The notes under the pieces were generated by a model that was not told the origin of the DNA, made no database searches, and saw nothing but the letters and a program-made list of their open reading frames with translations. Made by a program: the position numbers and the translations under genes. Shown here one piece after another: positions 1 to 25,515 of a stretch of 25,515 bases of DNA. Origin of the DNA: a virus (taxonomy: Duplodnaviria; Heunggongvirae; Uroviricota; Caudoviricetes); the IMG/VR virus record IMGVR_UViG_2609459834_000009, positions 1 to 25,515 of that record; one strand, written 5' to 3'. The number at the start of each line of letters is the position of its first letter. Positions within the stretch are counted from its first letter, which is position 1.

Positions 1-1053
1 TTACGGGGTAATGCCAACCGCTGCCGCCACTTTGTCGCCACTTGGCAGCGTTGCCAGAGGATTGAAACGGAGCGCCGTTTCCAGATGATCCGGTGCCAGA
101 TGTGCGTAACGCATAGTCATTTTTATATCGTGGTGTCCGAGAATTTTTTGTAAGGCCAGAATGTTTCCACCCGACATCATGAAGTGCGCCGCAAACGTAT
201 GGCGCAGAACGTGTGTGAGTTGACCGCGAGGGAGCACGATAGACGTTTTTTCCATCACGGATAAAAATTGAAAATAGCAGTCTGTGAAGAAATTGAACCC
301 ATCAAGCGCCATGATCTCTTCGTAAAGCTCTTTACTGATAGGGATGCTTCTGTTTTTCTTCCCCTTCGTTCTGACAAAGGTAATTCGGTATTTGGTCACC
401 TGTGAGCGGGTAAGATTTACGGCTTCACGCCAGCGTGCGCCTGTGCTTAAGCATATCTTAACTACCAGTGCCAGAATTGGGTCCTGACGTTTGCAATCAG
501 CCAGCAATTCAACAATCTGCTCATGGGTAAGCCATGCCATCTCTTTTTCTGCGATGGTGAATTTTCGCATGTTCTCCAGTGGGTTCGGATACGACCATTC
601 GCCCAGACGGGATAGTTCGCTAAAAACACTACTTAGATAGCTTTGCTCCAGGTTAATGGTGACCGGGCTTGCTCCTTTCTTCCATTTCTCGCTGAAGTAG
701 ATCTCGCCTGTCAGGCGTTTATCTCGATAGTGGGCAAACATTTTAGAGGTGAGATCGGTTGCAAGAGGATTGCCCAGAGCGTCAACCATCAACAGCAATT
801 TGTCATAGACATGCTGCCCAGCTGTCAGAGATTTACCATGTAGTTTGAACCATAGCTCAACCACGTCTTTCAGTGTTCGACGATCCACTGATTCACCCAG
901 CCAGGGCTTTGCTTCGGTTTCTTCCATCGTGTGGCGCTCAAAAGCCAGTGCTTCGCCTTTGGTGACGAATTGTTTACGCACACGACGCCCACTTCGTCCG
1001 GCGGGGTAACATTCGCAAAGCCATTTCCCAGTGGTGAGTTTTCGTACTGCCAT
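1..1053 (-). CDS. int: Tyrosine-type site-specific integrase (P2/186 family)
   Basis: Translation has the tyrosine recombinase C-terminal catalytic region (ARWREA, HVLRHTFA, MRYAHL). ORF is open to 1209, but the N-terminus aligns with P2 Int from the Met at 1051-1053 (MAVRKLTTGKW); upstream extension judged untranslated. Stop at 1-3. Confidence 0.85.
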   Translation of the reverse strand: MAVRKLTTGKWLCECYPAGRSGRRVRKQFVTKGEALAFERHTMEETEAKPWLGESVDRRTLKDVVELWFKLHGKSLTAGQHVYDKLLLMVDALGNPLATDLTSKMFAHYRDKRLTGEIYFSEKWKKGASPVTINLEQSYLSSVFSELSRLGEWSYPNPLENMRKFTIAEKEMAWLTHEQIVELLADCKRQDPILALVVKICLSTGARWREAVNLTRSQVTKYRITFVRTKGKKNRSIPISKELYEEIMALDGFNFFTDCYFQFLSVMEKTSIVLPRGQLTHVLRHTFAAHFMMSGGNILALQKILGHHDIKMTMRYAHLAPDHLETALRFNPLATLPSGDKVAAAVGITP

Positions 1054-1241
1054 AAAAAATGCCCTCCAGTAGAGAGCATTTTCACTGTATGTATAACCAG
1101 TGTCAATGTATGAAATTCTACGACCATACATCTCACTGAAGCCATAATTAAGTTGGCTATTCTTTTTGCTATGTGAGCATGTAACTTTTGCGGTTAACCT
1201 GCGGCTCATTTTTATTTTAGACGCAGATATAAAAGCAAAAG

Positions 1242-1433
1242 TTATCGTGAGTTTTTAGTACAGATTTTTTTGGATTTACTAATAGTTCCATCATTGCAAA
1301 CGAATTTGCCATCTGAGGTACAGTGAGAAACACCTCCCTTTTTCCCTGAGCAGGGATAATTTCTAGCATAGGTAGTTAGTGGGTTTAATAACAAAGAACA
1401 TGACAAAACCACAAAAAATACCTTACCAAGCAT
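1242..1433 (-). CDS. Small secreted cysteine-rich protein (hypothetical; possible moron)
   Basis: 63-aa ORF with ATG start and strong GGAGG RBS 5 nt upstream; N-terminal hydrophobic signal-like segment ([16 protein letters not shown]), four Cys in the mature part; lies in an AT-rich stretch between repressor and integrase on the same strand. Confidence 0.5.
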
Positions 1434-1448
1434 AGTTTCCTCCCGGTA

Positions 1449-2105
1449 CTATTTAACATACTTGACTGTTAAACTTATAATTTTACCAATTATTTCAATG
1501 TCTTCTATCTTGCATTCGAAGGCTCTGTTTCCACCCTCGACGAAGATTCTTCCACCGGGTAAACGAGTAATGTCACGGATCGTTATTTCGCCATCAATAC
1601 TTATTACCCATTTACCATCACGTATATCATCAAATTCTTTATCACAAATAAATTCAGAATTGTTATCTGTGATGACAAAAGGTTTTTTAAACGTAGAGGG
1701 TAGAAATCCCTTATCAAAAATATAAAAACCGTCTTTCTGCAATGCTCCATCAGACAATAAATATTTTTCTACTTCTATAGTATTTGTATTTGCTGATGCT
1801 TGCTTTGAACCATGCCCTGTTGTTAGCCAATTAAGCGAGGTGCCCGTTTCAAGGGCGCACTGGATTACCCAATCTGCTGGAAAAATATCACGCATATAGC
1901 GCGTTGCCATGGTGCTCTTAGAAACACCTAAATGATCACATAGAGCCTGACGGGTACCGAACCCATATGCTTCAACTAAACGTTCTATGGCTTTCTTACC
2001 GCCGCTATTGAAATCCACAAGTCCTCCAAAGAAATCCAAAATTCGTTGACAGATTCCAAAAGCGATCTTAAAGTTGAACCAGAAGTGTTCTTTTGGAGCC
2101 TTCAC
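1449..2105 (-). CDS. cI: CI-type immunity repressor (helix-turn-helix)
   Basis: HTH-like segment (GTRQALCDHLGVSKSTMATRYMRD) near the N-terminus; divergent from the Apl/Cox-like gene; immediately upstream of int on the same strand as in P2/186. Start at 2105 is GTG; a shorter product from an internal start is possible. Confidence 0.7.
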   Translation of the reverse strand: MKAPKEHFWFNFKIAFGICQRILDFFGGLVDFNSGGKKAIERLVEAYGFGTRQALCDHLGVSKSTMATRYMRDIFPADWVIQCALETGTSLNWLTTGHGSKQASANTNTIEVEKYLLSDGALQKDGFYIFDKGFLPSTFKKPFVITDNNSEFICDKEFDDIRDGKWVISIDGEITIRDITRLPGGRIFVEGGNRAFECKIEDIEIIGKIISLTVKYVK

Positions 2106-2163
2106 TACTAATCACGACAAACAACGGCTCGCCACAAGCCATATCTAGAAGGAATGTTGCCTT
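2106..2163. promoter_or_regulatory. Lysis-lysogeny switch region between repressor and Apl/Cox-like gene (promoters/operators expected)
   Basis: 58-bp intergenic region between divergently oriented repressor and early regulator genes; by analogy with P2/186 switch architecture. No specific operator mapped. Confidence 0.35.
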
Positions 2164-2367
2164 ATGACACCTAACATTTCAATTACTCTGAATACACCAC
2201 ATGTCACAATCGAACGTTATAGCGAACTGACTGGCCTTTCTATTGATACGATTAACGACATGTTGGCTGATGGCCGACTACCTCGTCATCGTCTTCGTAA
2301 AGACAAAAAACGTGAAAAGGTAATGATTAACCTGGCTGCTCTGACTGTTGATGCTTTGTCTGCTTAA
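2164..2367 (+). CDS. Apl/Cox-like small DNA-binding regulator/excisionase
   Basis: 67-aa ORF with ATG start, first gene of the rightward early operon, divergent from repressor; HTH-like segment ([22 protein letters not shown]). Confidence 0.6.
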
Positions 2368-2431
2368 TAGACGTCTATTTTCGCAATAAGACGCTGAGTT
2401 CGATTTTGCGATAAGTTCGGAGTTGAAAACC

Positions 2432-2941
2432 ATGTTTGATTACCAAGTTTCCAAACATCCACATTTTGATGAAGCCTGTCGTGCATTCGCACTGCGCCAC
2501 AATCTGGTGCAACTGGCAGAACGTGCGGGCATGAATGTGCAGATTCTGCGGAACAAGCTGAACCCAGCTCAACCTCATTTATTAACCGCACCAGAAATCT
2601 GGCTGCTTACCGATCTGACTGAAGATTCAACGTTGGTAGATGGTTTTCTGGCACAGATTCATTGTCTGCCATGTGTACCGATTAATGAGGTAGCAAAAGA
2701 GAAACTGCCGCATTACGTCATGAGCGCAACTGCAGAGATCGGGCGTGTTGCAGCAGGTGCGGTATCTGGTGATGTAAAAACTAGTGCCGGTCGTCGTGAT
2801 GCTATCAGCAGCATTAACTCTGTAACACGACTGATGGCGCTGGCTGCTGTTTCATTGCAGGCCCGTTTACAGGCTAATCCTGCGATGGCGAGTGCAGTTG
2901 ATACCGTGACTGGCCTCGGTGCTTCATTCGGTTTGCTGTGA
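2432..2941 (+). CDS. cII: CII-like lysogeny establishment regulator (phage 186 CII family)
   Basis: 169-aa product beginning [23 protein letters not shown], which I recall as closely resembling 186 CII; GGAG RBS 9 nt upstream of the ATG at 2432 (track start 2423 is TTG). Confidence 0.75.
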
Positions 2942-2948
2942 GGTGCTT

Positions 2949-3245
2949 ATGCTGACGAAAGAACCATCATTTGCATCGCTGCTGGTAAAACAAAGCCCGG
3001 CAATGCACTACGGTCACGGCTGGATCACGGGTGAGGATGGAAAACGCTGGCATCCATGTCATTCACAAGATGAATTGCTGTCTGAATTGACCACGAGGAA
3101 ACGGAGAAAGTCCAAATGTATGCGGCAGAAAGTGAAGTGGTTTATCAGTTTCGTTACAGAGGGGAGAGTTATTCAGTACCTGAAGATGATTTGCTCTGTT
3201 GCTATCCGTCATTGTCGGGCGATGGCAGTTACTTTTTCACGTTAA
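2949..3245 (+). CDS. Hypothetical early protein (fil-position ORF); 3' portion doubtful
   Basis: ATG at 2949 with GAGGTG RBS. N-terminal 55 aa look protein-like; the C-terminal part overlaps the next ORF in another frame and looks like read-through. Confidence 0.3.
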   Translation: MLTKEPSFASLLVKQSPAMHYGHGWITGEDGKRWHPCHSQDELLSELTTRKRRKSKCMRQKVKWFISFVTEGRVIQYLKMICSVAIRHCRAMAVTFSR

Positions 3246-3340
3246 AGGATGGGACGTTTTTACGGGGAGAGCAGGTTAAAGAGATGATACGAAAAAATAT
3301 ATCTCCTCTTGAGCGTTACCGTAAGAACAAAGAGCGATAG
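3116..3340 (+). CDS. Hypothetical early protein
   Basis: 74-aa ORF with GGAG 9 nt upstream; composition looks like genuine coding sequence; overlaps previous ORF in a different frame. Confidence 0.4.
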   Translation: MYAAESEVVYQFRYRGESYSVPEDDLLCCYPSLSGDGSYFFTLKDGTFLRGEQVKEMIRKNISPLERYRKNKER

Positions 3341-3362
3341 CTGCGTTTGGGGGATATGAAGT

Positions 3363-3704
3363 ATGGCAATTAATGGCGCTGCAGCAACTGTTCCATTAAG
3401 CCCCGGTGAACGCCTGAATGGACTTAATCACATTGCAGAGTTAAGGGCGAAAGTATTTGGCCTGAATATTGAGTCAGAGCTTGAGCGGTTTATTAAAGAT
3501 ATACGTGATCCACGGGATGTTAATTATGAACGAAATAAACGGGCACTGGCTGCTATATTCTTTATAGCAAAAATTCCAGCTGAACGTCATAGCATCAGCA
3601 TTAATGAACTGACCACTGACGAAAAGCGGGAGTTGATTAAAGTAATGAATCATCTTCGTGCAGTGGTGAGCTTATTTCCCAGACGGCTAGCCATGCCGAA
3701 TTAA
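3363..3704 (+). CDS. Hypothetical early protein
   Basis: 113-aa ORF, ATG with G-rich RBS, same strand in early operon. Confidence 0.55.
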   Translation: MAINGAAATVPLSPGERLNGLNHIAELRAKVFGLNIESELERFIKDIRDPRDVNYERNKRALAAIFFIAKIPAERHSISINELTTDEKRELIKVMNHLRAVVSLFPRRLAMPN

Positions 3705-3771
3705 CCAATTAATGAAATTCATGGCGTAAACCCGCCGGGCATTCCTTTATCTAAATTCAGGAGAATTGATT

Positions 3772-4005
3772 ATGCGTAATATTGAAACCCTCTCGACTAA
3801 AACCGGACCGGATGACGCAGGACTTAATATTTTACTGACAGAGGCTCGTCTGGAAGAACGTCGGGCAAGGGCTGAGGCAATGGCTGCCCGCCTTGATAGC
3901 CTTGCGTGTCATATTACATCCCGCCAGCTAAACCACGTCGAAGCAGCAGAACTGCTGCGTGTGACCGCTGAAGCAATCCAGAACGAAGCGCAGGAGGTCC
4001 ACTAA
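3772..4005 (+). CDS. Hypothetical early protein
   Basis: AGGAGA RBS 7 nt upstream of ATG at 3772 (track start 3766 is TTG); stop overlaps next start (TAATG). Confidence 0.6.
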   Translation: MRNIETLSTKTGPDDAGLNILLTEARLEERRARAEAMAARLDSLACHITSRQLNHVEAAELLRVTAEAIQNEAQEVH

Positions 4006-4232
4006 TGGCTGATGCAATGGATCTCGTACAGCAGCGCGTTGAAGAAGAACGCCAGCGCCATATCCGTGCAGCCCGTGCCAAATCACCGGGCGTGTCACGC
4101 GTACTTTGCATTGAATGTGAAGCGCCAATTCCGCCAGCACGACGCCGCGCCATTCCGGGAGTGCAGCTTTGCATTACCTGTCAGGAAATCGCAGAACTGA
4201 AAGGCAAACATTACAACGGAGGTGCTGTATGA
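4005..4232 (+). CDS. TraR/DksA-family C4 zinc-finger protein
   Basis: Cys-x2-Cys ... Cys-x2-Cys pattern (CIECEAPIP...CITCQ) in a 75-aa protein; AGGAGG RBS; translationally coupled to flanking genes. Confidence 0.75.
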   Translation: MADAMDLVQQRVEEERQRHIRAARAKSPGVSRVLCIECEAPIPPARRRAIPGVQLCITCQEIAELKGKHYNGGAV

Positions 4233-5086
4233 GCACCATCCTGAAATGGGCGGGAAATAAAACCGCCATTATGCCAGAACTGAAAAAATACCTTCCTGCT
4301 GGCCCGCGACTGGTTGAACCTTTCGCGGGTTCCTGTGCTGTGATGATGGAAACGGATTATCCCAGCTATCTGGTTGCGGATATTAATCCTGATTTAATCA
4401 ACCTCTATAAAAAGGTTGCCGCTGATTGTGAATCGTTTATATCTCGCGCCAGAGTTTTATTTGAGATCGCAAACAGGGAGGTGGCTTATTACAACATAAG
4501 GCAGGAGTTTAACTGCTCAACTGAAATTACTGATTTCATGAAAGCGGTATATTTCCTGTATCTTAATCGTCACGGTTACCGTGGTTTATGTCGCTATAAC
4601 AAGAGCGGGCATTTCAACATCCCCTACGGTAATTATAAAAATCCGTATTTCCCTGAAAAAGAACTTCGCACATTTGCAGAAAAAGCCCAGCGAGCAACGT
4701 TTATCTGCGCCAGCTTTGATGAAACGCTGGCGATGTTGAAGGCGGGAGATGTGGTGTATTGCGATCCGCCGTATGACGGTACGTTTTCCGGCTATCACAC
4801 TGATGGTTTCACTGAAGATGACCAGTATCACCTGGCATCCGTTCTTGAACATCGGTCATCAGAAGGACATCCAGTCATTGTTTCTAACAGTGACACATCC
4901 CTGATCCGTTCGCTGTATCGCAATTTTACTCACCACTATATCAAGGTAAAACGCAGCATCGGTGTGGCAGCTGGCGAGGGTAAATCAGCAACAGAAATCA
5001 TTGCTGTTTCCGGGCCGCGCTGCTGGATGGGATTTGATTATTCGCGTGGCGTGGATAGTTCTGCCGTGTACGGAGTACGTGCATGA
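4229..5086 (+). CDS. dam: N6-adenine DNA methyltransferase (Dam-like, D12 class)
   Basis: DPPY catalytic motif and N-terminal AdoMet-binding region ([17 protein letters not shown]); ATG at 4229 with GGAGG RBS; ORF-track start 4169 rejected. Confidence 0.85.
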
Positions 5087-7497
5087 GTCATGCCGATATG
5101 AACAACTGCTGCGGCTTTAACGAGGCTGCCGCAGCATTCTCATGGAACAGCCCGAAAAAGGCCATTAACCCTTATCTGGACCCGGCGGAAGTTGCGCCGG
5201 TTTCTACGCTTTCAAACCTGATCACTCTGTACGCTGCCGATAACGAGCAGGAACAGTTGCGCCGCGAGGCACTGAGTGATCAGGTCTGGGAGCGTTATTT
5301 CTTTAATGAATCACGTGATCCTGTCCAGCGCGAAATGGAGCAGGATAAGCTCATTAGCCGGGCAAAGCTGGCGCATGAGCAGCAGCGTTTTAATTCAGAC
5401 ATGGTCATTCTGGCGGACGTCAACGCCCAGCCTTCCCATATCAGCAAGCCGCTGATGCAACGTATTGAATACTTCAGCAGCCTGGGCAGGCCAAAGGCTT
5501 ATTCCCGCTATTTACGTGAGACGATTAAGCCATGTCTGGAACGACTGGAGCATGTACGCGACAGTCAGCTATCTGCATCTTTTCGCTTTATGGCAAGCCA
5601 TGAAGGGCTGGACGGCCTGCTGATCCTGCCTGAAATGAGTCAGGATCAGGTGAAACGCCTGTCCACCCTGGTAGCTGCGCATATGAGTATGTGCCTTGAT
5701 GCAGCTTGTGGTGATTTGTATGCCACCGATGACGTTAAGCCAGAAGAAATCCGCAAGACATGGGAAAAGGTGGCAGCGGAAACCCTGCGTCTGGATGTCA
5801 TCCCACCTGCGTTTGAGCAACTCCGTCGGAAAAGAAACCGCCGTAAACCCGTGCCCTATGAACTCATTCCGGGTTCGCTGGCGCGTATGTTGTGCGCCGA
5901 CTGGTGGTACCGGAAATTATGGAAGATGCGTTGCGAATGGCGGGAAGAGCAGTTGCGCGCTGTTTGCCTGGTCAGCAAAAAAGCATCTCCTTATGTCAGC
6001 TATGAAGCCGTGATGCATAAACGTGAGCAGCGCCGTAAGTCGCTGGAGTTTTTCCGTTCTCATGAACTGGTGAACGAAGACGGCGACACGCTGGACATGG
6101 AGGATGTGGTAAACGCCAGCAGCAGCAACCCTGCGCATCGCCGCAATGAGATGATGGCCTGTGTTAAAGGTCTGGAGCTTATCGCGGAAATGCGCGGTGA
6201 CTGCGCCGTTTTCTACACTATCACCTGTCCGTCGCGTTTCCATTCCACGCTAAATAACGGCAGACCAAACCCGACCTGGACAAACGCGACGGTAAGACAA
6301 AGCAGCGATTATCTGGTCGGCATGTTTGCTGCATTTCGTAAGGCGATGCACAAAGCCGGGTTGCGCTGGTATGGCGTGCGGGTGGCTGAGCCGCATCATG
6401 ATGGCACAGTTCACTGGCACCTGTTGTGTTTCATGCGCAAAAAAGACCGCCGTGCCATCACTGCATTACTGCGTAAGTTTGCCATCCGTGAAGACCGCGA
6501 GGAGCTGGGCAATAACACTGGGCCGCGCTTTAAGTCTGAGTTGATTAACCCGCGCAAAGGAACGCCGACAAGCTACATCGCGAAATATATCAGTAAGAAC
6601 ATTGACGGTCGTGGTCTGGCTGGCGAGATCAGCAAGGAAACGGGTAAATCTCTGCGTGATAACGCTGAATACGTGAATGCCTGGGCGTCTCTGCATCGTG
6701 TTCAGCAATTCCGCTTCTTTGGTATTCCGGGGCGTCAGGCTTACCGTGAACTTCGCTTGCTGGCTGGTCAGGCGGCAAGGCAACAGGGTGACAAAAAAGC
6801 AGGTGCGCCGGTACTGGATAACCCGCGTCTTGATGCCATTCTGGCTGCTGCTGATGCTGGTTGTTTTGCCACCTACATCATGAAGCAGAGCGGCGTACTG
6901 GTTCCCCGTAAATATCACCTCATCAGAACCGCTTATGAAATCAACGAAGAGCCGACCGCCTATGGCGATCACGGCATTCGTATTTATGGCATCTGGTCAC
7001 CCATTGCAGAGGGCAAGATCTGCACTCATGCAGTGAAGTGGAAAATGGTTCGTAAAGCCGTTGACGTTCAGGAGGCGGCAGCCGACCAGGGCGCTTGCGC
7101 CCCTTGGACTCGTGGCAATAACTGTCCCCTTGCTGAAAATTTGAACCAACAAGGGAAAGACAAATCAGCTGATGGGGATACCAGGACGGACATTACCCGC
7201 ATGGATGACAAGGAGTTGCACGATTACCTGCACAGTATGAGCAAAAAAGAGCGCCGGGAACTGGCTGCAAGGTTACGCCTGGTGAAGCCGAAACGGCGTA
7301 AAGACTACAAACAGCGAATTACAGACCATCAGCGACAGCAGCTCGTCTATGAACTGAAGTCCAGAGGATTTGATGGCAGCGAGAAAGAGGTCGATTTACT
7401 CCTTCGCGGCGGCAGTATTCCGTCAGGAGCAGGCCTGCGTATCTTCTATCGGAACCAGCGTTTGCAGGAAGATGATAAGTGGCGAAACCTGTATTAA
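5083..7497 (+). CDS. A: Replication initiation endonuclease (P2 gene A family, rolling-circle)
   Basis: 804-aa product with HUH-like motif (HWHLLCF) and YIAKYISKN active-site tyrosine region; ATGA overlap with dam stop. Confidence 0.85.
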
Positions 7498-7589
7498 TTA
7501 CGCGGGTTAACAATTCGTGCTCTTAATAATACCAGGCATATCAGGCTGATGAACGTAAAAAAACGTTTTACATCAGTAAGATTATTATA

Positions 7590-7609
7590 TACTGTAAATA
7601 TAAACAGTG
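7590..7609. promoter_or_regulatory. LexA (SOS) box, CTGT-N8-ACAG
   Basis: tACTGTaaatataaACAGtg, a near-consensus SOS box, about 45 bp upstream of the ORF at 7651 and overlapping AT-rich promoter-like sequence. Confidence 0.65.
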
Positions 7610-7650
7610 GTTATACATACAGTATTGCTTGTGGTGTCATAGGAGGAAAG

Positions 7651-7839
7651 ATGCAGGACTATTTTTTGGAGTCTTTGAAGCTCCAGCGCATTGATTTTTT
7701 TCTTAAGCTTGTAGCGGCTAGTGAGTGTAGTGATGAAGAGAAGGGGCTGGCTTTGCAGTGGGTTTCTGAACTGACAGATGAACTCATGGCAAAAATCAGA
7801 ACCCACGAATACAACCGCTCAATGGATGTCATCAGCTGA
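7651..7839 (+). CDS. Small SOS-regulated hypothetical protein (first gene of tum-like module)
   Basis: 62-aa ORF, ATG at 7651 with AGGAGG RBS; ORF-track start 7549 rejected because it would read through the LexA box. Confidence 0.5.
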   Translation: MQDYFLESLKLQRIDFFLKLVAASECSDEEKGLALQWVSELTDELMAKIRTHEYNRSMDVIS

Positions 7840-7849
7840 GGTGACTTTT

Positions 7850-8083
7850 ATGCGCATTGAAATAATGATCGATAAAGAGCAGAAGATTAGCCAGTCTACC
7901 CTGGACGCCCTTGAATCCGAGCTTTACCGCAATCTGCGCCCTATGTATCCCAAAACGGTAATTCGTATCCGCAAAGGTAGCTCTAACGGTGTAGAACTTA
8001 CCGGATTGCAACTGGACGAAGAAAGAAAACAAGTGATGAAAATTATGCAGAAGGTGTGGGAAGACGACAGCTGGCTGCATTAA
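7850..8083 (+). CDS. DinI-family protein
   Basis: 77-aa product MRIEIMIDKEQ...VWEDDSWLH with the DinI N- and C-terminal signatures (MRIE..., WE.D.W); GAGGTG RBS. Confidence 0.75.
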   Translation: MRIEIMIDKEQKISQSTLDALESELYRNLRPMYPKTVIRIRKGSSNGVELTGLQLDEERKQVMKIMQKVWEDDSWLH

Positions 8084-8218
8084 GAAACGTTGCTGGCGTC
8101 TGAACTTGTTTCTGGCGTCAGCAAGGTTGAACAACGAGCCCTTGCGAGGCGTTAGCTCTGTAGTGCATGTCTATGCCGCATGAGATCGCATGATCGTTTG
8201 AGGATCGTTTTTGCTAAG

Positions 8219-8242
8219 GCCCGCCAGAACTGGCGGGCTTTT
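8219..8242 (+). terminator. Rho-independent terminator after the SOS module
   Basis: GCCCGCCA-gaac-TGGCGGGC hairpin followed by TTTT. Confidence 0.6.
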
Positions 8243-8287
8243 GCGTAGATCATGCAGGTGCATGAAAACCACTACATAAAGCGGGCA

Positions 8288-8306
8288 GGCGTGGCGGGGA
8301 TACGAG
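8288..8306. other. cos-like motif (possible cohesive-end site)
   Basis: GGCGTGGCGGGGA resembles what I recall of P2/186 cohesive-end sequences; recollection-based and unverified. Confidence 0.3.
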
Positions 8307-8378
8307 CGCGCGCCATGTGGTATGGAGATTGGATCTATTCATAACTTGATGTATAAAGTAGAAAAAAGCGGGGAGATT

Positions 8379-9302
8379 ATGAATAAAAAATTTACCGATG
8401 AGCAGCAACAACAGCTTATAGGACATCTCACAAAGAAAGGCTTCTATCGAGGAGCTAATATTAAAATAACCATTTTTCTATGTGGTGGTGACGTTGCTAA
8501 TCATCAATCTTGGCGTCATCAATTATCACAATTTTTAGCAAAGTTCAGTGATGTTGATATATTTTATCCAGAAGATCTATTTGATGATCTTTTGGCTGGT
8601 CAAGGGCAGCATAGCCTTTTAAGTTTAGAAAATATTCTGGCTGAAGCTGTCGATGTAATAATTTTATTTCCTGAAAGTCCGGGGTCTTTCACAGAGCTTG
8701 GTGCGTTCTCTAATAATGAAAACTTAAGGAGAAAGTTGATTTGCATTCAAGATGCAAAATTTAAATCAAAACGTAGCTTTATTAACTATGGTCCTGTTCG
8801 CCTGTTGCGTAAGTTTAATTCAAAATCTGTTTTGCGTTGTAGTTCAAATGAACTAAAAGAAATGTGTGATTCATCTATTGATGTTGCCAGAAAATTACGA
8901 TTATATAAAAAATTAATGGCATCTATTAAGCAGGTTAGGAAAGAAAATAAAGTATCAAAAGATATTGGAAATATATTATACGCAGAGCGGTTTCTATTGC
9001 CTTGTATCTATTTACTGGATAGTGTCAACTACCGCACACTGTGTGAACTAGCTTTTAAAGCGATAAAGCAAGATGATGTTTTATCTAAAATTATTGTTAG
9101 ATCCGTTGTTTCTCGTCTAATAAATGAACGAAAAATACTTCAAATGACTGATGGTTATCAGGTCACTGCTTTGGGGGCTAGCTATGTTAGGAGCGTCTTT
9201 GATAGAAAGACACTTGACCGATTGCGGCTTGAGATTATGAATTTTGAAAACCGTAGAAAATCAACATTTAACTATGATAAGATTCCGTATGCGCACCCTT
9301 AG
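8379..9302 (+). CDS. Retron effector protein (putative nucleoside 2-deoxyribosyltransferase-like N-domain plus C-terminal domain)
   Basis: 308-aa ORF in AT-rich DNA immediately upstream of msr-msd; its stop codon (TAG 9300-9302) lies inside the a1 repeat. Start ambiguous (ATG at 8322, 8349 or 8379). Confidence 0.7.
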   Translation: MNKKFTDEQQQQLIGHLTKKGFYRGANIKITIFLCGGDVANHQSWRHQLSQFLAKFSDVDIFYPEDLFDDLLAGQGQHSLLSLENILAEAVDVIILFPESPGSFTELGAFSNNENLRRKLICIQDAKFKSKRSFINYGPVRLLRKFNSKSVLRCSSNELKEMCDSSIDVARKLRLYKKLMASIKQVRKENKVSKDIGNILYAERFLLPCIYLLDSVNYRTLCELAFKAIKQDDVLSKIIVRSVVSRLINERKILQMTDGYQVTALGASYVRSVFDRKTLDRLRLEIMNFENRRKSTFNYDKIPYAHP

Positions 9303-9458
9303 CGAGAGGTTTATCATTAAGGTCAACCTCTGGATGTTGTTTCGGCATCCTGCATTGAATCTGAGTTACTGTCTGTTTTCCTTGTTGGAACGGAGAGCAT
9401 CGCCTGATGCTCTCCGAGCCAACCAGGAAACCCGTTTTTTCTGACGTAAGGGTGCGCA
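9290..9458 (+). ncRNA. msr-msd: Retron msr-msd non-coding RNA (template/primer for msDNA)
   Basis: Flanked by 12-nt inverted repeats a1 TGCGCACCCTTA (9290-9301) and a2 TAAGGGTGCGCA (9447-9458); internal msr hairpin AGAGGTT/AACCTCT and long imperfect msd stem around GGAGAGCATC-gcct-GATGCTCTCC; sits directly upstream of the RT gene. Matches my recollection of the Ec86 ncRNA. Confidence 0.85.
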
Positions 9459-9464
9459 ACTTTC

Positions 9465-10427
9465 ATGAAATCCGCTGAATATTTGAACACTTTTAGATTG
9501 AGAAATCTCGGCCTACCTGTCATGAACAATTTGCATGACATGTCTAAGGCGACTCGCATATCTGTTGAAACACTTCGGTTGTTAATCTATACAGCTGATT
9601 TTCGCTATAGGATCTACACTGTAGAAAAGAAAGGCCCAGAGAAGAGAATGAGAACCATTTACCAACCTTCTCGAGAACTTAAAGCCTTACAAGGATGGGT
9701 TCTACGTAACATTTTAGATAAACTGTCGTCATCTCCTTTTTCTATTGGATTTGAAAAGCACCAATCTATTTTGAATAATGCTACCCCGCATATTGGGGCA
9801 AACTTTATACTGAATATTGATTTGGAGGATTTTTTCCCAAGTTTAACTGCTAACAAAGTTTTTGGAGTGTTCCATTCTCTTGGTTATAATCGACTAATAT
9901 CTTCAGTTTTGACAAAAATATGTTGTTATAAAAATCTGCTACCACAAGGTGCTCCATCATCACCTAAATTAGCTAATCTAATATGTTCTAAACTTGATTA
10001 TCGTATTCAGGGTTATGCAGGTAGTCGGGGCTTGATATATACGAGATATGCCGATGATCTCACCTTATCTGCACAGTCTATGAAAAAGGTTGTTAAAGCA
10101 CGTGATTTTTTATTTTCTATAATCCCAAGTGAAGGATTGGTTATTAACTCAAAAAAAACTTGTATTAGTGGGCCTCGTAGTCAGAGGAAAGTTACAGGTT
10201 TAGTTATTTCACAAGAGAAAGTTGGGATAGGTAGAGAAAAATATAAAGAAATTAGAGCAAAGATACATCATATATTTTGCGGTAAGTCTTCTGAGATAGA
10301 ACACGTTAGGGGATGGTTGTCATTTATTTTAAGTGTGGATTCAAAAAGCCATAGAAGATTAATAACTTATATTAGCAAATTAGAAAAAAAATATGGAAAG
10401 AACCCTTTAAATAAAGCGAAGACCTAA
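9465..10427 (+). CDS. ret: Retron-type reverse transcriptase
   Basis: 320-aa product with RT motifs QGAPSSPKLANL and YADD, plus the retron-characteristic VTG motif (RKVTGLVI). Confidence 0.9.
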   Translation: MKSAEYLNTFRLRNLGLPVMNNLHDMSKATRISVETLRLLIYTADFRYRIYTVEKKGPEKRMRTIYQPSRELKALQGWVLRNILDKLSSSPFSIGFEKHQSILNNATPHIGANFILNIDLEDFFPSLTANKVFGVFHSLGYNRLISSVLTKICCYKNLLPQGAPSSPKLANLICSKLDYRIQGYAGSRGLIYTRYADDLTLSAQSMKKVVKARDFLFSIIPSEGLVINSKKTCISGPRSQRKVTGLVISQEKVGIGREKYKEIRAKIHHIFCGKSSEIEHVRGWLSFILSVDSKSHRRLITYISKLEKKYGKNPLNKAKT

Positions 10428-10440
10428 TGGTCTTCGTTTT
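10417..10440. terminator. Bidirectional hairpin terminator between RT (+) and portal gene (-)
   Basis: CGAAGACC-taat-GGTCTTCG followed by TTTT on the plus strand and AAAA beyond; overlaps the RT stop codon. Confidence 0.55.
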
Positions 10441-10444
10441 AAAA

Positions 10445-11470
10445 CTAAAGCTCATAGGTTGAAAAATTGAGCACTTCTTCGTCCAACCAGTTATTTAGTT
10501 CCTGCAATCGTTTCTGCAGGGGCATCAATTCGTTTCTTACGAATACCTTGCTAGCCTTCTCCACATCCCCAAACCCCCCGACATTATTAGGCATAATTCC
10601 CATCATTTGCGGCGGCACGCGGTGTGCCGCCATCATGTCATCACGGCTCACGTTCTTGATATTCAGAAACTCATCCTTCGCTGCGACTTCTGACAACGGG
10701 ATAATCTGAAGTCCGTCTTTTTTACCATTAGGCGAGTACATAAACAGGTTGCGGAAGTTGCCAGGGCCTTTGGCACTTTTCATCGCATTGCGGAGGTTGT
10801 TCACATCTTCCTGGTTCTGCGCGGCGTCGGTCATATACATGATGAAGCCAGCATGACTGCCGTTAATGTAATACTTTCGACGGAACAGCGTGGCGGACTC
10901 ATTGAGCAGGGCGGACGGAATGGCAGAAAGATAGCCTGGCAAGCCGTAGATCTCCTGGTTAATGTCCGGTTCCATCAGATGAAAAATGCTGCCTTTCGTG
11001 AACTGATACGGCTGGGTTGTCATACCGTATTGCACAAACCAGTAGGTATCCAGGTCTAACCCGCGTCGGGTGTATTTTGCCAGTGCAGGCTCAAGGGCGA
11101 TAACTTCACCGAAGCGGTTCGTGCGTTTCTCCAGGTAGGCGTTACCAAAAACCAGATAGTCCTGCACAAAACGCGAAAAAGCCTGCTGGCTGAGCAGCGG
11201 GTGAGGGATGTAGGTGCTGGTCAGAATGTTGCACTTCACTGCAATCGGTGAGCTGTGATGCACGGCGGCGCGGAAGGTTCGCGCCAGTCCGTCGAAACTC
11301 ACAGGCGGCTCATACCAACGATCCATCTGTACGCATTCCACATAGTCCAGCAGTTCGCGGCGGTCCAGAACAGGAACGGGATCGCCAAAGCTGAATGCTT
11401 CGGCTGAAGTTTGGTTTTTATGCTGGATCTGATTCGTCGCCGCAGCGCGTTTTTTCTTACTCTTTCCCAT
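10445..11470 (-). CDS. Q: Portal protein (P2 gpQ family)
   Basis: 341-aa product co-linear with P2 Q; ATG at 11468-11470 with GGAG RBS; start overlaps terminase stop (TGATG). Confidence 0.85.
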   Translation of the reverse strand: MGKSKKKRAAATNQIQHKNQTSAEAFSFGDPVPVLDRRELLDYVECVQMDRWYEPPVSFDGLARTFRAAVHHSSPIAVKCNILTSTYIPHPLLSQQAFSRFVQDYLVFGNAYLEKRTNRFGEVIALEPALAKYTRRGLDLDTYWFVQYGMTTQPYQFTKGSIFHLMEPDINQEIYGLPGYLSAIPSALLNESATLFRRKYYINGSHAGFIMYMTDAAQNQEDVNNLRNAMKSAKGPGNFRNLFMYSPNGKKDGLQIIPLSEVAAKDEFLNIKNVSRDDMMAAHRVPPQMMGIMPNNVGGFGDVEKASKVFVRNELMPLQKRLQELNNWLDEEVLNFSTYEL

Positions 11471-13236
11471 CAAAAAATCTCCACAATATTGCTGGTATTG
11501 GCGGATTCGCCCTGCAGCGGTTCGTTAAACAGTGCGTGCATGGTTGCCCAGGCCAGATCGGCATGGCTGGCTTCTTCGCTGCGGCTGGCTTCATAGGTTG
11601 GGCGGTTGCCGCTGGCGGTGGTGGCGCGACGGATTGCCATAAATGACTGCGCTATGTCGGTGTGTCCGGCGTCAAACTCCAGACGACGGTGACTGATAAT
11701 GTCGTAGGCCTTGAGTACCAGGGCGTTTTTAACGTTGGGGTTGTAGACAAACTCCCGGACGGCTGGAAAAAACGCTTTCACGTTCTCGTAAACCCCGTGG
11801 CCGACACCTGTCGAGTCGATGCCGATGTAGGTCACGTTGTACTGTTCGGTCAGTTTTTTGATGGCGTCAGCCTGGGCGCGAAAGTCCATTCCGCGCCACT
11901 GGTGACGCTCAAGAATGCGGAACTTGCCGCCCGGCACGGCTGGCGGTGCTACCACCACGCATCCGGCGCTGTCGCCATTCTGCGTACCTTTCGCCGGGTC
12001 ATAACCGATCCATACTTCGCGCCAGCCAAACGGGCGCAGGGCCAGTGCATGAAAGTCAGTCCAGACTTCCCAGCTGTCTACCATGCACGCCTGCAGCTCG
12101 CTGAGCGGGAACACGGACGCGAGATCGTCCACAAACTCGCACATCAGCAGGTTCTGGTATTCGTCCGGGCTGTACTCCATGCGCAACTGGTCAAGGTCGA
12201 ACAGGTTACAGCCGCCGCGCACCGCATCTTCCACGGTGACTATCTGGCGGTATTGCCCGTCTGCGCACAGCAGGCCGGGGGCCAGATTGCTGTGGGACAG
12301 GTCGATGTCCACCTTATCGGCTTTGTTGCGCCCACGGTTGAACAGCGCACCGGACCAGAACGGATAAGCACTGTGTGTCAGGCTGGATGGCGTGGAAAAA
12401 TAGGTTTGTCGCCATTTTTTGTGAATAGCCATACCGGAAGCCACTTTGCGCAGCTCCTGGAATTTCGGTATCCAGAAATATTCATCCAGATACAGGTTGC
12501 CGTGGTAACTCTGGGCCGTGCGGGCATTGGTGCCGAGGAAGTAAAGCGTGGCCCCGTTGGGAAGCACCATCGGATCGCCTTTCAGCTCCACCTCCACTTC
12601 TTTGGCGAAGTCGATGATGTACTGCTTAAAGACGTGGGCCTGTGCCTTACTGGCAGAAAGGAAAATCTGGTTACGTCCGGTAAGCAGGGCGTCAATCAGG
12701 GCTTCACGGGCAAAATAGAAGGTCGCGCCGATCTGGCGTGACTTCAGCAGGTTGCGGATGCGGTTGGTTTTTCCGGCTTCCCACCAGTGGCGCTGGTAGT
12801 TGAACATGGAGGAATGGAAAATTTCTTCCAGCTTCTCAATCTGTTCATCGGTGAAAACATTCTTTTCAGGCTGACGGCGTGGGCCTTTGTTGCGGTTGGC
12901 GACGTTAGGGTTTAAGTCAGCTTCGTTGCCGCCATTGTTAAACTTGCCGATCCGCGCGTGGCGCTCCGACTGGCGCGCCAGCAGGTCAATCTCTTTGAAA
13001 TCTTTCCCTTCTTTGTGCTCCTTCATGATGAGCTGGCAGTAGCGTGCGGCGGTGGTGAGCTGCATCTGATCCAGCGGCCCATAGTCACCCCACTTGTCGC
13101 GTTTTTTCCAGCTGTGAACGGTTGCAGCTTTCTCGCCCAGCATTTCAGCAATGCGGGCTACGCGGTATCCCTGAAAGTACAGCAGCATGGCCTGCCGACG
13201 GGGATCGAGATCTGCGGGTGTCAGTGTGGTGTTCAT
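11470..13236 (-). CDS. P: Terminase large (ATPase) subunit (P2 gpP family)
   Basis: 588-aa product; size and position upstream of portal on the minus strand as in P2. Confidence 0.9.
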   Translation of the reverse strand: MNTTLTPADLDPRRQAMLLYFQGYRVARIAEMLGEKAATVHSWKKRDKWGDYGPLDQMQLTTAARYCQLIMKEHKEGKDFKEIDLLARQSERHARIGKFNNGGNEADLNPNVANRNKGPRRQPEKNVFTDEQIEKLEEIFHSSMFNYQRHWWEAGKTNRIRNLLKSRQIGATFYFAREALIDALLTGRNQIFLSASKAQAHVFKQYIIDFAKEVEVELKGDPMVLPNGATLYFLGTNARTAQSYHGNLYLDEYFWIPKFQELRKVASGMAIHKKWRQTYFSTPSSLTHSAYPFWSGALFNRGRNKADKVDIDLSHSNLAPGLLCADGQYRQIVTVEDAVRGGCNLFDLDQLRMEYSPDEYQNLLMCEFVDDLASVFPLSELQACMVDSWEVWTDFHALALRPFGWREVWIGYDPAKGTQNGDSAGCVVVAPPAVPGGKFRILERHQWRGMDFRAQADAIKKLTEQYNVTYIGIDSTGVGHGVYENVKAFFPAVREFVYNPNVKNALVLKAYDIISHRRLEFDAGHTDIAQSFMAIRRATTASGNRPTYEASRSEEASHADLAWATMHALFNEPLQGESANTSNIVEIF

Positions 13237-13282
13237 GGCACAAACCTACAACCTTGAATGAATGCTTTCCCCGCCTGCGGTT

Positions 13283-13300
13283 TGTGTGGTTGTCGGTACA
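13283..13300. promoter_or_regulatory. TGT-N12-ACA dyad in the P/O divergent promoter region (candidate late-activator site)
   Basis: TGTgtggttgtcggtACA in the 142-bp intergenic region between divergent P and O genes; form matches the P2-family late promoter activator element. Confidence 0.4.
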
Positions 13301-13378
13301 AATACCGCGCATTGTTTCACTGCCCCCATCACCGCAACCATAAGGCTCCAGTAAGTTTTTTCTAACGGAGCACGGCTC

Positions 13379-14212
13379 ATGACAGTGAAAGCAAAGCGTT
13401 TTCGCATCGGGGTGGAAGGTGCCACCACCGACGGACGCGAAATCCAGCGTGAATGGCTGGAACAGATGGCAGCCAGCTACAACCCGGCGGTGTATACCGC
13501 GCTGATTAACCTTGAGCACATCAAGTCTTATCTGCCGGACAGCACCTTTAACCGCTACGGTAAGGTGACGGCGCTGTTTGCTGAAGAAATCACGGAAGGT
13601 CCGCTGGCAGGCAAGATGGCGCTGTATGCCGACGTTGAGCCAACGGAGTCCCTGGTGGAACTGGTGAAAAAAGGCCAGAAATTATTCACCTCTATGGAAG
13701 TCAGCCCGAAGTTTGCTGATACGGGCAAAGCCTACCTGGTCGGCCTGGCAGCCACTGATGACCCTGCCAGTCTGGGCACTGAAATGCTGACATTCAGCGC
13801 CAGTGCAGCCCATAACCCGCTGGCAAACCGCAAGCAGAATCCCGCCAATCTCTTTACAGCCGCAGAGGAAACGGTGATCGAACTGGAAGAAATCCAGGAG
13901 GACAAGCCGTCCCTGTTTGCCCGTGTCACGGCGCTGTTCACCAAAAAAGAGCAGTCCGATGACGCCCGGTTCTCTGATGTGCATAAGGCCGTGGAACTGG
14001 TCGCCACTGAGCAGCAGAACCTGAGTGCGCGCACCGAAAAATCCCTGTCTGAGCAGGAAGAGCGCCTGTCTGAGCTGGAGACAGCCCTGCAGGCACAGCA
14101 GACCGCCTTTAACGAACTGGTGGACAAGCTGAGCCAAGAAGACAGCCGCCAGGACTACCGCCAGCGTGCAACAGGCGGTAACGCCCCCGCTGACACTCTG
14201 ACCAATTGCTGA
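13379..14212 (+). CDS. O: Capsid scaffolding protein (P2 gpO family)
   Basis: 277-aa product; first gene of the rightward capsid operon; acidic coiled-coil-like C-terminal half. Confidence 0.85.
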   Translation: MTVKAKRFRIGVEGATTDGREIQREWLEQMAASYNPAVYTALINLEHIKSYLPDSTFNRYGKVTALFAEEITEGPLAGKMALYADVEPTESLVELVKKGQKLFTSMEVSPKFADTGKAYLVGLAATDDPASLGTEMLTFSASAAHNPLANRKQNPANLFTAAEETVIELEEIQEDKPSLFARVTALFTKKEQSDDARFSDVHKAVELVATEQQNLSARTEKSLSEQEERLSELETALQAQQTAFNELVDKLSQEDSRQDYRQRATGGNAPADTLTNC

Positions 14213-14228
14213 TGGAGCACAAAACCTG

Positions 14229-15284
14229 ATGAAGAAGAATACCCGCTTTGCTTTTAACGCTTACCTGCAGCAACTGGCGCGTCTGAACGGTGTGGCAGTT
14301 GAAGAACTGTCCAGCAAGTTCACCGTAGAGCCGTCCGTGCAGCAGACATTGGAAGACCAGATCCAGCAGTCCGCCGCTTTCCTGACGCTGATTAACGTCA
14401 CGCCAGTGACTGAGCAGTCCGGTCAGCTGCTGGGGTTGGGAGTTGGCAGCACCATTGCCGGAACCACTGATACCACCGCGAAAGAGCGTGAACCTGTCGA
14501 TCCGACGCTGATGGTCGATGTGGAATATAAATGCGAGCAGACCAACTTTGACACGGTGCTGACCTACGCGAAGCTGGACCTGTGGGCGAAGTTTCAGGAT
14601 TTTCAGGTGCGTATCCGTGACGCCATCGTGAAACGTCAGGCACTGGACCGCATCATGATCGGCTTTAACGGCGTGAAGCGTGCGAAAACCTCCAACCGTA
14701 GCGAAAACCCGCTGCTGCAGGATGTGAATAAAGGCTGGCTGCAGAAAATCCGTGAGGATGCACCGGATCACGTCATGGGCAGCACCACCACGGGCGGTGA
14801 AACCACACCGGGCGCGGTGAAAGTCGGTAAAGGTGGCGAATATGCCAACCTGGACGCCGTGGTGATGGATGCCGTTAATGAGCTTATCGACGTGGTCTAC
14901 CAGGACGATGACGATCTGGTGGTGATTTGCGGTCGTGAACTGTTGTCTGATAAGTATTTCCCGCTGGTCAACAAAGAGCAGGAAAACAGTGAAAAACTGG
15001 CTGCCGATATGATCATCAGCCAGAAACGCATGGGTGGCCTGCAGGCCGTGCGTGCGCCGTTCTTCCCGCCGAATGCGCTGCTGATCACCCGTCTGGATAA
15101 CCTGTCCATCTACTGGCAGGAAGACACCCGCCGCCGTTCAGTTATCGACAACCCGAAACGTGACCGGATTGAAAACTTTGAATCCGTTAACGAAGCCTAT
15201 GTGGTTGAGGACTACCGCTGCGCAGCACTGGTGGAAAACATCCAGATTGGCGACTTCAGCACCGCCGCAGAAGCCGGAGCATAA
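14229..15284 (+). CDS. N: Major capsid protein (P2 gpN family)
   Basis: 351-aa product whose translation closely resembles what I recall of P2 gpN (TRFAFNAYL..., FTVEPSVQQTL, YFPLVNKEQENSEKLAAD). Confidence 0.9.
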   Translation: MKKNTRFAFNAYLQQLARLNGVAVEELSSKFTVEPSVQQTLEDQIQQSAAFLTLINVTPVTEQSGQLLGLGVGSTIAGTTDTTAKEREPVDPTLMVDVEYKCEQTNFDTVLTYAKLDLWAKFQDFQVRIRDAIVKRQALDRIMIGFNGVKRAKTSNRSENPLLQDVNKGWLQKIREDAPDHVMGSTTTGGETTPGAVKVGKGGEYANLDAVVMDAVNELIDVVYQDDDDLVVICGRELLSDKYFPLVNKEQENSEKLAADMIISQKRMGGLQAVRAPFFPPNALLITRLDNLSIYWQEDTRRRSVIDNPKRDRIENFESVNEAYVVEDYRCAALVENIQIGDFSTAAEAGA

Positions 15285-15287
15285 ACC

Positions 15288-15938
15288 ATGAGCCTGAGTC
15301 CCGCACGGCAGCATCGCCTGCGCGTTCAGGCTGAACAGGCCGCCCGCGAGGGCGGCAGTGTTCGCCACGCGTCGGGCTATGACCTGATGCTGCTGCAACT
15401 GGCGGAAGACCGCCGCCGTCTCAAGGGCGTTCAGTCCACGGTCAAAAAAGCGGAAATCAAAGTGGAGCTGCTGCCGAAGTACGCCGCCTGGGCGGAGGGT
15501 GTCCTGGCTGCCGGAGGCGCACAGCAGGATGACGTGCTGATGTACGTGATGCTGTGGCGCATTGATGCCGGAGATTATGCCGGGGCGCTGGAGATCGGGC
15601 GTCATGCCCTGCGTCATGGCTGGGTGATGCCGCTGGGTAACCGCAACGTGCAGACCGTGCTGGCAGAGGAAATGGCAGATGCAGCGCAGAGCGCAATGCT
15701 TGCCGCCACCGACTTTGATGCCGATCTGTTGCTGCAGACGCTGGAGCTGACAGACGGTCTGGATATGCCGGACCAGTCACGGGCGCGTCTGCATAAAGCG
15801 ATTGGCGCTGTCCTGAGTGAAAGCAATCCGGCTTCCGCCCTTAATCATCTCAACCATGCGTTACAGCTCGATCCCCGCTGTGGCGTGAAAAAAGACAAAC
15901 AGCAGCTGGAGCGCAGACTGCGCAATGACAGCCGCTGA
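15288..15938 (+). CDS. M: Terminase small/endonuclease subunit (P2 gpM family)
   Basis: 216-aa product; position after capsid gene; similarity to P2 M (DDVLMYVMLWRIDAGDYAGALEIGRHAL). Confidence 0.85.
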   Translation: MSLSPARQHRLRVQAEQAAREGGSVRHASGYDLMLLQLAEDRRRLKGVQSTVKKAEIKVELLPKYAAWAEGVLAAGGAQQDDVLMYVMLWRIDAGDYAGALEIGRHALRHGWVMPLGNRNVQTVLAEEMADAAQSAMLAATDFDADLLLQTLELTDGLDMPDQSRARLHKAIGAVLSESNPASALNHLNHALQLDPRCGVKKDKQQLERRLRNDSR

Positions 15939-16033
15939 CAGAACGTGCCCCCGCGCACGGGCGGCACGGGGTGGCGAAAGGCACTGCCACATCAAAATCC
16001 CGTCCACCGCCCTCTATTTCAGGAGAAAGCAGC

Positions 16034-16498
16034 ATGAAGTTTGTTGCGCCAGAACAGGCACCGGAACAGGCGGAAATCATCAGAAATACGCCGTTCTGGC
16101 CTGATGTGGACCTGTCGGAGTTTCGCTGTGTCATGCGCACTGACGGCACGGTGACGCAGCCGCGTTTAAAGCAGGTTGCGCTGTCGGCAATTTCGGAGGT
16201 CAACGCAGAGCTGTATGAGTTTCGCAGACGTCAGCAGATGCTGGGATATGCCTCGCTGGCAGAGGTTCCGGCGGAACAGCTGGACGGCAAAAGTGAGCGC
16301 ATTCATCACTATTTCAACGCGGTTTACTGCTGGGCACGCGCCATGCTCAACGAGCGTTATCAGGACTATGACGCCACGGCATCCGGTGTGAAGCGGGGCG
16401 AGGAACTGGCGGAAGCAAGCGGTGATTTGTGGCGTGACGCCCGCTGGGCCATCAGCCGGGTGCAGGATGCGCCGCACTGCACAGTGGAGCTTATCTGA
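16034..16498 (+). CDS. L: Head completion/stabilisation protein (P2 gpL family)
   Basis: ATG at 16034 with AGGAG RBS 8 nt upstream; track start 15971 rejected. 154 aa. Confidence 0.8.
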   Translation: MKFVAPEQAPEQAEIIRNTPFWPDVDLSEFRCVMRTDGTVTQPRLKQVALSAISEVNAELYEFRRRQQMLGYASLAEVPAEQLDGKSERIHHYFNAVYCWARAMLNERYQDYDATASGVKRGEELAEASGDLWRDARWAISRVQDAPHCTVELI

Positions 16499-16701
16499 TG
16501 AAAGTGCGTGCGCATCAGTATGACACGGTGGACGCGCTTTGCTGGCGTCATTACGGGCGCACGCAGGGTGTCACGGAGCAGGTACTGAAGGCAAATCCGG
16601 GGCTTGCCGAATACGGCCCCTTTTTACCTCACGGGCTGCAGGTGGAGCTGCCGGACATTCCGACAACCACCACCGTGCAGACCGTCCAGCTATGGGACTG
16701 A
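16498..16701 (+). CDS. X: Tail protein X (P2 gpX family)
   Basis: 67-aa product (YGRTQGVTEQVLKANPGLAEYGPFLPHG) resembling P2 gpX; ATGA overlap with L stop. Confidence 0.75.
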   Translation: MKVRAHQYDTVDALCWRHYGRTQGVTEQVLKANPGLAEYGPFLPHGLQVELPDIPTTTTVQTVQLWD

Positions 16702-16704
16702 ATT

Positions 16705-16920
16705 ATGACGCTTGAGCGAATCAGCGCCTTTATCACGTATTGCATCGCCGTCGTGCTGGCCTGGCTGGGCGATTTGTCCATCAAGGATGCCTCAACGCTG
16801 GGCGGCCTGATGATTGGTGTACTGATGCTGGCTATCAACTGGTACTACAAACACAAAGCCTACCAGCTTCTGCGCGACGGGCAGATCTCGCGGGAGGACT
16901 ATGAATCCATCAATCGTTAA
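16705..16920 (+). CDS. Holin (two predicted TM segments)
   Basis: 71-aa product with two hydrophobic segments and charged C-terminus; immediately upstream of endolysin. Confidence 0.65.
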   Translation: MTLERISAFITYCIAVVLAWLGDLSIKDASTLGGLMIGVLMLAINWYYKHKAYQLLRDGQISREDYESINR

Positions 16921-17413
16921 ACGCTGCCTTGTCGGGGCCGTGCTGGCTATTGCTGCCACGCTGCCGGGTTTTCAGCAGCTTCACACCTCCGTGGAGGGGC
17001 TGAAACTGATTGCTGATTACGAAGGCTGTCGTCTGCAGCCGTATCAGTGCAGCGCGGGTGTCTGGACCGACGGCATTGGTAATACGTCGGGCGTCATTCC
17101 CGGCAAAACCATTACGGAGCGACAGGCAGCAGAAGGGCTGATCTCCAACGTGCTGCGTGTGGAGCGGGCGCTGGAAAGGTGTGTGAAGCAACAGCCGCCG
17201 CAGAAGGTGTATGACGCTGCGGTGTCGTTTGCCTTCAACGTGGGAACGGGCAATGCCTGCAGTTCCACACTGGTGAAATTACTCAATCAGCGGCGCTGGG
17301 CGGATGCGTGCCGACAGTTGCCGCGCTGGGTTTATGTGAAAGGTGTTTTTAATCAGGGGCTGGATAACCGCCGTGCGCGGGAGATGGCCTGGTGCTTACA
17401 GGGAGCAAACTGA
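16901..17413 (+). CDS. Endolysin, lysozyme family, probably signal-anchor-release type
   Basis: E-x8-(D/C)-x5-T catalytic spacing (EGLKLIADYEGCRLQPYQCSAGVWTDGIGNT); N-terminal hydrophobic SAR-like segment; GGGAGG RBS. Confidence 0.8.
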   Translation: MNPSIVKRCLVGAVLAIAATLPGFQQLHTSVEGLKLIADYEGCRLQPYQCSAGVWTDGIGNTSGVIPGKTITERQAAEGLISNVLRVERALERCVKQQPPQKVYDAAVSFAFNVGTGNACSSTLVKLLNQRRWADACRQLPRWVYVKGVFNQGLDNRRAREMAWCLQGAN

Positions 17414-17414
17414 A

Positions 17415-17792
17415 ATGAAAAAGAAAGTAATCAGCGGGCTGTTTCTGATGTTATGGATGGCGCTGTTGATCGCAGCAATGGTGTATCCACAGGGGATTTT
17501 TCCGGTACTGGCAGCGTCCGGTGTCTGGGTAGCCTGTCTGCTGACATGGGCGGTAATTCCGGTAGCACTGGCTGCGTTAATTAAGAACGGCCCGCTCTGG
17601 CAGGAGTTGAGGGCATCTTTGCTAAAGACCATTACCCGAAAAGAAAACGTATTTATCAGCTGGGTGATGCGATTGCTGATTGTCGTAAGTTTCGCCTGGA
17701 CGGGGTGGGCTATTACCCTGGTCTTTTATCTGCTGACCGTTATTGCCTTCTGGATGATCCGTAATCAGATTGCGCAACAGGTAGCAGCATGA
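17415..17792 (+). CDS. LysA-like integral membrane lysis-associated protein
   Basis: 125-aa product with about four hydrophobic segments; ATG at 17415 following endolysin stop; track start 17343 rejected. Confidence 0.55.
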   Translation: MKKKVISGLFLMLWMALLIAAMVYPQGIFPVLAASGVWVACLLTWAVIPVALAALIKNGPLWQELRASLLKTITRKENVFISWVMRLLIVVSFAWTGWAITLVFYLLTVIAFWMIRNQIAQQVAA

Positions 17793-18217
17793 ACCGGTTG
17801 CTGCTGGTTGTGCTGGCGTTATTACTGGCGGCGCTGGGCTGGCAGACGTGGCGGCTGGCTGATGCCAGCCAGACCATCAGCACGCAGGCAGACGAGCTTC
17901 GGAGCAAAAGCCAGGCACTGGCAAAGAGCAACAGCCAGCTTATCAGCCTGTCCATTCTGACTGAAACCAATAACCGGGAGCAGGCGCGGCTCTATGCCGA
18001 AGCAGAACAGACCAGTGTACTGCTGAGACAACGACAACACCGGATTGAGGAACTGAAACGTGAGAACGAGGATTTACGCCGCTGGGCTGATACTCCTTTG
18101 CCTGCTGACATTATCCGGCTGCGGGAACGCCCCACACTCACCGGAGGTGCAGCTTACCGTCAGTGGTTGTCCGCGAGTGACGCCGTGTCGGCTGGGGCAG
18201 GCAGCGCCGCGCACTAA
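17789..18217 (+). CDS. LysB / Rz-like inner-membrane spanin
   Basis: 142-aa product with N-terminal TM and coiled-coil-like central region; ATGA overlap with previous stop. Confidence 0.65.
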   Translation: MNRLLLVVLALLLAALGWQTWRLADASQTISTQADELRSKSQALAKSNSQLISLSILTETNNREQARLYAEAEQTSVLLRQRQHRIEELKRENEDLRRWADTPLPADIIRLRERPTLTGGAAYRQWLSASDAVSAGAGSAAH

Positions 18218-18350
18218 CGGTGACCTGAACGCGTTGCTGGATGAAACGGAGGCCGCCTGGGCGGTCTGTGCAGACAAAGTGGACATGATTATTGCGTGTC
18301 AGGAGCGAAACAGTGAACAAACCACAATCCCTGCGCCACGCCCTCAATAA
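18060..18350 (+). CDS. LysC / Rz1-like outer-membrane lipoprotein spanin (overlapping LysB in another frame)
   Basis: 96-aa ORF beginning within lysB out of frame; lipobox LSGC after signal-like segment; GTG start with GAGG 9 nt upstream. Confidence 0.5.
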   Translation: MRTRIYAAGLILLCLLTLSGCGNAPHSPEVQLTVSGCPRVTPCRLGQAAPRTNGDLNALLDETEAAWAVCADKVDMIIACQERNSEQTTIPAPRPQ

Positions 18351-18744
18351 AGCGGTGCCTTATGTCCGCAATAACCCGGACAAACTGCATCTGTTTGTGG
18401 ATAACGGTTCGCTGGTTGCCACGGGGGCCGGCTCCATGTCATGGGAGTACCGTTATACCCTGAACGTGGTGATAGAGGATTTCAGCGGCGACCAGAATCT
18501 GCTGATGGCCCCGGTTTTACTGTGGCTTCGGGATAACCAGCCCGATGCCATCAATAACCCGGCGTTACGGGAAAAGCTATTCACCTTTGATGTGGATATT
18601 TTGCGCAACGATGTCTGTGATATCAGCCTTAATCTGCAACTGACGGAACGTGTGCTGGTCAGCACTGACGGCAGTGTGTCGAGCGTTGAAGCTGTAGCAG
18701 AACCCGATGAACCTGAAGAAATGTGGACGGTGAAACGTGGCTGA
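18313..18744 (+). CDS. R: Tail completion protein R (P2 gpR family)
   Basis: GTG at 18313 with AGGAG RBS 7 nt upstream; product aligns with P2 gpR as I recall it (FVDNGS..., RYTLNV, LWLR.NQPD). Confidence 0.75.
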   Translation: MNKPQSLRHALNKAVPYVRNNPDKLHLFVDNGSLVATGAGSMSWEYRYTLNVVIEDFSGDQNLLMAPVLLWLRDNQPDAINNPALREKLFTFDVDILRNDVCDISLNLQLTERVLVSTDGSVSSVEAVAEPDEPEEMWTVKRG

Positions 18745-19183
18745 ACTGCAGAAGGTGGACGACTGGCTGAGTGCCTTGCTGGCGAATCTGGAACCAGCCA
18801 CGAGAAGCCGTATGATGCGCCAGCTGGCGCAGGAATTGCGCCGGACACAGCAGCAGAATATCAGGATGCAGCGCAATCCAGATGGCAGCAGTTATGAACC
18901 GCGCAGGGTAACAGCACGCAGCAAGAAGGGGCGCATCAAACGTCAGATGTTTGCAAAGCTGCGCACCACAAAATACCTGAAAACTGCCGCCAGCGCCGAC
19001 TCTGCCAGCGTACAGTTTGAAGGCAAGGTGCAGCGTATTGCCCGTGTTCACCATTACGGCCTGCGTGATCGCGTCAGTCGCAAAGGACCGGAGGTCCGTT
19101 ACGCAGAGCGCCGCCTGCTGGGTGTAAATGATGATGTTGAGGCAATGACCCGCGACATGATTCTGCAATGGCTGGCGGGGTGA
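18737..19183 (+). CDS. S: Tail completion / virion morphogenesis protein S (P2 gpS family)
   Basis: 148-aa product (DDWLSALLANLEP...) resembling P2 gpS; GTG start overlapping R stop. Confidence 0.75.
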   Translation: MAELQKVDDWLSALLANLEPATRSRMMRQLAQELRRTQQQNIRMQRNPDGSSYEPRRVTARSKKGRIKRQMFAKLRTTKYLKTAASADSASVQFEGKVQRIARVHHYGLRDRVSRKGPEVRYAERRLLGVNDDVEAMTRDMILQWLAG

Positions 19184-19187
19184 TCTT

Positions 19188-19205
19188 TGTATCAGCACTG
19201 ATACA
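19188..19205. promoter_or_regulatory. TGT-N12-ACA near-perfect palindrome between S and V (candidate late-activator site and/or S terminator hairpin)
   Basis: TGTATCAGcaCTGATACA directly after the S stop; no U-tract follows. Confidence 0.35.
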
Positions 19206-19251
19206 AGTTGCAGCACTGCCGCCTTTCTTCCCCTGATGGCAACCTTTCCCT

Positions 19252-19830
19252 ATGAACGCACAATTAACCGAAATCATGCGCCTTATCACCAATCTGATCC
19301 GCACAGGTGTAGTCACCGAAGTGGACCGGGAAAACTGGCTTTGTCGGGTGAAAACGGGCGACCTTGAAACCAACTGGATTAACTGGCTGACGCTGCGCGC
19401 GGGTAATGCCCGCACATGGTGGAAACCATCGGAAGGTGAGCAGGTGGTGCTGCTGAGTCTGGGAGGCAATCTGGAAACCGCGTTTGCGCTGCCCGCCATC
19501 TATTCGAATCAGCTCGCGCCACCGTCGACGTCGGCGGACGCCTGCGTGACAGAACATCCTGACGGTGGCTGGTTTGAATATGAACCCGCCACCGGGCGCT
19601 GGTATGTCAGGGGCATCAAATCAATGGTCATTGAGGCCGCTGACAACATCACCATGAAAACCAGTGAGTTTGTACTGGAGGCTGACCGCACGCGCATTAA
19701 CAGCGAAGTGGTGATCAATGGTGGCGTTACCCAGGGCGGCGGAGCGATGAGTTCTAACGGGATCGTGGTTGATGCGCATCAGCATACTGGCGTCCTGAAA
19801 GGCGGCGACACAACCGGAGGCCCGGTATGA
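19252..19830 (+). CDS. V: Baseplate spike/assembly protein V (P2 gpV family)
   Basis: 192-aa product aligning with P2 gpV from the first Met (NLIRTGVVTEVD, TWWKPSEGEQVVLLSLGG). Confidence 0.85.
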   Translation: MNAQLTEIMRLITNLIRTGVVTEVDRENWLCRVKTGDLETNWINWLTLRAGNARTWWKPSEGEQVVLLSLGGNLETAFALPAIYSNQLAPPSTSADACVTEHPDGGWFEYEPATGRWYVRGIKSMVIEAADNITMKTSEFVLEADRTRINSEVVINGGVTQGGGAMSSNGIVVDAHQHTGVLKGGDTTGGPV

Positions 19831-20186
19831 CGCTTTATAGCGGGATGAACAATACCAGCGGTAAAGCCATTACTGATATTGACCATCTGCGCCAGTCGGT
19901 GCGGGACATTCTGCTGACGCCGCAGGGTAGCCGCATTGCTCGTCGGGAATATGGTTCCCTGCTGTCGGCACTGATAGATCAGCCACAAAATCCGGCGTTA
20001 CGCCTGCAGGTTATGTCGGCTGTGTATGTGGCACTGAGTCGCTGGGAGCCACGGCTGGCGCTGGATTCCATCACTATTAACAGCAATTTTGACGGTTCAA
20101 TGGTGGTGGCGCTGAACGGGCGGCGTAATAACGGTGTGCCTGTTTCCCTTTCCGTATCAACAGGAGCAGAGAATGGCAGTGATTGA
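19827..20186 (+). CDS. W: Baseplate wedge protein W (GPW/gp25 family)
   Basis: 119-aa product, ATGA overlap with V stop. Confidence 0.85.
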   Translation: MTLYSGMNNTSGKAITDIDHLRQSVRDILLTPQGSRIARREYGSLLSALIDQPQNPALRLQVMSAVYVALSRWEPRLALDSITINSNFDGSMVVALNGRRNNGVPVSLSVSTGAENGSD

Positions 20187-21081
20187 CCTTTCGCAGTTGC
20201 CTGCGCCGCAGATTGTGGATGTGCCGGACTTTGAGACGCTGCTTGCCGAACGCAAGGCAGAATTTGTGGCGCTTCATCCGAAAGATGAGCAGGAAGCAGT
20301 GATCCGCACGCTGGAACTGGAATCTGAACCCGTCACCAAATTGCTGCAGGAGAACGCTTACCGTGAGTTGCTTCTGCGCCAGCGCATTAACGAAGCCGCG
20401 CAGGCTGTGATGGTGGCTTACGCGATGGGCAGCGATCTTGACCAGCTCGCTGCCAACTACAACGTGAAACGCCTGACGGTGACGCCTGCTGATAATGACG
20501 CTGTGCCGCCCGTTGCAGCTGTGATGGAAAGCGATGAAGCGTTACGCCTGCGTGTGCCTGCAGCCTTTGAAGGGCTTTCAGTTGCGGGGCCAACTGCAGC
20601 TTATGAATTTCATGCCCAAAGCGCCGACGGTCGGGTGGCGGATGCCAGTGCAACCAGCCCGGCACCTGCAGAGGTGGTGCTGACTGTCCTTAGCCGCGAA
20701 GGCGATGGAACTGCAGAAAAAGACCTGCTGGACGTGGTGGAAAAAGCTCTGAACAGTGAGAACGTCCGCCCGGTGGCTGACCGTCTTACGGTTCGCAGCG
20801 CAGAAATCATCCCGTATCGCGTGGAAGCCACCATTTTTCTCTATCCGGGACCGGAAGCAGAGCCGGTAATGGCAGCGGCAAAAGCCAGCCTGCAGAAGTA
20901 CATCGCCAGTCAGACACGTCTTGGTCGGGATATTCGCCGTAGCGCCATCTTTGCCGCCCTGCATGTTGAGGGTGTGCAGCGTGTGGAGCTGGCTTCTCCT
21001 CTGGCGGATGTGGTCCTGAACAAAACACAGGCGGCATCATGTACGCAGTGGAGCGTAACCAACGGAGGAACGGATGAATAG
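20173..21081 (+). CDS. J: Baseplate assembly protein J (P2 gpJ family)
   Basis: 302-aa product from ATG at 20173 with AGGAG RBS; track start 20134 rejected. Confidence 0.85.
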   Translation: MAVIDLSQLPAPQIVDVPDFETLLAERKAEFVALHPKDEQEAVIRTLELESEPVTKLLQENAYRELLLRQRINEAAQAVMVAYAMGSDLDQLAANYNVKRLTVTPADNDAVPPVAAVMESDEALRLRVPAAFEGLSVAGPTAAYEFHAQSADGRVADASATSPAPAEVVLTVLSREGDGTAEKDLLDVVEKALNSENVRPVADRLTVRSAEIIPYRVEATIFLYPGPEAEPVMAAAKASLQKYIASQTRLGRDIRRSAIFAALHVEGVQRVELASPLADVVLNKTQAASCTQWSVTNGGTDE

Positions 21082-21679
21082 TCTGCTGCCGCCGGGTTCA
21101 ACACCACTGGAGCGCCGACTGGCGCAAACCTGCAGCGGGATTTCTGATCTGCAGGTGCCGCTTCGTGACTTGTGGAATCCGGCAACCTGTCCGGTCAGTT
21201 TCCTGCCTTATCTCGCCTGGGCGTTCTCTGTGGATCGCTGGGACGAGGGCTGGACAGAAAGCGTCAAGCGCCAGGTGGTGAAGGATGCTTTTTATATTCA
21301 TCAGCATAAAGGGACCACCAGTGCCGTGCGGCGGGTGGTGGAGCCGTTCGGCTTTCTGATTCGCATTATTGAGTGGTGGCAGACCGGAGAGGCACCGGGC
21401 ACGTTTCGCCTGGATATCGGCGTGCAGGACCAGGGCATCACTGAAGATACCTATCTGGAACTTGAGCGACTGATAAGCGATGCCAAACCATGTAGCCGCC
21501 ACATGATCGGCATGTCCATCAATCTGCAGACCAGCGGCCCGCATTGGGTGGGAGCCGCCAGCTATCTTGGCGAAGAAATCACGATCTATCCGTATATCAA
21601 CGAAACGATTATTTCCGGTGGCACCGCGCATGAAGGCGGGGCGGTCCATGTTATTGACACAATGAGAGTGAATCCATGA
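21074..21679 (+). CDS. I: Baseplate/tail protein I (P2 gpI family)
   Basis: 201-aa product, GGAGG RBS, overlap with J stop; conserved position between J and the tail fibre gene. Confidence 0.8.
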   Translation: MNSLLPPGSTPLERRLAQTCSGISDLQVPLRDLWNPATCPVSFLPYLAWAFSVDRWDEGWTESVKRQVVKDAFYIHQHKGTTSAVRRVVEPFGFLIRIIEWWQTGEAPGTFRLDIGVQDQGITEDTYLELERLISDAKPCSRHMIGMSINLQTSGPHWVGAASYLGEEITIYPYINETIISGGTAHEGGAVHVIDTMRVNP

Positions 21680-23415
21680 GCACAAAATTTTATACCCTGC
21701 TGACGGATATTGGCGCGGCGAAACTTGCCAGCGCCGCCGCGCTCGGTGTGCCGCTAAAAATTACCCATATGGCGGTGGGCGATGGCGGCGGAGTATTGCC
21801 AACGCCGGACGCAAAGCAGACGGCACTGGTAAATGAGAAACGCCGGGCTGCGCTGAATATGCTTTATATCGACCCGCAGAACAGCAGCCAGATTATTGCT
21901 GAACAGGTGATCCCTGAAAACGAGGGCGGTTGGTGGATACGTGAAGTGGGCCTGTTTGATGAGTCCGGGGCATTGATTGCCGTGGGAAACTGCCCGGAAA
22001 GCTATAAGCCGCAACTGGCTGAAGGCAGCGGGCGTACCCAGACCGTGCGCATGGTGCTGATTACCAGCAGTACGGACAATATCACCCTGAAAATCGACCC
22101 TGCTGTAGTGCTGGCAACCCGCAAGTATGTGGATGACAAGGCACTGGAGCTGAAGGTGTACGCGGATGATCAGATGGCAAAACATCTTGCCGCACCGGAC
22201 CCGCATTCACAGTACGCGCCAAAAGCCAGCCCGACATTTACCGGAACCCCCAAAGCGCCAACGCCAGCGGCGGGGAATAATACCACGCAGGTTGCGACCA
22301 CTGCGTTTGTACAGGCGGCACTGACGGACCTTATTAATGGTGCGCCAGCCACGCTGGACACGCTGAAAGAAATAGCCGCAGCCATTAACAATGATCCGAA
22401 TTTCAGTACCACCATTAACAATGCGCTGGCACTAAAAGCACCGTTGTCGAGTCCGGCACTCACCGGAACGCCAACAGCCCCCACGGCGGCGCAGTCGGTC
22501 AACAATACACAGATTGCCACTACGGCTTTTGTGAAATCGGCGATTGCAGGAATGGTGGGTTCTGCACCTGCTGCACTGGATACACTGAACGAACTGGCGG
22601 CGGCACTGGGGAATGATCCGAACTTTGCCACGACAATGCTTAATGCGCTGGCAGGTAAACAACCGCTGGACAATACGCTTACCAATTTGAGTGGAAAGGA
22701 TGTAGCTGGTCTTCTCACATACCTTGGTATTAAAAACGCATCAACAACACAGGTGGGTTTAGTCCGGTTAACGTCATCGCGGGTATCGGGTGCAGAGGAT
22801 ATTGCAGCCACAGCTAATGCTGTCGCGCAAAACTATACGGACATAAAATCTTTGCAAAACAAAACTCAGGATTCAACTACGACACAGAAAGGAATTGTTC
22901 AACTTACATCATCAAGGGTATCCGAATCTGAAACGCTTGCTGCAACAGCAAAAGCGGCAGCGATGAATTATGCGGATATTGTAGCTCTGCAAGGCAAGAC
23001 TAATGATGCAACCACTACAAACAAGGGAATTATCCGCGTATCTGATTCCAGAACATCAACAGAATCTGGTGTTGCTGCATCATCACTTGCTGCATCACAA
23101 AACTATTCAGATATGAAAGGGTTGTTTGGTCAATGCGGAATGAAATCTAGAAATCTCGGTGTCGTATACACCAACAGCCAGTCTTTCGCCATATTTGTAA
23201 GCGTCAATGCGGTGCTGTCTGACGGTAGTTCATTTCTGAGCGCCAACGTAAGCGTGGATGGTAATTCGGCTAATTTTCGCGGCTCTCAGACAACAAATCT
23301 TGCAGGGCAAAGAGCAACTATCGCATTCATGGTTCCTGCCGGTGCGACCTATATTGTGCAGCAGTTTTCAGGAACAGTGTCAGATGTTACCTGGGTAGAG
23401 GTGGATAAAAAATGA
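21676..23415 (+). CDS. H: Tail fibre protein H with internal repeats and an AT-rich C-terminal receptor-binding region
   Basis: 579-aa product; conserved P2-H-like N-terminus; two tandem ~72-aa repeats and three ~43-aa repeats; composition shifts to AT-rich after about 22670. Confidence 0.85.
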   Translation: MSTKFYTLLTDIGAAKLASAAALGVPLKITHMAVGDGGGVLPTPDAKQTALVNEKRRAALNMLYIDPQNSSQIIAEQVIPENEGGWWIREVGLFDESGALIAVGNCPESYKPQLAEGSGRTQTVRMVLITSSTDNITLKIDPAVVLATRKYVDDKALELKVYADDQMAKHLAAPDPHSQYAPKASPTFTGTPKAPTPAAGNNTTQVATTAFVQAALTDLINGAPATLDTLKEIAAAINNDPNFSTTINNALALKAPLSSPALTGTPTAPTAAQSVNNTQIATTAFVKSAIAGMVGSAPAALDTLNELAAALGNDPNFATTMLNALAGKQPLDNTLTNLSGKDVAGLLTYLGIKNASTTQVGLVRLTSSRVSGAEDIAATANAVAQNYTDIKSLQNKTQDSTTTQKGIVQLTSSRVSESETLAATAKAAAMNYADIVALQGKTNDATTTNKGIIRVSDSRTSTESGVAASSLAASQNYSDMKGLFGQCGMKSRNLGVVYTNSQSFAIFVSVNAVLSDGSSFLSANVSVDGNSANFRGSQTTNLAGQRATIAFMVPAGATYIVQQFSGTVSDVTWVEVDKK

Positions 23416-23780
23416 TAACAATGATGAAGTATTACAAAGATGAAAATAACGTCGTATATGCCTACGATGCGTATGGCACACAGGATGCTTTTATCAAAGA
23501 AGGGCTTGTGCCAATCACCAGAAGTGAGGCTATGGCAATTATTAATCCCCCACCGACTCATGAACAACTCATCCAGGCTGCTGAAAATGAGCGACAGCGA
23601 TTACTGTCCGCCGCTGATGCAATTATGCTCGACTGGCGCACAGAGCTGATGCTGGGTGAAATCAGCGATGCCAACAGAGCTAAACTTTCGGCGTGGCTTT
23701 TATATAAGAATCAGGTTAAGGCTGTTGATGTAACAACCGACCCTGAGCATGTTAACTGGCCTGTCATCCCGGAACTTTAG
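23412..23780 (+). CDS. G: Tail fibre assembly chaperone (gpG/Tfa family)
   Basis: 122-aa ORF immediately after H with ATGA overlap; AT-rich like the H C-terminus. Confidence 0.7.
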   Translation: MITMMKYYKDENNVVYAYDAYGTQDAFIKEGLVPITRSEAMAIINPPPTHEQLIQAAENERQRLLSAADAIMLDWRTELMLGEISDANRAKLSAWLLYKNQVKAVDVTTDPEHVNWPVIPEL

Positions 23781-23785
23781 CTGGT

Positions 23786-23971
23786 TTGGCTATTGCCAGA
23801 TCCAAAGGCCGGATTGGTGGGCGTAGACCGAAGTTTAGCGACGAGCAGTGGCAACAGATGGGAGCGCTCATAGCGGCAGGGAAATCACGGCGTTATGTTG
23901 CACGTATCTATAACGTTGGGCTATCAACCCTATATAAACGATTTCCTGTTACTGGCATTCAAACGAAATAA
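23786..23971 (+). pseudogene. C-terminal fragment of a Gin/Pin/Hin-type serine DNA invertase (HTH domain only)
   Basis: Translation LAIARSKGRIGGRRPKFSDEQWQQ...VGLSTLYKRFP matches the C-terminal DNA-binding domain of invertases; no catalytic N-terminal domain; no ATG (TTG in track); similarity begins about 23771, directly at the tfa stop. Confidence 0.6.
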
Positions 23972-24107
23972 TTTATTTAAAGAGTTATTTGTCTAATGTT
24001 GGAAGCCGCAGCCACGTCGTATGCAAGAACGTGCTGCGGCTGGCTGGAGAACTTTCGATAGTGCGAGTATTGAATGATTTCCAGCCGTTACCGATTTTAC
24101 GTGTTAA

Positions 24108-24356
24108 TTAGTGAACAAACCACTCGTCAGCAGATTCCCAGGTATCTTTCAGAGTCTCCTGAACAAAAGTTTTTGCAGAATCCTTATCTGCTGTGCGTGT
24201 AACAGAAAGGCCATCGTTGCTGGTGGCTTTTACGATCACCTCTACATCGTCATAACGTTTACTGATGCGTCGGGTTAATTCTTCCTTTAACGCATCCACA
24301 GCACCGGTTGGCATTTTAGTCATTTTTTCTTTGGCTATGCAGATTTCAATACGCAT
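24108..24356 (-). CDS. DinI-family protein (second paralog)
   Basis: 82-aa product [11 protein letters not shown]...[10 protein letters not shown], close to my recollection of E. coli DinI. Confidence 0.8.
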
Positions 24357-24369
24357 AAAAGTCCCTCTA

Positions 24370-24417
24370 TACTGTGTTTGTATACAGTATTATTTTTAAC
24401 TGTATAGATAAACAGTG
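24370..24417. promoter_or_regulatory. Two tandem LexA boxes upstream of the second dinI-like gene
   Basis: tACTGTgtttgtatACAGta (24370-24389) and aaCTGTatagataaACAGtg (24398-24417), both CTGT-N8-ACAG. Confidence 0.65.
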
Positions 24418-25515
24418 TCAAGAGGCCTTATTTCTGCTCCTTTGGAGCTCTTCAAAACGATTATGTAAAGATTTCGGATACAGTTCGGTATATACCTGCC
24501 ATAGCACGTTTAATGAACGATGCCCTGTAACCTGGGCGACTTCCTCAATACTAAAACCAGCCTCAAATAAGCGACTTGCCCCTTCTCTACGCAAATCATG
24601 GTATCGCAGATCTTTAATACCTAATTTGCTTCTTACCCTCTGGAATCCCGCAGTAACAGAAGTGCTGTTATATGGAAAAATGAATTCTGATTTTTTGGGT
24701 TGTCGTTGGACGATATCCCAGGCTTCCCCAAGCAAGGCTACTTTCATATGGTTGCCTTCCTTTTTACGTGGATCTTTCCTGTCTCTTACGAGTATGGATT
24801 TTTGTTCCTGATCGAGATCCTCCCATCGTAATCGGCATACTTCACCGATTCGCATACATGACCACACAGAAAATTTGAGGATATCAACGAACGGAATTTT
24901 TGAGCATTTATGTGTAGATCGTTGTTGAAGACCTTCAATGAGCATGTCCAGTTCATCAGATGCCGGTCTACGATTACGACGATTTGATTTACCAATTAAA
25001 CCAAGTTTAAGTAGATATGGACGAGCGGCTTTTGCTGGGTTTGATGTGTAATTAATTCCATATACAGGTTTGGCAGCATCCAGAACACTGCCAAGATAAC
25101 TAACATCGTGGCTAACTGTAGCTGGACCTGCACCAGCGTTGTTTCTTAGCCTGCAATGTTCAATTACGTCATTTTCTGTCAGTTCAGATAGTTTGATCGC
25201 GGAGATGTCACTATCCATAAGCAGTTCCAGCACATATCTTTTAGTACGGCCTGCTTTACCTCCGGCATTTGGGTCATTTAAATATTTGTGTAGTAAGTCA
25301 CGGACTGTAAGTCCGTCAACTGCATTTGATGATGGAATGCCATATAGATCTAATTCCATCACTTTCTGTGTGCCCCATGTTTTGGCATGAGCATGTTTAG
25401 GGAATGTTTTACTTTCCCTGTAAGTGATAACACCTTTTTCTTTGATAATCACATTACAGCGATAGCGTGGTGTGCCATCGGATTTTAGTCGTTTCTCTAT
25501 GTTATAGTACGCCAT
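24418..25515 (-). CDS. Tyrosine-type integrase of a second integrative element (start at window edge; may be N-terminally incomplete)
   Basis: 365-aa translation with phage-integrase C-terminal catalytic region (HDLRREGASRL, ...VYTELYP); the ATG at 25513-25515 is the last codon of the window. Confidence 0.75.
   Translation of the reverse strand: MAYYNIEKRLKSDGTPRYRCNVIIKEKGVITYRESKTFPKHAHAKTWGTQKVMELDLYGIPSSNAVDGLTVRDLLHKYLNDPNAGGKAGRTKRYVLELLMDSDISAIKLSELTENDVIEHCRLRNNAGAGPATVSHDVSYLGSVLDAAKPVYGINYTSNPAKAARPYLLKLGLIGKSNRRNRRPASDELDMLIEGLQQRSTHKCSKIPFVDILKFSVWSCMRIGEVCRLRWEDLDQEQKSILVRDRKDPRKKEGNHMKVALLGEAWDIVQRQPKKSEFIFPYNSTSVTAGFQRVRSKLGIKDLRYHDLRREGASRLFEAGFSIEEVAQVTGHRSLNVLWQVYTELYPKSLHNRFEELQRSRNKAS

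What the first reader, a model, noticed from the sequence alone, without database searches (positions are those of the whole stretch)
1242..1433. Small secreted cysteine-rich ORF between repressor and integrase
A 63-aa ORF with a strong RBS, signal-peptide-like N-terminus and four cysteines sits in an AT-rich island within the lysogenic (cI-int) transcription unit. No gene occupies this position in P2. It would be expressed in lysogens and exported, which is the profile of a moron encoding a small toxin, bacteriocin-like or envelope-acting peptide.
Basis: seen in the sequence. Interest (0 to 1): 0.5.

Follow-up and report, generated by a model that had tools for sequence, protein, structure and literature searches.

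The report
Prophage-borne exported YdcA-family mini-protein
The ORF is a real, strongly conserved gene for a small exported, disulfide-rich, basic protein of the uncharacterised YdcA family, carried as extra cargo between the repressor and integrase genes of a 186/P2-like E. coli prophage; the family is already catalogued, its function is unknown, and nothing points to a toxin.

Summary
Window 1242-1433 (- strand) encodes 63 aa with a GGGAGG ribosome-binding site 5 nt upstream, 15 nt after the cI stop codon. It has an N-terminal signal peptide (predicted cut A23|R24). There are four invariant cysteines in the 40-aa mature part, and a fifth, unconserved one in the signal peptide.

It is a catalogued gene: NCBIfam NF007463 (above cutoff), RefSeq "YdcA family protein", PHROG 6000, Pfam PF27300. 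About 12% of complete E. coli genomes carry it. Variation is almost all synonymous (15 synonymous vs 2 non-synonymous variants).

The cI - ydcA-like - int order recurs in Yersinia and Pasteurellaceae prophages. In Haemophilus phage HP2 the gene is unannotated. Sister prophages carry known or candidate defence genes in the same slot (PD-Lambda-1, a KAP NTPase); P2, 186 and RE-2010 carry nothing there. So it is a moron inside the lysogenic operon.

Function is unknown. Leads are a basic mature peptide (net +7), N-terminal fusion of the domain to three unrelated secreted nuclease families, and probable homology to the lobes of Legionella Dis2. My best guess, at low confidence, is a periplasmic binder that protects the lysogen from incoming DNA. 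A toxin or bacteriocin role is not supported.

The parts
1242..1433 (-). ydcA-like gene: 63 codons plus TAA stop (precursor [23 protein letters not shown]|[40 protein letters not shown])
   Evidence: ORF list. NCBIfam NF007463 above cutoff. PHROG 6000. RefSeq WP_000900883.1 'YdcA family protein' at exactly these coordinates in an identical E. coli prophage. pN/pS about 0.04.
1365..1433 (-). Predicted Sec signal peptide, residues 1-23, signal peptidase I site T-Y-A|R
   Evidence: Signal peptides diverge freely among homologues, while the -1 Ala is invariant and -3 is always A/S/T/V. C12 is not in a lipobox and is not conserved. The prediction follows the (-3,-1) rule; SignalP was not available.
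1245..1364 (-). Mature 40-aa peptide (4.3 kDa, pI 9.7, net charge +7) holding the PF27300/YdcA core [11 protein letters not shown]-x7[15 protein letters not shown]
   Evidence: Invariant P27 C28 S29 K32 G33 G34 C38 F44 C46 D48 G49 S52 S54 K55 C58. Family-wide consensus and charge. AF2 core pLDDT 87-90 with two short strands.
1439..1444 (-). Shine-Dalgarno GGGAGG, 5 nt upstream of the ATG, inside the 15-nt gap after the cI stop codon
   Evidence: Read directly from the sequence.
1449..2018 (-). 186-type CI immunity repressor, the first gene of the lysogenic transcript (context)
   Evidence: Pfam Phage_CI_repr and Phage_CI_C. RefSeq coordinates.
1054..1241 (-). 188-nt spacer between the ydcA-like stop and the int start. 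No terminator-like site on the - strand. It holds a promoter-like site (TTGACA-17-GAAAAT, 1106-1078) and the int ribosome-binding site.
   Evidence: About 93% conserved between E. coli alleles. In strain FDAARGOS_1251 a KAP NTPase gene follows the ydcA-like gene ahead of int.
1..1053 (-). P2/186-type tyrosine integrase, the downstream gene of the same transcription unit (context)
   Evidence: Pfam Int_N and Phage_integrase. RefSeq coordinates; the prophage lies next to rcdA.

Best explanation
Identity (near certain): a prophage moron encoding a YdcA-family (Pfam PF27300, NCBIfam NF007463, PHROG 6000) exported mini-protein.

How it most likely works:
1. It is transcribed in lysogens as part of the leftward cI -> ydcA-like -> int transcript and translated from its own strong ribosome-binding site. 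This step is inferred from arrangement.
2. The 63-aa precursor is exported by Sec and cut after A23. This step is inferred from sequence rules and family conservation.
3. The 40-aa, net +7 peptide folds in the periplasm into a small beta-rich knot. Its four invariant cysteines are expected to form disulfides, by analogy with the disulfide-pinned lobes of Legionella Dis2.
4. There it binds a conserved anionic target. My best guess (roughly 25-30%) is that the target is nucleic acid in transit through the envelope, or an outer-membrane-proximal structure that the DNA passes. The peptide would then act as a superinfection-exclusion or anti-DNA-entry factor that benefits the lysogen.

Step 4 rests on three things: the domain is fused to three unrelated secreted nuclease families, the family is consistently positively charged, and the gene sits in a cargo slot that carries anti-phage genes in sister prophages.
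For: Gene reality and family:
- (63/63-aa homologues, all carrying PF27300).
- 632 of 5426 complete E. coli genomes carry it at >=90% nucleotide identity.
- 440 IMG/VR contigs encode a relative.
- 15 synonymous vs 2 non-synonymous variants.

Operon membership:
- 15-nt gap after cI and no same-strand terminator-like site between cI and int.
- The HP2 homologue's ATG overlaps the cI stop codon.
- The same order occurs in Yersinia (three species), a Pasteurellaceae genome and Buttiauxella.
- The phage 186 record annotates pL -> cI -> int -> orf69 as the lysogenic operon.

Export: invariant A at -1, divergent hydrophobic leaders, conserved mature part.

Fold and disulfides:
- The only PDB relative is Dis2 (7MUC chain AN): phmmer E 3e-5, mature part alone 2.2e-4, profile 6e-5.
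- Dis2 is the top Foldseek hit.
- A Dis2 homologue carries PF27300.
- Dis2 lobes are pinned by disulfides and sit next to the outer membrane (PMC8486379).

Target guess:
- PF27300 is fused N-terminally to Endonuclease_NS (10 of the best 120 hits; 3 of 149 representatives).
- It is also fused to an SNase and to a PLD-type nuclease.
- 222 of 230 distinct domains carry a net positive charge.

Cargo slot:
- PD-Lambda-1 occupies the same slot in phage vB_EcoM-813R9.
- A KAP NTPase (PADLOC candidate PDC-S20) sits beside the ydcA-like gene in strain FDAARGOS_1251.

Spread on mobile elements: Moraxella, Acinetobacter and Haemophilus phages and 3.9-kb mobilisable Acinetobacter plasmids.
Against: - No experiment or database entry assigns any function to the family. 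K-12 YdcA is described as 'of unknown function' as late as 2024 (PMC11340327).
- The ORF matches no PADLOC defence model.
- Nuclease fusions are a minority architecture. They could equally mean that the domain anchors enzymes to the envelope rather than binding DNA.
- The Dis2 link is statistically modest: individual domain E-values are 0.15 and 12, hhalign probability is 54%, and Foldseek E is 0.5. In the secretion system Dis2 contacts proteins (DotC, DotD, DotK), not DNA.
- Gene neighbourhoods outside prophages are heterogeneous, with 78 Pfam families among the 150 immediate neighbours scanned.
- A chromosomal paralogue argues that the family is not intrinsically anti-phage.
- Neither transcription from pL nor export was shown.
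Confidence: 0.5

Rival explanations
1. Envelope-complex adaptor. Like a single Dis2 lobe, the mature peptide docks onto outer-membrane lipoproteins or an outer-membrane-spanning machine (a secretin, a conjugation or type IV system, or a phage receptor). It changes that machine's activity or accessibility without touching DNA.
For: Dis2 is the only solved relative. It binds DotC, DotD and DotK close to the outer membrane. UniRef calls some members 'Conjugal transfer protein'. In a 3.9-kb MOBQ plasmid the homologue sits directly after a gene annotated TraD.
Against: There are no dot/icm or tra genes near the window gene or near most family members. Dis2 itself is dispensable for assembly of the secretion system and has only subtle effects. 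This reading does not explain the fusions to three nuclease families.
Confidence: 0.2
2. Host-fitness factor. The prophage copy acts as an extra dose or variant of chromosomal YdcA and improves envelope or acid/organic-acid stress tolerance of the lysogen, unrelated to phage or DNA.
For: The mature core is 26/33 identical to chromosomal YdcA. Deleting ydcA sensitised E. coli W to 300 mM 3-hydroxypropionate. That paper's authors cite earlier work for ydcA induction at pH 5 under YdcI control (PMC7642389).
Against: That phenotype was suppressed by a yieP deletion, and its mechanism is unknown. The strong enrichment of the family on phages and small plasmids and the defence-type neighbours are not explained by this reading.
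Confidence: 0.15
3. Periplasmic metal-binding or redox mini-protein. The Cys/His motif (C-x9-HC...) binds copper or zinc, or shuttles electrons.
For: H37 is conserved next to C38. Some chromosomal homologues lie next to cytochrome b561 (5 neighbours), PepSY_TM (3) or DUF2946 (3) genes. There is a weak NCBIfam hit to the lpg1681 family (E 0.11).
Against: The equivalent cysteines in Dis2 form disulfides with clear density. The His is a Tyr in Dis2. The neighbour associations are few. The lpg1681 hit is not significant.
Confidence: 0.05
4. One reading: a secreted small toxin or bacteriocin-like peptide that acts on other cells.
For: It is small, cationic, cysteine-rich and carried on a mobile element.
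Against: It has a Sec leader rather than a double-glycine leader. No immunity, modification or export genes occur in any context. A chromosomal paralogue is a standing gene in Escherichia and Shigella. The domain occurs as an N-terminal module of larger enzymes.
Confidence: 0.03
5. Periplasmic protease inhibitor related to plant Pin-II (potato type II) inhibitors.
For: There are repeated weak PDB matches to Pin-II inhibitors over residues 27-62 (E 0.07-1.8).
Against: None is significant. All come from one family, so they are not independent. The Pin-II eight-cysteine pattern is not matched and C38 does not align to a Cys. The profile search weakens the match (E 0.53).
Confidence: 0.03

Closest known systems
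E. coli K-12 YdcA (b1419; 57-aa predicted periplasmic protein, NCBIfam NF007462 / PRK10040)
   Same: Same family and architecture: a Sec leader followed by a ~35-aa four-Cys basic core. The cores are 26/33 identical. Neither has a known function.
   Different: The window protein belongs to the sister model NF007463. It scores 68.5 bits on the K-12 model against a cutoff of 118. It is prophage-borne inside the cI-int operon, not chromosomal between hokB and cybB. The signal peptides are unrelated.
PHROG 6000 / unannotated ORF of Haemophilus phage HP2 and S2 (L001 2920-3102)
   Same: A P2-like phage, with the gene directly after cI and upstream of int on the same strand, a Sec leader and an identical core motif [12 protein letters not shown]...F(I/V)CNDG.
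   Different: The HP2 start codon overlaps the cI stop codon. A second exported protein, orf1(S), lies between it and int. The gene is not annotated in the HP2 record. The CI proteins are only distantly related (E 3e-31).
[quoted passage not shown]
   Same: Each of its two lobes has the pattern C-x3-GG-[VI]-x-x-C...G-x-[LV]-V-C-N-[DN]-G-x-x-S...C. It is exported, disulfide-pinned and sits next to the outer membrane. A Dis2 homologue carries Pfam PF27300.
   Different: Dis2 is a tandem duplication with extra cysteines (five disulfides) and is part of a secretion machine. The window protein is a single domain in a prophage with no secretion-system genes. The similarity is modest (E 3e-5 to 2e-4; hhalign 54%).
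Secreted nucleases with an N-terminal PF27300 domain (PF27300 + Endonuclease_NS, SNase or PLD-like Nuc)
   Same: Same signal peptide plus YdcA core, e.g. ...[33 protein letters not shown]....
   Different: In those proteins the domain is an accessory module joined by a Ser/Thr/Glu-rich linker to a catalytic domain. The window protein is the module alone.
Prophage-encoded envelope superinfection-exclusion proteins (P1 Sim, T4 Sp, T5 Llp, Cor) - comparison from general knowledge, not a tool result
   Same: Small exported proteins made by a resident phage that act in the periplasm or at the outer membrane. This is the functional class I consider most likely.
   Different: No sequence or profile similarity was found (no PADLOC hit, Pfam empty, PHROG category 'unknown function'). 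No exclusion phenotype is known.

Membership tests
YdcA family (NCBIfam NF007463 / PRK10040.1-2; Pfam PF27300; PHROG 6000) | Profile score above the curated cutoff over the full length | tested here: met
   NF007463: 115.8 bits against a cutoff of 93, residues 5-63 matching model positions 1-58 of 58. phrog_6000: E 1.9e-34. All close homologues carry precomputed PF27300. PF27300 itself is absent from the local Pfam copy.
YdcA family (NCBIfam NF007463 / PRK10040.1-2; Pfam PF27300; PHROG 6000) | Four-cysteine core C-S-G-x-K-G-G-[IV]-S-H-C-x6/7-F-[VI]-C-N-D-G-x-x-S-x-S-K-K-x-C | tested here: met
   All consensus positions are present (C28...C58). They are invariant in 22 homologues, and the consensus comes from 230 distinct domains.
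YdcA family (NCBIfam NF007463 / PRK10040.1-2; Pfam PF27300; PHROG 6000) | N-terminal Sec signal peptide with a signal peptidase I site just before the core | tested here: met
   K4, a 12-residue hydrophobic core and T-Y-A|R. The -1 Ala is invariant and -3 is small in all homologues. This is rule-based; no SignalP run was possible.
YdcA family (NCBIfam NF007463 / PRK10040.1-2; Pfam PF27300; PHROG 6000) | Periplasmic location and disulfide-bonded mature form | not testable with these tools
   Needs fractionation, a PhoA fusion and mass spectrometry.
K-12 YdcA orthologue (NCBIfam NF007462 equivalog) | Score above the equivalog cutoff and a chromosomal hokB-ydcA-cybB context | tested here: not met
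   68.5 bits against a cutoff of 118. The context is cI-int of a prophage, whereas the true ydcA lies between hokB and cybB.
Dis2 (Dot/Icm outer-membrane-cap subunit) | Detectable sequence or fold similarity to Dis2 lobes | tested here: inconclusive
Dis2 (Dot/Icm outer-membrane-cap subunit) | Two-lobe tandem architecture with five disulfides | tested here: not met
   The mature product is a single 40-aa domain with four cysteines.
Dis2 (Dot/Icm outer-membrane-cap subunit) | Encoded in a genome with, and assembled into, a type IVB secretion system | tested here: not met
   The window is a P2/186-like prophage. The annotated genes of the lysogeny and early region and its chromosomal flank include no dot/icm or tra genes, and none were identified among the other window ORFs scanned.
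Prophage superinfection-exclusion / anti-phage defence proteins | Similarity to a catalogued defence or exclusion protein | tested here: not met
   No PADLOC family at E <= 1e-3. PHROG category 'unknown function'.
Prophage superinfection-exclusion / anti-phage defence proteins | Located in a prophage cargo slot that carries defence genes in related phages and is expressed with the lysogeny genes | tested here: met
   PD-Lambda-1 (E 3e-120) occupies the same cI-int slot in vB_EcoM-813R9. A KAP NTPase (PDC-S20, E 2e-171) lies beside the ydcA-like gene in FDAARGOS_1251. Same strand and no terminator. Expression itself was not tested.
Prophage superinfection-exclusion / anti-phage defence proteins | Protection phenotype against infecting phage | not testable with these tools
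   Needs plating-efficiency and DNA-entry assays.
Bacteriocin / microcin | Double-glycine or dedicated leader, with linked immunity and export or maturation genes | tested here: not met
   The leader is Sec-type with an A-x-A-like site. The neighbours are cI and int only, or a KAP NTPase. No such genes appear among the 150 immediate neighbours scanned, drawn from the 80 species-level loci.
Bacterial lipoprotein | Lipobox [LVI][ASTVI][GAS]C at the end of the signal peptide, with a conserved Cys at +1 | tested here: not met
   C12 is preceded by V-L-S, only 11 residues from the N-terminus. It is not conserved in homologues, which instead conserve the A|x site at residue 23.
Pin-II (potato type II) protease inhibitors | Significant similarity and the eight-cysteine framework | tested here: not met
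   Best E 0.07-0.24, worse with the family profile (0.53). Only three of the four Cys align.

The most novel reading that the evidence does not exclude
YdcA/PF27300 mini-proteins are a widespread class of periplasmic nucleic-acid-binding (or DNA-entry-blocking) modules that has not been recognised. Phages, small plasmids and some chromosomes would deploy the stand-alone form to intercept incoming DNA: superinfecting phage genomes, or transforming DNA in naturally competent hosts such as Haemophilus, Moraxella, Acinetobacter and Neisseria. Secreted nucleases would have recruited the same module as their DNA-binding domain, and Legionella Dis2 would be a duplicated, co-opted copy.
Probability: 0.15. 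Interest if true: 0.7.

Novelty: new member of a known kind. Interest (0 to 1): 0.35.

Why it matters
As it stands this is a routine result.

The value lies in what the comparison turned up.
- A 30-residue disulfide core is kept almost unchanged across Gamma-, Beta- and Alphaproteobacteria and their phages and plasmids.
- It sits in the lysogeny operon of roughly one in eight sequenced E. coli genomes.
- It shares its slot with validated anti-phage genes.
- It is fused to three kinds of secreted nuclease.
- It appears to be the building block of Dis2, a secretion-system subunit that the literature calls Legionella-specific.

Together these make a short, synthesisable peptide a cheap experimental entry point into the function of YdcA, of PHROG 6000 and possibly of Dis2.

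Tried and rejected
- Local Pfam scan of the ORF: only a sub-threshold hit to GULLO2-like_3rd (E 0.075). PF27300 is too new for the local copy.
- PADLOC: no hit for the ORF.
- Rfam on the whole window: no family, so there is no known RNA element in the spacer.
- Terminator and promoter scan: no same-strand terminator-like site between cI and int, and no promoter-like site immediately upstream of the ORF. The hairpin at 1188-1204 has its T-run on the opposite strand.
- Gene-neighbourhood census of 80 species-level loci: no conserved partner gene apart from cI and int (5 loci) and cytochrome b561 (5 loci), so guilt by association gives no function.
- Literature: nothing on the prophage gene. K-12 ydcA is mentioned only in passing. 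The review of P2-like regulatory regions returned no hits for any of the terms I searched for cargo between cI and int.
- Rejected readings: lipoprotein (no lipobox), bacteriocin (no leader, immunity or export genes), Pin-II inhibitor (not significant), spurious ORF (pN/pS about 0.04), and the overlapping 50-aa ORF at 1217-1369 (no support).

Full report

The ORF is there. Window 1242..1433 on the - strand encodes 63 aa: [63 protein letters not shown]. On that strand the cI stop codon (TAG, 1451-1449) is followed after 15 nt by the ATG. Those 15 nt contain GGGAGG, 5 nt from the start codon.

- a 186-type CI repressor (Pfam Phage_CI_repr and Phage_CI_C) at 1449-2018;
- a P2/186-type integrase at 1-1053, on the same strand;
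- an Apl/Cox-like gene and a CII (CP76) gene on the other strand.

Two details need correcting. First, the precursor has five cysteines. C12 lies in the leader and is not conserved, while four (C28, C38, C46, C58) lie in the mature part and are invariant. Second, the AT-rich stretch (GC 0.29-0.39) runs from about 1100 to 1900 and includes the 3' half of cI, so it does not single out this ORF. The comparison with P2 is right. P2 C and int are 115 bp apart with no gene between them, and in phage 186 cI and int overlap by one base.

**2. Is it a gene?**

Yes, beyond reasonable doubt.
- It scores above the curated cutoff of NCBIfam NF007463 (115.8 bits against 93, E 5e-34) and matches PHROG 6000 at E 2e-34.
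- In an identical E. coli prophage next to rcdA, RefSeq annotates exactly these coordinates as 'YdcA family protein', WP_000900883.1.
- The 192-nt gene is found at >=90% identity in 632 of 5426 complete E. coli genomes. Relatives occur on 440 IMG/VR viral contigs.
- Among 82 copies there are nine alleles, with 15 synonymous and only 2 non-synonymous segregating variants: T20A in the leader and R24K. With 43 synonymous and 146 non-synonymous sites this gives pN/pS of about 0.04.
- Between the window and strain ACN002, 12 codons differ and 11 of the differences are silent.

**3. What the protein looks like**

Aligned homologues have freely diverging hydrophobic leaders that all end in a small residue at -3 and an invariant Ala at -1. 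This is followed by an almost unchanged core, (N)[13 protein letters not shown][19 protein letters not shown].

A search of 1.84 billion representative proteins finds 441 family representatives. Across 230 distinct domains the consensus is C-S-G-x-K-G-G-[IV]-S-H-C-x6/7-F-V-C-N-D-G-S-x-S-x-S-K-[KR]-x-C. Of these, 222 carry a net positive charge.

The predicted mature peptide is 40 aa and 4.3 kDa, with pI 9.7 and net charge +7. C12 is not in a lipobox, and the conserved cleavage site is at residue 23, so this is a signal peptidase I substrate and not a lipoprotein. AlphaFold2 with 21 sequences gives a modest model: mean pLDDT 75, 87-90 in the core, with two short strands.

**4. Relatives with any structural or functional information**

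The only solved relative is Legionella pneumophila Dis2 (Lpg0823), chain AN of 7MUC. The statistics are:

| Comparison | Result |
|---|---|
| phmmer, full-length query | E 3e-5 |
| phmmer, mature peptide only | E 2.2e-4 |
| Family profile | E 6.4e-5 |
| Foldseek vs PDB | first-ranked hit, E 0.5, probability 0.77 |
| hhalign vs a Dis2 homologue | 54%, E 1.3e-4 |

In addition, a Dis2 homologue from the protein collection carries the same precomputed Pfam domain, PF27300. I therefore call the homology probable.

K-12 YdcA, the chromosomal paralogue (26/33 identical in the core), is described in 2024 as a 57-aa predicted periplasmic protein of unknown function (PMC11340327). The only phenotype I found is sensitivity of a ydcA deletion in E. 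coli W to 3-hydroxypropionate. The authors of that paper cite earlier work for acid induction of ydcA (PMC7642389).

**5. Genomic setting: a cargo slot in the lysogenic operon**

No terminator-like site on the - strand lies between the cI stop and the int start. The phage 186 record annotates pL -> cI -> int -> orf69 -> terminator as 'the lysogenic operon', with pL active when CI represses pR. A gene placed between cI and int on the same strand should therefore be made in lysogens. This is an inference from arrangement, not a measurement.

The same order, cI then a ydcA-like gene then int, recurs elsewhere:
- three Yersinia species (47-nt gap after cI);
- a Pasteurellaceae genome, where the gene follows cI directly but no int homologue was detected downstream within the stretch held;
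- Buttiauxella, with one extra gene between cI and the ydcA-like gene, and no int homologue detected downstream;
- Haemophilus phages HP2 and S2. In HP2 the 60-aa gene (L001 2920-3102) is not annotated, and its ATG overlaps the cI stop codon.

The slot is variable in close relatives:

| Phage or strain | Content of the cI-int slot |
|---|---|
| vB_EcoM-813R9 (int 97.6% identical in DNA, same rcdA site) | 558-aa PD-Lambda-1 protein (PADLOC E 3e-120) |
| E. coli FDAARGOS_1251 | ydcA-like gene followed by a KAP NTPase (PDC-S20, E 2e-171) |
| Klebsiella phage 4LV2017 | 349-aa protein of unknown function |
| P2, 186, Salmonella RE-2010 | nothing |

This is the behaviour of a moron or defence hotspot.

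Outside the P2-like phages the family also travels on other mobile elements. In Moraxella and Acinetobacter phages it sits among structural genes. It also occurs on plasmids, including a 3.9-kb MOBQ Acinetobacter plasmid with only five genes. Chromosomal contexts are heterogeneous. The 150 immediate neighbours scanned from the 80 species-level loci match 78 Pfam families. Only cI plus int (5 loci) and cytochrome b561 (5 loci) recur.

**6. Clues to mechanism**

The most informative clue is domain fusion. The signal peptide plus YdcA core is found at the N-terminus of secreted nucleases from three unrelated superfamilies:
- Endonuclease_NS (3 of 149 representatives; 10 of the best 120 hits in the larger collection, from many independent contigs);
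- a staphylococcal-type nuclease;
- a PLD-type Nuc-like protein.

There are also tandem two- and three-copy forms. Combined with the conserved positive charge and the invariant S-x-S-K-K motif, this suggests a module that binds a polyanion. DNA is the obvious candidate. An envelope anchor (LPS or phospholipid head groups, or an outer-membrane-proximal protein as for Dis2) is the main alternative.

**7. Best explanation and rivals**

What is shown:
- it is a real, selected gene;
- it is a YdcA/PF27300 family member;
- it lies in a variable cargo slot on the lysogenic strand of a 186-like prophage.

What is inferred from sequence rules:
- Sec export and cleavage at A23|R24;
- two disulfides in the mature peptide.

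What is a guess (about 25-30%): the peptide binds nucleic acid, or the envelope route that DNA takes, and protects the lysogen from incoming DNA.

Rivals:
- a Dis2-like adaptor for an envelope machine or receptor (0.2);
- a host stress-fitness factor like chromosomal ydcA (0.15);
- a metal or redox protein (0.05);
- a protease inhibitor (0.03), because the Pin-II matches are not significant;
Against this last reading: the leader is Sec-type, no immunity or export genes are present, and a chromosomal paralogue is a standing gene in Escherichia and Shigella.

**8. Novelty and score**

The gene and its family are already in RefSeq, NCBIfam, Pfam and PHROGs, so this is a new member of a known, uncharacterised kind. 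I did not find the following in the papers I read:
- the recurrent placement in the cI-int operon across Enterobacterales and Pasteurellales;
- the missing annotation in HP2;
- the nuclease fusions;
- the probable relationship to Dis2.

These are leads, not demonstrations. Interest: 0.35.

Noticed in passing
window 8322-9302 (+) and 9465-10427 (+): A type II-A retron sits in the cargo region between the replication gene and the portal gene. A 326-aa protein matches PADLOC NDT_II-A (E 4e-94), followed by a 320-aa reverse transcriptase (RT_II-A, E 7e-128; Pfam RVT_1). The msr/msd RNA would be expected just upstream, but Rfam found nothing at gathering threshold.
   Followed up: partly
window 7778-8083 (+): A DinI-like protein (Pfam DinI, E 2e-22) lies just upstream of the retron.
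   Followed up: no
window 24418-25515 (-): A second tyrosine recombinase ORF (365 aa, Phage_integrase domain, E 1e-20) lies at the far end of the window, distinct from the prophage integrase at 1-1053.
   Followed up: no
window 1453-1481 (+): A near-consensus sigma-70 promoter-like site (TTAACA-17-TATAAT, 11 of 12) sits in the cI/ydcA-like junction, pointing antisense into the 3' end of cI. It may be chance in AT-rich DNA.
   Followed up: no
L001 2920-3102 (Haemophilus phage HP2, NC_003315 record 2486-2668, complement): An unannotated 60-aa YdcA-family gene ([60 protein letters not shown]). Its ATG overlaps the cI stop codon. The same match is present in phage S2.
   Followed up: yes
L001 3112-3876 (HP2 orf1(S)): The gene after the HP2 ydcA-like ORF also starts with a signal-peptide-like N-terminus. 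It matches Pfam tRNA_anti-like, an OB-fold family (E 3e-13), so it is a second exported protein in the HP2 lysogenic operon.
   Followed up: partly
L168 3776-5452 (phage vB_EcoM-813R9); L006 1142-2473 (E. coli FDAARGOS_1251): The cI-int gap of 186-like prophages is a variable cargo slot. It holds PD-Lambda-1 (E 3e-120) in one sister phage, and a KAP NTPase (PADLOC PDC-S20, E 2e-171) next to the ydcA-like gene in another. It is empty in P2, 186 and RE-2010.
   Followed up: yes
proteins P0242, P0311, P0330, P0205, P0165 (Endonuclease_NS); P0119 (SNase); P0204 (PLD-like): The YdcA/PF27300 domain occurs as the N-terminal module of secreted nucleases from three unrelated superfamilies. It also occurs as two- and three-copy tandem proteins (P0081, P0083, P0085).
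   Followed up: partly
PDB 7MUC chain AN; proteins P0345, P0346: Legionella Dis2 is described in the literature as Legionella-specific with no structural neighbours. It looks like a tandem duplication of the YdcA/PF27300 domain.
   Followed up: partly
L173 728-904 (Acinetobacter pittii plasmid pApiMCR53a, 3916 bp): A YdcA-family gene is one of only five genes on a tiny MOBQ mobilisable plasmid, directly after a gene annotated TraD. 29 of the 57 plasmid records with a match are from Acinetobacter.
   Followed up: no
L008 (JAEWTL010000113.1, 3057 bp, labelled 'MAG: Bacillota bacterium'): This contig carries a cI - ydcA-like - int segment in which the ydcA-like gene product is 100% identical to the window's, and CI and Int match at E 3e-113 and 8e-242. 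It is probably a mis-binned enterobacterial contig rather than a Bacillota gene.
   Followed up: no

What the first reader, a model, noticed from the sequence alone, without database searches (positions are those of the whole stretch)
4005..5086. Orphan Dam-type methyltransferase translationally coupled to a TraR-type zinc finger and the replication gene
TraR-like, dam and A overlap by 4 nt at each junction (ATGA), so the methylase is co-expressed with replication functions in the early operon. No restriction partner is visible. A phage-borne orphan GATC methylase can protect against GATC-cleaving restriction systems or alter replication timing and gene regulation; this Dam is outside the retron.
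Basis: partly seen in the sequence, partly recalled or inferred. Interest (0 to 1): 0.4.

Follow-up and report, generated by a model that had tools for sequence, protein, structure and literature searches.

The report
Known prophage Dam methylase, early operon
A 186/P2-type prophage carries an orphan Dam-family DNA adenine methylase between a small TraR-like zinc-finger gene and its replication gene; the description is correct, but this gene family has been known since 1990 and sits in about a quarter of complete E. coli genomes, so it is ordinary.

Summary
A TraR/DksA zinc-finger gene (4005-4232), a D12-class Dam-family methylase gene (4229-5086, 285 aa) and replication gene A (5083-7497) are joined by ATGA stop/start overlaps. 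Each start is preceded by a Shine-Dalgarno sequence.

The window is a phage-186-like prophage. These genes lie in the CI-repressed early lytic operon.

The methylase is 47.7% identical to E. coli Dam. It keeps DPPY and every GATC-contacting residue except N120, which is R. No ORF in the window has a restriction-enzyme domain.

The gene belongs to the long-known "retron Ec67 Dam" family, also annotated in Fels-2. It occurs in 1240 of 5426 complete E. coli genomes, including E. coli B.

In phage 186 the same slot holds three other genes with the same 4-nt overlaps. The 186 record says translation of the last one is needed for A translation.

Most likely role: a lytic-phase GATC methylase that supplements limiting host Dam while phage DNA replicates.

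New side observations:
- The slot just upstream of A is a mosaic cargo site enriched for DNA-modification genes.
- This clade has an invariant GATC one base upstream of the -10 of the candidate early promoter.

Verdict: correct, already known, low interest.

The parts
2046..2074 (+). Candidate early lytic promoter pR (TTGACA, 17-nt spacer, TAAAGT), with a GATC at 2064-2067 one base upstream of the -10 hexamer.
   Evidence: Promoter scan, 10 of 12 matches. Its position matches the annotated pR of phage 186 next to the cI start. The GATC is invariant in this clade. TCCAAA(A)G repeats, possible CI half-sites, flank it.
3772..4005 (+). DUF2732 gene (homologue of P2 orf80 / 186 orf79); its stop overlaps the TraR-like start by 1 nt.
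   Evidence: Pfam PF10809, E=7e-29. Annotated CDS at the identical sequence in L001. Sequence read.
4005..4232 (+). TraR/DksA-type C4 zinc-finger gene (75 aa).
   Evidence: Pfam PF01258, E=3e-11. NCBIfam TIGR02419, 66.2 bits against a cutoff of 59.7. Matches F-plasmid TraR bound to RNA polymerase (PDB 5w1s, 6n57; E about 2e-9) and YbiI. PHROG 54, E=2e-30.
4218..4232 (+). TraR-dam junction: SD GGAGG 4218-4222, and ATGA 4229-4232 (dam start overlapping the TraR stop).
   Evidence: Sequence. ATGA is conserved in 51 related loci. The block GGAGGTGCTGTATGA also precedes dam when the upstream gene is DUF3850 rather than TraR. A predicted hairpin over the SD has z=-2.6 but shows no covariation.
4229..5086 (+). 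dam: orphan Dam-family (D12 class, alpha-type) N6-adenine DNA methyltransferase, 285 aa, predicted target GATC.
   Evidence: Pfam PF02086, E=2e-75. TIGR00571, 318 bits against a cutoff of 114.85. E. coli Dam structure 2g1p, E=3e-73. 47.7% identity to E. coli Dam, with conserved contact residues and DPPY at 179-182. PADLOC orphan MTase, E=2e-110.
5072..5086 (+). dam-A junction: SD GGAG 5072-5075, and ATGA 5083-5086 (A start overlapping the dam stop).
   Evidence: Sequence. The same 4-nt overlap with A occurs whatever gene precedes A. The 186 record has a note on coupling.
5083..7497 (+). Replication gene A (P2 gpA-type HUH nicking endonuclease, 804 aa), with the ori homologue at about 7088-7127.
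   Evidence: Pfam PF05840, E=1e-127. Local alignment to the annotated P2 and 186 ori nick sites.

Best explanation
The gene at 4229-5086 encodes a GATC-specific N6-adenine DNA methyltransferase of the Dam family with no restriction partner.

It is the second-to-last gene of the early lytic operon of a phage-186-like prophage: pR, apl, cII, fil, DUF5347, DUF2732, TraR-like, dam, A. In a lysogen the operon is shut off by CI. On infection or induction the methylase is made together with the replication initiator A.

The overlapping stop/start codons mean that ribosomes finishing the TraR-like gene restart on dam, and ribosomes finishing dam restart on A. Whatever sits in this slot therefore also passes translation on to A.

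The enzyme's likely job is to add to the limiting host Dam while the phage genome multiplies. The window has about one GATC per 290 bp. Progeny DNA would then be packaged fully methylated and so be safe from nucleases that cut un- or hemi-methylated GATC.

What is shown and what is inferred:
- Shown: gene identities, overlaps, synteny and residue conservation.
- Inferred: GATC activity (about 0.85), lytic-phase expression (about 0.85), coupling (about 0.7), and topping-up or self-protection as the selected function (about 0.5).
For: Family and target:
- Pfam, NCBIfam and PDB matches.
- The residues of E. coli Dam that the structural literature assigns to GATC recognition are K9, Y119, L122, R124, P134 and Y138 (PMC4417163). 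These and DPPY are invariant or nearly invariant (each in at least 103 of 106 sequences) in the window protein and 105 family members.
- The one changed base-contacting residue, N120 to R, is S in the proven GATC enzyme T4 Dam.

Orphan status: no nuclease family in any window ORF, and the best PADLOC model is the orphan MTase.

Operon and timing:
- Gene order matches the annotated pR operon of 186, Fels-2, Cartapus and P2.
- All genes are on one strand, and no strong terminator-like site was found on that strand before the end of A.

Coupling:
- ATGA overlaps with SDs.
- The 186 record notes that translation to the end of orf84 is needed for A translation.
- The 4-nt overlap with A is kept whichever cargo gene precedes A.

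Purpose:
- Relatives hold other DNA-modifying genes in the same slot: a C5 methylase, a DpdA-like transglycosylase, a PAPS-reductase-like gene and further methylases. This argues for modification of replicating phage DNA.
- Host Dam is described as rate-limiting for high-copy DNA, and phage Dam as an anti-restriction function (bioRxiv 10.1101/2020.06.22.160242).
- GATC is not avoided in the window: 88 sites, observed/expected 0.74.
Against: - No activity or specificity was measured here, and I could not read the 1990 paper on the Ec67 Dam.
- N120, a base-contacting residue in E. coli Dam, is R throughout this clade. A 5-residue loop after DPPY is deleted. An altered flank preference cannot be excluded.
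- All known hosts are Dam-positive. The benefit of a second GATC methylase therefore depends on the host enzyme being limiting, which was not shown for this phage.
- dam and A each have their own SD, so coupling may be partial.
- The predicted hairpin over the dam SD has no covariation support.
- Some close relatives lack dam altogether, or carry it frameshifted or separated by an IS element. It is therefore dispensable.
Confidence: 0.7

Rival explanations
1. The methylase is mainly a regulator. It methylates the conserved GATC that sits one base upstream of the -10 of the early promoter pR, the promoter that drives dam itself, and possibly other sites. Promoter strength or CI rebinding would then depend on methylation state. 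This would give feedback that helps commit the phage to lytic growth, or that marks incoming versus resident DNA.
For: - The motif GATCnTAnnnT lies within 150 nt of the cI start in 66 of 76 loci of the window-type clade. It is absent from all 77 loci of the 186 clade. Background is 0.047 per kb.
- Among 31 distinct promoter sequences the four GATC positions carry 1.8-2.0 bits, while the rest of the spacer carries 0.2-1.2 bits.
- Putative CI half-sites abut the GATC.
- A review reports that excision of the P2-like prophage SopE-phi is favoured by Dam methylation, through unidentified targets (PMC7380047).
Against: - Seven of eight dam-less loci of the same clade keep the GATC, so host Dam would suffice.
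- Other Dam-carrying Peduoviridae genera (ev129, SI7) have no GATC in their best predicted early promoter.
- The promoter is predicted, not mapped.
- The association is confounded by shared ancestry.
- Nothing indicates the direction of any effect.
Confidence: 0.2
2. The methylase acts on the host. A burst of Dam activity during lytic growth would remove hemimethylated GATC from the host chromosome. This would disturb SeqA/oriC control and methyl-directed mismatch repair, as part of host takeover alongside Fil and the TraR-like RNA-polymerase factor.
For: - The gene sits among host-directed early genes: a Fil homologue and a TraR homologue that matches RNA-polymerase-bound TraR structures.
- From general knowledge, Dam overproduction in E. 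coli perturbs initiation synchrony and raises mutation rate.
Against: - No direct evidence.
- The other cargo genes found in the same slot (C5 methylase, DpdA-like) fit modification of phage DNA better than host manipulation.
Confidence: 0.08
3. The protein is inactive or has a target other than GATC.
For: - N120 is R.
- The second glycine of the FxGxG motif is C (EPFAGSC).
- R137 is N or H.
- Five residues after DPPY are missing.
- Its score is below the cutoff of the housekeeping-Dam equivalog model, 287 against 441 bits.
- A 2015 methylome paper stated that no recognition site was known for close homologues of a prophage Dam homologue (PMC4659465). I could not show that enzyme to be the same family.
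Against: - All other catalytic and GATC-contact residues are invariant or nearly invariant (each in at least 103 of 106 sequences) across family members at 69-100% identity. That implies purifying selection on an active enzyme.
- T4 Dam differs at the same positions and still methylates GATC.
- The family carries the name 'retron EC67 DNA adenine methylase'. The title of the 1990 paper describes 'Dam methylase functions' (reference quoted).
Confidence: 0.07

Closest known systems
'Retron Ec67' DNA adenine methylase (Hsu, Inouye and Inouye 1990) and its copies in 186-like prophages, e.g. Fels-2 STM2730, phage Cartapus gp42, E. coli B REL606 ECB_RS04375, K. pneumoniae Kp52145 BN49_RS11250
   Same: - Same family. 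A member of the same 90%-identity cluster carries this name.
- The Fels-2 protein is 71.9% identical and annotated by similarity to the Ec67 methylase.
- Same length class (285 aa) and same position between the TraR-like gene and A, with the same overlaps.
- Dodd and Egan 1996 showed that retrons Ec67 and Ec86 sit in 186-related prophages (cited).
   Different: Nothing of substance. In this window the retron in the variable hotspot is Ec86-type (type II-A) rather than Ec67. I could not obtain the original Ec67 sequence or paper for a direct comparison.
E. coli housekeeping Dam (PDB 2g1p)
   Same: - 47.7% identity over 258 aligned residues.
- Same fold class and motif order.
- Same DPPY and the same GATC-contact residues K9, Y119, L122, R124, P134 and Y138.
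   Different: - It is a phage paralogue, not the orthologue: it scores below the equivalog cutoff.
- N120 is R, R137 is N, a 5-residue deletion follows DPPY, and there is an extra 20-residue C-terminal tail.
- It is expressed from a repressor-controlled phage operon rather than constitutively.
Phage T4 Dam (and, from general knowledge, P1 Dam)
   Same: A phage-encoded orphan GATC methylase in a Dam-positive host. T4 Dam aligns across the catalytic and recognition regions.
   Different: - Only about 25% identical.
- T4 is virulent, and the gene context is different.
- No packaging dependence on methylation, as known for the P1 pac site, is indicated for cos-packaging P2/186 phages.
Phage 186 orf82-orf83-orf84 and P2 orf83 (the genes that occupy the same slot)
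   Same: - Same position between the zinc-finger gene and A, with the same chain of 4-nt overlaps.
- The 186 record notes that translation of orf84 is needed for A translation.
- The last residues of 186 orf84 (VCSSVYAGVCE*) resemble those of this Dam ([11 protein letters not shown]).
   Different: The proteins are unrelated: an RNase T-like exonuclease, DUF5405 and a PAPS-reductase-like protein. 186 and P2 have no Dam.
F-plasmid TraR / lambda Orf73-type RNA-polymerase secondary-channel factors (for the upstream gene)
   Same: C4 zinc finger of the TraR family, about 75 aa. It matches TraR chains solved in complex with RNA polymerase.
   Different: HMMER aligned only residues 24-70. Conservation of the N-terminal acidic tip (MADAMD here) rests on my memory of the TraR sequence. 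No functional data.

Membership tests
Dam family / D12-class (alpha-type) N6-adenine DNA methyltransferases | Full-length match to the family profile above the curated threshold. | tested here: met
   PF02086: 254 bits against a cutoff of 22, profile positions 1-253 of 253. TIGR00571: 318 bits against a cutoff of 114.85.
Dam family / D12-class (alpha-type) N6-adenine DNA methyltransferases | Catalytic motif IV (DPPY) and the AdoMet-binding motif I (FxGxG) with its acidic residue, in the order motif I, recognition domain, motif IV. | tested here: met
   DPPY at residues 179-182. Motif I is EPFAGSC (F32, G34; the second G is C throughout the clade). D51 aligns with D54 of E. coli Dam. The order is the same as in E. 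coli Dam.
Dam family / D12-class (alpha-type) N6-adenine DNA methyltransferases | GATC-recognition residues of E. coli Dam: K9, Y119, N120, L122, R124, P134, Y138. | tested here: met
   Six of the seven are identical in the window protein and in at least 105 of 106 family members. N120 is R in all 106. T4 Dam has S at that position. Residue roles are taken from PMC4417163.
Dam family / D12-class (alpha-type) N6-adenine DNA methyltransferases | Methylation of the adenine in GATC. | not testable with these tools
   This needs DpnI/MboI digestion or SMRT/nanopore sequencing of DNA from a dam-minus host expressing the gene.
Housekeeping Dam orthologue (NCBIfam equivalog NF008152) | Score above the equivalog cutoff. 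| tested here: not met
   287 bits against a cutoff of 441. It is a phage paralogue, not the chromosomal dam.
Orphan (solitary) methyltransferase | No cognate restriction endonuclease gene next to it or elsewhere in the element. | tested here: met
   The neighbours are the TraR-like gene and A. No nuclease or restriction-enzyme family was found in any other window ORF. The best PADLOC model is the orphan MTase. No restriction enzyme is annotated in the 25.5 kb of phage Cartapus examined. The window does not contain the whole prophage.
Translationally coupled gene pair | Stop codon of the upstream gene overlapping or abutting the start codon of the downstream gene. | tested here: met
   ATGA at 4229-4232 and 5083-5086; TAATG at 4003-4007. 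Conserved in relatives.
Translationally coupled gene pair | Downstream translation depends on upstream translation. | not testable with these tools
   There is only indirect support. The 186 GenBank record carries a note on the homologous junction. A predicted hairpin over the dam SD has z=-2.6 but no covariation.
Early lytic (pR) operon of 186-like phages | Same strand and gene order downstream of a CI-controlled promoter that lies next to a divergent cI gene. | tested here: met
   cI 1449-2018 (-), candidate pR 2046-2074 (+), then cII, fil, DUF2732, TraR-like, dam and A all on the + strand. The order matches the annotated 186 operon. Transcription itself was not measured.
TraR/DksA C4 zinc-finger family (upstream gene) | Profile match above threshold and four zinc-binding cysteines (CxxC ... 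CxxC). | tested here: met
   PF01258: 43.5 bits against a cutoff of 24.9. TIGR02419: 66.2 bits against a cutoff of 59.7. The sequence has C-I-E-C and C-I-T-C.
Retron (as a component of it) | Lies within the msr-msd / RT / effector unit. | tested here: not met
   The retron occupies 8322-10427. dam lies 3.2 kb upstream in the conserved phage backbone. It is also present in relatives whose hotspot carries other cargo.

The most novel reading that the evidence does not exclude
The phage Dam and the invariant GATC one base upstream of the -10 of the early promoter pR form a methylation-sensitive circuit. The promoter that drives dam would read the methylation state of its own DNA: fully methylated virion DNA, hemimethylated freshly replicated DNA, or a CI-protected site in the lysogen. 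The phage enzyme would lock that state in, biasing the lysis/lysogeny or induction decision.

A related and more modest reading is that the position just upstream of gene A is a dedicated, translationally wired cassette site. Peduoviridae would swap DNA-modification genes there: Dam, C5 methylase, DpdA-like, PAPS-reductase-like.
Probability: 0.2. Interest if true: 0.55.

Novelty: already known. Interest (0 to 1): 0.2.

Why it matters
For the finding as given, it matters little. It correctly describes a common, annotated gene of 186-like prophages.

Three practical points follow:
- E. coli B strains carry an intact second Dam-family gene next to retron Ec86. REL606 and several other B isolates show it. 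By inference this includes BL21, which the literature says carries the same retron in a P2-like prophage.
- Phage Dam activity is a known trigger of some retrons, through GATC sites in their msDNA.
- The physiological reason why phages of Dam-positive hosts keep their own Dam is still untested for this family.

The two side observations are cheap to test and could explain reported Dam effects on P2-like prophage excision. They are the DNA-modification cargo slot upstream of A and the invariant GATC at the candidate early promoter.

Tried and rejected
1. A 186-like transcription terminator just inside A (tM1), which would make A expression depend on translation. The window has only a weak hairpin at about 5181-5200 (z=-1.1). 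The A N-termini do not align with 186. Not established.

2. A conserved hairpin hiding the dam Shine-Dalgarno sequence. It is predicted in the window (z=-2.6). On 27 distinct junction sequences there was no compensatory change and nothing above the shuffled controls. Inconclusive.

3. Methylation control of the replication origin. The ori homologue at about 7088-7127 has no GATC nearer than about 70 bp. Rejected.

4. GATC avoidance or enrichment in the phage. There are 88 sites, observed/expected 0.74, which is in the middle of the range for 4-base palindromes. Nothing notable.

5. A link between dam and the resident retron. The Ec86 msr-msd has no GATC. The triple GATC at 8184-8206 occurs in 25 loci, most of them without a retron. 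Rejected.

6. Identity with M.EcoMIV of E. coli EC958, a prophage Dam homologue that is poorly transcribed in the lysogen (PMC4659465). The P2-like prophage of EC958 that I located has no dam. The link is not established, so I use that paper only as an analogy.

7. A strict association between dam carriage and the pR GATC. It fails: 7 of 8 dam-less loci of the clade keep the GATC, and two Dam-carrying genera lack it.

8. I could not obtain Hsu et al. 1990 or Alonso et al. 2005. A text search for 'Eco67Dam' found nothing.
Full report
**Observation**

- The DUF2732 gene ends at TAA 4003-4005 and the next gene starts at ATG 4005-4007.
- That gene ends at TGA 4230-4232 and overlaps the ATG at 4229-4231.
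- The third gene ends at TGA 5084-5086 and overlaps the ATG at 5083-5085.
- Each start has a Shine-Dalgarno sequence 6-7 nt upstream: AGGAGG 3992-3997, GGAGG 4218-4222, GGAG 5072-5075.

Pfam identifies the three products:
- a DksA/TraR C4 zinc finger (E=3e-11);
- a D12-class N6-adenine DNA methyltransferase matched over the whole profile (E=2e-75);
- the P2-type replication protein gpA (E=1e-127).

The mechanical ORF list extends the methylase ORF back to a TTG at 4169. The ATG at 4229 is the start used by RefSeq on the identical sequence. It is also the start shared by 105 homologues of 270-295 aa.

**Context**

The window is a phage-186-like (Peduoviridae) prophage. Its parts are as follows:
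- integrase (1-1209, minus strand) and a 186-type CI repressor (1449-2018, minus strand);
- on the plus strand: CII, Fil, DUF5347, DUF2732, the TraR-like gene, dam and A;
- a DinI/Tum-like gene;
- a variable segment holding a type II-A retron: NDT effector 8322-9302 and RT 9465-10427;
- portal, terminase, capsid, lysis, baseplate and tail-fibre genes.

The retron RNA region (about 9300-9460) reads, from my memory of that sequence, as the Ec86/Eco1 msr-msd. The literature places that retron in a P2-like prophage of E. coli B (bioRxiv 10.1101/2020.06.22.160242). Dodd and Egan 1996, cited in PMC7826664 and PMC6868368, make the same placement.

The stretch 3700-10500 is 96.5% identical to the REL606 prophage and other E. 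coli B isolates. There dam is intact and in the same arrangement.

**How common it is**

- The 1082-base finding occurs in 1240 of 5426 complete E. coli genomes. It is annotated everywhere as 'TraR/DksA family transcriptional regulator | DNA adenine methylase | replication endonuclease'.
- It occurs in 58 phage records, mostly Klebsiella and Escherichia phages.
- The protein is 100% identical in the isolated phage vB_EcoM-813R9 and 71.9% identical in Salmonella phage Fels-2.
- The exact protein is recorded on at least 1000 contigs. Its 90% cluster has 4038 members, one of them named 'retron EC67 DNA adenine methylase'.
- The Fels-2 record annotates STM2730 by similarity to that protein.
- The family goes back to Hsu, Inouye and Inouye 1990, who took the 34-kb 186-like prophage for the retron element (reference and summary in PMC7826664).
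- The same TraR-like / dam (858 bp) / A (2415 bp) arrangement with 4-nt overlaps is tabulated for a K. pneumoniae prophage in that paper.

The gene is therefore already known and routinely annotated.

**Target prediction**

- The protein matches the solved E. coli Dam structures at E=3e-73, DpnM at 2e-34 and T4 Dam at 3e-18.
- It is 47.7% identical to E. coli Dam over 258 aligned residues.
- The structural literature assigns GATC recognition to R124 (fourth base pair), L122 and P134 (third base pair), Y119 (intercalation), N120 (base hydrogen bond), and K9 and Y138 (first base pair) (PMC4417163).
- In the window protein and 105 family members at 69-100% identity, K9, Y119, L122, R124, P134, Y138 and the catalytic DPPY are invariant or nearly so (each in at least 103 of 106 sequences).
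- N120 is R in all of them and R137 is N or H. Five residues after DPPY are missing.
- T4 Dam, a proven GATC enzyme, has S at the N120 position and also a short loop. These differences therefore do not argue against GATC.
- NCBIfam places the protein in the Dam subfamily (318 bits, cutoff 114.85) but below the equivalog cutoff for the chromosomal Dam (287 against 441). It is a phage paralogue.

I put GATC specificity at about 0.85. It was not measured here.

**Orphan status**

The flanking genes are the TraR-like gene and A. No ORF in the window matches a restriction-enzyme or other nuclease family apart from gpA and the terminase. The best PADLOC model is 'orphan methyltransferase'. The window does not hold the whole prophage. 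The 25.5 kb of the related phage Cartapus that I examined also has no annotated restriction enzyme.

**Expression and coupling**

A sigma-70-like promoter (TTGACA, 17 nt, TAAAGT; 2046-2074) lies just beyond the cI start. This matches the position of the annotated pR of phage 186. All genes from there to the end of A are on the same strand, with no strong terminator-like site on that strand. By synteny this is the CI-repressed early lytic operon.

In 186 the stretch between the zinc-finger gene and A holds three other genes, chained by the same 4-nt overlaps: an RNase T-like exonuclease, DUF5405 and a PAPS-reductase-like protein. The 186 record states that 'translation to end of orf84 appears necessary for translation of A protein'. 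P2 has only DUF5405 there.

I surveyed 80 IMG/VR loci whose A protein is 77-100% identical to the window's.
- 66 carry dam.
- 51 have the TraR-dam ATGA.
- With careful start calling, A overlaps the preceding gene by ATGA or GTGA almost regardless of what that gene is: Dam, PAPS-reductase-like, most DpdA-like genes or the C5 methylase.
- The few codons before each junction are shared by unrelated genes. '...GGAV*' (GGAGGTGCTGTATGA) ends both TraR and DUF3850 when they precede dam. The Dam tail [11 protein letters not shown] resembles the 186 orf84 tail VCSSVYAGVCE*.

The junctions therefore behave as conserved connectors. They hold the ribosome-binding site for the next gene and are probably also the points where cassettes are exchanged.

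Coupling in this window remains an inference. A predicted hairpin over the dam Shine-Dalgarno sequence (z=-2.6) showed no covariation in 27 distinct sequences. A 186-like terminator inside A was not found.

**Likely function**

Besides dam, the slot upstream of A holds the following in relatives:
- a DUF3850/ASCH protein;
- a DpdA-like 'queuine tRNA-ribosyltransferase' (PHROG 887, E=3e-96);
- a C5 cytosine methylase;
- the PAPS-reductase-like gene and the exonuclease.

In two other Peduoviridae genera (ev129, SI7) two methylase genes sit directly before A. A slot that collects DNA-modifying enzymes and is co-translated with the replication initiator fits modification of newly made phage DNA.

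The window has 88 GATC sites, one per 290 bp, with no avoidance. Host Dam is described as limiting for high-copy DNA, and phage Dam as an anti-restriction function.

I therefore favour a lytic-phase top-up of GATC methylation that protects progeny DNA, at about 0.5 for this specific purpose.

The gene is dispensable. Some close relatives lack it. One has it frameshifted (L029), and one has an IS element between the TraR-like gene and dam (L053).

The ori homologue at about 7088-7127 has no GATC within about 70 bp.

**A regulatory alternative**

The candidate pR has a GATC at 2064-2067, one base upstream of the -10 hexamer.
- The same placement is seen in REL606, Cartapus and Fels-2, although their immunity regions differ. 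Phage 186 has none.
- Among 67 loci of the window-type clade with a good 17-nt-spacer promoter, 65 have GATC at spacer positions 13-16. That is 29 of 31 distinct promoter sequences.
- Those positions are as conserved as the -35 and -10 hexamers (1.8-2.0 bits). The rest of the spacer is variable (0.2-1.2 bits; 43% mean pairwise identity).
- A search that ignores the -35 (GATCnTAnnnT within 150 nt of the cI start) finds the motif in 66 of 76 loci of this clade and in 0 of 77 loci of the 186 clade. Background is 0.047 per kb.
- Putative CI half-sites (TCCAAA(A)G) abut the GATC.

This suggests a methylation-sensitive early promoter. However:
- 7 of 8 dam-less loci of the clade keep the GATC;
- two other Dam-carrying genera lack it;
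- the GATC in the P2 Pe promoter lies inside operator O1;
- the association is confounded by common descent.

A review notes that excision of the P2-like prophage SopE-phi is favoured by Dam methylation through unknown targets (PMC7380047), which would fit. I give a primarily regulatory role about 0.2.

**Relation to the retron**

Dam overproduction triggers retron Sen2 by methylating a GATC in its msDNA. The Ec86 msr-msd here has no GATC, so the resident retron should be blind to the phage's own Dam. The cluster of three GATC sites at 8184-8206, just before a terminator hairpin at the left edge of the variable segment, occurs in 25 loci that mostly lack a retron. It is not retron-specific.

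**Verdict**

The gene belongs to a family described in 1990, annotated in model phages and present in about 23% of complete E. coli genomes. Novelty: already known. Interest: low (0.2). The cargo slot and the invariant promoter GATC are the only parts that might repay further work.

Noticed in passing
window 2046-2074 (GATC at 2064-2067); also L003, L089, L090 and L005-L084: An invariant GATC sits one base upstream of the -10 hexamer of the candidate early promoter pR. The motif GATCnTAnnnT is found near the cI start in 66 of 76 loci of the window-type clade and in 0 of 77 loci of the 186 clade. The rest of the spacer varies. This may be a methylation-sensitive promoter.
   Followed up: partly
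slot between the TraR-like gene and A: window 4229-5086; e.g. L014 1560-1862, L036 3346-4176, L061 3826-5010, L033 3931-4935, L044 3524-4108, L171 6280-8138, L172 6498-8628: The position just upstream of replication gene A is a mosaic cargo slot enriched for DNA-modification genes. Relatives hold Dam, a C5 cytosine methylase, a DpdA-like transglycosylase (PHROG 887), a PAPS-reductase-like gene, DUF3850/ASCH, an RNase T-like exonuclease and additional methylases in other Peduoviridae genera. Nearly all overlap A by 4 nt.
   Followed up: partly
window 4218-4232 and 5050-5086; L002 5712-5748: Unrelated genes share their last few codons at the junctions. '...GGAV*' ends both TraR and DUF3850 when they precede dam. 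'[11 protein letters not shown]' (Dam) resembles 'VCSSVYAGVCE*' (186 orf84) before A. The junctions look like conserved connectors that carry the next gene's ribosome-binding site and may be recombination points.
   Followed up: partly
window 8322-10427 (msr-msd about 9300-9460): A type II-A retron (NDT effector plus RT) sits in the variable hotspot between the DinI/Tum-like gene and the portal gene. Its ncRNA region reads as Ec86/Eco1, from my memory of that sequence. Only 16 complete E. coli genomes carry the whole stretch 3700-10500, including E. coli B strains.
   Followed up: partly
window 8184-8206 and 8219-8243: Three GATC sites lie within 23 bp (plus a fourth at 8248), next to a strong terminator-like hairpin (GCCCGCCAG..CTGGCGGGC TTTT) at the left edge of the variable segment. 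The motif GATCGCATGATCG occurs in 25 of the loci held at that point, mostly without a retron downstream.
   Followed up: partly
window 24418-25515 (-): A second tyrosine-recombinase gene (PF00589) follows a short tail-fibre-assembly gene. The tail sheath, tube and tape-measure genes expected after the fibre genes are not in the window. The prophage may be interrupted or truncated there.
   Followed up: no
L029 4148-5004; L053 about 3245-3971: dam has decayed in some relatives. One locus has it split by a frameshift into 169-aa and 117-aa pieces. Another has an IS1-like element between the TraR-like gene and dam, which would break the coupling.
   Followed up: no
window 7088-7127: A homologue of the P2/186 origin nick site (…GGACTCGTGGCAATAACTGT…) lies inside gene A. 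The nearest GATC sites are at 6967 and 7017.
   Followed up: yes

What the first reader, a model, noticed from the sequence alone, without database searches (positions are those of the whole stretch)
7590..8083. LexA-controlled two-gene module ending in a DinI-family protein (tum-like SOS induction module)
A near-consensus SOS box overlaps a promoter-like region upstream of a 62-aa ORF and a DinI-like ORF, each with its own RBS. In phage 186 prophage induction is triggered by a LexA-repressed antirepressor (Tum) at this genomic position. This module may be the induction switch, or a RecA-modulating factor.
Basis: partly seen in the sequence, partly recalled or inferred. Interest (0 to 1): 0.55.

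Follow-up and report, generated by a model that had tools for sequence, protein, structure and literature searches.

The report
SOS-controlled split Tum prophage-induction module
This is the DNA-damage switch of a P2/186/Fels-2-type prophage: a LexA-repressed promoter drives a small antirepressor (TumA) and a DinI-like RecA modulator (TumB), an arrangement already described for Salmonella phages Fels-2 and PSP3, so it is real but ordinary.

Summary
Window 7590-7609 holds a LexA box (TACTGTAAATATAAACAGTG). It is followed by a 62-aa ORF (7651-7839) and a 77-aa DinI-family ORF (7850-8083), each with a Shine-Dalgarno sequence.

The module sits just after replication gene A and just before the terminator and cos site. 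This is the position of the p95-tum SOS operon in coliphage 186. The same prophage encodes a 186-type CI repressor (1449-2105).

The 62-aa protein is homologous to the N-terminal half of 186 Tum (hhalign probability 95%, E 3e-8) and 98% identical to Fels-2 STM2728. The DinI ORF matches the C-terminal half of Tum (41% identity) and PSP3 TumB (78%). So this is the "split tum" (tumA/tumB) already noted in the literature for Fels-2 and PSP3, where the upstream gene is reported to be the antirepressor.

Details I did not find reported:
- The operator is a double, overlapping SOS box that aligns without gaps to the colicin E1, pesticin and related bacteriocin operators.
- The promoter and operator are sharply footprinted across 22 loci.
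- The DinI gene is missing from 13 of 33 related loci, whereas TumA with its LexA box is retained in 32 and decayed in one.
- TumA stays 69-92% identical while the CI C-terminal domains fall to 24-42%.

The parts
7567..7572 (+). -35 hexamer TTTACA of the tum promoter (equivalent of 186 p95)
   Evidence: All columns of this hexamer are at least 90% conserved in 22 related loci, while the following 15-nt spacer is only 7% conserved. The layout matches the annotated p95 of 186. Assignment as a promoter is inferred, not shown.
7588..7595 (+). -10 region (TATACT with a 15-nt spacer, or TACTGT with a 17-nt spacer), overlapping LexA box 1
   Evidence: TATACTGT is nearly invariant across loci. In 186 the annotated -10 is TACTGT, the first six bases of its LexA box. 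The automated promoter scan did not call it.
7590..7609 (+). LexA (SOS) box 1, TACTGTAAATATAAACAGTG
   Evidence: 17/20 to the consensus and none expected by chance. 75% of its columns are at least 90% conserved. A LexA box is present upstream of TumA in 32 of 33 genome loci; the remaining locus is decayed.
7605..7624 (+). LexA box 2, CAGTGGTTATACATACAGTA, overlapping box 1 by 5 nt (15-nt offset); a colicin-type double operator
   Evidence: 15/20 to the consensus. It aligns without gaps to the double operators of ColE1 cea, pesticin pst and a colicin-like bacteriocin gene. The Fels-2 version is identical to ColE1 box 2. It is found at exactly this offset in 22 loci, with 75% of columns conserved against 0% in the 15 nt downstream.
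7651..7839 (+). tumA: 62-aa predicted antirepressor, homologue of the N-terminal half of 186 Tum
   Evidence: PHROG phrog_698 at 3.6e-38; the 186 Tum N-terminus hits the same family at 6.4e-6. hhalign of the family profile against 186 Tum gives probability 95%, E 3.3e-8, aligning residues 3-44 of both. 98% identical to Fels-2 STM2728. dN/dS 0.07. AlphaFold2 predicts a two-helix hairpin with pLDDT 88.
7850..8083 (+). tumB: 77-aa DinI-family protein, homologue of the C-terminal half of 186 Tum
   Evidence: Pfam DinI at 1.1e-22. 41% identical to Tum residues 71-145 and 78% to PSP3 TumB. Matches the solved E. coli DinI 1ghh at E 2.7e-6. Scores below the NCBIfam cut-off for chromosomal DinI, 43.5 versus 111 bits.
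8086..8128 (+). strong hairpin directly after tumB, with no U-tract
   Evidence: Predicted energy -23.5 kcal/mol, z -4.7. Function not established.
8216..8245 (+). intrinsic terminator (GGCCCGCCAG...CTGGCGGGC followed by TTTT), the likely end of the SOS transcript
   Evidence: Predicted energy -25.1 kcal/mol, z -4.2. It was missed by the scan because the T-run has only four Ts. It aligns with the region just before cos in 186.
8288..8306 (+). cos cohesive-end sequence GGCGTGGCGGGGATACGAG; marks the right end of the phage chromosome and bounds the module
   Evidence: 78% identity over 95 nt to the joined 186 right and left ends across the annotated cos site GGCGTGGCGGGGAAAGCAT, E 1e-16.
1449..2105 (-). 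186-type CI immunity repressor, the presumed target of TumA
   Evidence: Pfam Phage_CI_repr at 3e-31 and Phage_CI_C at 5e-29; the Peptidase_S24 hit is below threshold.

Best explanation
Window 7567-8245 is the SOS operon of a Fels-2/186-type (Peduoviridae) prophage, in its split tumA-tumB form.

In an undamaged lysogen, LexA dimers occupy a double, overlapping operator (7590-7624) that covers the -10 region and the transcription start, keeping the operon off. DNA damage activates RecA and LexA cleaves itself, so the promoter fires.

TumA (62 aa, predicted helical hairpin) then binds and sequesters the prophage's 186-type CI repressor (1449-2105), which is not itself RecA-cleavable. This frees the lytic promoter and starts excision and lytic growth. 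TumB, the DinI-like protein translated 10 nt downstream, most likely binds RecA filaments and tunes the strength or duration of the SOS signal; it is dispensable for the switch itself. Transcription ends at the terminator at 8216-8245, just before cos.

Shown here: the sequence anatomy, the homologies, the conservation and the genomic position. Inferred from work on 186, PSP3 and Fels-2: LexA binding, SOS inducibility, the TumA-CI interaction and the TumB-RecA interaction.
For: (1) The operator is far beyond chance. It is phylogenetically footprinted together with a -35 hexamer at fixed spacing: 22 loci with 22 distinct sequences, with -35 columns 100% conserved, box 1 75%, box 2 75%, against 7% in the spacer and 0% downstream.

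(2) The position is the same as in 186: gene A, then p95 with its LexA box, then tum, then a terminator. Here the order is gene A (Pfam Phage_GPA), operator, tumA, tumB, terminator, cos.

(3) TumA is homologous to the Tum N-terminus and TumB to the Tum C-terminus.

(4) The PSP3 record annotates tumA as 'similar to 5' end 186 tum; UV induction of prophage' and tumB as DinI-like. The Fels-2 genes are 98-99% identical to those of the window.

(5) Lemire et al. 2011 (PMC3121763) state that Fels-2 and PSP3 have tum split in two. [quoted passage not shown]

(6) For 186, Tum is expressed from LexA-repressed p95 and sequesters CI (PMC7708051).

(7) A 186-type CI with no convincing S24 peptidase domain lies in the same prophage.

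(8) TumA with a LexA box is found in 32 of 33 genome loci (decayed in L038), while DinI is absent from 13. ESSI2-type phages carry only a TumA-like gene behind a single LexA box.

(9) TumA is under strong purifying selection, dN/dS 0.07.
Against: No experiment exists on this sequence.

BLASTP alone sees no similarity between ORF62 and 186 Tum or PSP3 TumA. Homology rests on profile methods, and the profile match to PSP3 TumA is weak (E 0.004, probability 8%).

Within the ORF62-type family, TumA divergence does not track CI divergence: Mantel rho is -0.03 for the N-terminal domain and -0.10 for the C-terminal domain. One locus, L029 from Pantoea stewartii, pairs an ORF62-type TumA with a 186-like CI. 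A strictly cognate antirepressor-repressor pair would not predict this.

The PSP3 activity assignment is a personal communication cited second-hand.

The prophage in this window may be defective, because its tail and late region is interrupted after about 23.8 kb by another element. Derepression may therefore not yield phage.
Confidence: 0.85

Rival explanations
1. The DinI-family protein (7850-8083) is the actual induction switch or antirepressor, and the 62-aa ORF is an accessory or leader peptide.
For: The DinI-like part is the only portion of 186 Tum that BLAST recognises. Database annotations attach the function to it, for example 'SOS induction modulator'.
Against: DinI is absent from 13 of 33 loci, which still keep TumA and, in all but one decayed locus, its LexA box. 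ESSI2-type phages have only the TumA-like gene. In the 186 record the DinI-only truncated Tum is annotated as a modulator, while only the full-length product is annotated as inhibiting CI DNA binding. In PSP3 the upstream gene is reported to be the antirepressor. ORF62 has dN/dS 0.07, which does not fit a leader peptide.
Confidence: 0.04
2. The module is SOS-regulated but does not act on the prophage repressor. Both small proteins would be host-directed SOS or RecA modulators (a moron), or TumA would target something other than CI.
For: TumA stays 69-92% identical while the associated CI C-terminal domains are only 24-42% identical, and there is no co-divergence. L029 combines an ORF62-type TumA with a 186-like CI. 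No direct test of Fels-2-type TumA was available to me.
Against: TumA is homologous to the half of 186 Tum that is absent from the modulator-only products. The CI N-terminal DNA-binding domain is conserved at 62-83% in 25 of 26 ORF62-type loci. Clearly different CI classes (186, PSP3 with a duplicated N-terminal domain, ESSI2) go with clearly different TumA classes. From my own recollection, not verified here: Bunny et al. 2002 attributed lexA-null lethality in Salmonella to the Fels-2 tum homologue.
Confidence: 0.08
3. The LexA-box match is fortuitous AT-rich promoter sequence, and the two ORFs are expressed constitutively or from read-through of gene A.
For: The region is AT-rich and the automated promoter scan found no sigma-70 site.
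Against: No chance matches occurred in shuffles. The CTGT and ACAG cores and the box spacing are conserved in 22 distinct sequences whose flanks have diverged completely. The operator aligns without gaps with experimentally studied colicin operators. Its position is equivalent to the annotated LexA site of 186 p95.
Confidence: 0.01

Closest known systems
Fels-2 (Salmonella LT2) STM2728 / STM2726.1 and PSP3 tumA / tumB: the 'split tum' SOS operon of P2-like phages
   Same: The gene order is the same: gene A, LexA operator, about 60-aa TumA, 77-aa DinI-like TumB. The Fels-2 proteins are 98% (TumA) and 99% (TumB) identical to those of the window, and the Fels-2 operator is nearly identical. PSP3 TumB is 78% identical.
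   Different: PSP3 TumA is of a different sequence class (phrog_1993 rather than phrog_698; no BLASTP match). PSP3 has a single LexA box, and its tumA stop codon is in frame with tumB, 3 nt apart. In the window and in Fels-2 the genes are 10 nt apart in different frames. Downstream cargo also differs: a retron here and other ORFs in Fels-2.
Coliphage 186 p95-tum SOS operon (Tum antirepressor; Shearwin et al. 1998, Brumby et al. 1996)
   Same: A LexA box overlaps the -10 of a promoter just downstream of gene A. The N-terminal antirepressor part and the C-terminal DinI-like part are both homologous. Both phages have a 186-type CI repressor.
   Different: In 186 the two parts are fused in one 146-aa protein, with nested internal starts that also give DinI-only products. 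186 has a single LexA box, and orf97 follows before cos. None of the 66 cluster representatives matching ORF62 shows the architecture expected of an ORF62-type TumA fused to DinI, judged from protein length and match position.
Colicin-type double overlapping SOS operators (ColE1 cea, pesticin pst, colicin-like bacteriocins)
   Same: A 39-42-nt stretch, TA(T/G)CTGTA.ATA.AA.CAGTGGTTATA..TACAGTATT, aligns without gaps. It comprises two boxes at a 15-nt offset, and 814 plasmid records match it at about 83-86% identity. [quoted passage not shown]
   Different: The downstream genes are unrelated (bacteriocins versus an antirepressor). The -35 element lies at a different distance. Binding of two LexA dimers here is inferred, not shown.
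Gifsy-1/2/3 dinI-gfoA/gftA LexA-controlled antirepressor operons (Lemire et al. 2011)
   Same: A LexA-repressed operon combines a DinI homologue with a small antirepressor that inactivates a non-cleavable repressor.
   Different: The gene order is reversed, with dinI first. These are lambdoid rather than P2-like phages, with a different repressor family. Sequence relationship between TumA and GfoA/GftA was not tested.
E. coli chromosomal DinI (PDB 1GHH; RecA-DinI complex 7YWA)
   Same: TumB aligns over its whole length with DinI, including the C-terminal W-E-x-x-D-x-W helix region.
   Different: TumB scores only 43.5 bits against the 111-bit equivalog cut-off. Its C-terminal helix is less acidic. 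Its effect on RecA is untested.

Membership tests
186/Fels-2/PSP3 Tum SOS operon (LexA-controlled antirepressor module of P2-like phages) | LexA operator overlapping the promoter directly upstream of the first gene | tested here: met
   17/20 box with none expected by chance. The -35 and both boxes are footprinted across 22 loci. The layout matches annotated 186 p95.
186/Fels-2/PSP3 Tum SOS operon (LexA-controlled antirepressor module of P2-like phages) | Location between replication gene A and the right-hand cos end | tested here: met
   gpA at 5083-7497 (Pfam Phage_GPA) and cos at 8288-8306.
186/Fels-2/PSP3 Tum SOS operon (LexA-controlled antirepressor module of P2-like phages) | Protein homologous to the N-terminal (antirepressor) half of Tum / TumA | tested here: met
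   hhalign probability 95%, E 3.3e-8. PHROG cross-hits. 98% identical to the Fels-2 homologue. BLASTP alone is negative.
186/Fels-2/PSP3 Tum SOS operon (LexA-controlled antirepressor module of P2-like phages) | DinI-like part (Tum C-terminus / TumB) | tested here: met
   Pfam DinI at 1.1e-22. 41% identical to Tum residues 71-145 and 78% to PSP3 TumB.
186/Fels-2/PSP3 Tum SOS operon (LexA-controlled antirepressor module of P2-like phages) | Cognate 186-type CI repressor that is not RecA-cleavable, in the same prophage | tested here: met
   Phage_CI_repr and Phage_CI_C domains at 1449-2105; S24 peptidase is below threshold. Non-cleavability is inferred from family membership.
186/Fels-2/PSP3 Tum SOS operon (LexA-controlled antirepressor module of P2-like phages) | SOS-inducible, LexA-dependent transcription | not testable with these tools
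   Needs EMSA or ChIP, plus RT-qPCR after mitomycin C.
186/Fels-2/PSP3 Tum SOS operon (LexA-controlled antirepressor module of P2-like phages) | Antirepressor activity: binds CI and prevents operator binding | not testable with these tools
   Co-divergence with CI was sought as a proxy and not found within the family. Only coarse class-level pairing was seen.
DinI family (Pfam PF06183) | Match to the family profile above the curated threshold over the full domain | tested here: met
   80.5 bits against a 24.2-bit cut-off, profile positions 1-63 of 63.
DinI family (Pfam PF06183) | Orthology to chromosomal DinI (NCBIfam equivalog NF007893) | tested here: not met
   43.5 bits against a 111-bit cut-off. 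It is a phage DinI-like paralogue (TumB), not dinI itself.
DinI family (Pfam PF06183) | Binding to RecA filaments | not testable with these tools
   Biochemical assay required.
Colicin-type double overlapping SOS operator | Two LexA boxes overlapping at a fixed 15-nt offset | tested here: met
   Box 1 at 7590-7609 and box 2 at 7605-7624. They align without gaps to the ColE1, pesticin and bacteriocin operators, and the offset is conserved in 22 loci.
Colicin-type double overlapping SOS operator | Occupancy by two LexA dimers | not testable with these tools
   Needs footprinting with box 1 and box 2 mutants.

The most novel reading that the evidence does not exclude
The Fels-2-type TumA is a broad-specificity ('master-key') antirepressor. 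It would recognise the conserved N-terminal DNA-binding domain of many otherwise divergent, probably heteroimmune, 186-type CI repressors. One SOS-induced TumA could then cross-induce several different P2-like prophages or satellites in a cell. Its colicin-type double LexA operator would make this a late, high-threshold SOS event fired in only a subpopulation.

The evidence does not exclude this. TumA remains 69-92% identical across genera while the CI C-terminal domains drop to 24-42% and the N-terminal domains to 62-83%, with no co-divergence. One locus even combines it with a 186-like CI.
Probability: 0.2. Interest if true: 0.45.

Novelty: already known. Interest (0 to 1): 0.2.

Why it matters
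The module decides when this prophage leaves lysogeny after DNA damage. Here the prophage also carries a retron defence system of the Ec86/St85 family, so the switch bears on prophage induction, gene transfer and host killing in E. coli and its relatives.

The mechanism itself (LexA, then a Tum antirepressor, then CI) has been textbook for phage 186 since the 1990s. The split form has been noted for Fels-2 and PSP3, so the finding adds no new principle.

It does have modest practical value:
- TumA has no Pfam or NCBIfam family and is annotated as 'hypothetical protein' almost everywhere. Some records call it 'levan regulatory protein', and some give it start codons upstream of its own promoter. 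The functional assignment could therefore be propagated.
- The colicin-like double operator and the lack of TumA-CI co-divergence are cheap, testable leads on induction threshold and prophage cross-talk.

Tried and rejected
- Pairwise BLASTP of ORF62 against 186 Tum and PSP3 TumA gave no alignment. Homology only emerged with PHROG profiles and hhalign.
- Pfam and NCBIfam have no family for ORF62.
- A profile search of PDB sequences found nothing. Foldseek of the AlphaFold2 model against the PDB gave only generic helical hairpins with E above 0.8.
- I considered programmed read-through or frameshifting that would fuse TumA and TumB into a 186-like Tum, and rejected it. The two ORFs are 9-12 nt apart in all three relative frames across loci. 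No fused ORF62-type protein appears among the 66 representatives.
- A small hairpin spanning the tumA stop and the tumB ribosome-binding site is not better than shuffled sequence, z -0.98. I make no claim beyond ordinary close coupling.
- I looked for TumA-CI co-divergence as indirect evidence of interaction and did not find it.
- Rfam found no RNA family anywhere in the window.
- Bunny et al. 2002, the primary paper on Fels-2 tum, is not held in the library. I therefore could not check what it says about the operator.

Full report
**Observation.** The window is a P2/186/Fels-2-type prophage. Its gene order is:
- integrase (1-1209, minus strand);
- a 186-type CI repressor (1449-2105, minus strand; Pfam Phage_CI_repr and Phage_CI_C);
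- CII (2423-2941);
- a Dam methylase (4169-5086);
- replication protein A (5083-7497);
- the finding itself;
- a retron;
- the portal, terminase, head, tail and tail-fibre genes.

At 7590-7609 lies TACTGTAAATATAAACAGTG. It matches the LexA consensus at 17/20 with both CTGT and ACAG cores intact. No shuffle of the window produced such a match, and CTGT-N8-ACAG occurs three times against 0.37 expected.

A 62-aa ORF (7651-7839, AGGAGG five bases upstream) and a 77-aa ORF (7850-8083, GAGGTGA upstream) follow. The second is a DinI-family protein (Pfam E 1.1e-22).

**Promoter and operator.** The generic sigma-70 scan called nothing. However, TTTACA at 7567-7572 sits 17 nt before TACTGT (15 nt before TATACT). 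This is the layout annotated for the p95 promoter of coliphage 186, where the -10 hexamer is the first six bases of the LexA box.

In 22 related loci with 22 distinct sequences, the proportion of columns at least 90% conserved is:

| Region | Columns at least 90% conserved |
|---|---|
| -35 hexamer | 100% |
| Spacer | 7% |
| LexA box 1 | 75% |
| LexA box 2 | 75% |
| 15 nt downstream | 0% |

This is a clean phylogenetic footprint.

The second element, CAGTGGTTATACATACAGTA (7605-7624, 15/20), overlaps box 1 by 5 nt. The 39-nt composite aligns without gaps to the double SOS operators of ColE1 cea, Yersinia pesticin and a colicin-like bacteriocin gene. The Fels-2 version of box 2 is identical to the ColE1 sequence. 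[quoted passage not shown]

More distant relatives (Pantoea, Erwinia, Tatumella, ESSI2 phages) and 186 and PSP3 have a single box.

**The two proteins.** The DinI ORF is 41% identical to residues 71-145 of 186 Tum, 78% to PSP3 TumB and 99% to Fels-2 STM2726.1. It aligns along its whole length with solved E. coli DinI. It scores far below the NCBIfam equivalog cut-off for chromosomal DinI, so it is a phage paralogue.

The 62-aa ORF has no Pfam or NCBIfam family, and BLASTP finds no similarity to 186 Tum or PSP3 TumA. Profile methods do connect them:
- ORF62 belongs to phrog_698 (3.6e-38).
- The N-terminal 69 residues of 186 Tum hit phrog_698 at 6.4e-6.
- ORF62 hits the PSP3 TumA family phrog_1993 at 2e-3.
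- A 26-sequence family alignment built from an exhaustive HMMER search matches 186 Tum residues 3-44 with hhalign probability 95% and E 3.3e-8.

The shared core is ...QRI(E/D)L..RLVA...C...(D/E)K.LA..W..EL.... ORF62 is 98% identical to Fels-2 STM2728. It evolves under strong purifying selection, with median dN/dS 0.07. AlphaFold2 predicts a two-helix hairpin with pLDDT 88, and the fold search was uninformative.

**What is already known.** In 186, tum lies at this position behind the LexA-repressed p95 promoter. Full-length Tum inhibits CI DNA binding, and shorter DinI-only products 'modulate SOS induction' (annotation; PMC7708051).

Lemire et al. 2011 (PMC3121763) state that Tum looks like an antirepressor fused to DinI. 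[quoted passage not shown] The last point is a personal communication from G. Christie, cited via Bunny et al. 2002. The PSP3 GenBank record names the genes tumA ('UV induction of prophage') and tumB.

The module in this window is therefore the Fels-2-type split tum. My recollection, which I could not verify because the paper is not held, is that Bunny et al. showed the Fels-2 tum homologue to be responsible for lexA-null lethality in Salmonella.

**Boundaries.** After tumB come a strong hairpin (8086-8128), an intrinsic terminator (8216-8245; -25 kcal/mol, z -4.2) and then the cos cohesive-end sequence at 8288-8306. The cos region is 78% identical over 95 nt to the joined ends of 186. [quoted passage not shown]

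**Comparative survey.** One scan of species-representative genomes returned 33 loci in Escherichia, Citrobacter, Enterobacter, Klebsiella, Raoultella, Kluyvera, Serratia, Pantoea, Erwinia, Tatumella and others. L008 (Escherichia sp. MOD1-EC7003) is 100% identical in TumA and CI and is probably the source or a near relative of the window.
- A LexA box precedes TumA in 32 of the 33 loci. The exception, L038, has a decayed box (13/20) and a TumA truncated to 20 residues.
- An intact DinI gene follows at 9-12 nt, in any of the three relative frames, in about 18 loci. It is truncated in 2 and absent from 13.
- None of the 66 cluster representatives matching ORF62 has the architecture expected of a fusion to DinI, judged from protein length and match position.

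TumA with its operator is therefore the constant core and DinI is an accessory. Read-through or frameshift fusion is excluded.

**A point that does not fit neatly.** If TumA were a strictly cognate antirepressor, it should co-diverge with CI. Within the family it does not. TumA stays 69-92% identical while CI N-terminal domains are 62-83% and C-terminal domains 24-42% identical. Mantel correlations are about zero. L029 (Pantoea stewartii) combines an ORF62-type TumA with a 186-like CI.

At a coarse level the pairing does hold. The clearly different CI classes of 186, PSP3 (287 aa with a duplicated N-terminal domain) and ESSI2 go with clearly different TumA classes. The simplest reading is that TumA contacts the conserved N-terminal DNA-binding domain. 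A bolder reading is that it is a broad-spectrum inducer. Neither can be tested here.

**Verdict.** The refinement is that the unnamed 62-aa gene, not the DinI gene, is the probable switch. The system is already known.

The residual points of interest are minor: the colicin-type double operator, the dispensability of DinI, the conservation of TumA against divergent CIs, and the lack of any curated family for TumA.

Confidence in the mechanism is about 0.85. Interest is 0.2.

Noticed in passing
window 24108-24415 (minus strand gene) and 24418-25515: A second DinI-family gene (82 aa, 24108-24356 minus strand, Pfam E 1e-19) is preceded by two separate CTGT-N8-ACAG LexA boxes (24372-24387 and 24400-24415). 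It lies directly downstream of a tyrosine integrase that is cut by the window end. In E. coli genomes this block is annotated as tail fibre assembly, invertase or HTH remnant, DinI-like protein, integrase.
   Followed up: partly
window ~23780-24100: The P2-like late region stops after the tail-fibre genes (H at 21676-23415, then 23412-23780). The expected tail sheath/tube genes, D and ogr do not follow. The prophage seems truncated or interrupted at the tail-fibre/invertase region by another integrative element, so it may be defective.
   Followed up: partly
window 8379-10427: A retron of the St85/Ec86 family lies between the cos site (8288-8306) and the portal gene (10445-11473, minus strand). 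The effector is at 8379-9302 (NCBIfam NF038232, 1e-51) and the reverse transcriptase at 9465-10427 (NF038233, 1e-85). It sits on the left-end side of cos, not in the slot where 186 has orf97. BL21(DE3) carries the same retron at 98.6% identity, with about 700 extra bases containing a 336-nt minus-strand ORF between dinI and the effector; there gene A is a pseudogene. Rfam did not call the msr/msd RNA.
   Followed up: partly
L029 (Pantoea stewartii ATCC 8199, NZ_CP046558.1), CI at 2204-2725 and TumA at 9001-9186: This prophage pairs an ORF62-type TumA (84% identical to the window) with a 186-like CI (N-terminal domain 68% and C-terminal domain 61% identical to 186 CI; only 35% and 28% to the window CI). 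It is the one clear exception to class-level TumA-CI pairing.
   Followed up: no
L042 (PSP3, NC_005340) 2719-3579: The PSP3 CI repressor is 287 aa and contains two tandem copies of the CI N-terminal helix-turn-helix domain, unlike the roughly 190-220-aa CIs of 186, Fels-2-like phages and the window.
   Followed up: no
proteins P0147, P0152, P0155, P0172, P0177, P0181, P0169, P0164; L043 8001-8213: Many distant TumA relatives carry a glycine-rich C-terminal tail ending in LQ or FQ (for example ...NPQNGGESGRGALQ). The window protein lacks this tail. Its function is unknown.
   Followed up: no
window 7549-7839; proteins P0001, P0005, P0007 and others: Public gene calls often give this protein as 84-101 aa, using start codons such as the ATG at 7549 that lie upstream of the promoter and LexA boxes. 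These are almost certainly wrong starts. Some sources name it 'levan regulatory protein'.
   Followed up: partly
window 8086-8128: A very stable hairpin (-23.5 kcal/mol, z -4.7) lies immediately after the tumB stop codon and has no U-tract. It is separate from the true terminator at 8216-8245. Its role is unknown; it could be an RNA stability element or a partial terminator like t95a of 186.
   Followed up: no
window 8170-8330 and the same position in L009-L037: The roughly 150 nt around the terminator and cos site are conserved across genera, whether or not DinI is present. This conservation produces a recurrent spurious ORF ('MKSHDRLRIVFAEARQNWRAFAYVMQVHENHY...') in ORF lists.
   Followed up: partly

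What the first reader, a model, noticed from the sequence alone, without database searches (positions are those of the whole stretch)
8084..10444. Retron sits in the variable slot between the early/SOS module and the portal gene, next to a cos-like motif
In P2-type phages the region between gene A and the portal gene holds non-essential accessory genes (tin/old in P2) and is a known hotspot for anti-phage cargo. Here that slot holds the retron. A motif GGCGTGGCGGGGA at 8288-8300 resembles cohesive-end sequences I recall for P2/186; if it is cos, the retron would lie between the genome end and Q.
Basis: partly seen in the sequence, partly recalled or inferred. Interest (0 to 1): 0.6.

Follow-up and report, generated by a model that had tools for sequence, protein, structure and literature searches.

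The report
Retron Ec86 beside prophage cos site
The well-studied anti-phage retron Ec86 (Eco1) sits right after the DNA-packaging (cos) site and before the portal gene of a P2/186-type prophage; this placement is correct but was published in 1996, so it is ordinary.

Summary

- **The motif is a real cos site.** GGCGTGGCGGGGA at 8288-8300 is the start of a P2-family cos site. The 55-bp cos core (8259-8313) aligns without gaps to P2, 186 and P4. It is identical in Fels-2 and near-identical in other described phages.
- **The cargo is retron Ec86/Eco1.** The 2.1 kb from 8314 to the portal stop at 10445 has 30-37% GC. The RT is 100% identical to PDB 7v9u and the NDT effector matches 7v9x at 306/307. 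The msr-msd has the expected a1/a2 repeats.
- **The slot is variable.**
  - In 81 related loci, homology on the left ends at 8311-8314 in 72.
  - The cos-to-Q interval is "empty" (173-175 bp) in only 2 of 84 loci.
  - Otherwise it carries varied defence genes, including Ec67-type and other type II-A retrons.
  - All 48 complete E. coli genomes and all 8 IMG/VR contigs with Ec86-like retrons have it in this position.
- **Prior art.** Dodd & Egan 1996 reported that Ec67 and Ec86 replace about 180 bp between cos and the packaging-gene terminator. Rousset 2022 described the gpA-gpQ hotspot.
- **One correction.** tin/old of P2 lie on the other side of cos. That side is empty here.

The parts
7592..7607 (+). 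Perfect LexA box (CTGTAAATATAAACAG) upstream of the small ORF and DinI operon. It is the counterpart of the 186 p95/tum SOS promoter.
   Evidence: 186 annotation
7651..7839 (+). Small conserved ORF (62 aa) preceding DinI. The 96-aa ORF listed from 7549 is probably an over-extension.
   Evidence: a 189-nt CDS is annotated at the same place in relatives
7850..8083 (+). DinI-like (Tum-type) SOS modulator gene. It is the last conserved gene of the early/SOS arm.
   Evidence: Pfam DinI 2.2e-22; annotated homologues
8084..8258 (.). The gene-A-side (tin/old-equivalent) slot, empty here. It holds conserved non-coding DNA homologous to the 186 right end, with a terminator-like hairpin at 8216-8242.
   Evidence: hairpin -25.1 kcal/mol, z = -4.2. 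The same interval is 907 bp with an extra gene in BL21 and VG1046.
8259..8313 (+). The 55-bp cos core of the P2 family. The predicted 19-nt cohesive end is 8288-8306 (GGCGTGGCGGGGATACGAG), which matches 186 at 15 of 19 positions.
   Evidence: The 55-bp core concept comes from Ziermann & Calendar 1990, as cited in PMC5694545 and PMC9122126. The cleavage positions are inferred by homology and were not measured.
8314..10444 (+). Cargo cassette of foreign DNA (30-37% GC against 50-55% in the backbone). It comprises retron Ec86/Eco1, type II-A.
8329..8357 (+). Candidate sigma-70 promoter for the retron operon (TTGGAT, 17-nt spacer, TATAAA). Read by eye and inferred only; the consensus scan did not report it.
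   Evidence: sequence; one search lists no promoter here
8379..9302 (+). Retron effector, 307 aa: a nucleoside-deoxyribosyltransferase-like N-glycosidase with a DNA-binding domain. It has one substitution relative to the PDB sequence (K185Q).
   Evidence: PDB 7v9x_C 4e-203, 306/307; PADLOC NDT_II-A 3e-94
9290..9458 (+). The msr-msd non-coding RNA gene. a1 is 9290-9301, the branching G is 9302, the msr stem-loops are 9305-9350, msd is 9360-9445 with its long stem at 9377-9430, and a2 is 9447-9458. The gene overlaps the effector stop codon.
   Evidence: The 86-nt msDNA sequence that I recalled from memory matches 9360-9445 exactly on the complementary strand.
9465..10427 (+). Retron reverse transcriptase, 320 aa, with the NATPH (region X), YADD and VTG motifs.
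   Evidence: 100% identical to PDB 7v9u_A; Pfam RVT_1 2.9e-25; PADLOC RT_II-A 7e-128
10417..10436 (.). G+C-rich hairpin between the convergent RT and portal genes. It has a T-run on both strands, so it is probably a bidirectional terminator, and it belongs to the cassette.
   Evidence: Each different cargo carries its own hairpin at this place.
10445..11473 (-). Portal gene (P2 Q / 186 W homologue). Its last 35 or so codons fall in the zone where homology between relatives resumes.
   Evidence: Pfam Phage_portal 4.6e-18
11470..13236 (-). Large terminase (P2 P homologue), the enzyme expected to act on the cos site.
   Evidence: Pfam Terminase_6N, Terminase_6C and Terminase_5

Best explanation
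The window is a 186/Fels-2-type member of the P2 family (Peduoviridae) integrated as a prophage.

**The cos site.** Positions 8259-8313 are its cos site, the 55-bp core that the terminase recognises. The 19-nt cohesive end is predicted at 8288-8306.

**The cargo.** Directly after the core, from 8314 to the portal stop codon, the roughly 175 bp of spacer and terminator present in 'empty' relatives is replaced by a 2.1-kb low-GC cassette. This cassette is retron Ec86 (Retron-Eco1, type II-A).

**Position in the virion (inferred).** In a packaged genome the retron would be the first 2.1 kb at the left end. In the prophage it is a lysogenic-conversion (moron-type) defence cassette with its own promoter and terminator.

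**How the retron works (from the literature on the identical proteins, not tested here).**
- The RT copies the msd part of the ncRNA into an 86-nt msDNA branched from G9302.
- RT, msDNA and effector assemble into filaments in which the msDNA cages the NDT-like N-glycosidase.
- Modification (methylation) of the msDNA by an infecting phage's methyltransferase releases or activates the effector.
- The effector hydrolyses NAD+ and aborts the infection.

**How the cassette got there (inferred).** Cassette exchange between P2-like genomes by homologous recombination, using the invariant cos core on one side and the 3' end of the portal gene on the other. The retron did not move itself.
For: **cos homology.**
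- The ungapped alignment with P2, 186 and P4 is conserved from about -33 to +26 and diverges in every genome right after (T/C)GCGCGC.
- 74/74 bp are identical to Fels-2, with near-identity to SopEPhi, RE-2010, Cartapus and MLG42.
- There is one copy per window and one copy between DinI and Q in every related locus with enough flank.

**Retron identity.**

**Foreign composition.**

**Slot behaviour in 84 related loci.**
- The cos-to-Q interval is 173-175 bp in 2 loci and 517-3514 bp in 82.
- The left junction lies at 8311-8314 in 72 of 81 loci. The right junction is spread over 10437-10551.
- The cargo falls into 57 protein clusters, including RT-Toprim (Ec67 type; PDB 9lm3 5e-217), another II-A retron, GmrSD, PIN, AIPR, TIR, Schlafen, DprA+PRTase, Hypoth_Ymh and SieB.

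**Same position in every Ec86 carrier.**

**Literature.**
- The gpA-gpQ hotspot (PMC9122126).
- The Ec86 mechanism (PMC13376987; PMC12804668).
Against: - The cohesive-end cleavage positions are inferred by homology. No record in the phage collection starts at this variant's 19-mer, so the ends of this cos variant (4 of 19 positions differ from 186) were not verified here.
- The prophage in the window may be defective. After the tail-fibre assembly gene (23780) the late region is replaced by part of another element, as in E. coli B. This copy may therefore never be packaged.
- No promoter for the retron was found by the consensus scan.
- The recombination route is inferred from junction positions only.
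Confidence: 0.93

Rival explanations
1. The 13-mer is a chance G+C-rich match and there is no cos site here. The retron would then simply lie in an intergenic region of a prophage.
For: Positions 14-19 differ from P2 and 186 at 4 of 6 positions.
Against: - Expected chance matches are 0.06.
- Homology extends over about 59 bp on both sides, in register with the annotated cos of P2, 186 and P4.
- The same core is invariant, single-copy and in the same position in more than 80 related loci and in isolated phages.
Confidence: 0.01
2. The cos sequence is intact, but this particular prophage is a defective remnant that is never packaged. On this reading 'between the genome end and Q' is only a historical description, and the retron is now effectively a fixed chromosomal defence island.
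For: - After the tail-fibre assembly gene (23412-23780) the window continues with a partial recombinase, a second DinI-like gene and a tyrosine integrase of another element. The tail sheath, tube and D genes are not there.
- The Ec86-bearing prophage of BL21 is visibly decayed, with pseudogenes in CII, A, lysozyme and D.
- The best E. coli match to the whole window stops at 23779.
Against: - The window ends at 25515, so the missing genes might lie beyond an inserted element.
- All head, lysis and baseplate ORFs within the window are open.
- Strain VG1046-3E9 carries the same retron in an apparently complete early and head region.
- This rival does not contradict the placement. It only bears on whether this copy is still mobile.
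Confidence: 0.35
3. The retron inserted itself next to cos by RT-dependent or site-specific transposition. This was the original view of retrons as 'potential transposable elements'.
For: - Retrons encode an RT.
- Three or four different retrons (Ec86, a 59%-identical II-A retron, the Ec67 type, and the 4LV2017 retron) are found at the same site.
Against: - The same two junctions are used by dozens of unrelated cargoes without any RT.
- The junction replaces about 175 bp rather than duplicating a target.
- The right junction is diffuse, inside the Q coding sequence, which is typical of homologous exchange.
- No integrase or endonuclease domain is present in the cassette.
Confidence: 0.03

Closest known systems
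Retron Ec86 / Retron-Eco1 of E. coli B and BL21 in its 186-related prophage (Dodd & Egan 1996, Virology 219:115; Lim & Maas 1989)
   Same: - The same retron: RT 100% identical, effector 306/307, and the cassette 99.8% identical in DNA to BL21.
- The same cos core.
- The same junction sequence, CGCGCGC|CATGTGGTATGG.
- The same convergent portal gene.
   Different: - The window is not the B-strain copy.
- It lacks the 700-bp insert with a 111-aa gene that BL21 and VG1046 carry on the other side of cos.
- It has an A-tract 2 nt shorter before the effector RBS, and K185Q in the effector.
- Its early region (CII, A) is intact, whereas BL21's is decayed.
The cos-proximal gpA-gpQ defence hotspot of P2-like phages (Odegrip 2006; Rousset et al. 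2022, PMC9122126)
   Same: It lies between the replication endonuclease and the portal gene and is adjacent to cos. It holds highly variable, low-GC, defence-rich cargo that includes retrons.
   Different: The published definition treats A-to-Q as one locus. Here cos splits it into two sub-slots, and in my sample of 80 loci the two share no cargo cluster. The retron is in the portal-side sub-slot.
P2 tin/old and 186 orf97 accessory genes
   Same: They are non-essential exclusion genes in the same A-to-Q interval of the same phage family.
   Different: They lie on the gene-A side of cos, at the right end of the virion DNA. In P2 and 186 only 165-190 bp separate cos from the portal gene. The retron lies on the opposite side of cos.
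The P4 / phiR73 cos-adjacent hotspot (gop-beta-cII; retron Ec73)
   Same: The cargo begins right after the same 55-bp cos core, on the same (cosL) side. P4 diverges from P2 at the same base as the window does. Retrons occur there too (PMC9122126).
   Different: It is a satellite with no portal or terminase genes. Cargo there is reported in either orientation, whereas portal-side cargo in this phage lineage was co-oriented in 56 of 57 clusters.

Membership tests
Retron (type II-A, Ec86/Eco1) | A retron-clade reverse transcriptase with the YADD catalytic motif, NAxxH (region X) and VTG (region Y) | tested here: met
   320/320 identity to PDB 7v9u_A; NATPH, YADD and VTG are visible in the alignment; PADLOC RT_II-A 7e-128; Pfam RVT_1
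Retron (type II-A, Ec86/Eco1) | An adjacent msr-msd ncRNA, closed by a1/a2 inverted repeats, with a branching G after a1 and a long msd hairpin | tested here: met
   a1 9290-9301 and a2 9447-9458 are 12/12 complementary; G is at 9302; the msd stem is 9377-9430; MFE -81.1, z = -8.25. No Rfam family reaches threshold, so this rests on structure and on identity to Ec86.
Retron (type II-A, Ec86/Eco1) | A cognate effector of the NDT (nucleoside deoxyribosyltransferase-like) plus DNA-binding type, encoded in the same operon | tested here: met
   PADLOC NDT_II-A 3e-94; 306/307 identity to PDB 7v9x_C
Retron (type II-A, Ec86/Eco1) | Production of branched msDNA and anti-phage activity | not testable with these tools
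   Established experimentally for the identical proteins and ncRNA, according to the literature. Not measured for this copy.
P2-family cos site | The conserved 55-bp core shared by P2 and P4 (Ziermann & Calendar 1990) | tested here: met
   Ungapped alignment over -29 to +26, with divergence immediately outside on the portal side; citations
P2-family cos site | Position between the right-arm accessory/SOS genes and the portal-terminase operon, with the cognate terminase genes adjacent | tested here: met
   The order is DinI 7850-8083, cos 8259-8313, portal 10445-11473 (-), terminase 11470-13236 (-). This matches the order in P2 and 186.
P2-family cos site | Terminase cleavage giving 19-nt 5' cohesive ends at this sequence | not testable with these tools
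   Inferred by register with the annotated ends of P2 and 186. No collection record begins at this variant's 19-mer. Cartapus annotates it only as 'putative cos'.
P2-like gpA-gpQ defence hotspot | Conserved flanks with unrelated, frequently defence-related cargo in related genomes | tested here: met
   - 1277 of 5426 E. coli genomes share the left flank, but only 48 carry the retron.
- There are 57 cargo protein clusters in 80 IMG/VR loci.
- Defence families are listed.

The most novel reading that the evidence does not exclude
The A-to-Q 'hotspot' may really be two independent cassette sites separated by cos.

- The portal-side site is bounded on the left to within a few bases by the edge of the 55-bp cos core.
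- It accepts only cargo transcribed toward the portal gene, each cargo with its own terminator.
- It lies on the same side of the same core as the P4-satellite hotspot.

If so, the cos core itself could serve as the shared homology arm, or terminase-cut DNA ends as recombination substrates. That would let defence cassettes such as retrons shuttle between helper phages and their satellites.

My sample supports the descriptive parts: a sharp left junction, 56 of 57 clusters co-oriented, and no cluster shared between the two sides. It does not test the mechanism. Part of this idea is already discussed in the literature (Rousset 2022; the 2026 NAR paper on swapping between P2 and P4).
Probability: 0.25. 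Interest if true: 0.35.

Novelty: already known. Interest (0 to 1): 0.1.

Why it matters
It matters little as a discovery. Both the retron (Ec86/Eco1, the workhorse of retron genome editing, with several cryo-EM structures) and its placement between cos and the portal gene of a 186-related prophage have been in the literature since 1996. The surrounding hotspot was catalogued in 2022.

The check is still useful in three ways:
- It fixes the exact boundaries: cos core 8259-8313 and cargo 8314-10444.
- It corrects the conflation of the retron's slot with the tin/old slot.

The survey of 80 related loci also gives a clean picture of how sharply the cos core delimits the exchangeable cassette. That picture could be used as an anchor for mining cargo in P2-like prophages.

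Tried and rejected
- **Rfam.** No family matched the msr-msd at gathering threshold across the whole window. At E up to 10 on 9200-9520 there were only chance miRNA-type hits. The ncRNA was therefore defined from inverted repeats, folding and identity to Ec86.
- **Pfam on the effector.** No hit. PADLOC and PDB sequence searches identified it instead.
- **Wrong frame.** My first effector coordinates (8380) were out of frame. The correct start is 8379.
- **Unavailable papers.** Odegrip 2006, Dodd & Egan 1996 and one bioRxiv preprint are not held in the library. They are cited only through papers that quote them.
- **A search with a two-letter term** failed.
- **GTDB representative genomes.** The scan with the RT gave only a 534-bp low-coverage contig in a Bacillales assembly, evidently contamination. 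It therefore gave no view of hosts outside the Enterobacteriaceae.
- **Direct evidence for the ends.** I looked for a phage record beginning at this cos variant's 19-mer and found none. Cartapus starts 32 bp upstream and calls it 'putative'.
- **Promoter scan.** No sigma-70 site was found between cos and the effector. The candidate at 8329-8357 was read by eye only.
- **Rejected readings.** A chance motif, and self-insertion by the retron (see the rival explanations).
Full report
**1. What is in the window**

ORF listing and Pfam scans show the gene order of a 186/Fels-2-type member of the P2 family:
- integrase (1-1209, -) and CI repressor (1449-2105, -);
- CII (2423-2941) and a Dam-type methyltransferase (4169-5086);
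- replication endonuclease A (5083-7497; Phage_GPA 1e-127);
- a small ORF and a DinI-like gene (7850-8083);
- the interval under study;
- a convergent portal gene (10445-11473, -) and large terminase (11470-13236, -);
- head, lysis, baseplate and tail-fibre genes.

A perfect LexA box (CTGTAAATATAAACAG, 7592-7607) precedes the small ORF and DinI pair. It mirrors the LexA-controlled p95/tum operon annotated in 186.

**2. The motif is the cos site**

GGCGTGGCGGGGA occurs once, at 8288-8300, against 0.06 matches expected.

I fetched the annotated ends of P2, 186 and P4, joined the right and left ends, and anchored all sequences on the 19-mer.

- On the gene-A side, the window reads ...gtgcatgaaaaccactacataaagcgggca. 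186 reads ...ctgcattaaaaccgacccataaagtgggca, and P2 reads ...gtgcattaaaaccgccccgtgaagcgggcg.
- The first 13 bases of the cohesive end are identical to 186. Positions 14, 16, 17 and 19 differ, giving GGCGTGGCGGGGATACGAG.
- The next seven bases, (T/C)GCGCGC, are again conserved in all four genomes.
- Immediately after that heptamer every genome diverges from every other.

The block shared by P2 and P4 in this alignment is 29 + 19 + 7 = 55 bp. This matches the '55-bp core' of Ziermann & Calendar 1990, as quoted in PMC5694545 and PMC9122126. In window coordinates the core is 8259-8313.

The 74 bp at 8240-8313 are 100% identical in Fels-2. They are 94.6-98.6% identical in SopEPhi, RE-2010, Yersinia phage MLG42 and phage Cartapus, where the sequence is annotated 'putative cos site'. 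This cos variant therefore belongs to phages described as such.

What is not shown is the cleavage itself. The 19-nt end is inferred by register with P2 and 186.

**3. The cargo is retron Ec86 (Eco1)**

- The RT (9465-10427) is 320/320 identical to PDB 7v9u_A, 'RNA-directed DNA polymerase from retron EC86'.
- The upstream 307-aa protein (8379-9302) is 306/307 identical to the Ec86 'ribosyltransferase/DNA-binding protein' (7v9x_C). It matches PADLOC NDT_II-A at 3e-94. The RT matches RT_II-A at 7e-128.
- Between them lies the ncRNA gene. It has 12-nt a1/a2 repeats (9290-9301 and 9447-9458), G9302 after a1, two msr hairpins and a 25-bp msd stem (9377-9430). The MFE is -81 kcal/mol, z = -8.25.
- The 86-nt msDNA sequence as I recall it maps exactly to 9360-9445 on the complementary strand.
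- GC falls from 50-55% in the backbone to 30-37% across 8314-10440.
- A hairpin at 10417-10436, with T-runs on both strands, separates the RT stop from the portal stop.
- The cassette is 99.8-99.9% identical to those of BL21(DE3), REL606 and 46 other complete E. coli genomes.
- It differs from BL21 by a 2-nt shorter A-tract at 8361, by K185Q in the effector, and by one silent RT change.

**4. Which side of cos**

In P2 the order is A, orf91, tin, old, cos, about 165 bp with terminator tQ, then Q. In 186 it is A, tum, orf97, cos, about 175 bp with tW, then W. The classical accessory genes therefore sit on the gene-A side of cos.

In the window that side holds only 204 bp of conserved non-coding DNA with a terminator-like hairpin (8216-8242). 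The retron sits on the portal side, starting 26 bp from the predicted left end.

BL21 and VG1046-3E9 have the same cos-retron junction. They also carry a 111-aa minus-strand gene on the gene-A side. Both sides can therefore hold cargo independently.

**5. Comparison with related loci**

Using the portal protein, I fetched 80 IMG/VR loci with Q at least 94% identical. I added nine annotated phages and prophages.

- Every locus with enough flank has exactly one cos core between DinI and Q.
- The gene-A-side interval is 'empty' (203-211 bp) in 25 of 77 loci. Elsewhere it is 0.9-4.5 kb.
- The portal-side interval is 'empty' (173-175 bp, with its own terminator hairpin) in only 2 of 84 loci. Elsewhere it is 0.5-3.5 kb.
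- On the cos side, homology to the window stops at 8311-8314 in 72 of 81 loci.
- On the portal side, homology resumes anywhere between 10437 and 10551, that is, within the last 35 or so codons of Q.
- ORFs of at least 120 aa in the portal-side slot form 57 clusters. 56 of them are transcribed toward Q, and none is shared with the gene-A-side slot.
- They include Ec67-type RT-Toprim retrons (PDB 9lm3 5e-217) and a second II-A retron (RT 59% and effector 50% identical).
- Other families found are GmrSD, PIN_12, AIPR, TIR, Schlafen, AAA_13, DprA+PRTase, Hypoth_Ymh and SieB.
- Annotated phages show the same pattern. Examples are an Abi-alpha/AIPR gene in Klebsiella phage ST512-KPC3phi13.2, a retron in phage 4LV2017, TIR in 500465-1 and DUF4145 in Cartapus.

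**6. Is the retron ever elsewhere?**

- All 48 E. coli genomes with the retron have it contiguous with the cos flank.
- All eight IMG/VR contigs encoding an RT 83-100% identical to Ec86 have the layout cos core, about 65 bp, effector, msr-msd, RT, then a convergent Q. This includes backbones whose Q is only 81-91% identical and whose A is only 46-60% identical.
- The only hit in GTDB representatives was a 534-bp, 1.2x-coverage contig in a Bacillales assembly. I read this as laboratory contamination.

**7. Mechanism**

*Shown here:* the identity of all three retron components to the experimentally studied system, and its position.

*Taken from the literature for the identical system:*
- Phage-driven methylation of msDNA activates the system.
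- The effector hydrolyses NAD+, causing abortive infection.

These points come from Wang 2022/2024 and Carabias 2024, as summarised in PMC13376987 and PMC12804668.

One observation is consistent with a cytosine-methylation trigger. The only CCWGG in the 2.1-kb cassette lies in the msd stem (9423), and the ncRNA has no GATC even though the prophage encodes a Dam-type enzyme.

*Inferred:* the cassette arrived by homologous exchange, using the cos core and the Q 3' end as arms. The same junctions serve dozens of RT-less cargoes, and the right junction is diffuse.

**8. Caveat on this copy**

After the tail-fibre assembly gene (23412-23780) the window continues with:
- a partial recombinase;
- a second DinI-like gene with two LexA boxes;
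- a tyrosine integrase (24418-25515, -) of another element.

The tail sheath and tube genes are not there. The best whole-window match in E. coli ends at 23779. This prophage may be truncated, like the B-strain one. In that case 'genome end' describes ancestry rather than a present-day virion.

**9. Verdict**

The novelty is nil: Dodd & Egan 1996 covers the exact placement, and Odegrip 2006 and Rousset 2022 cover the hotspot. Interest is low.

Noticed in passing
window 23781-25515: The P2-like late region breaks off after the tail-fibre assembly gene. What follows is a partial recombinase, a second DinI-like gene (24108-24356, -) preceded by two perfect LexA boxes (24372-24387 and 24400-24415), and a tyrosine integrase (24418-25515, -) that runs off the window. 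This looks like a junction with another integrated element. The prophage may lack its tail sheath, tube and D genes.
   Followed up: partly
window 7592-7607: A perfect LexA box lies upstream of the 62-aa ORF and DinI pair. It is the counterpart of the LexA-controlled p95/tum SOS operon of phage 186.
   Followed up: partly
window 8084-8258, compared with L005 (BL21) 11060-11966: The gene-A-side (tin/old-equivalent) slot is empty here (204 bp). In BL21 and VG1046-3E9 it holds a 700-bp insert with a 111-aa minus-strand gene of unknown function. In other relatives it holds 0.9-4.5 kb.
   Followed up: partly
L013-L092 (IMG/VR loci), cos-to-Q interval: Cargo ORFs on the portal side of cos are transcribed toward the portal gene in 56 of 57 protein clusters. 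Each cargo brings its own hairpin next to the Q stop. No cluster is shared with the other side of cos. The left junction is sharp (8311-8314). The right junction lies inside the last 35 or so codons of Q.
   Followed up: partly
L096 (NZ_VLXZ01000042.1, Alkalicoccobacillus porphyridii assembly): A 534-bp contig with coverage 1.2 encodes residues 120-296 of the Ec86 RT at 99% identity. This is almost certainly E. coli B/BL21-derived contamination in a Bacillales genome assembly.
   Followed up: no
window 9423-9427 and 4169-5086: The only CCWGG site in the 2.1-kb cassette lies in the msd stem. The ncRNA gene has no GATC, although the prophage encodes a D12-class (Dam-type) adenine methyltransferase. 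This fits the reported activation of Ec86 by msDNA methylation, but it was not tested.
   Followed up: no
window 8361, 8931 and 10355: Differences from the BL21 retron are an A-tract 2 nt shorter just upstream of the effector ribosome-binding site, K185Q in the effector, and one silent change in the RT. The A-tract length could affect expression.
   Followed up: no
window 19183-19252, compared with L005 19285-20091 and L006 22982-23782: There is a third variable slot between the virion-morphogenesis gene and baseplate gene V. It is empty in the window. BL21 has a DUF6216 gene there, and VG1046-3E9 has a TIR-domain gene.
   Followed up: no
window 9290-9458: Rfam 15 has no model that detects the Ec86 msr-msd, even at E up to 10. 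Retron ncRNAs of this type will be missed by Rfam-based annotation.
   Followed up: yes

Follow-up and report, generated by a model that had tools for sequence, protein, structure and literature searches.

Features of the locus

Within the analysed stretch of 25,515 nucleotides (the window), an effector gene, a structured msr-msd RNA and a reverse transcriptase (RT) gene follow one another on the plus strand at 8379-10427, and all three were found to be intact, as a sequence-only reading of this DNA had proposed for a three-component retron. That reading also placed the three components in an AT-rich insert of about 2.1 kb within a GC-richer prophage, and indeed the GC content was 35.5% at 8314-10444 against 51.6% elsewhere in the window. 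The features and the evidence for each of them are listed in Table 1.

Table 1. Coordinates of the retron components, their subelements and the flanking phage landmarks (positions in the window; a dot marks features given without a strand)
Feature	Position	Strand	Description	Evidence
Putative cos cohesive-end sequence	8288-8306	.	GGCGTGGCGGGGATACGAG; left landmark of the slot	Homology to P2 cos
Retron cassette as a unit	8314-10444	+	2.13 kb, 35.5% GC	Homology breakpoints, GC
Candidate effector promoter	8331-8359	+	TTGGAT, 17 nt, TATAAA	Read from sequence
Effector gene	8379-9302	+	NDT-like N-glycosidase with C-terminal DNA-binding lobe (STM3845/St85 family)	PDB, PADLOC, NCBIfam
Effector codon 185	8931-8933	+	CAG (Gln), AAG (Lys) in BL21	Sole amino-acid difference from reference Ec86
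a1 inverted repeat	9290-9301	+	TGCGCACCCTTA; overlaps last effector codons	12/12 complementary to a2
Predicted branching (priming) guanosine	9302	+	TTAGC directly 3' of a1, context CCTTAGCGAG; third base of effector stop	
msr	9303-9359	+	Hairpins SL1 9305-9331 and SL2 9332-9350 (8-bp stem, UUU loop)	RNA fold
msd template	9360-9445	+	Stem arms 9377-9401 and 9406-9430	Sequence and DNA fold
Dcm motif (CCWGG)	9423-9427	+	CCAGG; CCTGG in msDNA stem, msDNA nt 19-23	Motif search
a2 inverted repeat	9447-9458	+	TAAGGGTGCGCA; ends 6 nt before RT start codon	Complements a1
Retron RT, RT-Eco1 (Ec86)	9465-10427	+	320 aa	PDB identity, Pfam, PADLOC, NCBIfam, motifs
GC-rich hairpin	10417-10436	.	CGAAGACC-TAAT-GGTCTTCG, T-runs on both strands	Terminator scan and sequence
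Portal gene (P2 gpQ homologue)	10445-11470	-	Right landmark; last ~12 codons in swapped segment	

The effector consists of 307 amino acids followed by a stop codon, and the length of 308 amino acids given by the sequence-only reading had taken in that stop codon. It was identical to PDB 7V9X_C/8QBK at 306 of 307 positions, matched the PADLOC model NDT_II-A best (3e-94) and scored 176 bits against NCBIfam NF038232 (STM3845_fam, cut-off 100). A Pfam-A search returned no family for the effector, the Pfam copy used being evidently without PF28093 (STM3845), which a precomputed annotation assigns to this protein; the PADLOC and NCBIfam matches decided the family. The catalytic residue E106 and the ligand-binding or dimer-interface residues E65, D69, S100, N112, S133 and R141 were all kept, and the same seven residues were invariant or at least 90% conserved among 121 homologues. 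The mechanical open reading frame begins at 8322 (326 aa), but the ATG at 8379 was preferred as start, because a GGGGAG Shine-Dalgarno sequence precedes this ATG and because the protein has 307 amino acids in PDB and RefSeq. The candidate promoter is followed by an A-run at 8362-8367 and then by the Shine-Dalgarno sequence; it was missed by a consensus promoter scan because the final base of its -10 element is not T. The A-run, just upstream of the ribosome-binding site, has six A residues versus eight in BL21 (2 nt shorter), which is a caveat for function.

The RT was identical at 320 of 320 positions to PDB 7V9U_A and also 100% identical to 7V9X/8QBK, and it showed the motifs NATPH at aa 105-109 (region X, NAxxH), QGAPSSP at 161-167, YADD at 195-198 and VTG at 243-245 (region Y), the last three of which had already been read from the sequence. 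It matched Pfam RVT_1 (2.9e-25) and, in a defense-system search, PADLOC RT_II-A (7.1e-128), PADLOC retron RT models leading the matches, and it scored 288 bits against NCBIfam NF038233 (retron_St85_RT, cut-off 235). The RVT_1 palm domain is common to group II intron maturases, DGR RTs and Abi/UG/DRT enzymes, and weak matches to group_II_RT_mat, Drt3a and Drt2 were also obtained, so that the protein might be taken for a member of one of these classes beside which the hairpins are incidental. However, these matches reached only 46 bits (cut-off 300), 36 bits (200) and 35 bits (390), respectively, the retron-specific NAxxH and VTG motifs were present, and neither an intron RNA nor a DGR template/variable repeat pair nor an Rfam match to a group II intron was found. 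A non-retron class is refuted by the 100% identity to the Ec86 RT and by the NCBIfam scores, and we give it practically no chance of being correct. Three minus-strand open reading frames over the ncRNA and RT (9268-9459, 9323-9559, 9659-9856) were dismissed as mechanical and unsupported.

The msr-msd RNA

The ncRNA comprises 169 nt, all 169 of which were identical to E. coli BL21(DE3) and to nine further loci, so that the earlier impression of an RNA and RT identical or nearly identical to Ec86 proved right for both. The 12-nt inverted repeats noted at its two ends were complementary throughout, the chance expectation for such a pair in 321 nt being about 0.003. When RNA 9290-9459 was folded, the minimum energy was -81.1 kcal/mol versus -46.1 +/- 3.9 kcal/mol for shuffled sequences (z = -9.0, 0/200 shuffles as good). 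This fold has the canonical layout: a1 pairs with a2, the msr forms two hairpins and the msd a long one. What region Y of RT-Eco1 binds is the 8-bp stem with its UUU loop (PMC6868368). G9302 would serve as the branching nucleotide, as the identity to Ec86 ncRNA and the general layout of retrons suggest (PMC6868368).

The reverse complement of the msd corresponds to a predicted msDNA of 86 nt, GTCAGAAAAAAC...GTAACTCAGA (85 nt in structures), in agreement with the 85 versus 86 nt published for Ec86 msDNA (PMC12673091), and its fold had an energy of -23.6 kcal/mol (z = -7.3). The CCTGG Dcm motif in the msDNA stem has been reported as the trigger site (bioRxiv 10.1101/2023.08.16.553469). Since RT and ncRNA are 100% identical to the characterised Ec86, the window copy is expected to yield branched msDNA with a 2'-5' RNA-DNA linkage. 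Rfam 15 gave zero matches over the whole window at gathering thresholds, and at E <= 10 over 9150-9600 it gave chance-level miRNA and leader matches only and no retron ncRNA family; this reflects library coverage, not lack of structure.

The cos-portal slot and its cargo

The cassette begins 7 bp past the cos sequence and stops within the portal gene's 3' end. GGCGTGGCGGGGATACGAG aligned with P2 cosL/cosR (GGCGAGGCGGGGAAAGCAC) together with conserved flanks, and 8250-8313 was 100% identical to many P2-like phages, Fels-2 included, which suggests that 8288-8306 acts as the cos of a P2/186-like prophage. Compared with the prophage of E. coli 23AR0998, which lacks the retron, homology broke off at 8313 and restarted at 10482, and the C-terminal tail of the portal protein (...LDEEVLNFSTYEL) was common to BL21, unlike that of 23AR0998 and P2. 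The RT and portal genes converge on the GC-rich hairpin, which is probably a bidirectional terminator, as the terminator scan and its sequence indicate. The window contains intact gpA, capsid and lysis genes; the P2 tail-sheath operon lies beyond it, and the prophage may therefore be incomplete.

Ten other prophages, with portal, terminase and gpA genes that differed by 0-20%, carried the cassette at 99.8-100% identity, and it lay in the same slot in 10 of 10 comparison loci. In relatives the slot held other cargo (23AR0998 has two hypothetical genes there, P2 about 160 bp). The place of the cassette, next to cos and with gpA on one side and the portal gene on the other, is thus one that carries alternative cargo in related prophages. 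All 48 E. coli matches to the cassette were chromosomal prophages. The window itself was 98.0% identical over 86% of its length to the best-matching complete E. coli genome, and none of eight contigs with the exact effector was collinear with the window at 100%. Searched with the cassette DNA, 50,697 sequenced phage genomes matched in nothing but the 64-bp cos flank; searched with the RT protein, they gave best matches of at most 33% identity, so that no isolated phage in this collection carries Eco1.

The sharp drop in GC and the 99.8-100% identity across otherwise divergent backgrounds could also be expected of a chromosomal island, or of a mobile element in its own right, that merely lies beside phage genes. 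We regard this as very improbable, because the segment is flanked on both sides by phage genes within the prophage, starts 7 bp after cos and abuts or overlaps the portal 3' end, because it is without integrase or transposase, and because it takes the same slot in all 10 comparison loci, a slot filled with other cargo in relatives.

Identity of the retron

From the RT (320/320), the ncRNA (169/169) and the effector (306/307) compared with the Ec86 references, we conclude with high confidence that this is Retron-Eco1 (Ec86), a tripartite retron of type II-A3 that a P2/186-like prophage carries as cargo in the interval from cos to the portal gene's end; none of the results spoke against this identification. 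The sequence-only reading had suspected a known system, which it is, the textbook copy differing by just one amino acid (effector K185Q). The cos-adjacent slot, which the same reading held to be the more notable part, is likewise already known: the slot of Ec86 and Ec67 was described by Dodd & Egan in 1996, as cited in PMC6868368, and Rousset et al. generalised it in 2022 as a cos-adjacent defence hotspot of P2-like phages (PMC9122126).

The locus therefore carries little weight as a discovery, Ec86/Retron-Eco1 being among the best-characterised retrons, and serves mainly as a positive control that a retron can be recognised from raw sequence. The Ec86 msDNA was described in 1989, cryo-EM structures followed in 2022-2024, and the system is a workhorse of retron genome editing.

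Proposed mechanism

By analogy with the essentially identical BL21 copy, msDNA synthesis, filament assembly, trigger and defence may be pictured for the window copy, more tentatively so for its K185Q effector, as follows. The msr-msd RNA would fold with a1 and a2 paired, the RT would bind the msr hairpin and prime at the 2'-OH of branching nucleotide G9302, and the msd would be copied from 9445 down to about 9360 into an msDNA of 85-86 nt still joined to the msr. RT and msDNA would then bind the NDT-like N-glycosidase effector in filaments that keep it inactive, until methylation of the CCTGG in the msDNA stem by a phage-encoded cytosine methyltransferase (Dcm) releases its activity; the active effector would hydrolyse NAD(P)+ and deplete adenine nucleosides, so that infection aborts, and the cassette would act as a superinfection-exclusion module for the prophage. 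Abortive infection triggered by phage Dcm is taken over here from the literature on Ec86 (bioRxiv 10.1101/2023.08.16.553469, PMC12673091).

In one comparison locus (L011) a C5 cytosine methyltransferase adjoins the retron, and we considered it as a self-trigger. This was rejected because its partner is a restriction enzyme of the BbrUII/HgiDII family, which makes the two an ordinary type II restriction-modification (R-M) pair. HgiDII recognises GTCGAC, not CCWGG.

The K185Q effector allele

In the Ec86 effector, K185 hydrogen-bonds the backbone of the msDNA stem, K185A abolished defence against phage K42, and K29, K149, K177 and K185 were the msDNA-contacting lysines found by K-to-A mutants to be needed for defence (bioRxiv 10.1101/2023.08.16.553469). 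The window effector has K29, K149 and K177 and has Q at 185, so this set is incomplete. The substitution bears on activity, not on membership of Ec86 by descent. Across 121 family members, column 185 was K in 49 (40%), N in 14, S in 11, A in 11 and Q in 6, with I, R and D also present. At least 113 contigs (159 index blocks) carried Q185, spread over several different prophage backbones, and in every case all three retron components were intact; the exact effector sequence was also recorded under Salmonella enterica. Among 48 complete E. coli genomes carrying the retron Q185 occurred in one, a count biased by about 40 of the 48 being laboratory derivatives of E. coli B.

The locus might thus be Retron-Eco1 by descent and yet be dead or attenuated in defence, msDNA still being made while K185Q weakens the contact between effector and msDNA; the effector would then either not be properly held and activated, or the system would be deaf to its trigger. 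The loss of activity in K185A, the contact of K185 with the stem backbone, the removal of the positive charge of Lys by Gln and the single Q185 genome among the 48 all speak for such a defect. On the other hand, Gln, unlike Ala, can still hydrogen-bond, the column is variable in the family, the 48-genome count is skewed by the E. coli B derivatives, and the presence of Q185 on at least 113 contigs with all parts intact is a pattern unlike that of a decaying pseudogene. On balance we think a dead or attenuated allele unlikely.

The naturally circulating Q185 could also be a non-neutral variant of sensitivity in a retron of solved structure, in which the loss of one charged contact to the msDNA stem retunes how the state of the msDNA is coupled to the release of the effector. 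This suggestion, which we hold to be rather doubtful, is entertained since K185A kills defence, whereas more than 100 contigs and several prophage backbones have kept Q185. If Q185 does retune the coupling, a changed trigger threshold, phage spectrum or autoimmunity cost might result. K185Q thus points to a natural allele at a residue that mutagenesis marked as essential, and it would be cheap to test with existing structures and assays.

Comparison with known retrons and P2-like loci

The Retron-Eco1 (Ec86) of E. coli B/BL21(DE3) has the same RT, msr-msd and effector-ncRNA-RT order as the window copy, the same cos-portal slot in a P2/186-like prophage and the same portal C-terminal tail. Only four nucleotide differences were found in 2.15 kb, namely K185Q (8931), a synonymous AGA/AGG change in the RT (10355) and the A6 instead of A8 run. 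The BL21 prophage has an extra DUF8087 gene across cos, a truncated gpA and missing capsid genes, whereas the window prophage has intact gpA, capsid and lysis genes and a gpA-side slot of just 69 bp.

Retron-Sen2 (St85) and other type II-A retrons with NDT effectors belong to the same NCBIfam/Pfam families (STM3845 effector, St85-family RT) and are likewise built of three parts; E65, S100, E106 and S133, invariant in the effector, are common to them and to the window copy. The effectors of those family members that were retrieved from outside the Ec86 cluster were 41-84% identical. The context of St85 is reported to differ, being an ancient prophage site adjoining SGI1 (PMC6868368). Retron-Eco2 (Ec67), in a 186-related prophage, is reported to replace the same ~180 bp, from cos to the terminator of a packaging gene (Dodd & Egan 1996, as cited in PMC6868368), but it is a type I-C retron with an RT-Toprim fusion, and the window RT matched the Ec67 protein in PDB weakly (E = 4.5e-34 over aa 23-273).

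The tin/old locus of P2 and the hotspot of Rousset et al. 2022 hold variable anti-phage cargo between gpA and gpQ at cos, with retrons among the listed cargo (PMC9122126). P2 carries old and tin on the gpA side of cos, whereas the window has the retron on the portal side and an empty gpA side, and relatives fill the two sides of cos independently, such as L011 with a BbrUII/HgiDII-type R-M system and the retron.

Identity of the retron

The retron at 8379-10427 is real and was correctly read from the sequence alone, with coordinates and description that held apart from the effector length; neither the system nor its phage setting is new. The RT was identical (320/320) to the Ec86 reverse transcriptase in PDB 7V9U, 7V9X and 8QBK, and contained NATPH (region X), QGAPSSP, YADD and VTG (region Y), in agreement with the 320-aa RT with QGxPxSP, YADD and VTG motifs reported earlier. 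Of the 307 effector residues, 306 matched the Ec86 effector of entries 7V9X, 8QBK and their relatives in the PDB. The PADLOC check proposed in the sequence-only reading returned RT_II-A as the best model for the RT (7.1e-128) and NDT_II-A for the effector (3e-94), and both proteins exceeded their NCBIfam cut-offs (retron_St85_RT, 288 bits vs 235; STM3845_fam). The DNA of 8300-10450 was 99.8% identical to E. coli BL21(DE3), with four differences, and the ncRNA was identical over 169/169 nt to BL21 and nine other loci. By these RT, effector, DNA and ncRNA identities, the locus is Retron-Eco1 (Ec86), classed as type II-A3 (PMC12746101; PMC12673091), in line with the earlier view that the system was probably known.

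Other RT classes scored far under their cut-offs (group II intron maturase, 46 bits vs 300; Drt3a, 36 vs 200; Drt2, 35 vs 390), and the enzyme is not of the group II intron or Abi type. RefSeq begins the BL21(DE3) RT (13243-14130 of locus L001) at an internal codon and so gives it 295 aa; the 320-aa form is the one in other genomes and in every PDB entry, and lengths of 301 and 304 aa have been called as well; this mismatch is inconsistent annotation, not differing sequence. The A-run at 8362-8367 (A6 here, A8 in BL21(DE3)) lies between a putative -10 TATAAA (8354-8359) and the effector Shine-Dalgarno, and is a homopolymer that differs in length within what is likely the 5' UTR or the region of transcription start.

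Features of the prophage and its retron (window coordinates)
Feature	Position	Strand	Remarks
Integrase	1-~1053	-	
CI repressor	1449-2105	-	
CII and Fil homologues	between CI repressor and gpA		
Dam-like methylase	4169-5086		orphan N6-adenine methyltransferase of the D12 class, directly ahead of gpA; Pfam 2.7e-75; PADLOC oMTase 1.6e-110
gpA	5083-7497		
DinI-like gene	ends 8083		followed by cos and retron
cos	8288-8306		GGCGTGGCGGGGATACGAG; aligns with P2 cohesive end GGCGAGGCGGGGAAAGCAC and flanks
Difference from BL21(DE3)	8362-8367		A-run 2 nt shorter, upstream of effector
Effector ORF	8379-9302	+	307 aa
Difference from BL21(DE3)	8931		C here, A in BL21(DE3)
ncRNA	9290-9458	+	169 nt, non-coding stretch
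a1	9290-9301	+	TGCGCACCCTTA; perfect 12-nt inverted repeat with a2
a2	9447-9458	+	TAAGGGTGCGCA; perfect 12-nt inverted repeat with a1
RT ORF	9465-10427	+	320 aa
Difference from BL21(DE3)	10355		synonymous A/G in RT
Portal	10445-11470	-	
Terminase	11470-13236	-	
Capsid, lysis, baseplate, tail-fibre genes	after terminase, through to tail-fibre assembly gene		
Tail-fibre assembly gene	23412-23780		
Hin-like recombinase fragment	within 23786-25515		61 aa
DinI-like gene	24108-24356	-	
Second tyrosine integrase	24418-25515	-	

Organization of the retron and its ncRNA

The three retron features are closely packed on the + strand. The mechanical effector ORF starts at 8322; the ATG at 8379 has a GGGGAG ribosome-binding site before it and yields the very protein of RefSeq and the PDB, so that the ORF was rightly placed there but encodes 307 aa rather than the 308 aa first given. 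GC content was 35.5% in 8314-10444 vs 51.6% across the remaining window, which bears out the description of an AT-rich insert in a GC-richer prophage.

The predicted 12-nt inverted repeats flanking the ncRNA were found to be perfect (chance expectation for such pairs, ~0.003 in the 321 nt searched), and the final codons of the effector reach into a1. The ncRNA folded at -81.1 kcal/mol vs -46.1 +/- 3.9 in dinucleotide shuffles (z = -9.0), with the a1/a2 stem named beforehand as a check, two msr hairpins (that at 9332-9350 with an 8-bp stem and a UUU loop) and a long msd hairpin (9377-9401 / 9406-9430). Going by identity with the Ec86 ncRNA and by the general retron layout (PMC6868368), G9302 in the effector TAG stop (context TTAGC) would be the position of the Ec86 priming guanosine. 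The RT would be expected to begin copying opposite C9445 and to end at ~9360, with a predicted msDNA GTCAGAAAAAACGGG...GTAACTCAGA of 86 nt; the count in recent structures is 85 nt (PMC12673091). The predicted molecule, folded as DNA, gave one extended hairpin (-23.6 kcal/mol, z = -7.3) with CCTGG at nt 19-23 (window 9423-9427). Rfam 15 had no covariance model that detected the ncRNA, even at E <= 10, so automated RNA annotation would leave it blank. GATC was absent from the ncRNA, and therefore no interaction is expected with the Dam-like methylase.

Proposed effector mechanism and the K185Q allele

The mechanism of the window copy can be proposed from studies of the near-identical BL21 copy, as described in bioRxiv 10.1101/2023.08.16.553469 and PMC12673091 (the latter summarising Carabias et al. 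2024 and Wang et al. 2022/2024). RT-msDNA would bind the bilobed effector (N-terminal NDT-like N-glycosidase and C-terminal lobe) and form filaments with it, keeping the enzyme primed yet inactive; a phage-encoded Dcm would methylate CCTGG in the msDNA stem, and the activated effector would then deplete adenine, adenosine and deoxyadenosine and hydrolyse NAD(P)+, whereupon infection would abort. Residues E65, D69, S100, E106, N112, S133 and R141, flagged in the same sources as catalytic, ligand-binding or dimer-forming, were all kept in the window effector and were invariant or at least 90% conserved among 121 family members.

The natural K185Q allele, at an msDNA-contacting residue, is the only point that goes beyond textbook Ec86. 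Owing to C8931, codon 185 (8931-8933) is CAG (Gln) here vs AAG (Lys). K185 in helix alpha-9 hydrogen-bonds the msDNA stem backbone in the filament structure, and the K185A mutant no longer defended against phage K42 (bioRxiv 10.1101/2023.08.16.553469), from which attenuated or lost defence might be supposed for Q185. However, Gln185 is still able to hydrogen-bond, and column 185 is variable across the 121 family members (K 49, N 14, S 11, A 11, I 7, Q 6, R 5, D 5). Moreover, the exact Q185 protein was present on at least 113 contigs (159 index blocks), some in records named Salmonella enterica, and in several distinct prophage backbones, with intact partners every time. Attenuation or loss of defence is unlikely, and a genuine retuning of sensitivity by the Q185 allele slightly less likely still. 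The retron was found in 48 of 5,426 complete E. coli genomes, and Q185 in one of the 48 (FDAARGOS_433), a ratio that says little because about 40 of them are laboratory B-strain derivatives.

The prophage and the retron insertion

The prophage of the window is of the P2/186 type, and Fels-2 and many P2-like phages share the 64 bp around its cos at 100% identity. Compared with the retron-less prophage of E. coli 23AR0998 (99.2% identical to that point), homology stops at 8313, seven bases beyond cos, and restarts at 10482, 37 nt into the portal gene; in this slot 23AR0998 has two small hypothetical genes and P2 ~160 bp. The retron-bearing prophages share a distinctive portal C-terminus ...LDEEVLNFSTYEL (341 aa vs 344 aa). 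The last ~12 portal codons (10445-10482) travel with the retron cassette; the portal tails of the retron-less relative and P2 are different and 3 aa longer. Ten prophages had the cassette at 99.8-100% identity, although their divergence from the window was 0-6% in portal, 2-3% in terminase and 3-20% in gpA, the mark of a module exchanged through recombination at a hotspot. None of the 50,697 records in a collection of isolated phage genomes had this retron.

P2-like sequence ends at ~23780, after the tail-fibre assembly gene. The last 1.7 kb (23786-25515) comprises the Hin-like fragment, the DinI-like gene and the second tyrosine integrase; in E. coli EcPF16 another prophage has this module, at 99.5% identity, as its dusA-proximal end. 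The 25,515-nt window lacked the genes for tail sheath, tube and tape measure as well as gpD and ogr; with the tail-sheath operon and ogr outside it, the prophage may be truncated or rearranged. Its gpA, capsid and lysis genes are intact, unlike those of the BL21 prophage.

Comparison with known cargo slots

The phage context had been rated the more notable part, a view that does not stand: the placement of Ec86 beside cos in a prophage is already published, and in P2-like phages the cos-proximal gpA-gpQ region was shown to be a hotspot where anti-phage cargo, retrons included, is carried (Rousset et al. 2022, PMC9122126). Two independent sub-slots, one either side of cos, are visible in this hotspot. 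P2 has old and tin on the gpA side, whereas the window has its retron on the portal side, the retron position in every case. The gpA-side sub-slot (8093-8162) is essentially empty in the window (69 bp, plus a terminator-like hairpin at ~8218-8245), in contrast to BL21 and VG1046-3E9, which have a DUF8087 gene there; other relatives have one or two gpA-side genes together with the retron, such as a BbrUII/HgiDII-type R-M pair in locus L011.

The gap between tail-completion gene S and baseplate gene V (19183-19252) looks like a third variable slot: it is empty in the window, but P2 has orf30 there, BL21 a DUF6216 gene and VG1046-3E9 a TIR-domain protein. The integrase-to-CI interval (1050-1450), short and low in GC here, is a further cargo slot with nothing in it in the window; genes for large ATPases occupy it in relatives, where VG1046-3E9 has an AAA ATPase, locus L008 a KAP NTPase and locus L010 an SMC/AAA_15 protein.

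Follow-up and report, generated by a model that had tools for sequence, protein, structure and literature searches.

The classical model of a retron places a promoter directly upstream of msr, so that the cassette reads promoter-msr-msd-reverse transcriptase (RT) (PMC6868368). Ec86 (Retron-Eco1) is the reference retron both for the phage-defense mechanism and for genome editing, and its noncoding RNA (ncRNA) and RT are routinely excised from their native context. The priming guanosine of Eco1 has been described as lying "immediately after the a1 region," within a UAGC motif, and as intolerant of mutation (PMC11754653), and a ribosome binding site inside a retron ncRNA has already been noted (PMC10849725). 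Here we analyzed a 25,515-nucleotide (nt) stretch of viral DNA (IMG/VR record IMGVR_UViG_2609459834_000009; the window) and found that it carries the canonical retron Ec86, of type II-A3 according to a published classification table (Mestre et al. 2020, PMC7736814), as cargo of a P2-like prophage, with the effector first, the ncRNA next, and the RT last. This object is a known one and does not represent a new kind of system.

The 2.3-kb unit is 99.3 to 99.4% identical to its counterparts in Escherichia coli B, REL606, and BL21(DE3), and RefSeq annotates both genes in BL21 and REL606 as retron effector and RT, adjoining the portal gene of a P2-like prophage. The 170-nt ncRNA (positions 9289 to 9458, + strand), delimited by identity to BL21, fold, and covariation in 45 homologues, is the same as that of E. 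coli BL21(DE3) at 170/170 bases, and the effector and RT coding sequences (CDSs) each differ from BL21 Ec86 by a single nucleotide. Gene order and the P2-like prophage site beside the portal gene are likewise those of Ec86 in E. coli B/BL21(DE3) (PDB 7v9u, 7v9x, 7xjg, and 8qbk), and the overlap between the effector stop codon and the ncRNA shows no difference between the two loci. In contrast, the window's prophage seems to be intact, with a full-length gpA of 804 amino acids (aa), whereas the BL21 copy is decayed, and the effector 5′ untranslated region (UTR) carries a 2-nt deletion near position 8361 relative to BL21. An Rfam scan of positions 8000 to 10600 at a permissive E value returned no retron family, only a chance miRNA match on the msd hairpin. 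Branched msDNA would be expected to be produced here, given the 100% identity of the ncRNA to that of Ec86, whose msDNA has been solved in the PDB complexes.

The effector CDS (positions 8379 to 9302, + strand) encodes the 307-aa NDT-like/DNA-binding protein of Ec86 and terminates with TAG at positions 9300 to 9302. The protein matches the PADLOC profile NDT_II-A (E = 3.6e-94), and its residues 1 to 307 match the 307-aa chains of PDB 7v9x/7xjg/8qbk over their full length (E = 4e-203), which identifies it as the NDT-like effector with a C-terminal DNA-binding domain that is expected of type II-A3. The matched chain is labeled "Retron Ec86 putative ribosyltransferase/DNA-binding protein" in the PDB. 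A Pfam-A search of the effector gave no match; its homologues carry the precomputed family PF28093. Translation starts at ATG 8379, which is preceded at 5 nt by the Shine-Dalgarno (SD) sequence GGGGAG, and not at 8322, where the mechanically called open reading frame (ORF) begins (8322 to 9302, 326 aa); the ORF extends that far upstream because of the 2-nt deletion in the 5′ UTR. Two further elements were read from the sequence and were not called by the consensus scans: a candidate effector promoter (TTGGAT, 17-nt spacer, TATAAA; positions 8329 to 8357, + strand) and a terminator-like hairpin, GCCCGCCAGAACTGGCGGGC followed by TTTT (positions 8219 to 8243, + strand), which may close the upstream prophage gene and insulate the retron unit. 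At the opposite end of the protein, AlphaFold assigns residues 292 to 307 a pLDDT below 50 and ends the last helix at residue 291. The last 16 codons (approximately positions 9252 to 9299) probably encode a poorly conserved tail that is disordered or unstructured. This tail might become ordered in the RT-msDNA-effector complex.

The RT CDS (positions 9465 to 10427, + strand) encodes a 320-aa reverse transcriptase of the retron clade, as indicated by matches to Pfam RVT_1 (E = 2.9e-25), to PADLOC RT_II-A (E = 7.1e-128), and, over residues 1 to 320, to PDB 7v9u_A (E = 4.5e-214). ATG 9465 is the real start, since the PDB protein has 320 aa and homologues keep an ATG near a2, the 3′ arm of the ncRNA; an in-frame ATG lies no more than about 11 nt from a2 in nearly all Ec86-like relatives. 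The 295-aa RT called by RefSeq in BL21 looks too short. The distance of 7 nt between a2 and this ATG that had originally been given is correct, with six bases lying between the two and the A of ATG being the seventh.

The two arms of the ncRNA, a1 (TGCGCACCCTTA; positions 9290 to 9301, + strand) and a2 (TAAGGGTGCGCA; positions 9447 to 9458, + strand), are inverted repeats of 12 nt that match perfectly (100% complementarity) across a distance of 145 nt, and a1 also codes for the last effector residues, (Y)AHP, and supplies the TA of the stop codon. Folding of the RNA around positions 9280 to 9470, a check suggested with the original prediction, was carried out on 196 nt and gave −81.5 kcal/mol (z = −6.96; 0/200 shuffles were as stable), with a1/a2 closing a multihairpin RNA beside the RT gene, as in a retron. 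Inside it lie an msr stem-loop (positions 9332 to 9350, + strand; 8-bp stem, UUU loop), whose alignment columns 58 to 76 are paired with compensatory changes and which is the RT recognition element according to a review (PMC6868368), and a long msd hairpin (positions 9377 to 9430, + strand) with 25-nt arms that are 88% complementary, located by repeat search and fold. When 45 distinct type II-A3 ncRNAs, drawn from genomes, metagenomes, and viral contigs, were aligned, the a1/a2 helix was 91% paired (slid controls, 25 to 51%), compensatory changes occurred at 10/12 of its pairs, and 0/500 shuffles reached the observed score. The a1 and a2 coordinates of the original prediction, and their assignment to a retron ncRNA, hold and go far beyond a chance repeat.

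The effector stop codon coincides with the priming site of this RNA. The UAGC motif of the window is U9300-A9301-G9302-C9303, so that the stop codon (positions 9300 to 9302, + strand) comprises the last two bases of a1 and the priming guanosine, G9302. The stop codon had been placed inside a1, which is true of T9300 and A9301; G9302 is the unpaired priming guanosine and falls outside the arm. The claim that effector CDS and ncRNA share sequence is confirmed, the shared segment being 14 nt long (positions 9289 to 9302). The UAG itself (T13, A14, and G15 of the ncRNA) is invariant in 45/45 ncRNAs, the two a1/a2 pairs to which it contributes never vary, and G9302 has the position of the conserved priming guanosine of retrons, directly 3′ of a1, in all 45/45. 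The invariant UAG is therefore a fixed stop for any ORF that enters in that frame. The effector ORF runs into the ncRNA gene and ends at its first in-frame stop, this UAG. The stop appears to be locked, in that a change to UAA or UGA would be expected to destroy either priming or the closing a1/a2 pairs.

We next considered how widely this arrangement is distributed, by collecting 84 related loci and locating the effector stop, priming TAG, a1/a2, and RT start in each; the TAG served as the anchor for the priming site, and the effector stop was found by a strict in-frame search. In a nonredundant set of 20 Ec86-like effectors (all pairs <80% amino acid identity), the stop fell exactly at the priming UAG in 8/20 (about 40%); in 7/20 it lay 11 to 17 nt upstream of the UAG, on the 5′ edge of a1 or inside it, and in 5/20 it lay within msr, 7, 40, or 61 nt downstream of the UAG. 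Seven distant lineages (30 to 37% identity; Chloroflexota-type metagenome-assembled genomes and others) have the stop 16 to 37 nt upstream, with no UAG overlap. That the effector 3′ end abuts or overlaps the ncRNA 5′ end is thus a family trait, of which the exact UAG stop is the commonest but a variable form. A C-terminal AHP*/AHL* is kept in effectors down to about 42% identity, and it is simply the translation of a1. The coupling had been proposed to constrain the evolution of both elements. Constraint there is, but it is mostly one way: the a1/a2 arms covary freely, and the protein tail varies in length and sequence and is predicted to be disordered. What was called mutual constraint comes down mostly to a protein tail that looks dispensable and is dictated by the RNA and DNA signals.

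The original prediction also presupposed that the RT has no promoter of its own, and the comparative data contradict this premise. Effector codons Y299-D300-K301-I302 contain TGaTAAGAT (positions 9275 to 9283, + strand), which has the form of a σ70 extended -10 element, TGn followed by a -10 hexamer with the -11 A and -7 T; we infer that it serves as one. A -35-like hexamer, TAGAAA (positions 9254 to 9259, + strand), precedes it at an 18-nt spacing and lies where codon choice is constrained, at codons 292/293. The motif TGnTA[A/G]nnT is present in 39/39 distinct Ec86-like sequences in a fixed codon register and is absent from the distant clade; in those 39 sequences, TGnTAnnnT ends 15 to 20 nt before the priming TAG. 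Its conservation lies at the nucleotide level. Among the 20 nonredundant genes, which are related, so that the p-values are optimistic, codon 300 is GNT in 20/20 though its residue is D, G, A, or V (p < 5e-5, the highest ranked of 294 columns), Arg at codon 301 is encoded by AGR in 17/17 cases versus a 53% background (p = 1.8e-5), and codon 292 is CGT in 19/20 and AGR in 0/20 (p = 3e-7). In addition, codon 299 has T as its third base in 20/20 (residues Y, S, or C), and codon 293 is AGR in 11/11 Arg codons. Once the amino acids present are allowed for, the three most anomalous third positions of the 294 columns are those of codons 292, 300, and 299, and the choice of Arg codon is fixed only at codons 292, 293, and 301, the nine other Arg columns being unremarkable. 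The constrained bases are exactly -15T, -14G, -12T, -11A, and -7T of the σ70 extended -10. A part for TGnTAnnnT in an RNA helix was ruled out, as its key bases do not covary but are invariant, and they match the σ70 contacts base for base. Alternatively, selection on translation speed could account for rare AGR codons close to a stop.

The -35-like region, with the consensus CGTagaAa, of which the T and G are conserved, is a weak element, matching TTGACA at 4/6 positions at 18-nt spacing. Extended -10 promoters can do without a -35. Positions 9254 to 9283 were not called by the consensus promoter scan (8/12 hexamer matches; threshold, 9), and promoter-like sites were no commoner in that scan than in shuffles (7 versus 8.4), both candidate promoters being missed. 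It is thus the comparative data, and not the consensus scan, that carry the argument for a promoter. A transcript starting at the usual 7 nt past the -10 would begin at 9290 and leave exactly the 12-nt a1 before the priming guanosine. The 5′ edge of a1 was judged from the distance between the -10 and the priming TAG; RNA duplex folding was unsuited to this, as it lengthened a1 by spurious pairs. The Eco1 ncRNA in common use begins at ATGCGCACCC (A9289). A literature text search for the literal 5′ sequence of the ncRNA found nothing, a search for a mapped Ec86 promoter or transcription start site or for an "internal promoter" in retrons found nothing usable, and the text of a BL21 transcriptome paper does not mention the retron. 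Our main reading of these data, to which we assign a probability of roughly 70%, is that the ncRNA-RT unit has its own promoter, dual coded in the tail of the toxin.

The course of transcription under this dual-coded promoter, which we infer by comparing sequences, as we do the promoter's activity, its start site, the resulting transcript ratio, and the control of RT translation, would be as follows. Transcription from the embedded promoter would start at about 9289 to 9290 and run through the RT gene to a hairpin, CGAAGACC-TAAT-GGTCTTCG (positions 10417 to 10436), which is common to the converging RT and portal genes, was called by the scan on the - strand, and is likely a bidirectional terminator ending the retron unit. 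A terminator scan of the + strand from 8379 to 9465 found no terminator-like site between effector and RT, and effector transcripts are thus bound to continue into the ncRNA and RT. RNA begun at the effector's upstream promoter would read through as well, so that every toxin mRNA would also encode the neutralizing ncRNA-RT, and extra transcripts of ncRNA-RT only would be made. Cotranscription of effector and ncRNA, as originally proposed, is upheld insofar as read-through proceeds without a terminator; it is probably neither the sole nor the principal source of the ncRNA.

Translation of the RT would start 6 nt after a2, at best by way of a weak UAAGGG that is occluded when a1 and a2 are paired. 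The RT had been described as lacking an obvious SD sequence. There is indeed no strong one, but a2 starts with the SD-like UAAGGG (positions 9447 to 9452), 12 nt before the ATG. Its duplex with the anti-SD is predicted at −5.0 kcal/mol, versus −13.5 for the consensus SD; the 12-nt distance compares with 5 to 10 nt for an SD-led start; and the conservation of UAAGGG is confounded by its pairing with a1. In the folded transcript, the unpaired probability is 0.02 for UAAGGG (98% paired) and about 56% for the AUG. From this predicted fold, a1/a2 pairing may plausibly control RT translation. The 3′ half of a1, CACCCUUA, resembles the 3′ end of 16S rRNA.

Other explanations of the overlap are possible. 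Effector, ncRNA, and RT might be made only on one transcript, with the ncRNA cut out of the mRNA or folding within it and TGnTAnnnT reflecting a protein or translational constraint. Read-through is unavoidable with no terminator between effector and ncRNA, published cloning has kept the "effector-ncRNA-rrt" unit whole and with "its native promoter," and some retron RNAs are trimmed at the 5′ end (Mx162; PMC6868368), all of which would suit such a single operon. Yet the conserved positions are third-codon positions and codon choices, with codon 300 staying GNT as its residue changes, in a part of the protein that is predicted to be disordered, and the conserved bases match the key bases of the σ70 extended -10 at a fixed 15 to 20 nt from the priming guanosine. 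We consider it unlikely, on balance, that a single transcript accounts for the locus. The hypothesis that the ORF merely happens to end in a repeat, within compact prophage cargo, draws on the variable position of the stop among relatives and on the fact that a fixed UAG stops one reading frame in three. It is rejected, and we give it almost no credence: the arrangement is kept as protein identity falls from 100% to about 40%, 20/20 Ec86-like effectors end at or after the -10, between -17 and +61 nt from the priming guanosine, and none with a normal intergenic spacer, and the overlapped DNA is under measurable constraint at the nucleotide level.

A further alternative concerns translation. A ribosome terminating at the UAG might melt a1/a2, expose UAAGGG and the RT start, and so couple RT translation to that of the effector, and a read-through mRNA could then, in cis, either be translated into effector or support ncRNA priming, but not both. 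The stop codon does contain the priming guanosine, the only SD-like sequence is held by a2 and is almost wholly paired in the free RNA, and the RT ATG of Ec86-like relatives stays within 11 nt of a2. Such a switch cannot be general, however, because the stop lies anywhere between -17 and +61 nt in close relatives and between -16 and -37 nt in the distant clade; moreover, a2 is about 145 nt from the stop, past the footprint of the ribosome, so that only indirect melting could occur. We regard this switch as improbable. The dual-coded promoter thus remains the preferred reading. It can be extended to a more specific one, which we put forward only tentatively and think doubtful as a whole: the last 16 toxin codons would serve chiefly as a coding "skin" that covers the neutralizer's promoter and 5′ arm, the stop would be locked to UAG, and terminating ribosomes would gate ncRNA folding and RT translation in cis. 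If the "skin" reading is true, the toxin would never be transcribed without ncRNA-RT, and ncRNA-RT would be produced in excess from the embedded promoter.

These features matter for the use of Ec86 components. With the stop codon doubling as the priming UAG, a probable promoter in the last 16 codons, and an SD-like sequence in a2, the native components would not be independently editable; C-terminal tags on the effector or truncations of it, codon optimization, and extensions of a1/a2 would each be expected to alter ncRNA or RT expression. The arrangement also offers a testable explanation for how a toxin-antitoxin-like system could hold its neutralizer in excess. The details of an embedded promoter and a locked UAG fit established retron biology and may not have been spelled out before.

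Comparison with related systems places these details in context. Other type II-A3 retrons, namely Retron-Vch3/Vc137 and uncharacterized members in Pectobacterium, Serratia, Vibrio, Photobacterium, Rheinheimera, and Advenella, have the same effector-ncRNA-RT order, an invariant UAG priming motif, covarying a1/a2, TGnTAnnnT in the last codons of the effector, and an RT start just 3′ of a2. Unlike Ec86, those in which the stop does not fall on the UAG have it 11 to 17 nt upstream or 7 to 61 nt downstream, and the distant Chloroflexota-type members (30 to 37% identity) have neither the UAG overlap nor the TGn motif. As in the classical retron operon model, the putative promoter here is placed immediately 5′ of msr, from where it would drive msr-msd-RT; in contrast to the classical cassette, the space upstream of msr is occupied by the 3′ end of a toxin gene, so that promoter and a1 would be dual coded with protein. 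Promoters embedded in upstream coding sequence are familiar, and in toxin-antitoxin operons with internal promoters the neutralizer is made in excess of the toxin. The logic here would be the same, in that the neutralizing component gets an extra promoter, whereas the "antitoxin" is an RT plus an RNA-DNA hybrid, and the embedded promoter is deduced from conservation only.

The C-terminal end of the retron Ec86 effector (8379-9302, plus strand) was examined in an AlphaFold model. The last helix predicted with confidence stops at residue 291, and residues 292 to 307 (window positions 9252-9299) have pLDDT values below 50. The low-pLDDT residues are exactly those whose codons overlie the -35-like element (9254-9259) and extended -10 (9275-9283) of the putative ncRNA-RT promoter and the ncRNA repeat arm a1 (9290-9301).

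Across the family, the CCUUA/UAAGG core formed by a1 and its partner arm a2 (9447-9458) shows almost no variation. The 3′ half of a1 (9294-9301; CACCCUUA) is similar to the 3′ end of 16S rRNA (CACCUCCUUA), and its partner in a2 (9447-9454; UAAGGGUG) is therefore Shine-Dalgarno-like. Directly after a2 lies the upstream RT start (9465), which is retained among homologues. RefSeq/PGAP annotates the BL21 Ec86 RT as a 295-aa protein (7343-8230 in the BL21 locus, L001; equivalent start at window position 9540 versus 9465), with a start 25 codons downstream of the ATG that yields the 320-aa PDB protein. Between the arms, the long msd hairpin is followed 4 nt later by a T6 run (9435-9440), still upstream of a2, which gives the region from 9377 to 9440 a terminator-like appearance; the terminator scan made no call at this run and hairpin. 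Transcription ending there would yield an RNA lacking a2.

In relatives whose effector ORF is not in frame with the priming UAG, this ORF extends 7 to 61 nt into msr, with stops at +7 nt (L040, L043, L044, and L046), +40 nt (L042, L049, and L063), or +61 nt (L011, L013, and L015). The longest of these extensions cross the priming G and reach the stem-loop recognized by the RT. The effector of the Aeromonas fluvialis locus (L021, 2501-3600) is likely a pseudogene, since a premature TAA interrupts it about 125 codons in; the locus nevertheless still has the promoter-like motif, ncRNA, and RT start. Five distant type II-A3 loci (L017, L019, L056, L059, and L060) are without the TGn motif and carry A/T-rich -10-like hexamers (e.g., TATATT and TATAAAAT) a few nucleotides 5′ of a1, either inside the effector 3′ end or immediately behind it. 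This placement suggests that a promoter abuts a1 by the same logic in other phyla, too.

At the other end of the effector gene, the A-run in the 5′ UTR is 2 nt shorter than in BL21 (deletion near 8361). This deletion places an upstream ATG (8322) in frame, so the mechanically called ORF encodes 326 aa (additional region 8322-8378), versus 307 aa for the solved protein, which starts at 8379.

The window is a P2-like prophage, with an integrase (1-1209, minus strand), an 804-aa replication endonuclease (5083-7497), and, following the latter, genes for portal, terminase, capsid, and tail. The retron occupies the cargo slot directly ahead of the portal gene. Whereas the copy of the same prophage in BL21 has decayed, with gpA and CII as pseudogenes, the copy in the window is apparently intact.

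What the first reader, a model, noticed from the sequence alone, without database searches (positions are those of the whole stretch)
13283..13300. TGT-N12-ACA dyad in the P/O divergent late promoter region, with no activator gene in the window
The element form matches the binding site of Ogr/B/Delta-type zinc-finger late activators in P2-family phages. Its centre lies about 55 bp upstream of the P start codon and about 88 bp upstream of O. No ogr/B gene is present, so late transcription here would need an activator supplied in trans.
Basis: partly seen in the sequence, partly recalled or inferred. Interest (0 to 1): 0.45.

Follow-up and report, generated by a model that had tools for sequence, protein, structure and literature searches.

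The report
Shared late-promoter activator site, P2-like prophage
The short symmetric DNA motif between the terminase (P) and scaffold (O) genes is the ordinary, conserved docking site for the Ogr/B-type late-gene activator of P2-like phages, and the activator gene is missing only because this prophage copy is cut off after its tail-fibre genes.

Summary
Positions 13283-13300 read TGTGTGGTTGTCGGTACA, a perfect TGT-N12-ACA. Its centre lies 55.5 bp from the P start codon and 87.5 bp from the O start codon.

The pattern alone is not enriched: 4 matches in the window against 6.9 expected. Position and conservation make it real.
- It lies where phages P2 and 186 have their annotated, shared PP/PO activator site.
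- Both arms are kept while the spacer varies in 77 close relatives and in 56 of 77 distinct prophage intergenic sequences from other species.
- A second dyad (19188-19205) lies 55.5 bp upstream of the V start codon.

In P2 the mapped transcript starts lie 55.5 bp on either side of the dyad centre. Here that rule puts the P transcript start on the A of the P ATG. A TAnnnT hexamer sits at -12..-7, and no ribosome-binding site precedes P (0 of 77, against 68 of 77 for O). The P-Q mRNA is therefore predicted to be leaderless, as P2 gene V already is.

No Ogr/B/Delta homologue is in the window. The prophage ends at about 23.8 kb, fused to the end of a dusA-site prophage on a draft contig. Intact relatives carry ogr after gene D. 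This is a known kind of element with a small new twist, so interest is low.

The parts
13283..13300 (.). TGT-N12-ACA dyad (extends to TTGT...ACAA at 13282-13301). Predicted binding site for the Ogr/B-type activator, shared by the divergent PP and PO late promoters.
   Evidence: Searches give the sequence. Searches show the same position as the annotated P2 and 186 activator sites. Searches show the arms conserved and the spacer variable.
13243..13248 (-). Predicted -10 hexamer of PP (TAGGTT on the minus strand; TATGTT, TAGGCT, TATTTT or TAGCCT in relatives), at -12..-7 from the A of the P ATG.
   Evidence: A TAnnnT hexamer sits at -12..-7 in 53 of 77 distinct relatives; another 21 carry AGCCTT or AGGCTT there, read as the same hexamer one base further upstream.
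13236..13236 (-). Predicted PP transcription start. It coincides with the A of the P (terminase large subunit) ATG, which gives a leaderless P-Q mRNA. This is inferred, not measured.
   Evidence: the base at centre+55.5 reproduces the P2 and 186 p12 annotated starts (186 pV is off by one) and falls on the ATG here; this spacing is exact in 51 of 56 relatives with a perfect dyad, and none of 77 has a ribosome-binding core upstream of P.
11470..13236 (-). Gene P homologue (terminase ATPase subunit, 588 aa), first gene of the P-Q late operon.
   Evidence: The N-terminal DPRRQA motif is shared with P2 and 186, so the upstream ATG is the true start.
10445..11473 (-). Gene Q homologue (portal), second gene of the P-Q operon.
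13312..13317 (+). Conserved TTGTTT, a weak -35-like element of PO, about 17-18 bp upstream of the -10-like hexamer.
   Evidence: the CGCnTTGT block is invariant in 8 relatives..
13335..13341 (+). Predicted -10 region of PO (CAACCA or AACCAT), inside the conserved block ATCACCGCAACCATAAGGC. It resembles the PV hexamer CAACCT and the PF hexamers CAACAT and GAACAT of relatives.
13347..13347 (+). Predicted PO transcription start (centre+55.5, uncertain by a few bases), giving a leader of about 32 nt that carries the O ribosome-binding site GGAG at 13367-13370.
   Evidence: GGAG is invariant. A ribosome-binding core is present upstream of O in 68 of 77 relatives.
13379..14212 (+). Gene O homologue (capsid scaffold), first gene of the O late operon, which runs through the head, lysis and R/S genes to about 19183.
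19188..19205 (.). Second late-promoter dyad, TGTATCAGCACTGATACA (8-bp arms), for PV. Its centre is 55.5 bp upstream of the V ATG (19252), with the -10-like CAACCT at 19240-19245. This is the same geometry as P2 PV, where the annotated start is the V ATG.
22723..23779 (+). Segment (C-terminal part of tail-fibre gene H plus the tail-fibre assembly gene) shared by P2-like prophages and by the dusA-site prophage. The P2-like prophage is joined to foreign DNA somewhere in this zone.
23786..25515 (.). Not P2-like: an invertase remnant (HTH_7 only, 23786-23971), a DinI-like gene (24108-24356, minus strand) and a dusA-type integrase (24418-25515, minus strand). These occupy the place where intact relatives have the invertase, the F operon and ogr.

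Best explanation
The dyad at 13283-13300 is the single, shared binding site for a P2 Ogr / 186 B-type zinc-finger activator. From a position centred about 55.5 bp upstream of each start, it switches on the two divergent late promoters. PP drives the P-Q operon (terminase and portal) leftwards. PO drives the O operon (head, lysis and tail-completion genes) rightwards. The promoters have weak -10-like hexamers and no consensus -35, so they should be silent without the activator. In this lineage the 23-nt leader that P2 and 186 have on the P mRNA is missing. The predicted PP start therefore falls on the A of the P ATG, and the P-Q mRNA is most likely leaderless, as is the V operon mRNA (dyad at 19188-19205). 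The cognate activator gene is absent because this copy of the prophage ends after the tail-fibre assembly gene. In intact relatives the gene lies after tail gene D, next to attR. What is shown: the sequence, its position, its conservation, and the absence of an Ogr homologue. What is inferred: activator binding, the transcription starts and leaderless translation.
For: The sequence and coordinates are confirmed.

Homology to mapped sites. The P2 record annotates one activator site (3057-3087) for both pO and pP, with starts at 3016 and 3127. The 186 record annotates one B site (3798-3817) for p12 and pV. When all promoters are aligned on the dyad centre, the base at centre+55.5 reproduces both P2 starts and 186 p12, and falls one base short of the annotated 186 pV end. 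In the window that base is the A of the P ATG, the A of the V ATG, and position 13347 for PO. Hexamers of the form TAnnnT or xAxxxT sit at -12..-7 in each case.

Conservation.
- In 8 phages at 76-99% identity, TGT and ACA are invariant while only 4 of 12 spacer positions are. About 49% of all intergenic columns are invariant.
- In 77 IMG/VR relatives the arms are invariant, with 4 spacer variants.
- Among 77 distinct intergenic sequences from other species, 56 have a perfect dyad, with 31 different spacers. The centre-to-P-ATG distance is 55.5 in 51 of these, while the centre-to-O-ATG distance varies from 81.5 to 100.5.
- A ribosome-binding core occurs upstream of P in 0 of 77 and upstream of O in 68 of 77.

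Other support. No consensus sigma-70 promoter is found in 13150-13450. Intact relatives have matching dyads upstream of V and FI, and a PF04606 Ogr gene after D. A published statement gives the TGT-N12-ACA consensus for the four Ogr-dependent P2 late promoters (PMC3931495). P2 is cited as a source of a leaderless gene (PMC4633059), and the P2 record puts the V operon start on the V ATG.
Against: There is no experimental evidence for this lineage: no mapped 5' ends, no footprint, no reporter data. The six-base pattern is not enriched in the window. The PO -10 is poor (CAACCA or AACCAT), so the PO start is uncertain by a few bases. In the window itself, though not in most relatives, the PP -10 hexamer TAGGTT contains AGGT 7 nt from the ATG. 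That could act as a weak ribosome-binding site if a longer transcript existed. Two deposited annotations (RE-2010, 4LV2017) start P 16 codons further in. That methionine is not conserved, being A in P2 and L in several relatives.
Confidence: 0.85

Rival explanations
1. The dyad serves only PO. P is transcribed from a different start, or translated from a leadered mRNA that uses the AGGT at -11..-8 as a ribosome-binding site.
For: The window has AGGT 7 nt upstream of the P ATG. The PO geometry alone would justify conservation of the dyad.
Against: Most relatives have TATGTT or TATTTT there and no ribosome-binding core (0 of 77). The dyad-to-P-ATG distance is fixed at 55.5 in 51 of 56, while the O side drifts by 19 bp. 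The hexamer aligns with the P2 and 186 PP -10, TAGCCT. In P2 and 186 the site is annotated as serving both promoters. No other promoter-like site lies in the 142-bp interval.
Confidence: 0.08
2. The match is a chance TGT-N12-ACA with no function, or the site of an unrelated DNA-binding protein.
For: The pattern occurs 4 times against 6.9 expected in the window. Two of the other matches (12842, 13225) look like chance.
Against: The arms are invariant with variable spacers in 133 related sequences. The position is homologous to the annotated P2 and 186 sites. The same motif and spacing occur upstream of V, and upstream of FI in relatives. The dyad has no hairpin potential beyond shuffles, z = -0.49.
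Confidence: 0.03
3. The missing activator is an assembly artefact. In the real genome the P2-like prophage is intact, with the F operon and ogr, and the assembler jumped to the dusA-site prophage through the tail-fibre segment of about 1 kb that both share.
For: The window lies at the end of a draft contig (GCA_000703505.1, JNPE01000026.1), which stops 192 bp after the window. Segment 22723-23779 is shared at 98-99% identity by P2-like and dusA prophages in other genomes. None of 5,426 complete E. coli genomes has this junction.
Against: A related prophage record (ON470620) is also broken at the same point in H and joined to other chromosomal DNA, so rearrangements there do occur. The contig is continuous across the junction.
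Confidence: 0.4
4. The locus is a helper-dependent (satellite-like) element that has dispensed with its own activator by design.
For: Late promoters are present without an activator gene. P4 delta and P2 ogr both promote expression of P2 late genes (PMC8628076).
Against: The element keeps its own immunity, replication, head, lysis and baseplate genes. It has none of the satellite hallmarks (psu, sid, delta, alpha). It is collinear with intact ogr-bearing prophages up to an abrupt junction.
Confidence: 0.02

Closest known systems
Phage P2 PP/PO shared activator (Ogr) site, NC_001895 3057-3087
   Same: A single partial dyad lies between the divergent P and O genes. Transcript starts lie 55.5 bp on either side of its centre. 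The -10 hexamers are weak (TAGCCT, GAAACT) and there is no -35 consensus. The site is part of a set of late promoters with the same motif.
   Different: The P2 site is imperfect (TGT-N12-CCA); here it is a perfect TGT-N12-ACA. P2 has a 23-nt P leader with a GAGGT ribosome-binding site and a 173-bp interval. Here the interval is 142 bp and the predicted start is the ATG itself. P2 carries ogr; the window does not.
Phage 186 p12/pV B-protein site, NC_001317 3798-3817
   Same: The overall genome type is the same (CI, Apl, CII, Fil-type early region). There is one shared site, and the dyad-to-O-homologue distance is identical (87.5 bp).
   Different: The 186 site is TGT-N12-CCA. Phage 186 has a 23-nt leader on the P homologue. 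Its B gene is present, next to attP.
Phage P2 PV promoter / leaderless gene V
   Same: The activator site is centred 55.5 bp upstream of an ATG that is also the annotated transcription start. The window's V has the same geometry, and its P gene is predicted to have it too.
   Different: In P2 only V is leaderless. Here both V and P are predicted to be.
Satellite P4 late promoters (Psid, PLL) and the Delta activator
   Same: They belong to the same activator family. P4 delta and P2 ogr both promote expression of P2 and P4 late genes (PMC8628076). So an activator from another element could drive the promoters in this window.
   Different: P4 is a satellite without structural genes and it encodes its own activator. 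The window is a truncated helper-type prophage.

Membership tests
P2-family Ogr/B/Delta-dependent late promoter | Partial dyad TGT-N12-ACA | tested here: met
   An exact match at 13283-13300 and a second at 19188-19205.
P2-family Ogr/B/Delta-dependent late promoter | Dyad centred about 55 bp upstream of the transcription start | tested here: inconclusive
   No 5' ends are available. By geometry, centre+55.5 reproduces the annotated P2 and 186 p12 starts (186 pV is off by one), and here it lands 7 nt after -10-like hexamers on both sides.
P2-family Ogr/B/Delta-dependent late promoter | Located upstream of the late operons (P-Q, O..., V..., F...) | tested here: met
   Met for PP/PO and PV in the window. 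PF dyads are present in intact relatives. The F operon itself is absent from the window.
P2-family Ogr/B/Delta-dependent late promoter | No consensus sigma-70 -35/-10 promoter, so an activator is needed | tested here: met
   No consensus promoter in 13150-13450.
P2-family Ogr/B/Delta-dependent late promoter | Conservation of the half-sites in related phages | tested here: met
   Arms invariant and spacer variable.
P2-family Ogr/B/Delta-dependent late promoter | Bound and activated by a C4 zinc-finger Ogr/B/Delta protein | not testable with these tools
   This needs a footprint or EMSA and reporter assays.
P2-family Ogr/B/Delta-dependent late promoter | Cognate activator gene (PF04606) in the same element | tested here: not met
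   Absent from the window. Present after gene D in intact relatives.
Leaderless mRNA (P-Q operon) | The transcript 5' end coincides with the A of an AUG start codon | not testable with these tools
   This is only predicted, from the fixed 55.5-bp spacing and the -10 hexamer at -12..-7.
Leaderless mRNA (P-Q operon) | AUG start codon and no ribosome-binding site upstream | tested here: met
   A conserved ATG lies just upstream of the DPRRQ motif in 79 of 80 loci (it was selected as an ATG by the script). No ribosome-binding core was found upstream of P in any of 77 distinct sequences, against 68 of 77 for O.
P4-like satellite / helper-dependent element | Lacks structural genes; carries psu, sid, delta, alpha | tested here: not met
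   The window encodes portal, terminase, capsid, lysis and baseplate genes, and no satellite genes.

The most novel reading that the evidence does not exclude
In this very widespread branch of P2-like prophages of Enterobacterales, unlike the model phages P2 and 186, the terminase-portal (P-Q) operon is transcribed as a leaderless mRNA. Its 5' end would be the A of the P start codon, placed exactly 55.5 bp from the centre of the Ogr-type activator site. Two of the four late operons (P-Q and V-G) would then depend on leaderless translation initiation. A side effect is that several deposited genomes annotate the P start wrongly.
Probability: 0.6. Interest if true: 0.35.

Novelty: new member of a known kind. 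Interest (0 to 1): 0.2.

Why it matters
The result places the late promoters of a very common E. coli, Klebsiella and Salmonella prophage family on the well-studied P2/186 model. That gives exact coordinates for PP, PO and PV. It also shows that the apparent 'orphan' promoter is only a truncated or chimeric prophage copy. The one new point is that the terminase operon is probably leaderless in most relatives. This point is cheap to test, corrects start-codon annotations, and bears on engineering P2/P4-based packaging systems and on how late-gene translation is balanced.

Tried and rejected
- Pattern frequency as evidence: rejected, with 4 observed against 6.9 expected.
- My first recollection of two separate dyads, one per promoter: rejected. 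The P2 and 186 records annotate one shared site.
- Hairpin or terminator reading of the dyad: rejected. The fold is no better than shuffles. The scan's 'terminator' at 13294-13307 is a 5-bp stem that overlaps the dyad.
- Internal Met17 as the true P start, as annotated in RE-2010 and 4LV2017: rejected. The upstream DPRRQA motif is conserved as protein through to P2 and 186, and that Met is not conserved.
- Another activator hidden in the window: none. The only zinc-finger ORF (4005-4232) is DksA/TraR-type.
- Rfam scan of the window: no hits.
- Primary P2 promoter papers (PMC177091 and a P2 review): not held in the library. The TSS positions therefore rest on the GenBank feature tables.
- Identifying the rest of the source assembly to look for ogr: not possible with these tools. 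The integrase look-up returned other genomes only.

Full report
**Observation.** Positions 13283-13300 read TGTGTGGTTGTCGGTACA, an exact TGT-N12-ACA. It extends to TTGT...ACAA at 13282-13301. It lies in the 142-bp interval between the P homologue (11470-13236, minus strand) and the O homologue (13379-14212, plus strand).

The six specified bases are not statistically remarkable. The window holds 4 matches, and shuffles give 6.86 +/- 2.9. Of the other three, 12842 is inside P. The match at 13225 spans the P start codon and is lost in relatives. The match at 19188 is discussed below.

**What the window is.** The window is the left 23.8 kb of a 186/P2-type prophage of the family Peduoviridae. It is 96-99.8% identical over the matched stretches to E. 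coli phage vB_EcoM-813R9, phage 500465-1 and Klebsiella phage 4LV2017. The gene content, in order, is:
- integrase (1-1053, minus strand) and a CI-type repressor;
- CII, DUF5347, a DksA/TraR zinc-finger protein, Dam methylase, replication protein A and a DinI/Tum-like protein;
- a type II-A retron in the variable cargo hotspot;
- Q and P on the minus strand;
- O, N, M, L, X, the lysis genes, R, S, V, W, J, I, H and a tail-fibre assembly gene on the plus strand.

**Comparison with the experimentally studied phages.** The P2 record annotates one activator binding site (3057-3087) for both pO and pP. Its transcript starts are at 3016 for P and 3127 for O. The 186 record annotates one B-protein site (3798-3817) for p12 and pV. 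The dyads are TGTGTCAGTGATAAGCCA in P2 and TGTGTGGGCGGTTGTCCA in 186.

I aligned all promoters on the dyad centre. The base at centre+55.5 is exactly the annotated P2 PP start, the P2 PO start and the 186 p12 start. For 186 pV it falls one base short of the annotated promoter end. Positions -12..-7 hold TAGCCT for PP and GAAACT for PO.

The same ruler applied to the window gives three results.
- PP: the start falls on 13236, the A of the P ATG, preceded by TAGGTT at -12..-7.
- PO: the start falls at about 13347, preceded by CAACCA or AACCAT. That leaves a 32-nt leader carrying GGAG at 13367-13370.
- PV: the dyad TGTATCAGCACTGATACA (19188-19205) puts the start on 19252, the A of the V ATG, preceded by CAACCT.

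Intact relatives also have a dyad 83.5-85.5 bp upstream of FI, with CAACAT or GAACAT at -12..-7. No consensus sigma-70 promoter exists in 13150-13450. The dyad has no hairpin potential beyond shuffles. A published statement gives the TGT-N12-ACA consensus for the four Ogr-dependent P2 late promoters and describes the Ogr zinc finger (PMC3931495).

**Conservation.**
- In eight phages sharing 76-99% identity over this region, TGT and ACA are invariant, as are the flanking T and A. Only 4 of 12 spacer positions are invariant. About 49% of all intergenic columns are invariant. The other conserved blocks coincide with the predicted -10 and -35-like elements and with the O ribosome-binding site.
- In 77 IMG/VR relatives (23 distinct intergenic sequences) the arms never change, and four spacer variants occur.
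- In 80 loci from different bacterial species (O protein 48-99% identical), 77 distinct intergenic sequences were recovered. Of these, 56 carry a perfect TGT-N12-ACA, with 31 different spacers. The centre-to-P-ATG distance is 55.5 in 51, 56.5 in 1, 57.5 in 2 and 83.5 in 2. The centre-to-O-ATG distance ranges from 81.5 to 100.5.
- A TAnnnT hexamer sits at -12..-7 from the P ATG in 53 of the 77. Another 21 carry AGCCTT or AGGCTT there, which I read as the same hexamer one base further upstream.
- A ribosome-binding core (GGAG, GAGG or AGGA) occurs upstream of P in 0 of 77, and upstream of O in 68 of 77.
- Most of the 21 sequences without a perfect dyad show a P2-like imperfect one in the same region, for example TGTGCCAGCGGTTAGCGA. 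I checked its position by hand in only one of them.

**Mechanism.** The best-supported reading has four parts.
- One activator site serves both divergent promoters from about -55.5, as in P2 and 186.
- The activator would be an Ogr/B-type C4 zinc-finger protein. Intact relatives encode a PF04606 protein.
- The window lacks the 23-nt P leader that P2 and 186 have. The distance from dyad centre to P ATG is 78.5 bp in those phages and 55.5 bp here.
- The P-Q mRNA is therefore predicted to be leaderless.

There is precedent in the same regulon. The P2 record puts the V operon start on the V ATG, and P2 is cited among the few classical sources of leaderless genes in E. coli (PMC4633059). The upstream ATG is the real P start, because the DPRRQA motif that follows it is conserved as protein in P2 and 186. 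The internal Met used in two deposited annotations is not conserved. Binding, the transcription starts and leaderless translation are inferences. Nothing here measures them.

**The missing activator.** No Ogr/B/Delta homologue is present.
- tblastn gave a best E-value of 0.56.
- A profile search of all six-frame ORFs gave a best E-value of 1.1, against 2.6e-46 in a positive control.
- Pfam scans of the early-region and right-end ORFs found only a DksA/TraR zinc finger.

The reason is structural. In intact relatives the order is H, the tail-fibre assembly gene, the invertase region, FI through D, ogr, then attR. In the window, sequence from about 22723 onward matches the end of a dusA-site prophage. 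That stretch holds the tail-fibre assembly gene, an invertase remnant, a DinI-like gene and a dusA-type integrase. Segment 22723-23779 is common to both prophage types.

The source is a draft contig, GCA_000703505.1 JNPE01000026.1. It ends 192 bp after the window. No complete E. coli genome among 5,426 has this junction. The arrangement is therefore either a real recombination between two prophages or an assembler mis-join through the shared segment. A related prophage record is broken at the same point in H, which shows that real breaks occur there. I cannot decide between the two.

Either way, 'activator supplied in trans' is a consequence of truncation, not a design. Such supply is biologically plausible. 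P4 delta and P2 ogr both promote expression of P2 late genes, and P4-like elements occur in more than 30% of Enterobacterales genomes (PMC8628076).

**Verdict.** This is a real, conserved, orthologous Ogr/B-type late-promoter site: a new member of a known kind. The modestly new point is the predicted leaderless terminase operon, which appears to be the common state in this branch while P2 and 186 are the exceptions. Interest is low, at 0.2.

Noticed in passing
window 8322-10427: A type II-A retron sits in the variable cargo hotspot between the DinI/Tum-like gene and Q. The effector (8322-9302) matched PADLOC NDT_II-A at 3.6e-94, and the reverse transcriptase (9465-10427) matched RT_II-A at 7e-128. 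Rfam found no msr/msd RNA at gathering threshold.
   Followed up: partly
window 22723-25515: The P2-like prophage is fused, within the C-terminal part of tail-fibre gene H and the assembly gene, to the terminal genes of a dusA-site prophage (invertase remnant, DinI-like gene, integrase). The window therefore has an integrase at each end. The source contig ends 192 bp further on. This is either a real inter-prophage recombination or a mis-assembly.
   Followed up: partly
L001 (ON470620.1) 5185-6261: The closest 'phage' record is itself a prophage broken at the same point in H and joined to ybjT. The flanking chromosomal genes lie in opposite orientations, which suggests a prophage-mediated inversion.
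   Followed up: no
window 13246-13380 (minus strand): A 44-aa 'hypothetical protein' is called across the P/O intergenic region in the source assembly and in ON470620. It overlaps the dyad and both predicted promoters and is most likely a spurious gene call.
   Followed up: no
L007 (RE-2010) and L011 (4LV2017), P homologue start: These records annotate the terminase start 16 codons downstream of the conserved ATG. That removes the conserved DPRRQA motif and is probably an annotation error caused by the lack of a ribosome-binding site.
   Followed up: partly
L182-L191, interval between the DinI-like gene and the portal gene: Ten genomes with an identical integrase, all next to the TetR-family gene at the rcdA/ybjL site, carry different cargo in the same hotspot. 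Examples are a NotI-like restriction-modification system, SEFIR/TIR, GmrSD, HEPN, GAPS4 and a reverse transcriptase.
   Followed up: no
window 19188-19205: The PV dyad is a much longer palindrome (8-bp arms, TGTATCAG/CTGATACA) than the PP/PO dyad. It begins 5 bp after the stop codon of S.
   Followed up: partly
L150, L152 (Yersinia) and L100 (phage vB_YenM_42.18): A minority of relatives place the dyad 83.5-103.5 bp from the P ATG, which implies a leadered P mRNA as in P2 and 186. Leader loss or gain has therefore happened more than once.
   Followed up: no

Follow-up and report, generated by a model that had tools for sequence, protein, structure and literature searches.

TGT-N12-ACA is the consensus of the four Ogr-dependent late promoters of phage P2 (PMC3931495). 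In the P2 RefSeq record, the activator site of pV is annotated at 10239-10266 (centre 10252.5) and the transcription start of the V operon at 10308, 55.5 bp away. Since this annotated start is also the first base of the V coding sequence, the V mRNA of P2 is leaderless; with reference to Christie and Calendar (1985), P2 is listed as one of the few sources from which leaderless genes are known in E. coli (PMC4633059). The P2 record also has one activator site (3057-3087) for the divergent promoters pO and pP, which start 55 and 56 bp on either side of it, with a P leader of 23 nt. In the record of phage 186, one site for the B protein is given for the divergent promoters p12 and pV and another for pJ, with centres 54.5-58.5 bp from the annotated starts. 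Fels-2, SopE-phi and the Felsduovirus-like prophages of Klebsiella encode an Ogr_Delta protein; no transcript mapping for them was found in the searchable literature.

The S/V intergenic region

The window (the whole stretch of DNA analysed here, 25,515 nucleotides) is a P2/186/Fels-2-like prophage (Peduoviridae) with the gene order int-cI-...-A-...-Q-P / O-N-M-L-X-lysis-R-S / V-W-J-I-H-G. Over the S/V kilobase, its identity is 97% with Peduoviridae phages of Klebsiella and E. coli, and 84% with Fels-2 and SopE-phi. The V protein is 86% identical to Fels-2 gpV and 46-48% identical to P2 V and 186 Orf32. The gap between S and V is of the compact form, with 68 bp (19184-19251). The features of the junction are as follows.

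18737..19183, plus strand: gene S (tail completion; Pfam Phage_tail_S), the last gene of the O operon
19187..19206, symmetric (no strand): predicted activator-binding dyad of the V-operon late promoter (PV equivalent), TTGTATCAG ca CTGATACAA, fitting TTGT-N12-ACAA
19237..19245, plus strand: predicted extended -10 element TGgCAACCT (TGGCAACCT), with TG at -15/-14 and the hexamer CAACCT at -12 to -7
19252..19254, plus strand: ATG start codon of V, its A being the predicted transcription start (from the -10 geometry and the P2 annotation)
19252..19830, plus strand: gene V (baseplate spike; Pfam Phage_base_V and Apex motif), the first gene of the V-W-J-I-H-G late operon

The letters at 19188-19205, TGTATCAGcaCTGATACA, form an exact TGT-N12-ACA, the dyad symmetry of P2-type late promoters. 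A near-perfect palindrome had been described at these positions in a first-pass annotation of the window; the coordinates are right, and the inverted repeat runs one base further on each side, to 19187-19206, where it becomes a perfect 9 + 9 palindrome (arms TTGTATCAG and CTGATACAA of 9 nt, 100% complementary, separated by a gap of 2 nt). The dyad starts 3 bp after the TGA of S (19181-19183) and ends 45 bp before the ATG of V. Its centre, at 19196.5, is 55.5 bp from the A of that ATG, a distance that had been estimated at about 55 bp. A second dyad lies between the divergent genes P and O (see below). The first-pass annotation had claimed that the V and P dyads are equally spaced from their start codons and had named a recount as a check on this; the recount gives 55.5 bp in each case, and the equality is exact.

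The likeness to PV of P2 is close. In both phages the dyad is directly 5' of V, at the head of V-W-J-I-H-G, with 55.5 bp between its centre and the first base of V, and in both there is no -35 element, no Shine-Dalgarno sequence and a -10 hexamer of CAAyCT type (CAATCT in P2, CAACCT in the window). The differences are of detail: the P2 dyad is imperfect (TGTTGTCTGGTAGTTCTACAA), whereas that of the window is a perfect 9 + 9 palindrome containing an exact TGT-N12-ACA; orf30 and a separate terminator stand between S and V in P2, in place of the 68-bp gap; and the -10 of the window is one base nearer to the ATG. With phage 186, the window has in common a compact junction between S and the V homologue (69 bp in 186) and a single site common to the divergent terminase and scaffold promoters; its activator would be of the same family as B of 186, a C4 zinc finger. 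The site upstream of orf32 in 186, however, has one good half-site only (TGTGTGAACCACCACCGG) and is unannotated in the 186 record, and the P homologue of 186 has a 23-nt leader with a Shine-Dalgarno sequence, whereas P of the window is predicted to be leaderless. In Fels-2, SopE-phi and the Klebsiella Felsduovirus-like prophages, the S/V intergenic region is orthologous and the spacings at P, O and V are the same; the Fels-2 dyad (TTGTGCCActgcTGGCACAA) differs from that of the window at inner bases only. An S/V intergenic region identical to that of the window is present in phage KP12 and in 45 loci of IMG/VR.

Conservation upstream of V

A total of 162 V-upstream regions was compared: 80 IMG/VR loci with V 97-98% identical; 80 loci with V 42-97% identical, taken as one genome per species (Escherichia, Citrobacter, Enterobacter, Pantoea, Erwinia, Klebsiella, Xenorhabdus and other genera); and P2, 186 and Fels-2. 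Clustering on the last 100 bp gave 46 classes that are less than 55% identical to one another. In 39 of the 46 classes there is an exact TGT-N12-ACA whose centre is 54.5-57.5 bp from the first base of V, and in 27 of them this distance is exactly 55.5 bp. Elsewhere in the 300 bp upstream of V, only five other exact copies occur, of which three are explained variants.

Within the 27 classes at -55.5, conservation is confined to two blocks. In the dyad, TGT at -64 to -62 and ACA at -49 to -47 are invariant (27/27 each), flanked by T-65 (25/27) and A-46 (24/27). In the -10 region, A-11 and T-7 are invariant (27/27 each), and T-15 (18/27), G-14 (17/27) and C-12 (20/27) are preferred. No position beyond these is conserved, with a pyrimidine occurring at -1 in 22 of the 27 classes. 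In particular, there is no conservation around -35 across the classes, as expected of a promoter with a -10 and without a -35. These 27 classes contain no purine-rich Shine-Dalgarno sequence before V and no purine enrichment at -13 to -5. V starts with ATG in every class, and in the 27 classes the spacing between promoter and ATG is fixed to the nucleotide.

The half-sites of the 39 sites follow a loose consensus, TTGT-R-Y-S-R, as expected of a symmetric protein site. The dyad of the window is the most palindromic of the 39. This excess of symmetry falls outside the activator model, since the PV dyads of P2 and 186 are imperfect and an exact palindrome is not needed.

The exceptions fit the same promoter rule. 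In two prophages, of Scandinavium and Tatumella (L098 and L110; about 2430-2500), the dyad is centred at -68.5, the -10 (TATAGT) is at the corresponding distance from it, and V is preceded by a 13-nt leader with a GAGG Shine-Dalgarno sequence. In the Xenorhabdus loci L158, L160 and L163 (about 2400-2503), the V promoter is retained, and after it comes what is left of an ORF, about 10 codons (ATGAATACTCAACTC...), whose TGA overlaps the real V ATG. This leaderless mini-ORF has the appearance of a recombination scar, and it may couple translation to that of V.

In many relatives with V 97-98% identical, S and V are separated by 550-1065 bp of A+T-rich DNA, unrelated from one to the next, at the place of orf30 in P2 (in the series L002-L041; for example, L003, L016, L024 and L041). 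In these cargo-bearing relatives each dyad adjoins V at the standard distance and none follows S; each cargo locus has its own, different TTGT-N12-ACAA at -55.5 from V. In some of them, canonical terminators follow S in place of the dyad. The S/V junction, on this comparison, is a hotspot for cargo insertion, with the promoter kept or rebuilt at every insertion.

The probable V promoter and a predicted leaderless V mRNA

In the window, -11A of the predicted -10 is at 19241 and -7T at 19245, and the A of the V start codon follows the hexamer after 6 nt. A search of 18900-19500 for a full sigma-70 promoter, with both hexamers, gave none. V has the features of a leaderless-type gene: an ATG start, no Shine-Dalgarno sequence, and a fixed distance between promoter and ATG. 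The absence of an obvious Shine-Dalgarno sequence before V and P, remarked on in the first-pass annotation, is borne out: before V, ggcaacctttccct has no run of purines, and before P, the AGG of gtaggtttgtgcc is inside the predicted -10 and is not conserved.

As -11A and -7T of TGnCAnnnT are fixed relative to the start codon, position +1 can be placed on the A of the ATG. The first-pass annotation had proposed an activator site at the canonical upstream position, with a very short leader. The site is supported by pV of P2 at 55.5 bp, by the 39 of 46 classes and by the invariant -11A and -7T. The leader, for its part, is predicted to be absent and not merely short, because the P2 transcription start is the first base of V, the spacing of the dyad is conserved, and -11A and -7T do not vary. 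The V mRNA of the window's phage is thus predicted to be leaderless, with its start on the A at 19252.

Taken together, these sequence features make it very likely that the late promoter of the V operon, equivalent to PV of P2 and p32 of 186, has its upstream activator site in the S/V palindrome. By every feature that could be tested, the element appears to belong to the Ogr/B/Delta-dependent late promoters, with PV of P2 as its orthologue. For the window's phage, binding of the activator, the exact start and leaderless translation are what we infer.

The following sequence of events is proposed. At the onset of replication, the phage would make an activator of the Ogr/B/Pag/Delta family, a small zinc-finger protein whose gene is outside the window. 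This protein would bind the symmetric TTGT-N12-ACAA centred about 55 bp 5' of the transcription start and recruit the host sigma-70 RNA polymerase to the extended -10 (TGgCAACCT), which has no usable -35. Ogr of P2 works through the alpha subunit of RNA polymerase. The first transcribed base would be the A of the V start codon (19252), and the resulting leaderless mRNA would be translated without a Shine-Dalgarno sequence, as reported for V of P2. The second dyad (13282-13301) would act likewise for the divergent P and O promoters.

The arrangement at the S/V site is well known in P2 and its relatives, and the site is real but ordinary; it leaves the understanding of P2 late regulation unchanged. 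Its value is mainly for annotation. It marks the places of the V and P/O late promoters in a common type of enterobacterial prophage, and it accounts for the missing ribosome-binding sites of V and, probably, of P, so that the ATG start calls of these genes can be trusted. For P2-like phages the comparison yields a clear rule: TTGT-N12-ACAA has its centre 55.5 bp from a leaderless ATG, and -11A and -7T do not vary. With this rule, late promoters and leaderless starts could be called automatically.

The P/O dyad and the predicted start of P

The features between the divergent genes P and O are the following.

13282..13301, symmetric (no strand): predicted activator site, a dyad common to the divergent P and O late promoters, TTGTGTGGTTGTCGGTACAA, centre 13291.5
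13243..13248, minus strand: predicted -10 hexamer TAGGTT of the P promoter, at -12 to -7 from the P ATG, with the start on the A at 13236
13336..13341, plus strand: candidate -10 of the O promoter, AACCAT (AAACAT in relatives)

The letters at 13283-13300 are TGTGTGGTTGTCGGTACA. Measured from the centre of the dyad, the P ATG (13236, minus strand) is at 55.5 bp and the O ATG (13379) at 87.5 bp. On the O side, transcription would start near 13348, leaving a leader of about 31 nt with a GGAG Shine-Dalgarno sequence before the O ATG at 13379.

This region was compared in 54 distinct intergenic variants from metagenomes (P 87-100% identical as protein, all of one clade). The distance from the dyad centre to the P ATG is 55.5 bp in all 54, but on the O side values between 84.5 and 94.5 bp occur. 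At -12 to -7 of P, the relatives have TAGGTT, TATGTT, TAGGCT, TATTTT or TAGTCT, that is TAnnnT, with T-12, A-11 and T-7 fixed and varying bases between them. Because these inner bases vary, the AGG before P in the window is to be read as part of the -10 and not as a conserved Shine-Dalgarno sequence. In P2, 186 and PSP3, TAGCCT occurs at the same distance from the dyad and is followed by the mapped start and by a 23-nt leader with a GGCGAGG Shine-Dalgarno sequence. A scan of IMG/VR with P2 gpP returned P2-identical loci only and added no diversity.

The constant 55.5 bp to the P ATG, the invariant TAnnnT and a geometry between dyad and hexamer equal to that of the mapped PP promoter of P2 argue for a leaderless P. 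On balance, we favour the view that in the Fels-2-like clade (Felsduovirus/Dagavirus) P has lost its leader and is leaderless too, so that two of the four late operons, and not one, would start without a leader. The equal spacing at V and P has a real meaning, then, since in this clade P, like V, is predicted to lack a leader. A literature search linking "leaderless" with Fels-2 or with the terminase of P2-like phages returned nothing, which is no proof of novelty. A third TGT-N12-ACA in the window, at 13225-13242 (TGTGGTGTTCATGGCACA), overlaps the P ATG; Fels-2 has TGT...CCA there, and this copy was taken as due to chance.

Alternative readings of the palindrome

The first-pass annotation had also suggested that the palindrome might be the terminator of the O-to-S transcript. 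As an RNA hairpin, it would terminate, attenuate or stabilise the 3' end of that transcript, instead of or besides a role in activation. The palindrome does begin only 3 bp past the S stop codon, and the P2 record has an O-operon terminator just past S. The inner hairpin folds with -7.9 kcal/mol (z -3.3), and a composite hairpin of 54 nt, built from the dyad, the G-rich end of S before it and a C-rich stretch after it (19170-19229 of the window), with -25.4 kcal/mol (z -2.9), followed by UUUCUU; the minimum-energy folds are similar in Fels-2 and in several compact relatives. Yet the inner stem is A+T-rich, with three G/C pairs out of nine, and it is followed by GUUGCAG instead of a run of U; a scan with the terminator consensus gave nothing at the palindrome. 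The outer stem, once the dyad is swapped for a tetraloop, is no better than composition-matched shuffles of the flanks (z -0.36 in the window and -0.46 in Fels-2), and RNAalifold on 10 compact relatives retains the inner stem only. The six inner mirrored positions do not covary over the 39 independent sites (P 0.57-0.96 against column composition), and in cargo-bearing relatives the dyad adjoins V, with other sequences after S. A role as O-to-S terminator is thus unsupported: of the marks of a Rho-independent terminator, the palindrome has neither the G+C-rich stem with a T run nor linkage to the upstream gene with covariation, and its outer stem equals the shuffles. Because the dyad follows V, and not S, when cargo intervenes, the activator site is the favoured reading, and we consider a terminating or RNA-stabilising function improbable. 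The composite hairpin at 19170-19229 is probably incidental. A second role of the palindrome at the RNA level, as a hairpin on read-through RNA of the O operon in phages with a compact S/V junction, is a possibility with nothing specific in its favour. The window does have a canonical intrinsic terminator elsewhere, in the accessory region that separates Q from the replication genes (8219-8245): CCCGCCAG-aa-CTGGCGGG at 8219-8238, then CTTTTG. With its TTTT, it stands in contrast to the S/V palindrome.

A protein site could also belong to a regulator other than an Ogr-family activator, such as a CRP-like protein of the host or a phage repressor, for TGT...ACA half-sites are common to several helix-turn-helix regulators and the very string TGT-N12-ACA is used for the PpsR/CrtJ sites of purple bacteria. 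The CRP site, however, is TGTGA-N6-TCACA, that is TGT-N10-ACA, and the N12 spacing of the S/V dyad does not agree with a CRP/FNR site; PpsR and CrtJ are confined to photosynthetic bacteria. A CRP operator is thereby ruled out by spacing and a PpsR/CrtJ operator by host range. In this phage group, moreover, the motif occurs only before the late operons P/O, V and FI, at the positions annotated for Ogr and B in P2 and 186, which makes an operator of another regulator very improbable. As for mere chance, a window of this size is expected to contain about one perfect palindrome with 9-nt arms (three distinct ones are present, against 0.93 matches expected from shuffles), and TGT-N12-ACA by itself is unenriched in the window (4 matches; expectation 6.9). 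Of the 8-base form TTGT-N12-ACAA there are exactly two copies, where 0.53 would be expected. Both are in intergenic DNA at the head of late operons, of which the window has only two stretches, together 210 bp of its 25.5 kb; with one mismatch allowed, this form shows no enrichment in the window. Against chance there is above all the conservation to the nucleotide of its position in the 39 of 46 unrelated upstream classes, by which this reading is in practice refuted; the probability left to a functionless sequence is negligible. Since its position is conserved across unrelated upstream sequences, the S/V palindrome is not to be seen as a chance feature; the case comes mainly from the comparative data, and the window alone cannot prove function. 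Apart from these sites, the window contains at 9392-9415 a perfect hairpin with arms of 10 nt (GGAGAGCATC-gcct-GATGCTCTCC), with no adjoining T run on either strand.

The activator gene and the other late promoters

For the preferred reading, that of a late-promoter activator site, the gene of the activator is expected after D in such phages, beyond the right end of the window; with tblastn, no Ogr homologue was found in the window itself. KP12, which is 97% identical to the window over the tested S/V kilobase, and Fels-2 both have a gene for a protein of 72 aa with the pattern CX2CX22CX4C and a match to Pfam Ogr_Delta (PF04606; E 5e-22 and 3e-22, respectively). Dyads are found at the FI promoter as well (in KP12, Fels-2 and ST13-OXA48phi12.1), 78.5-85.5 bp from an ATG that has a good Shine-Dalgarno sequence. 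The motif is thus common to all late promoters of these phages, and a spacing of 55.5 bp to the ATG is found only at V and P. The FI dyad of Fels-2 (L083, about 7066-7083), TGTACCAGCACTGACACA, is identical to the V dyad of the window at 16 of 18 positions. Inner bases like ATCAGCACTGAT, this likeness suggests, may be near to the preferred site of the activator of the group.
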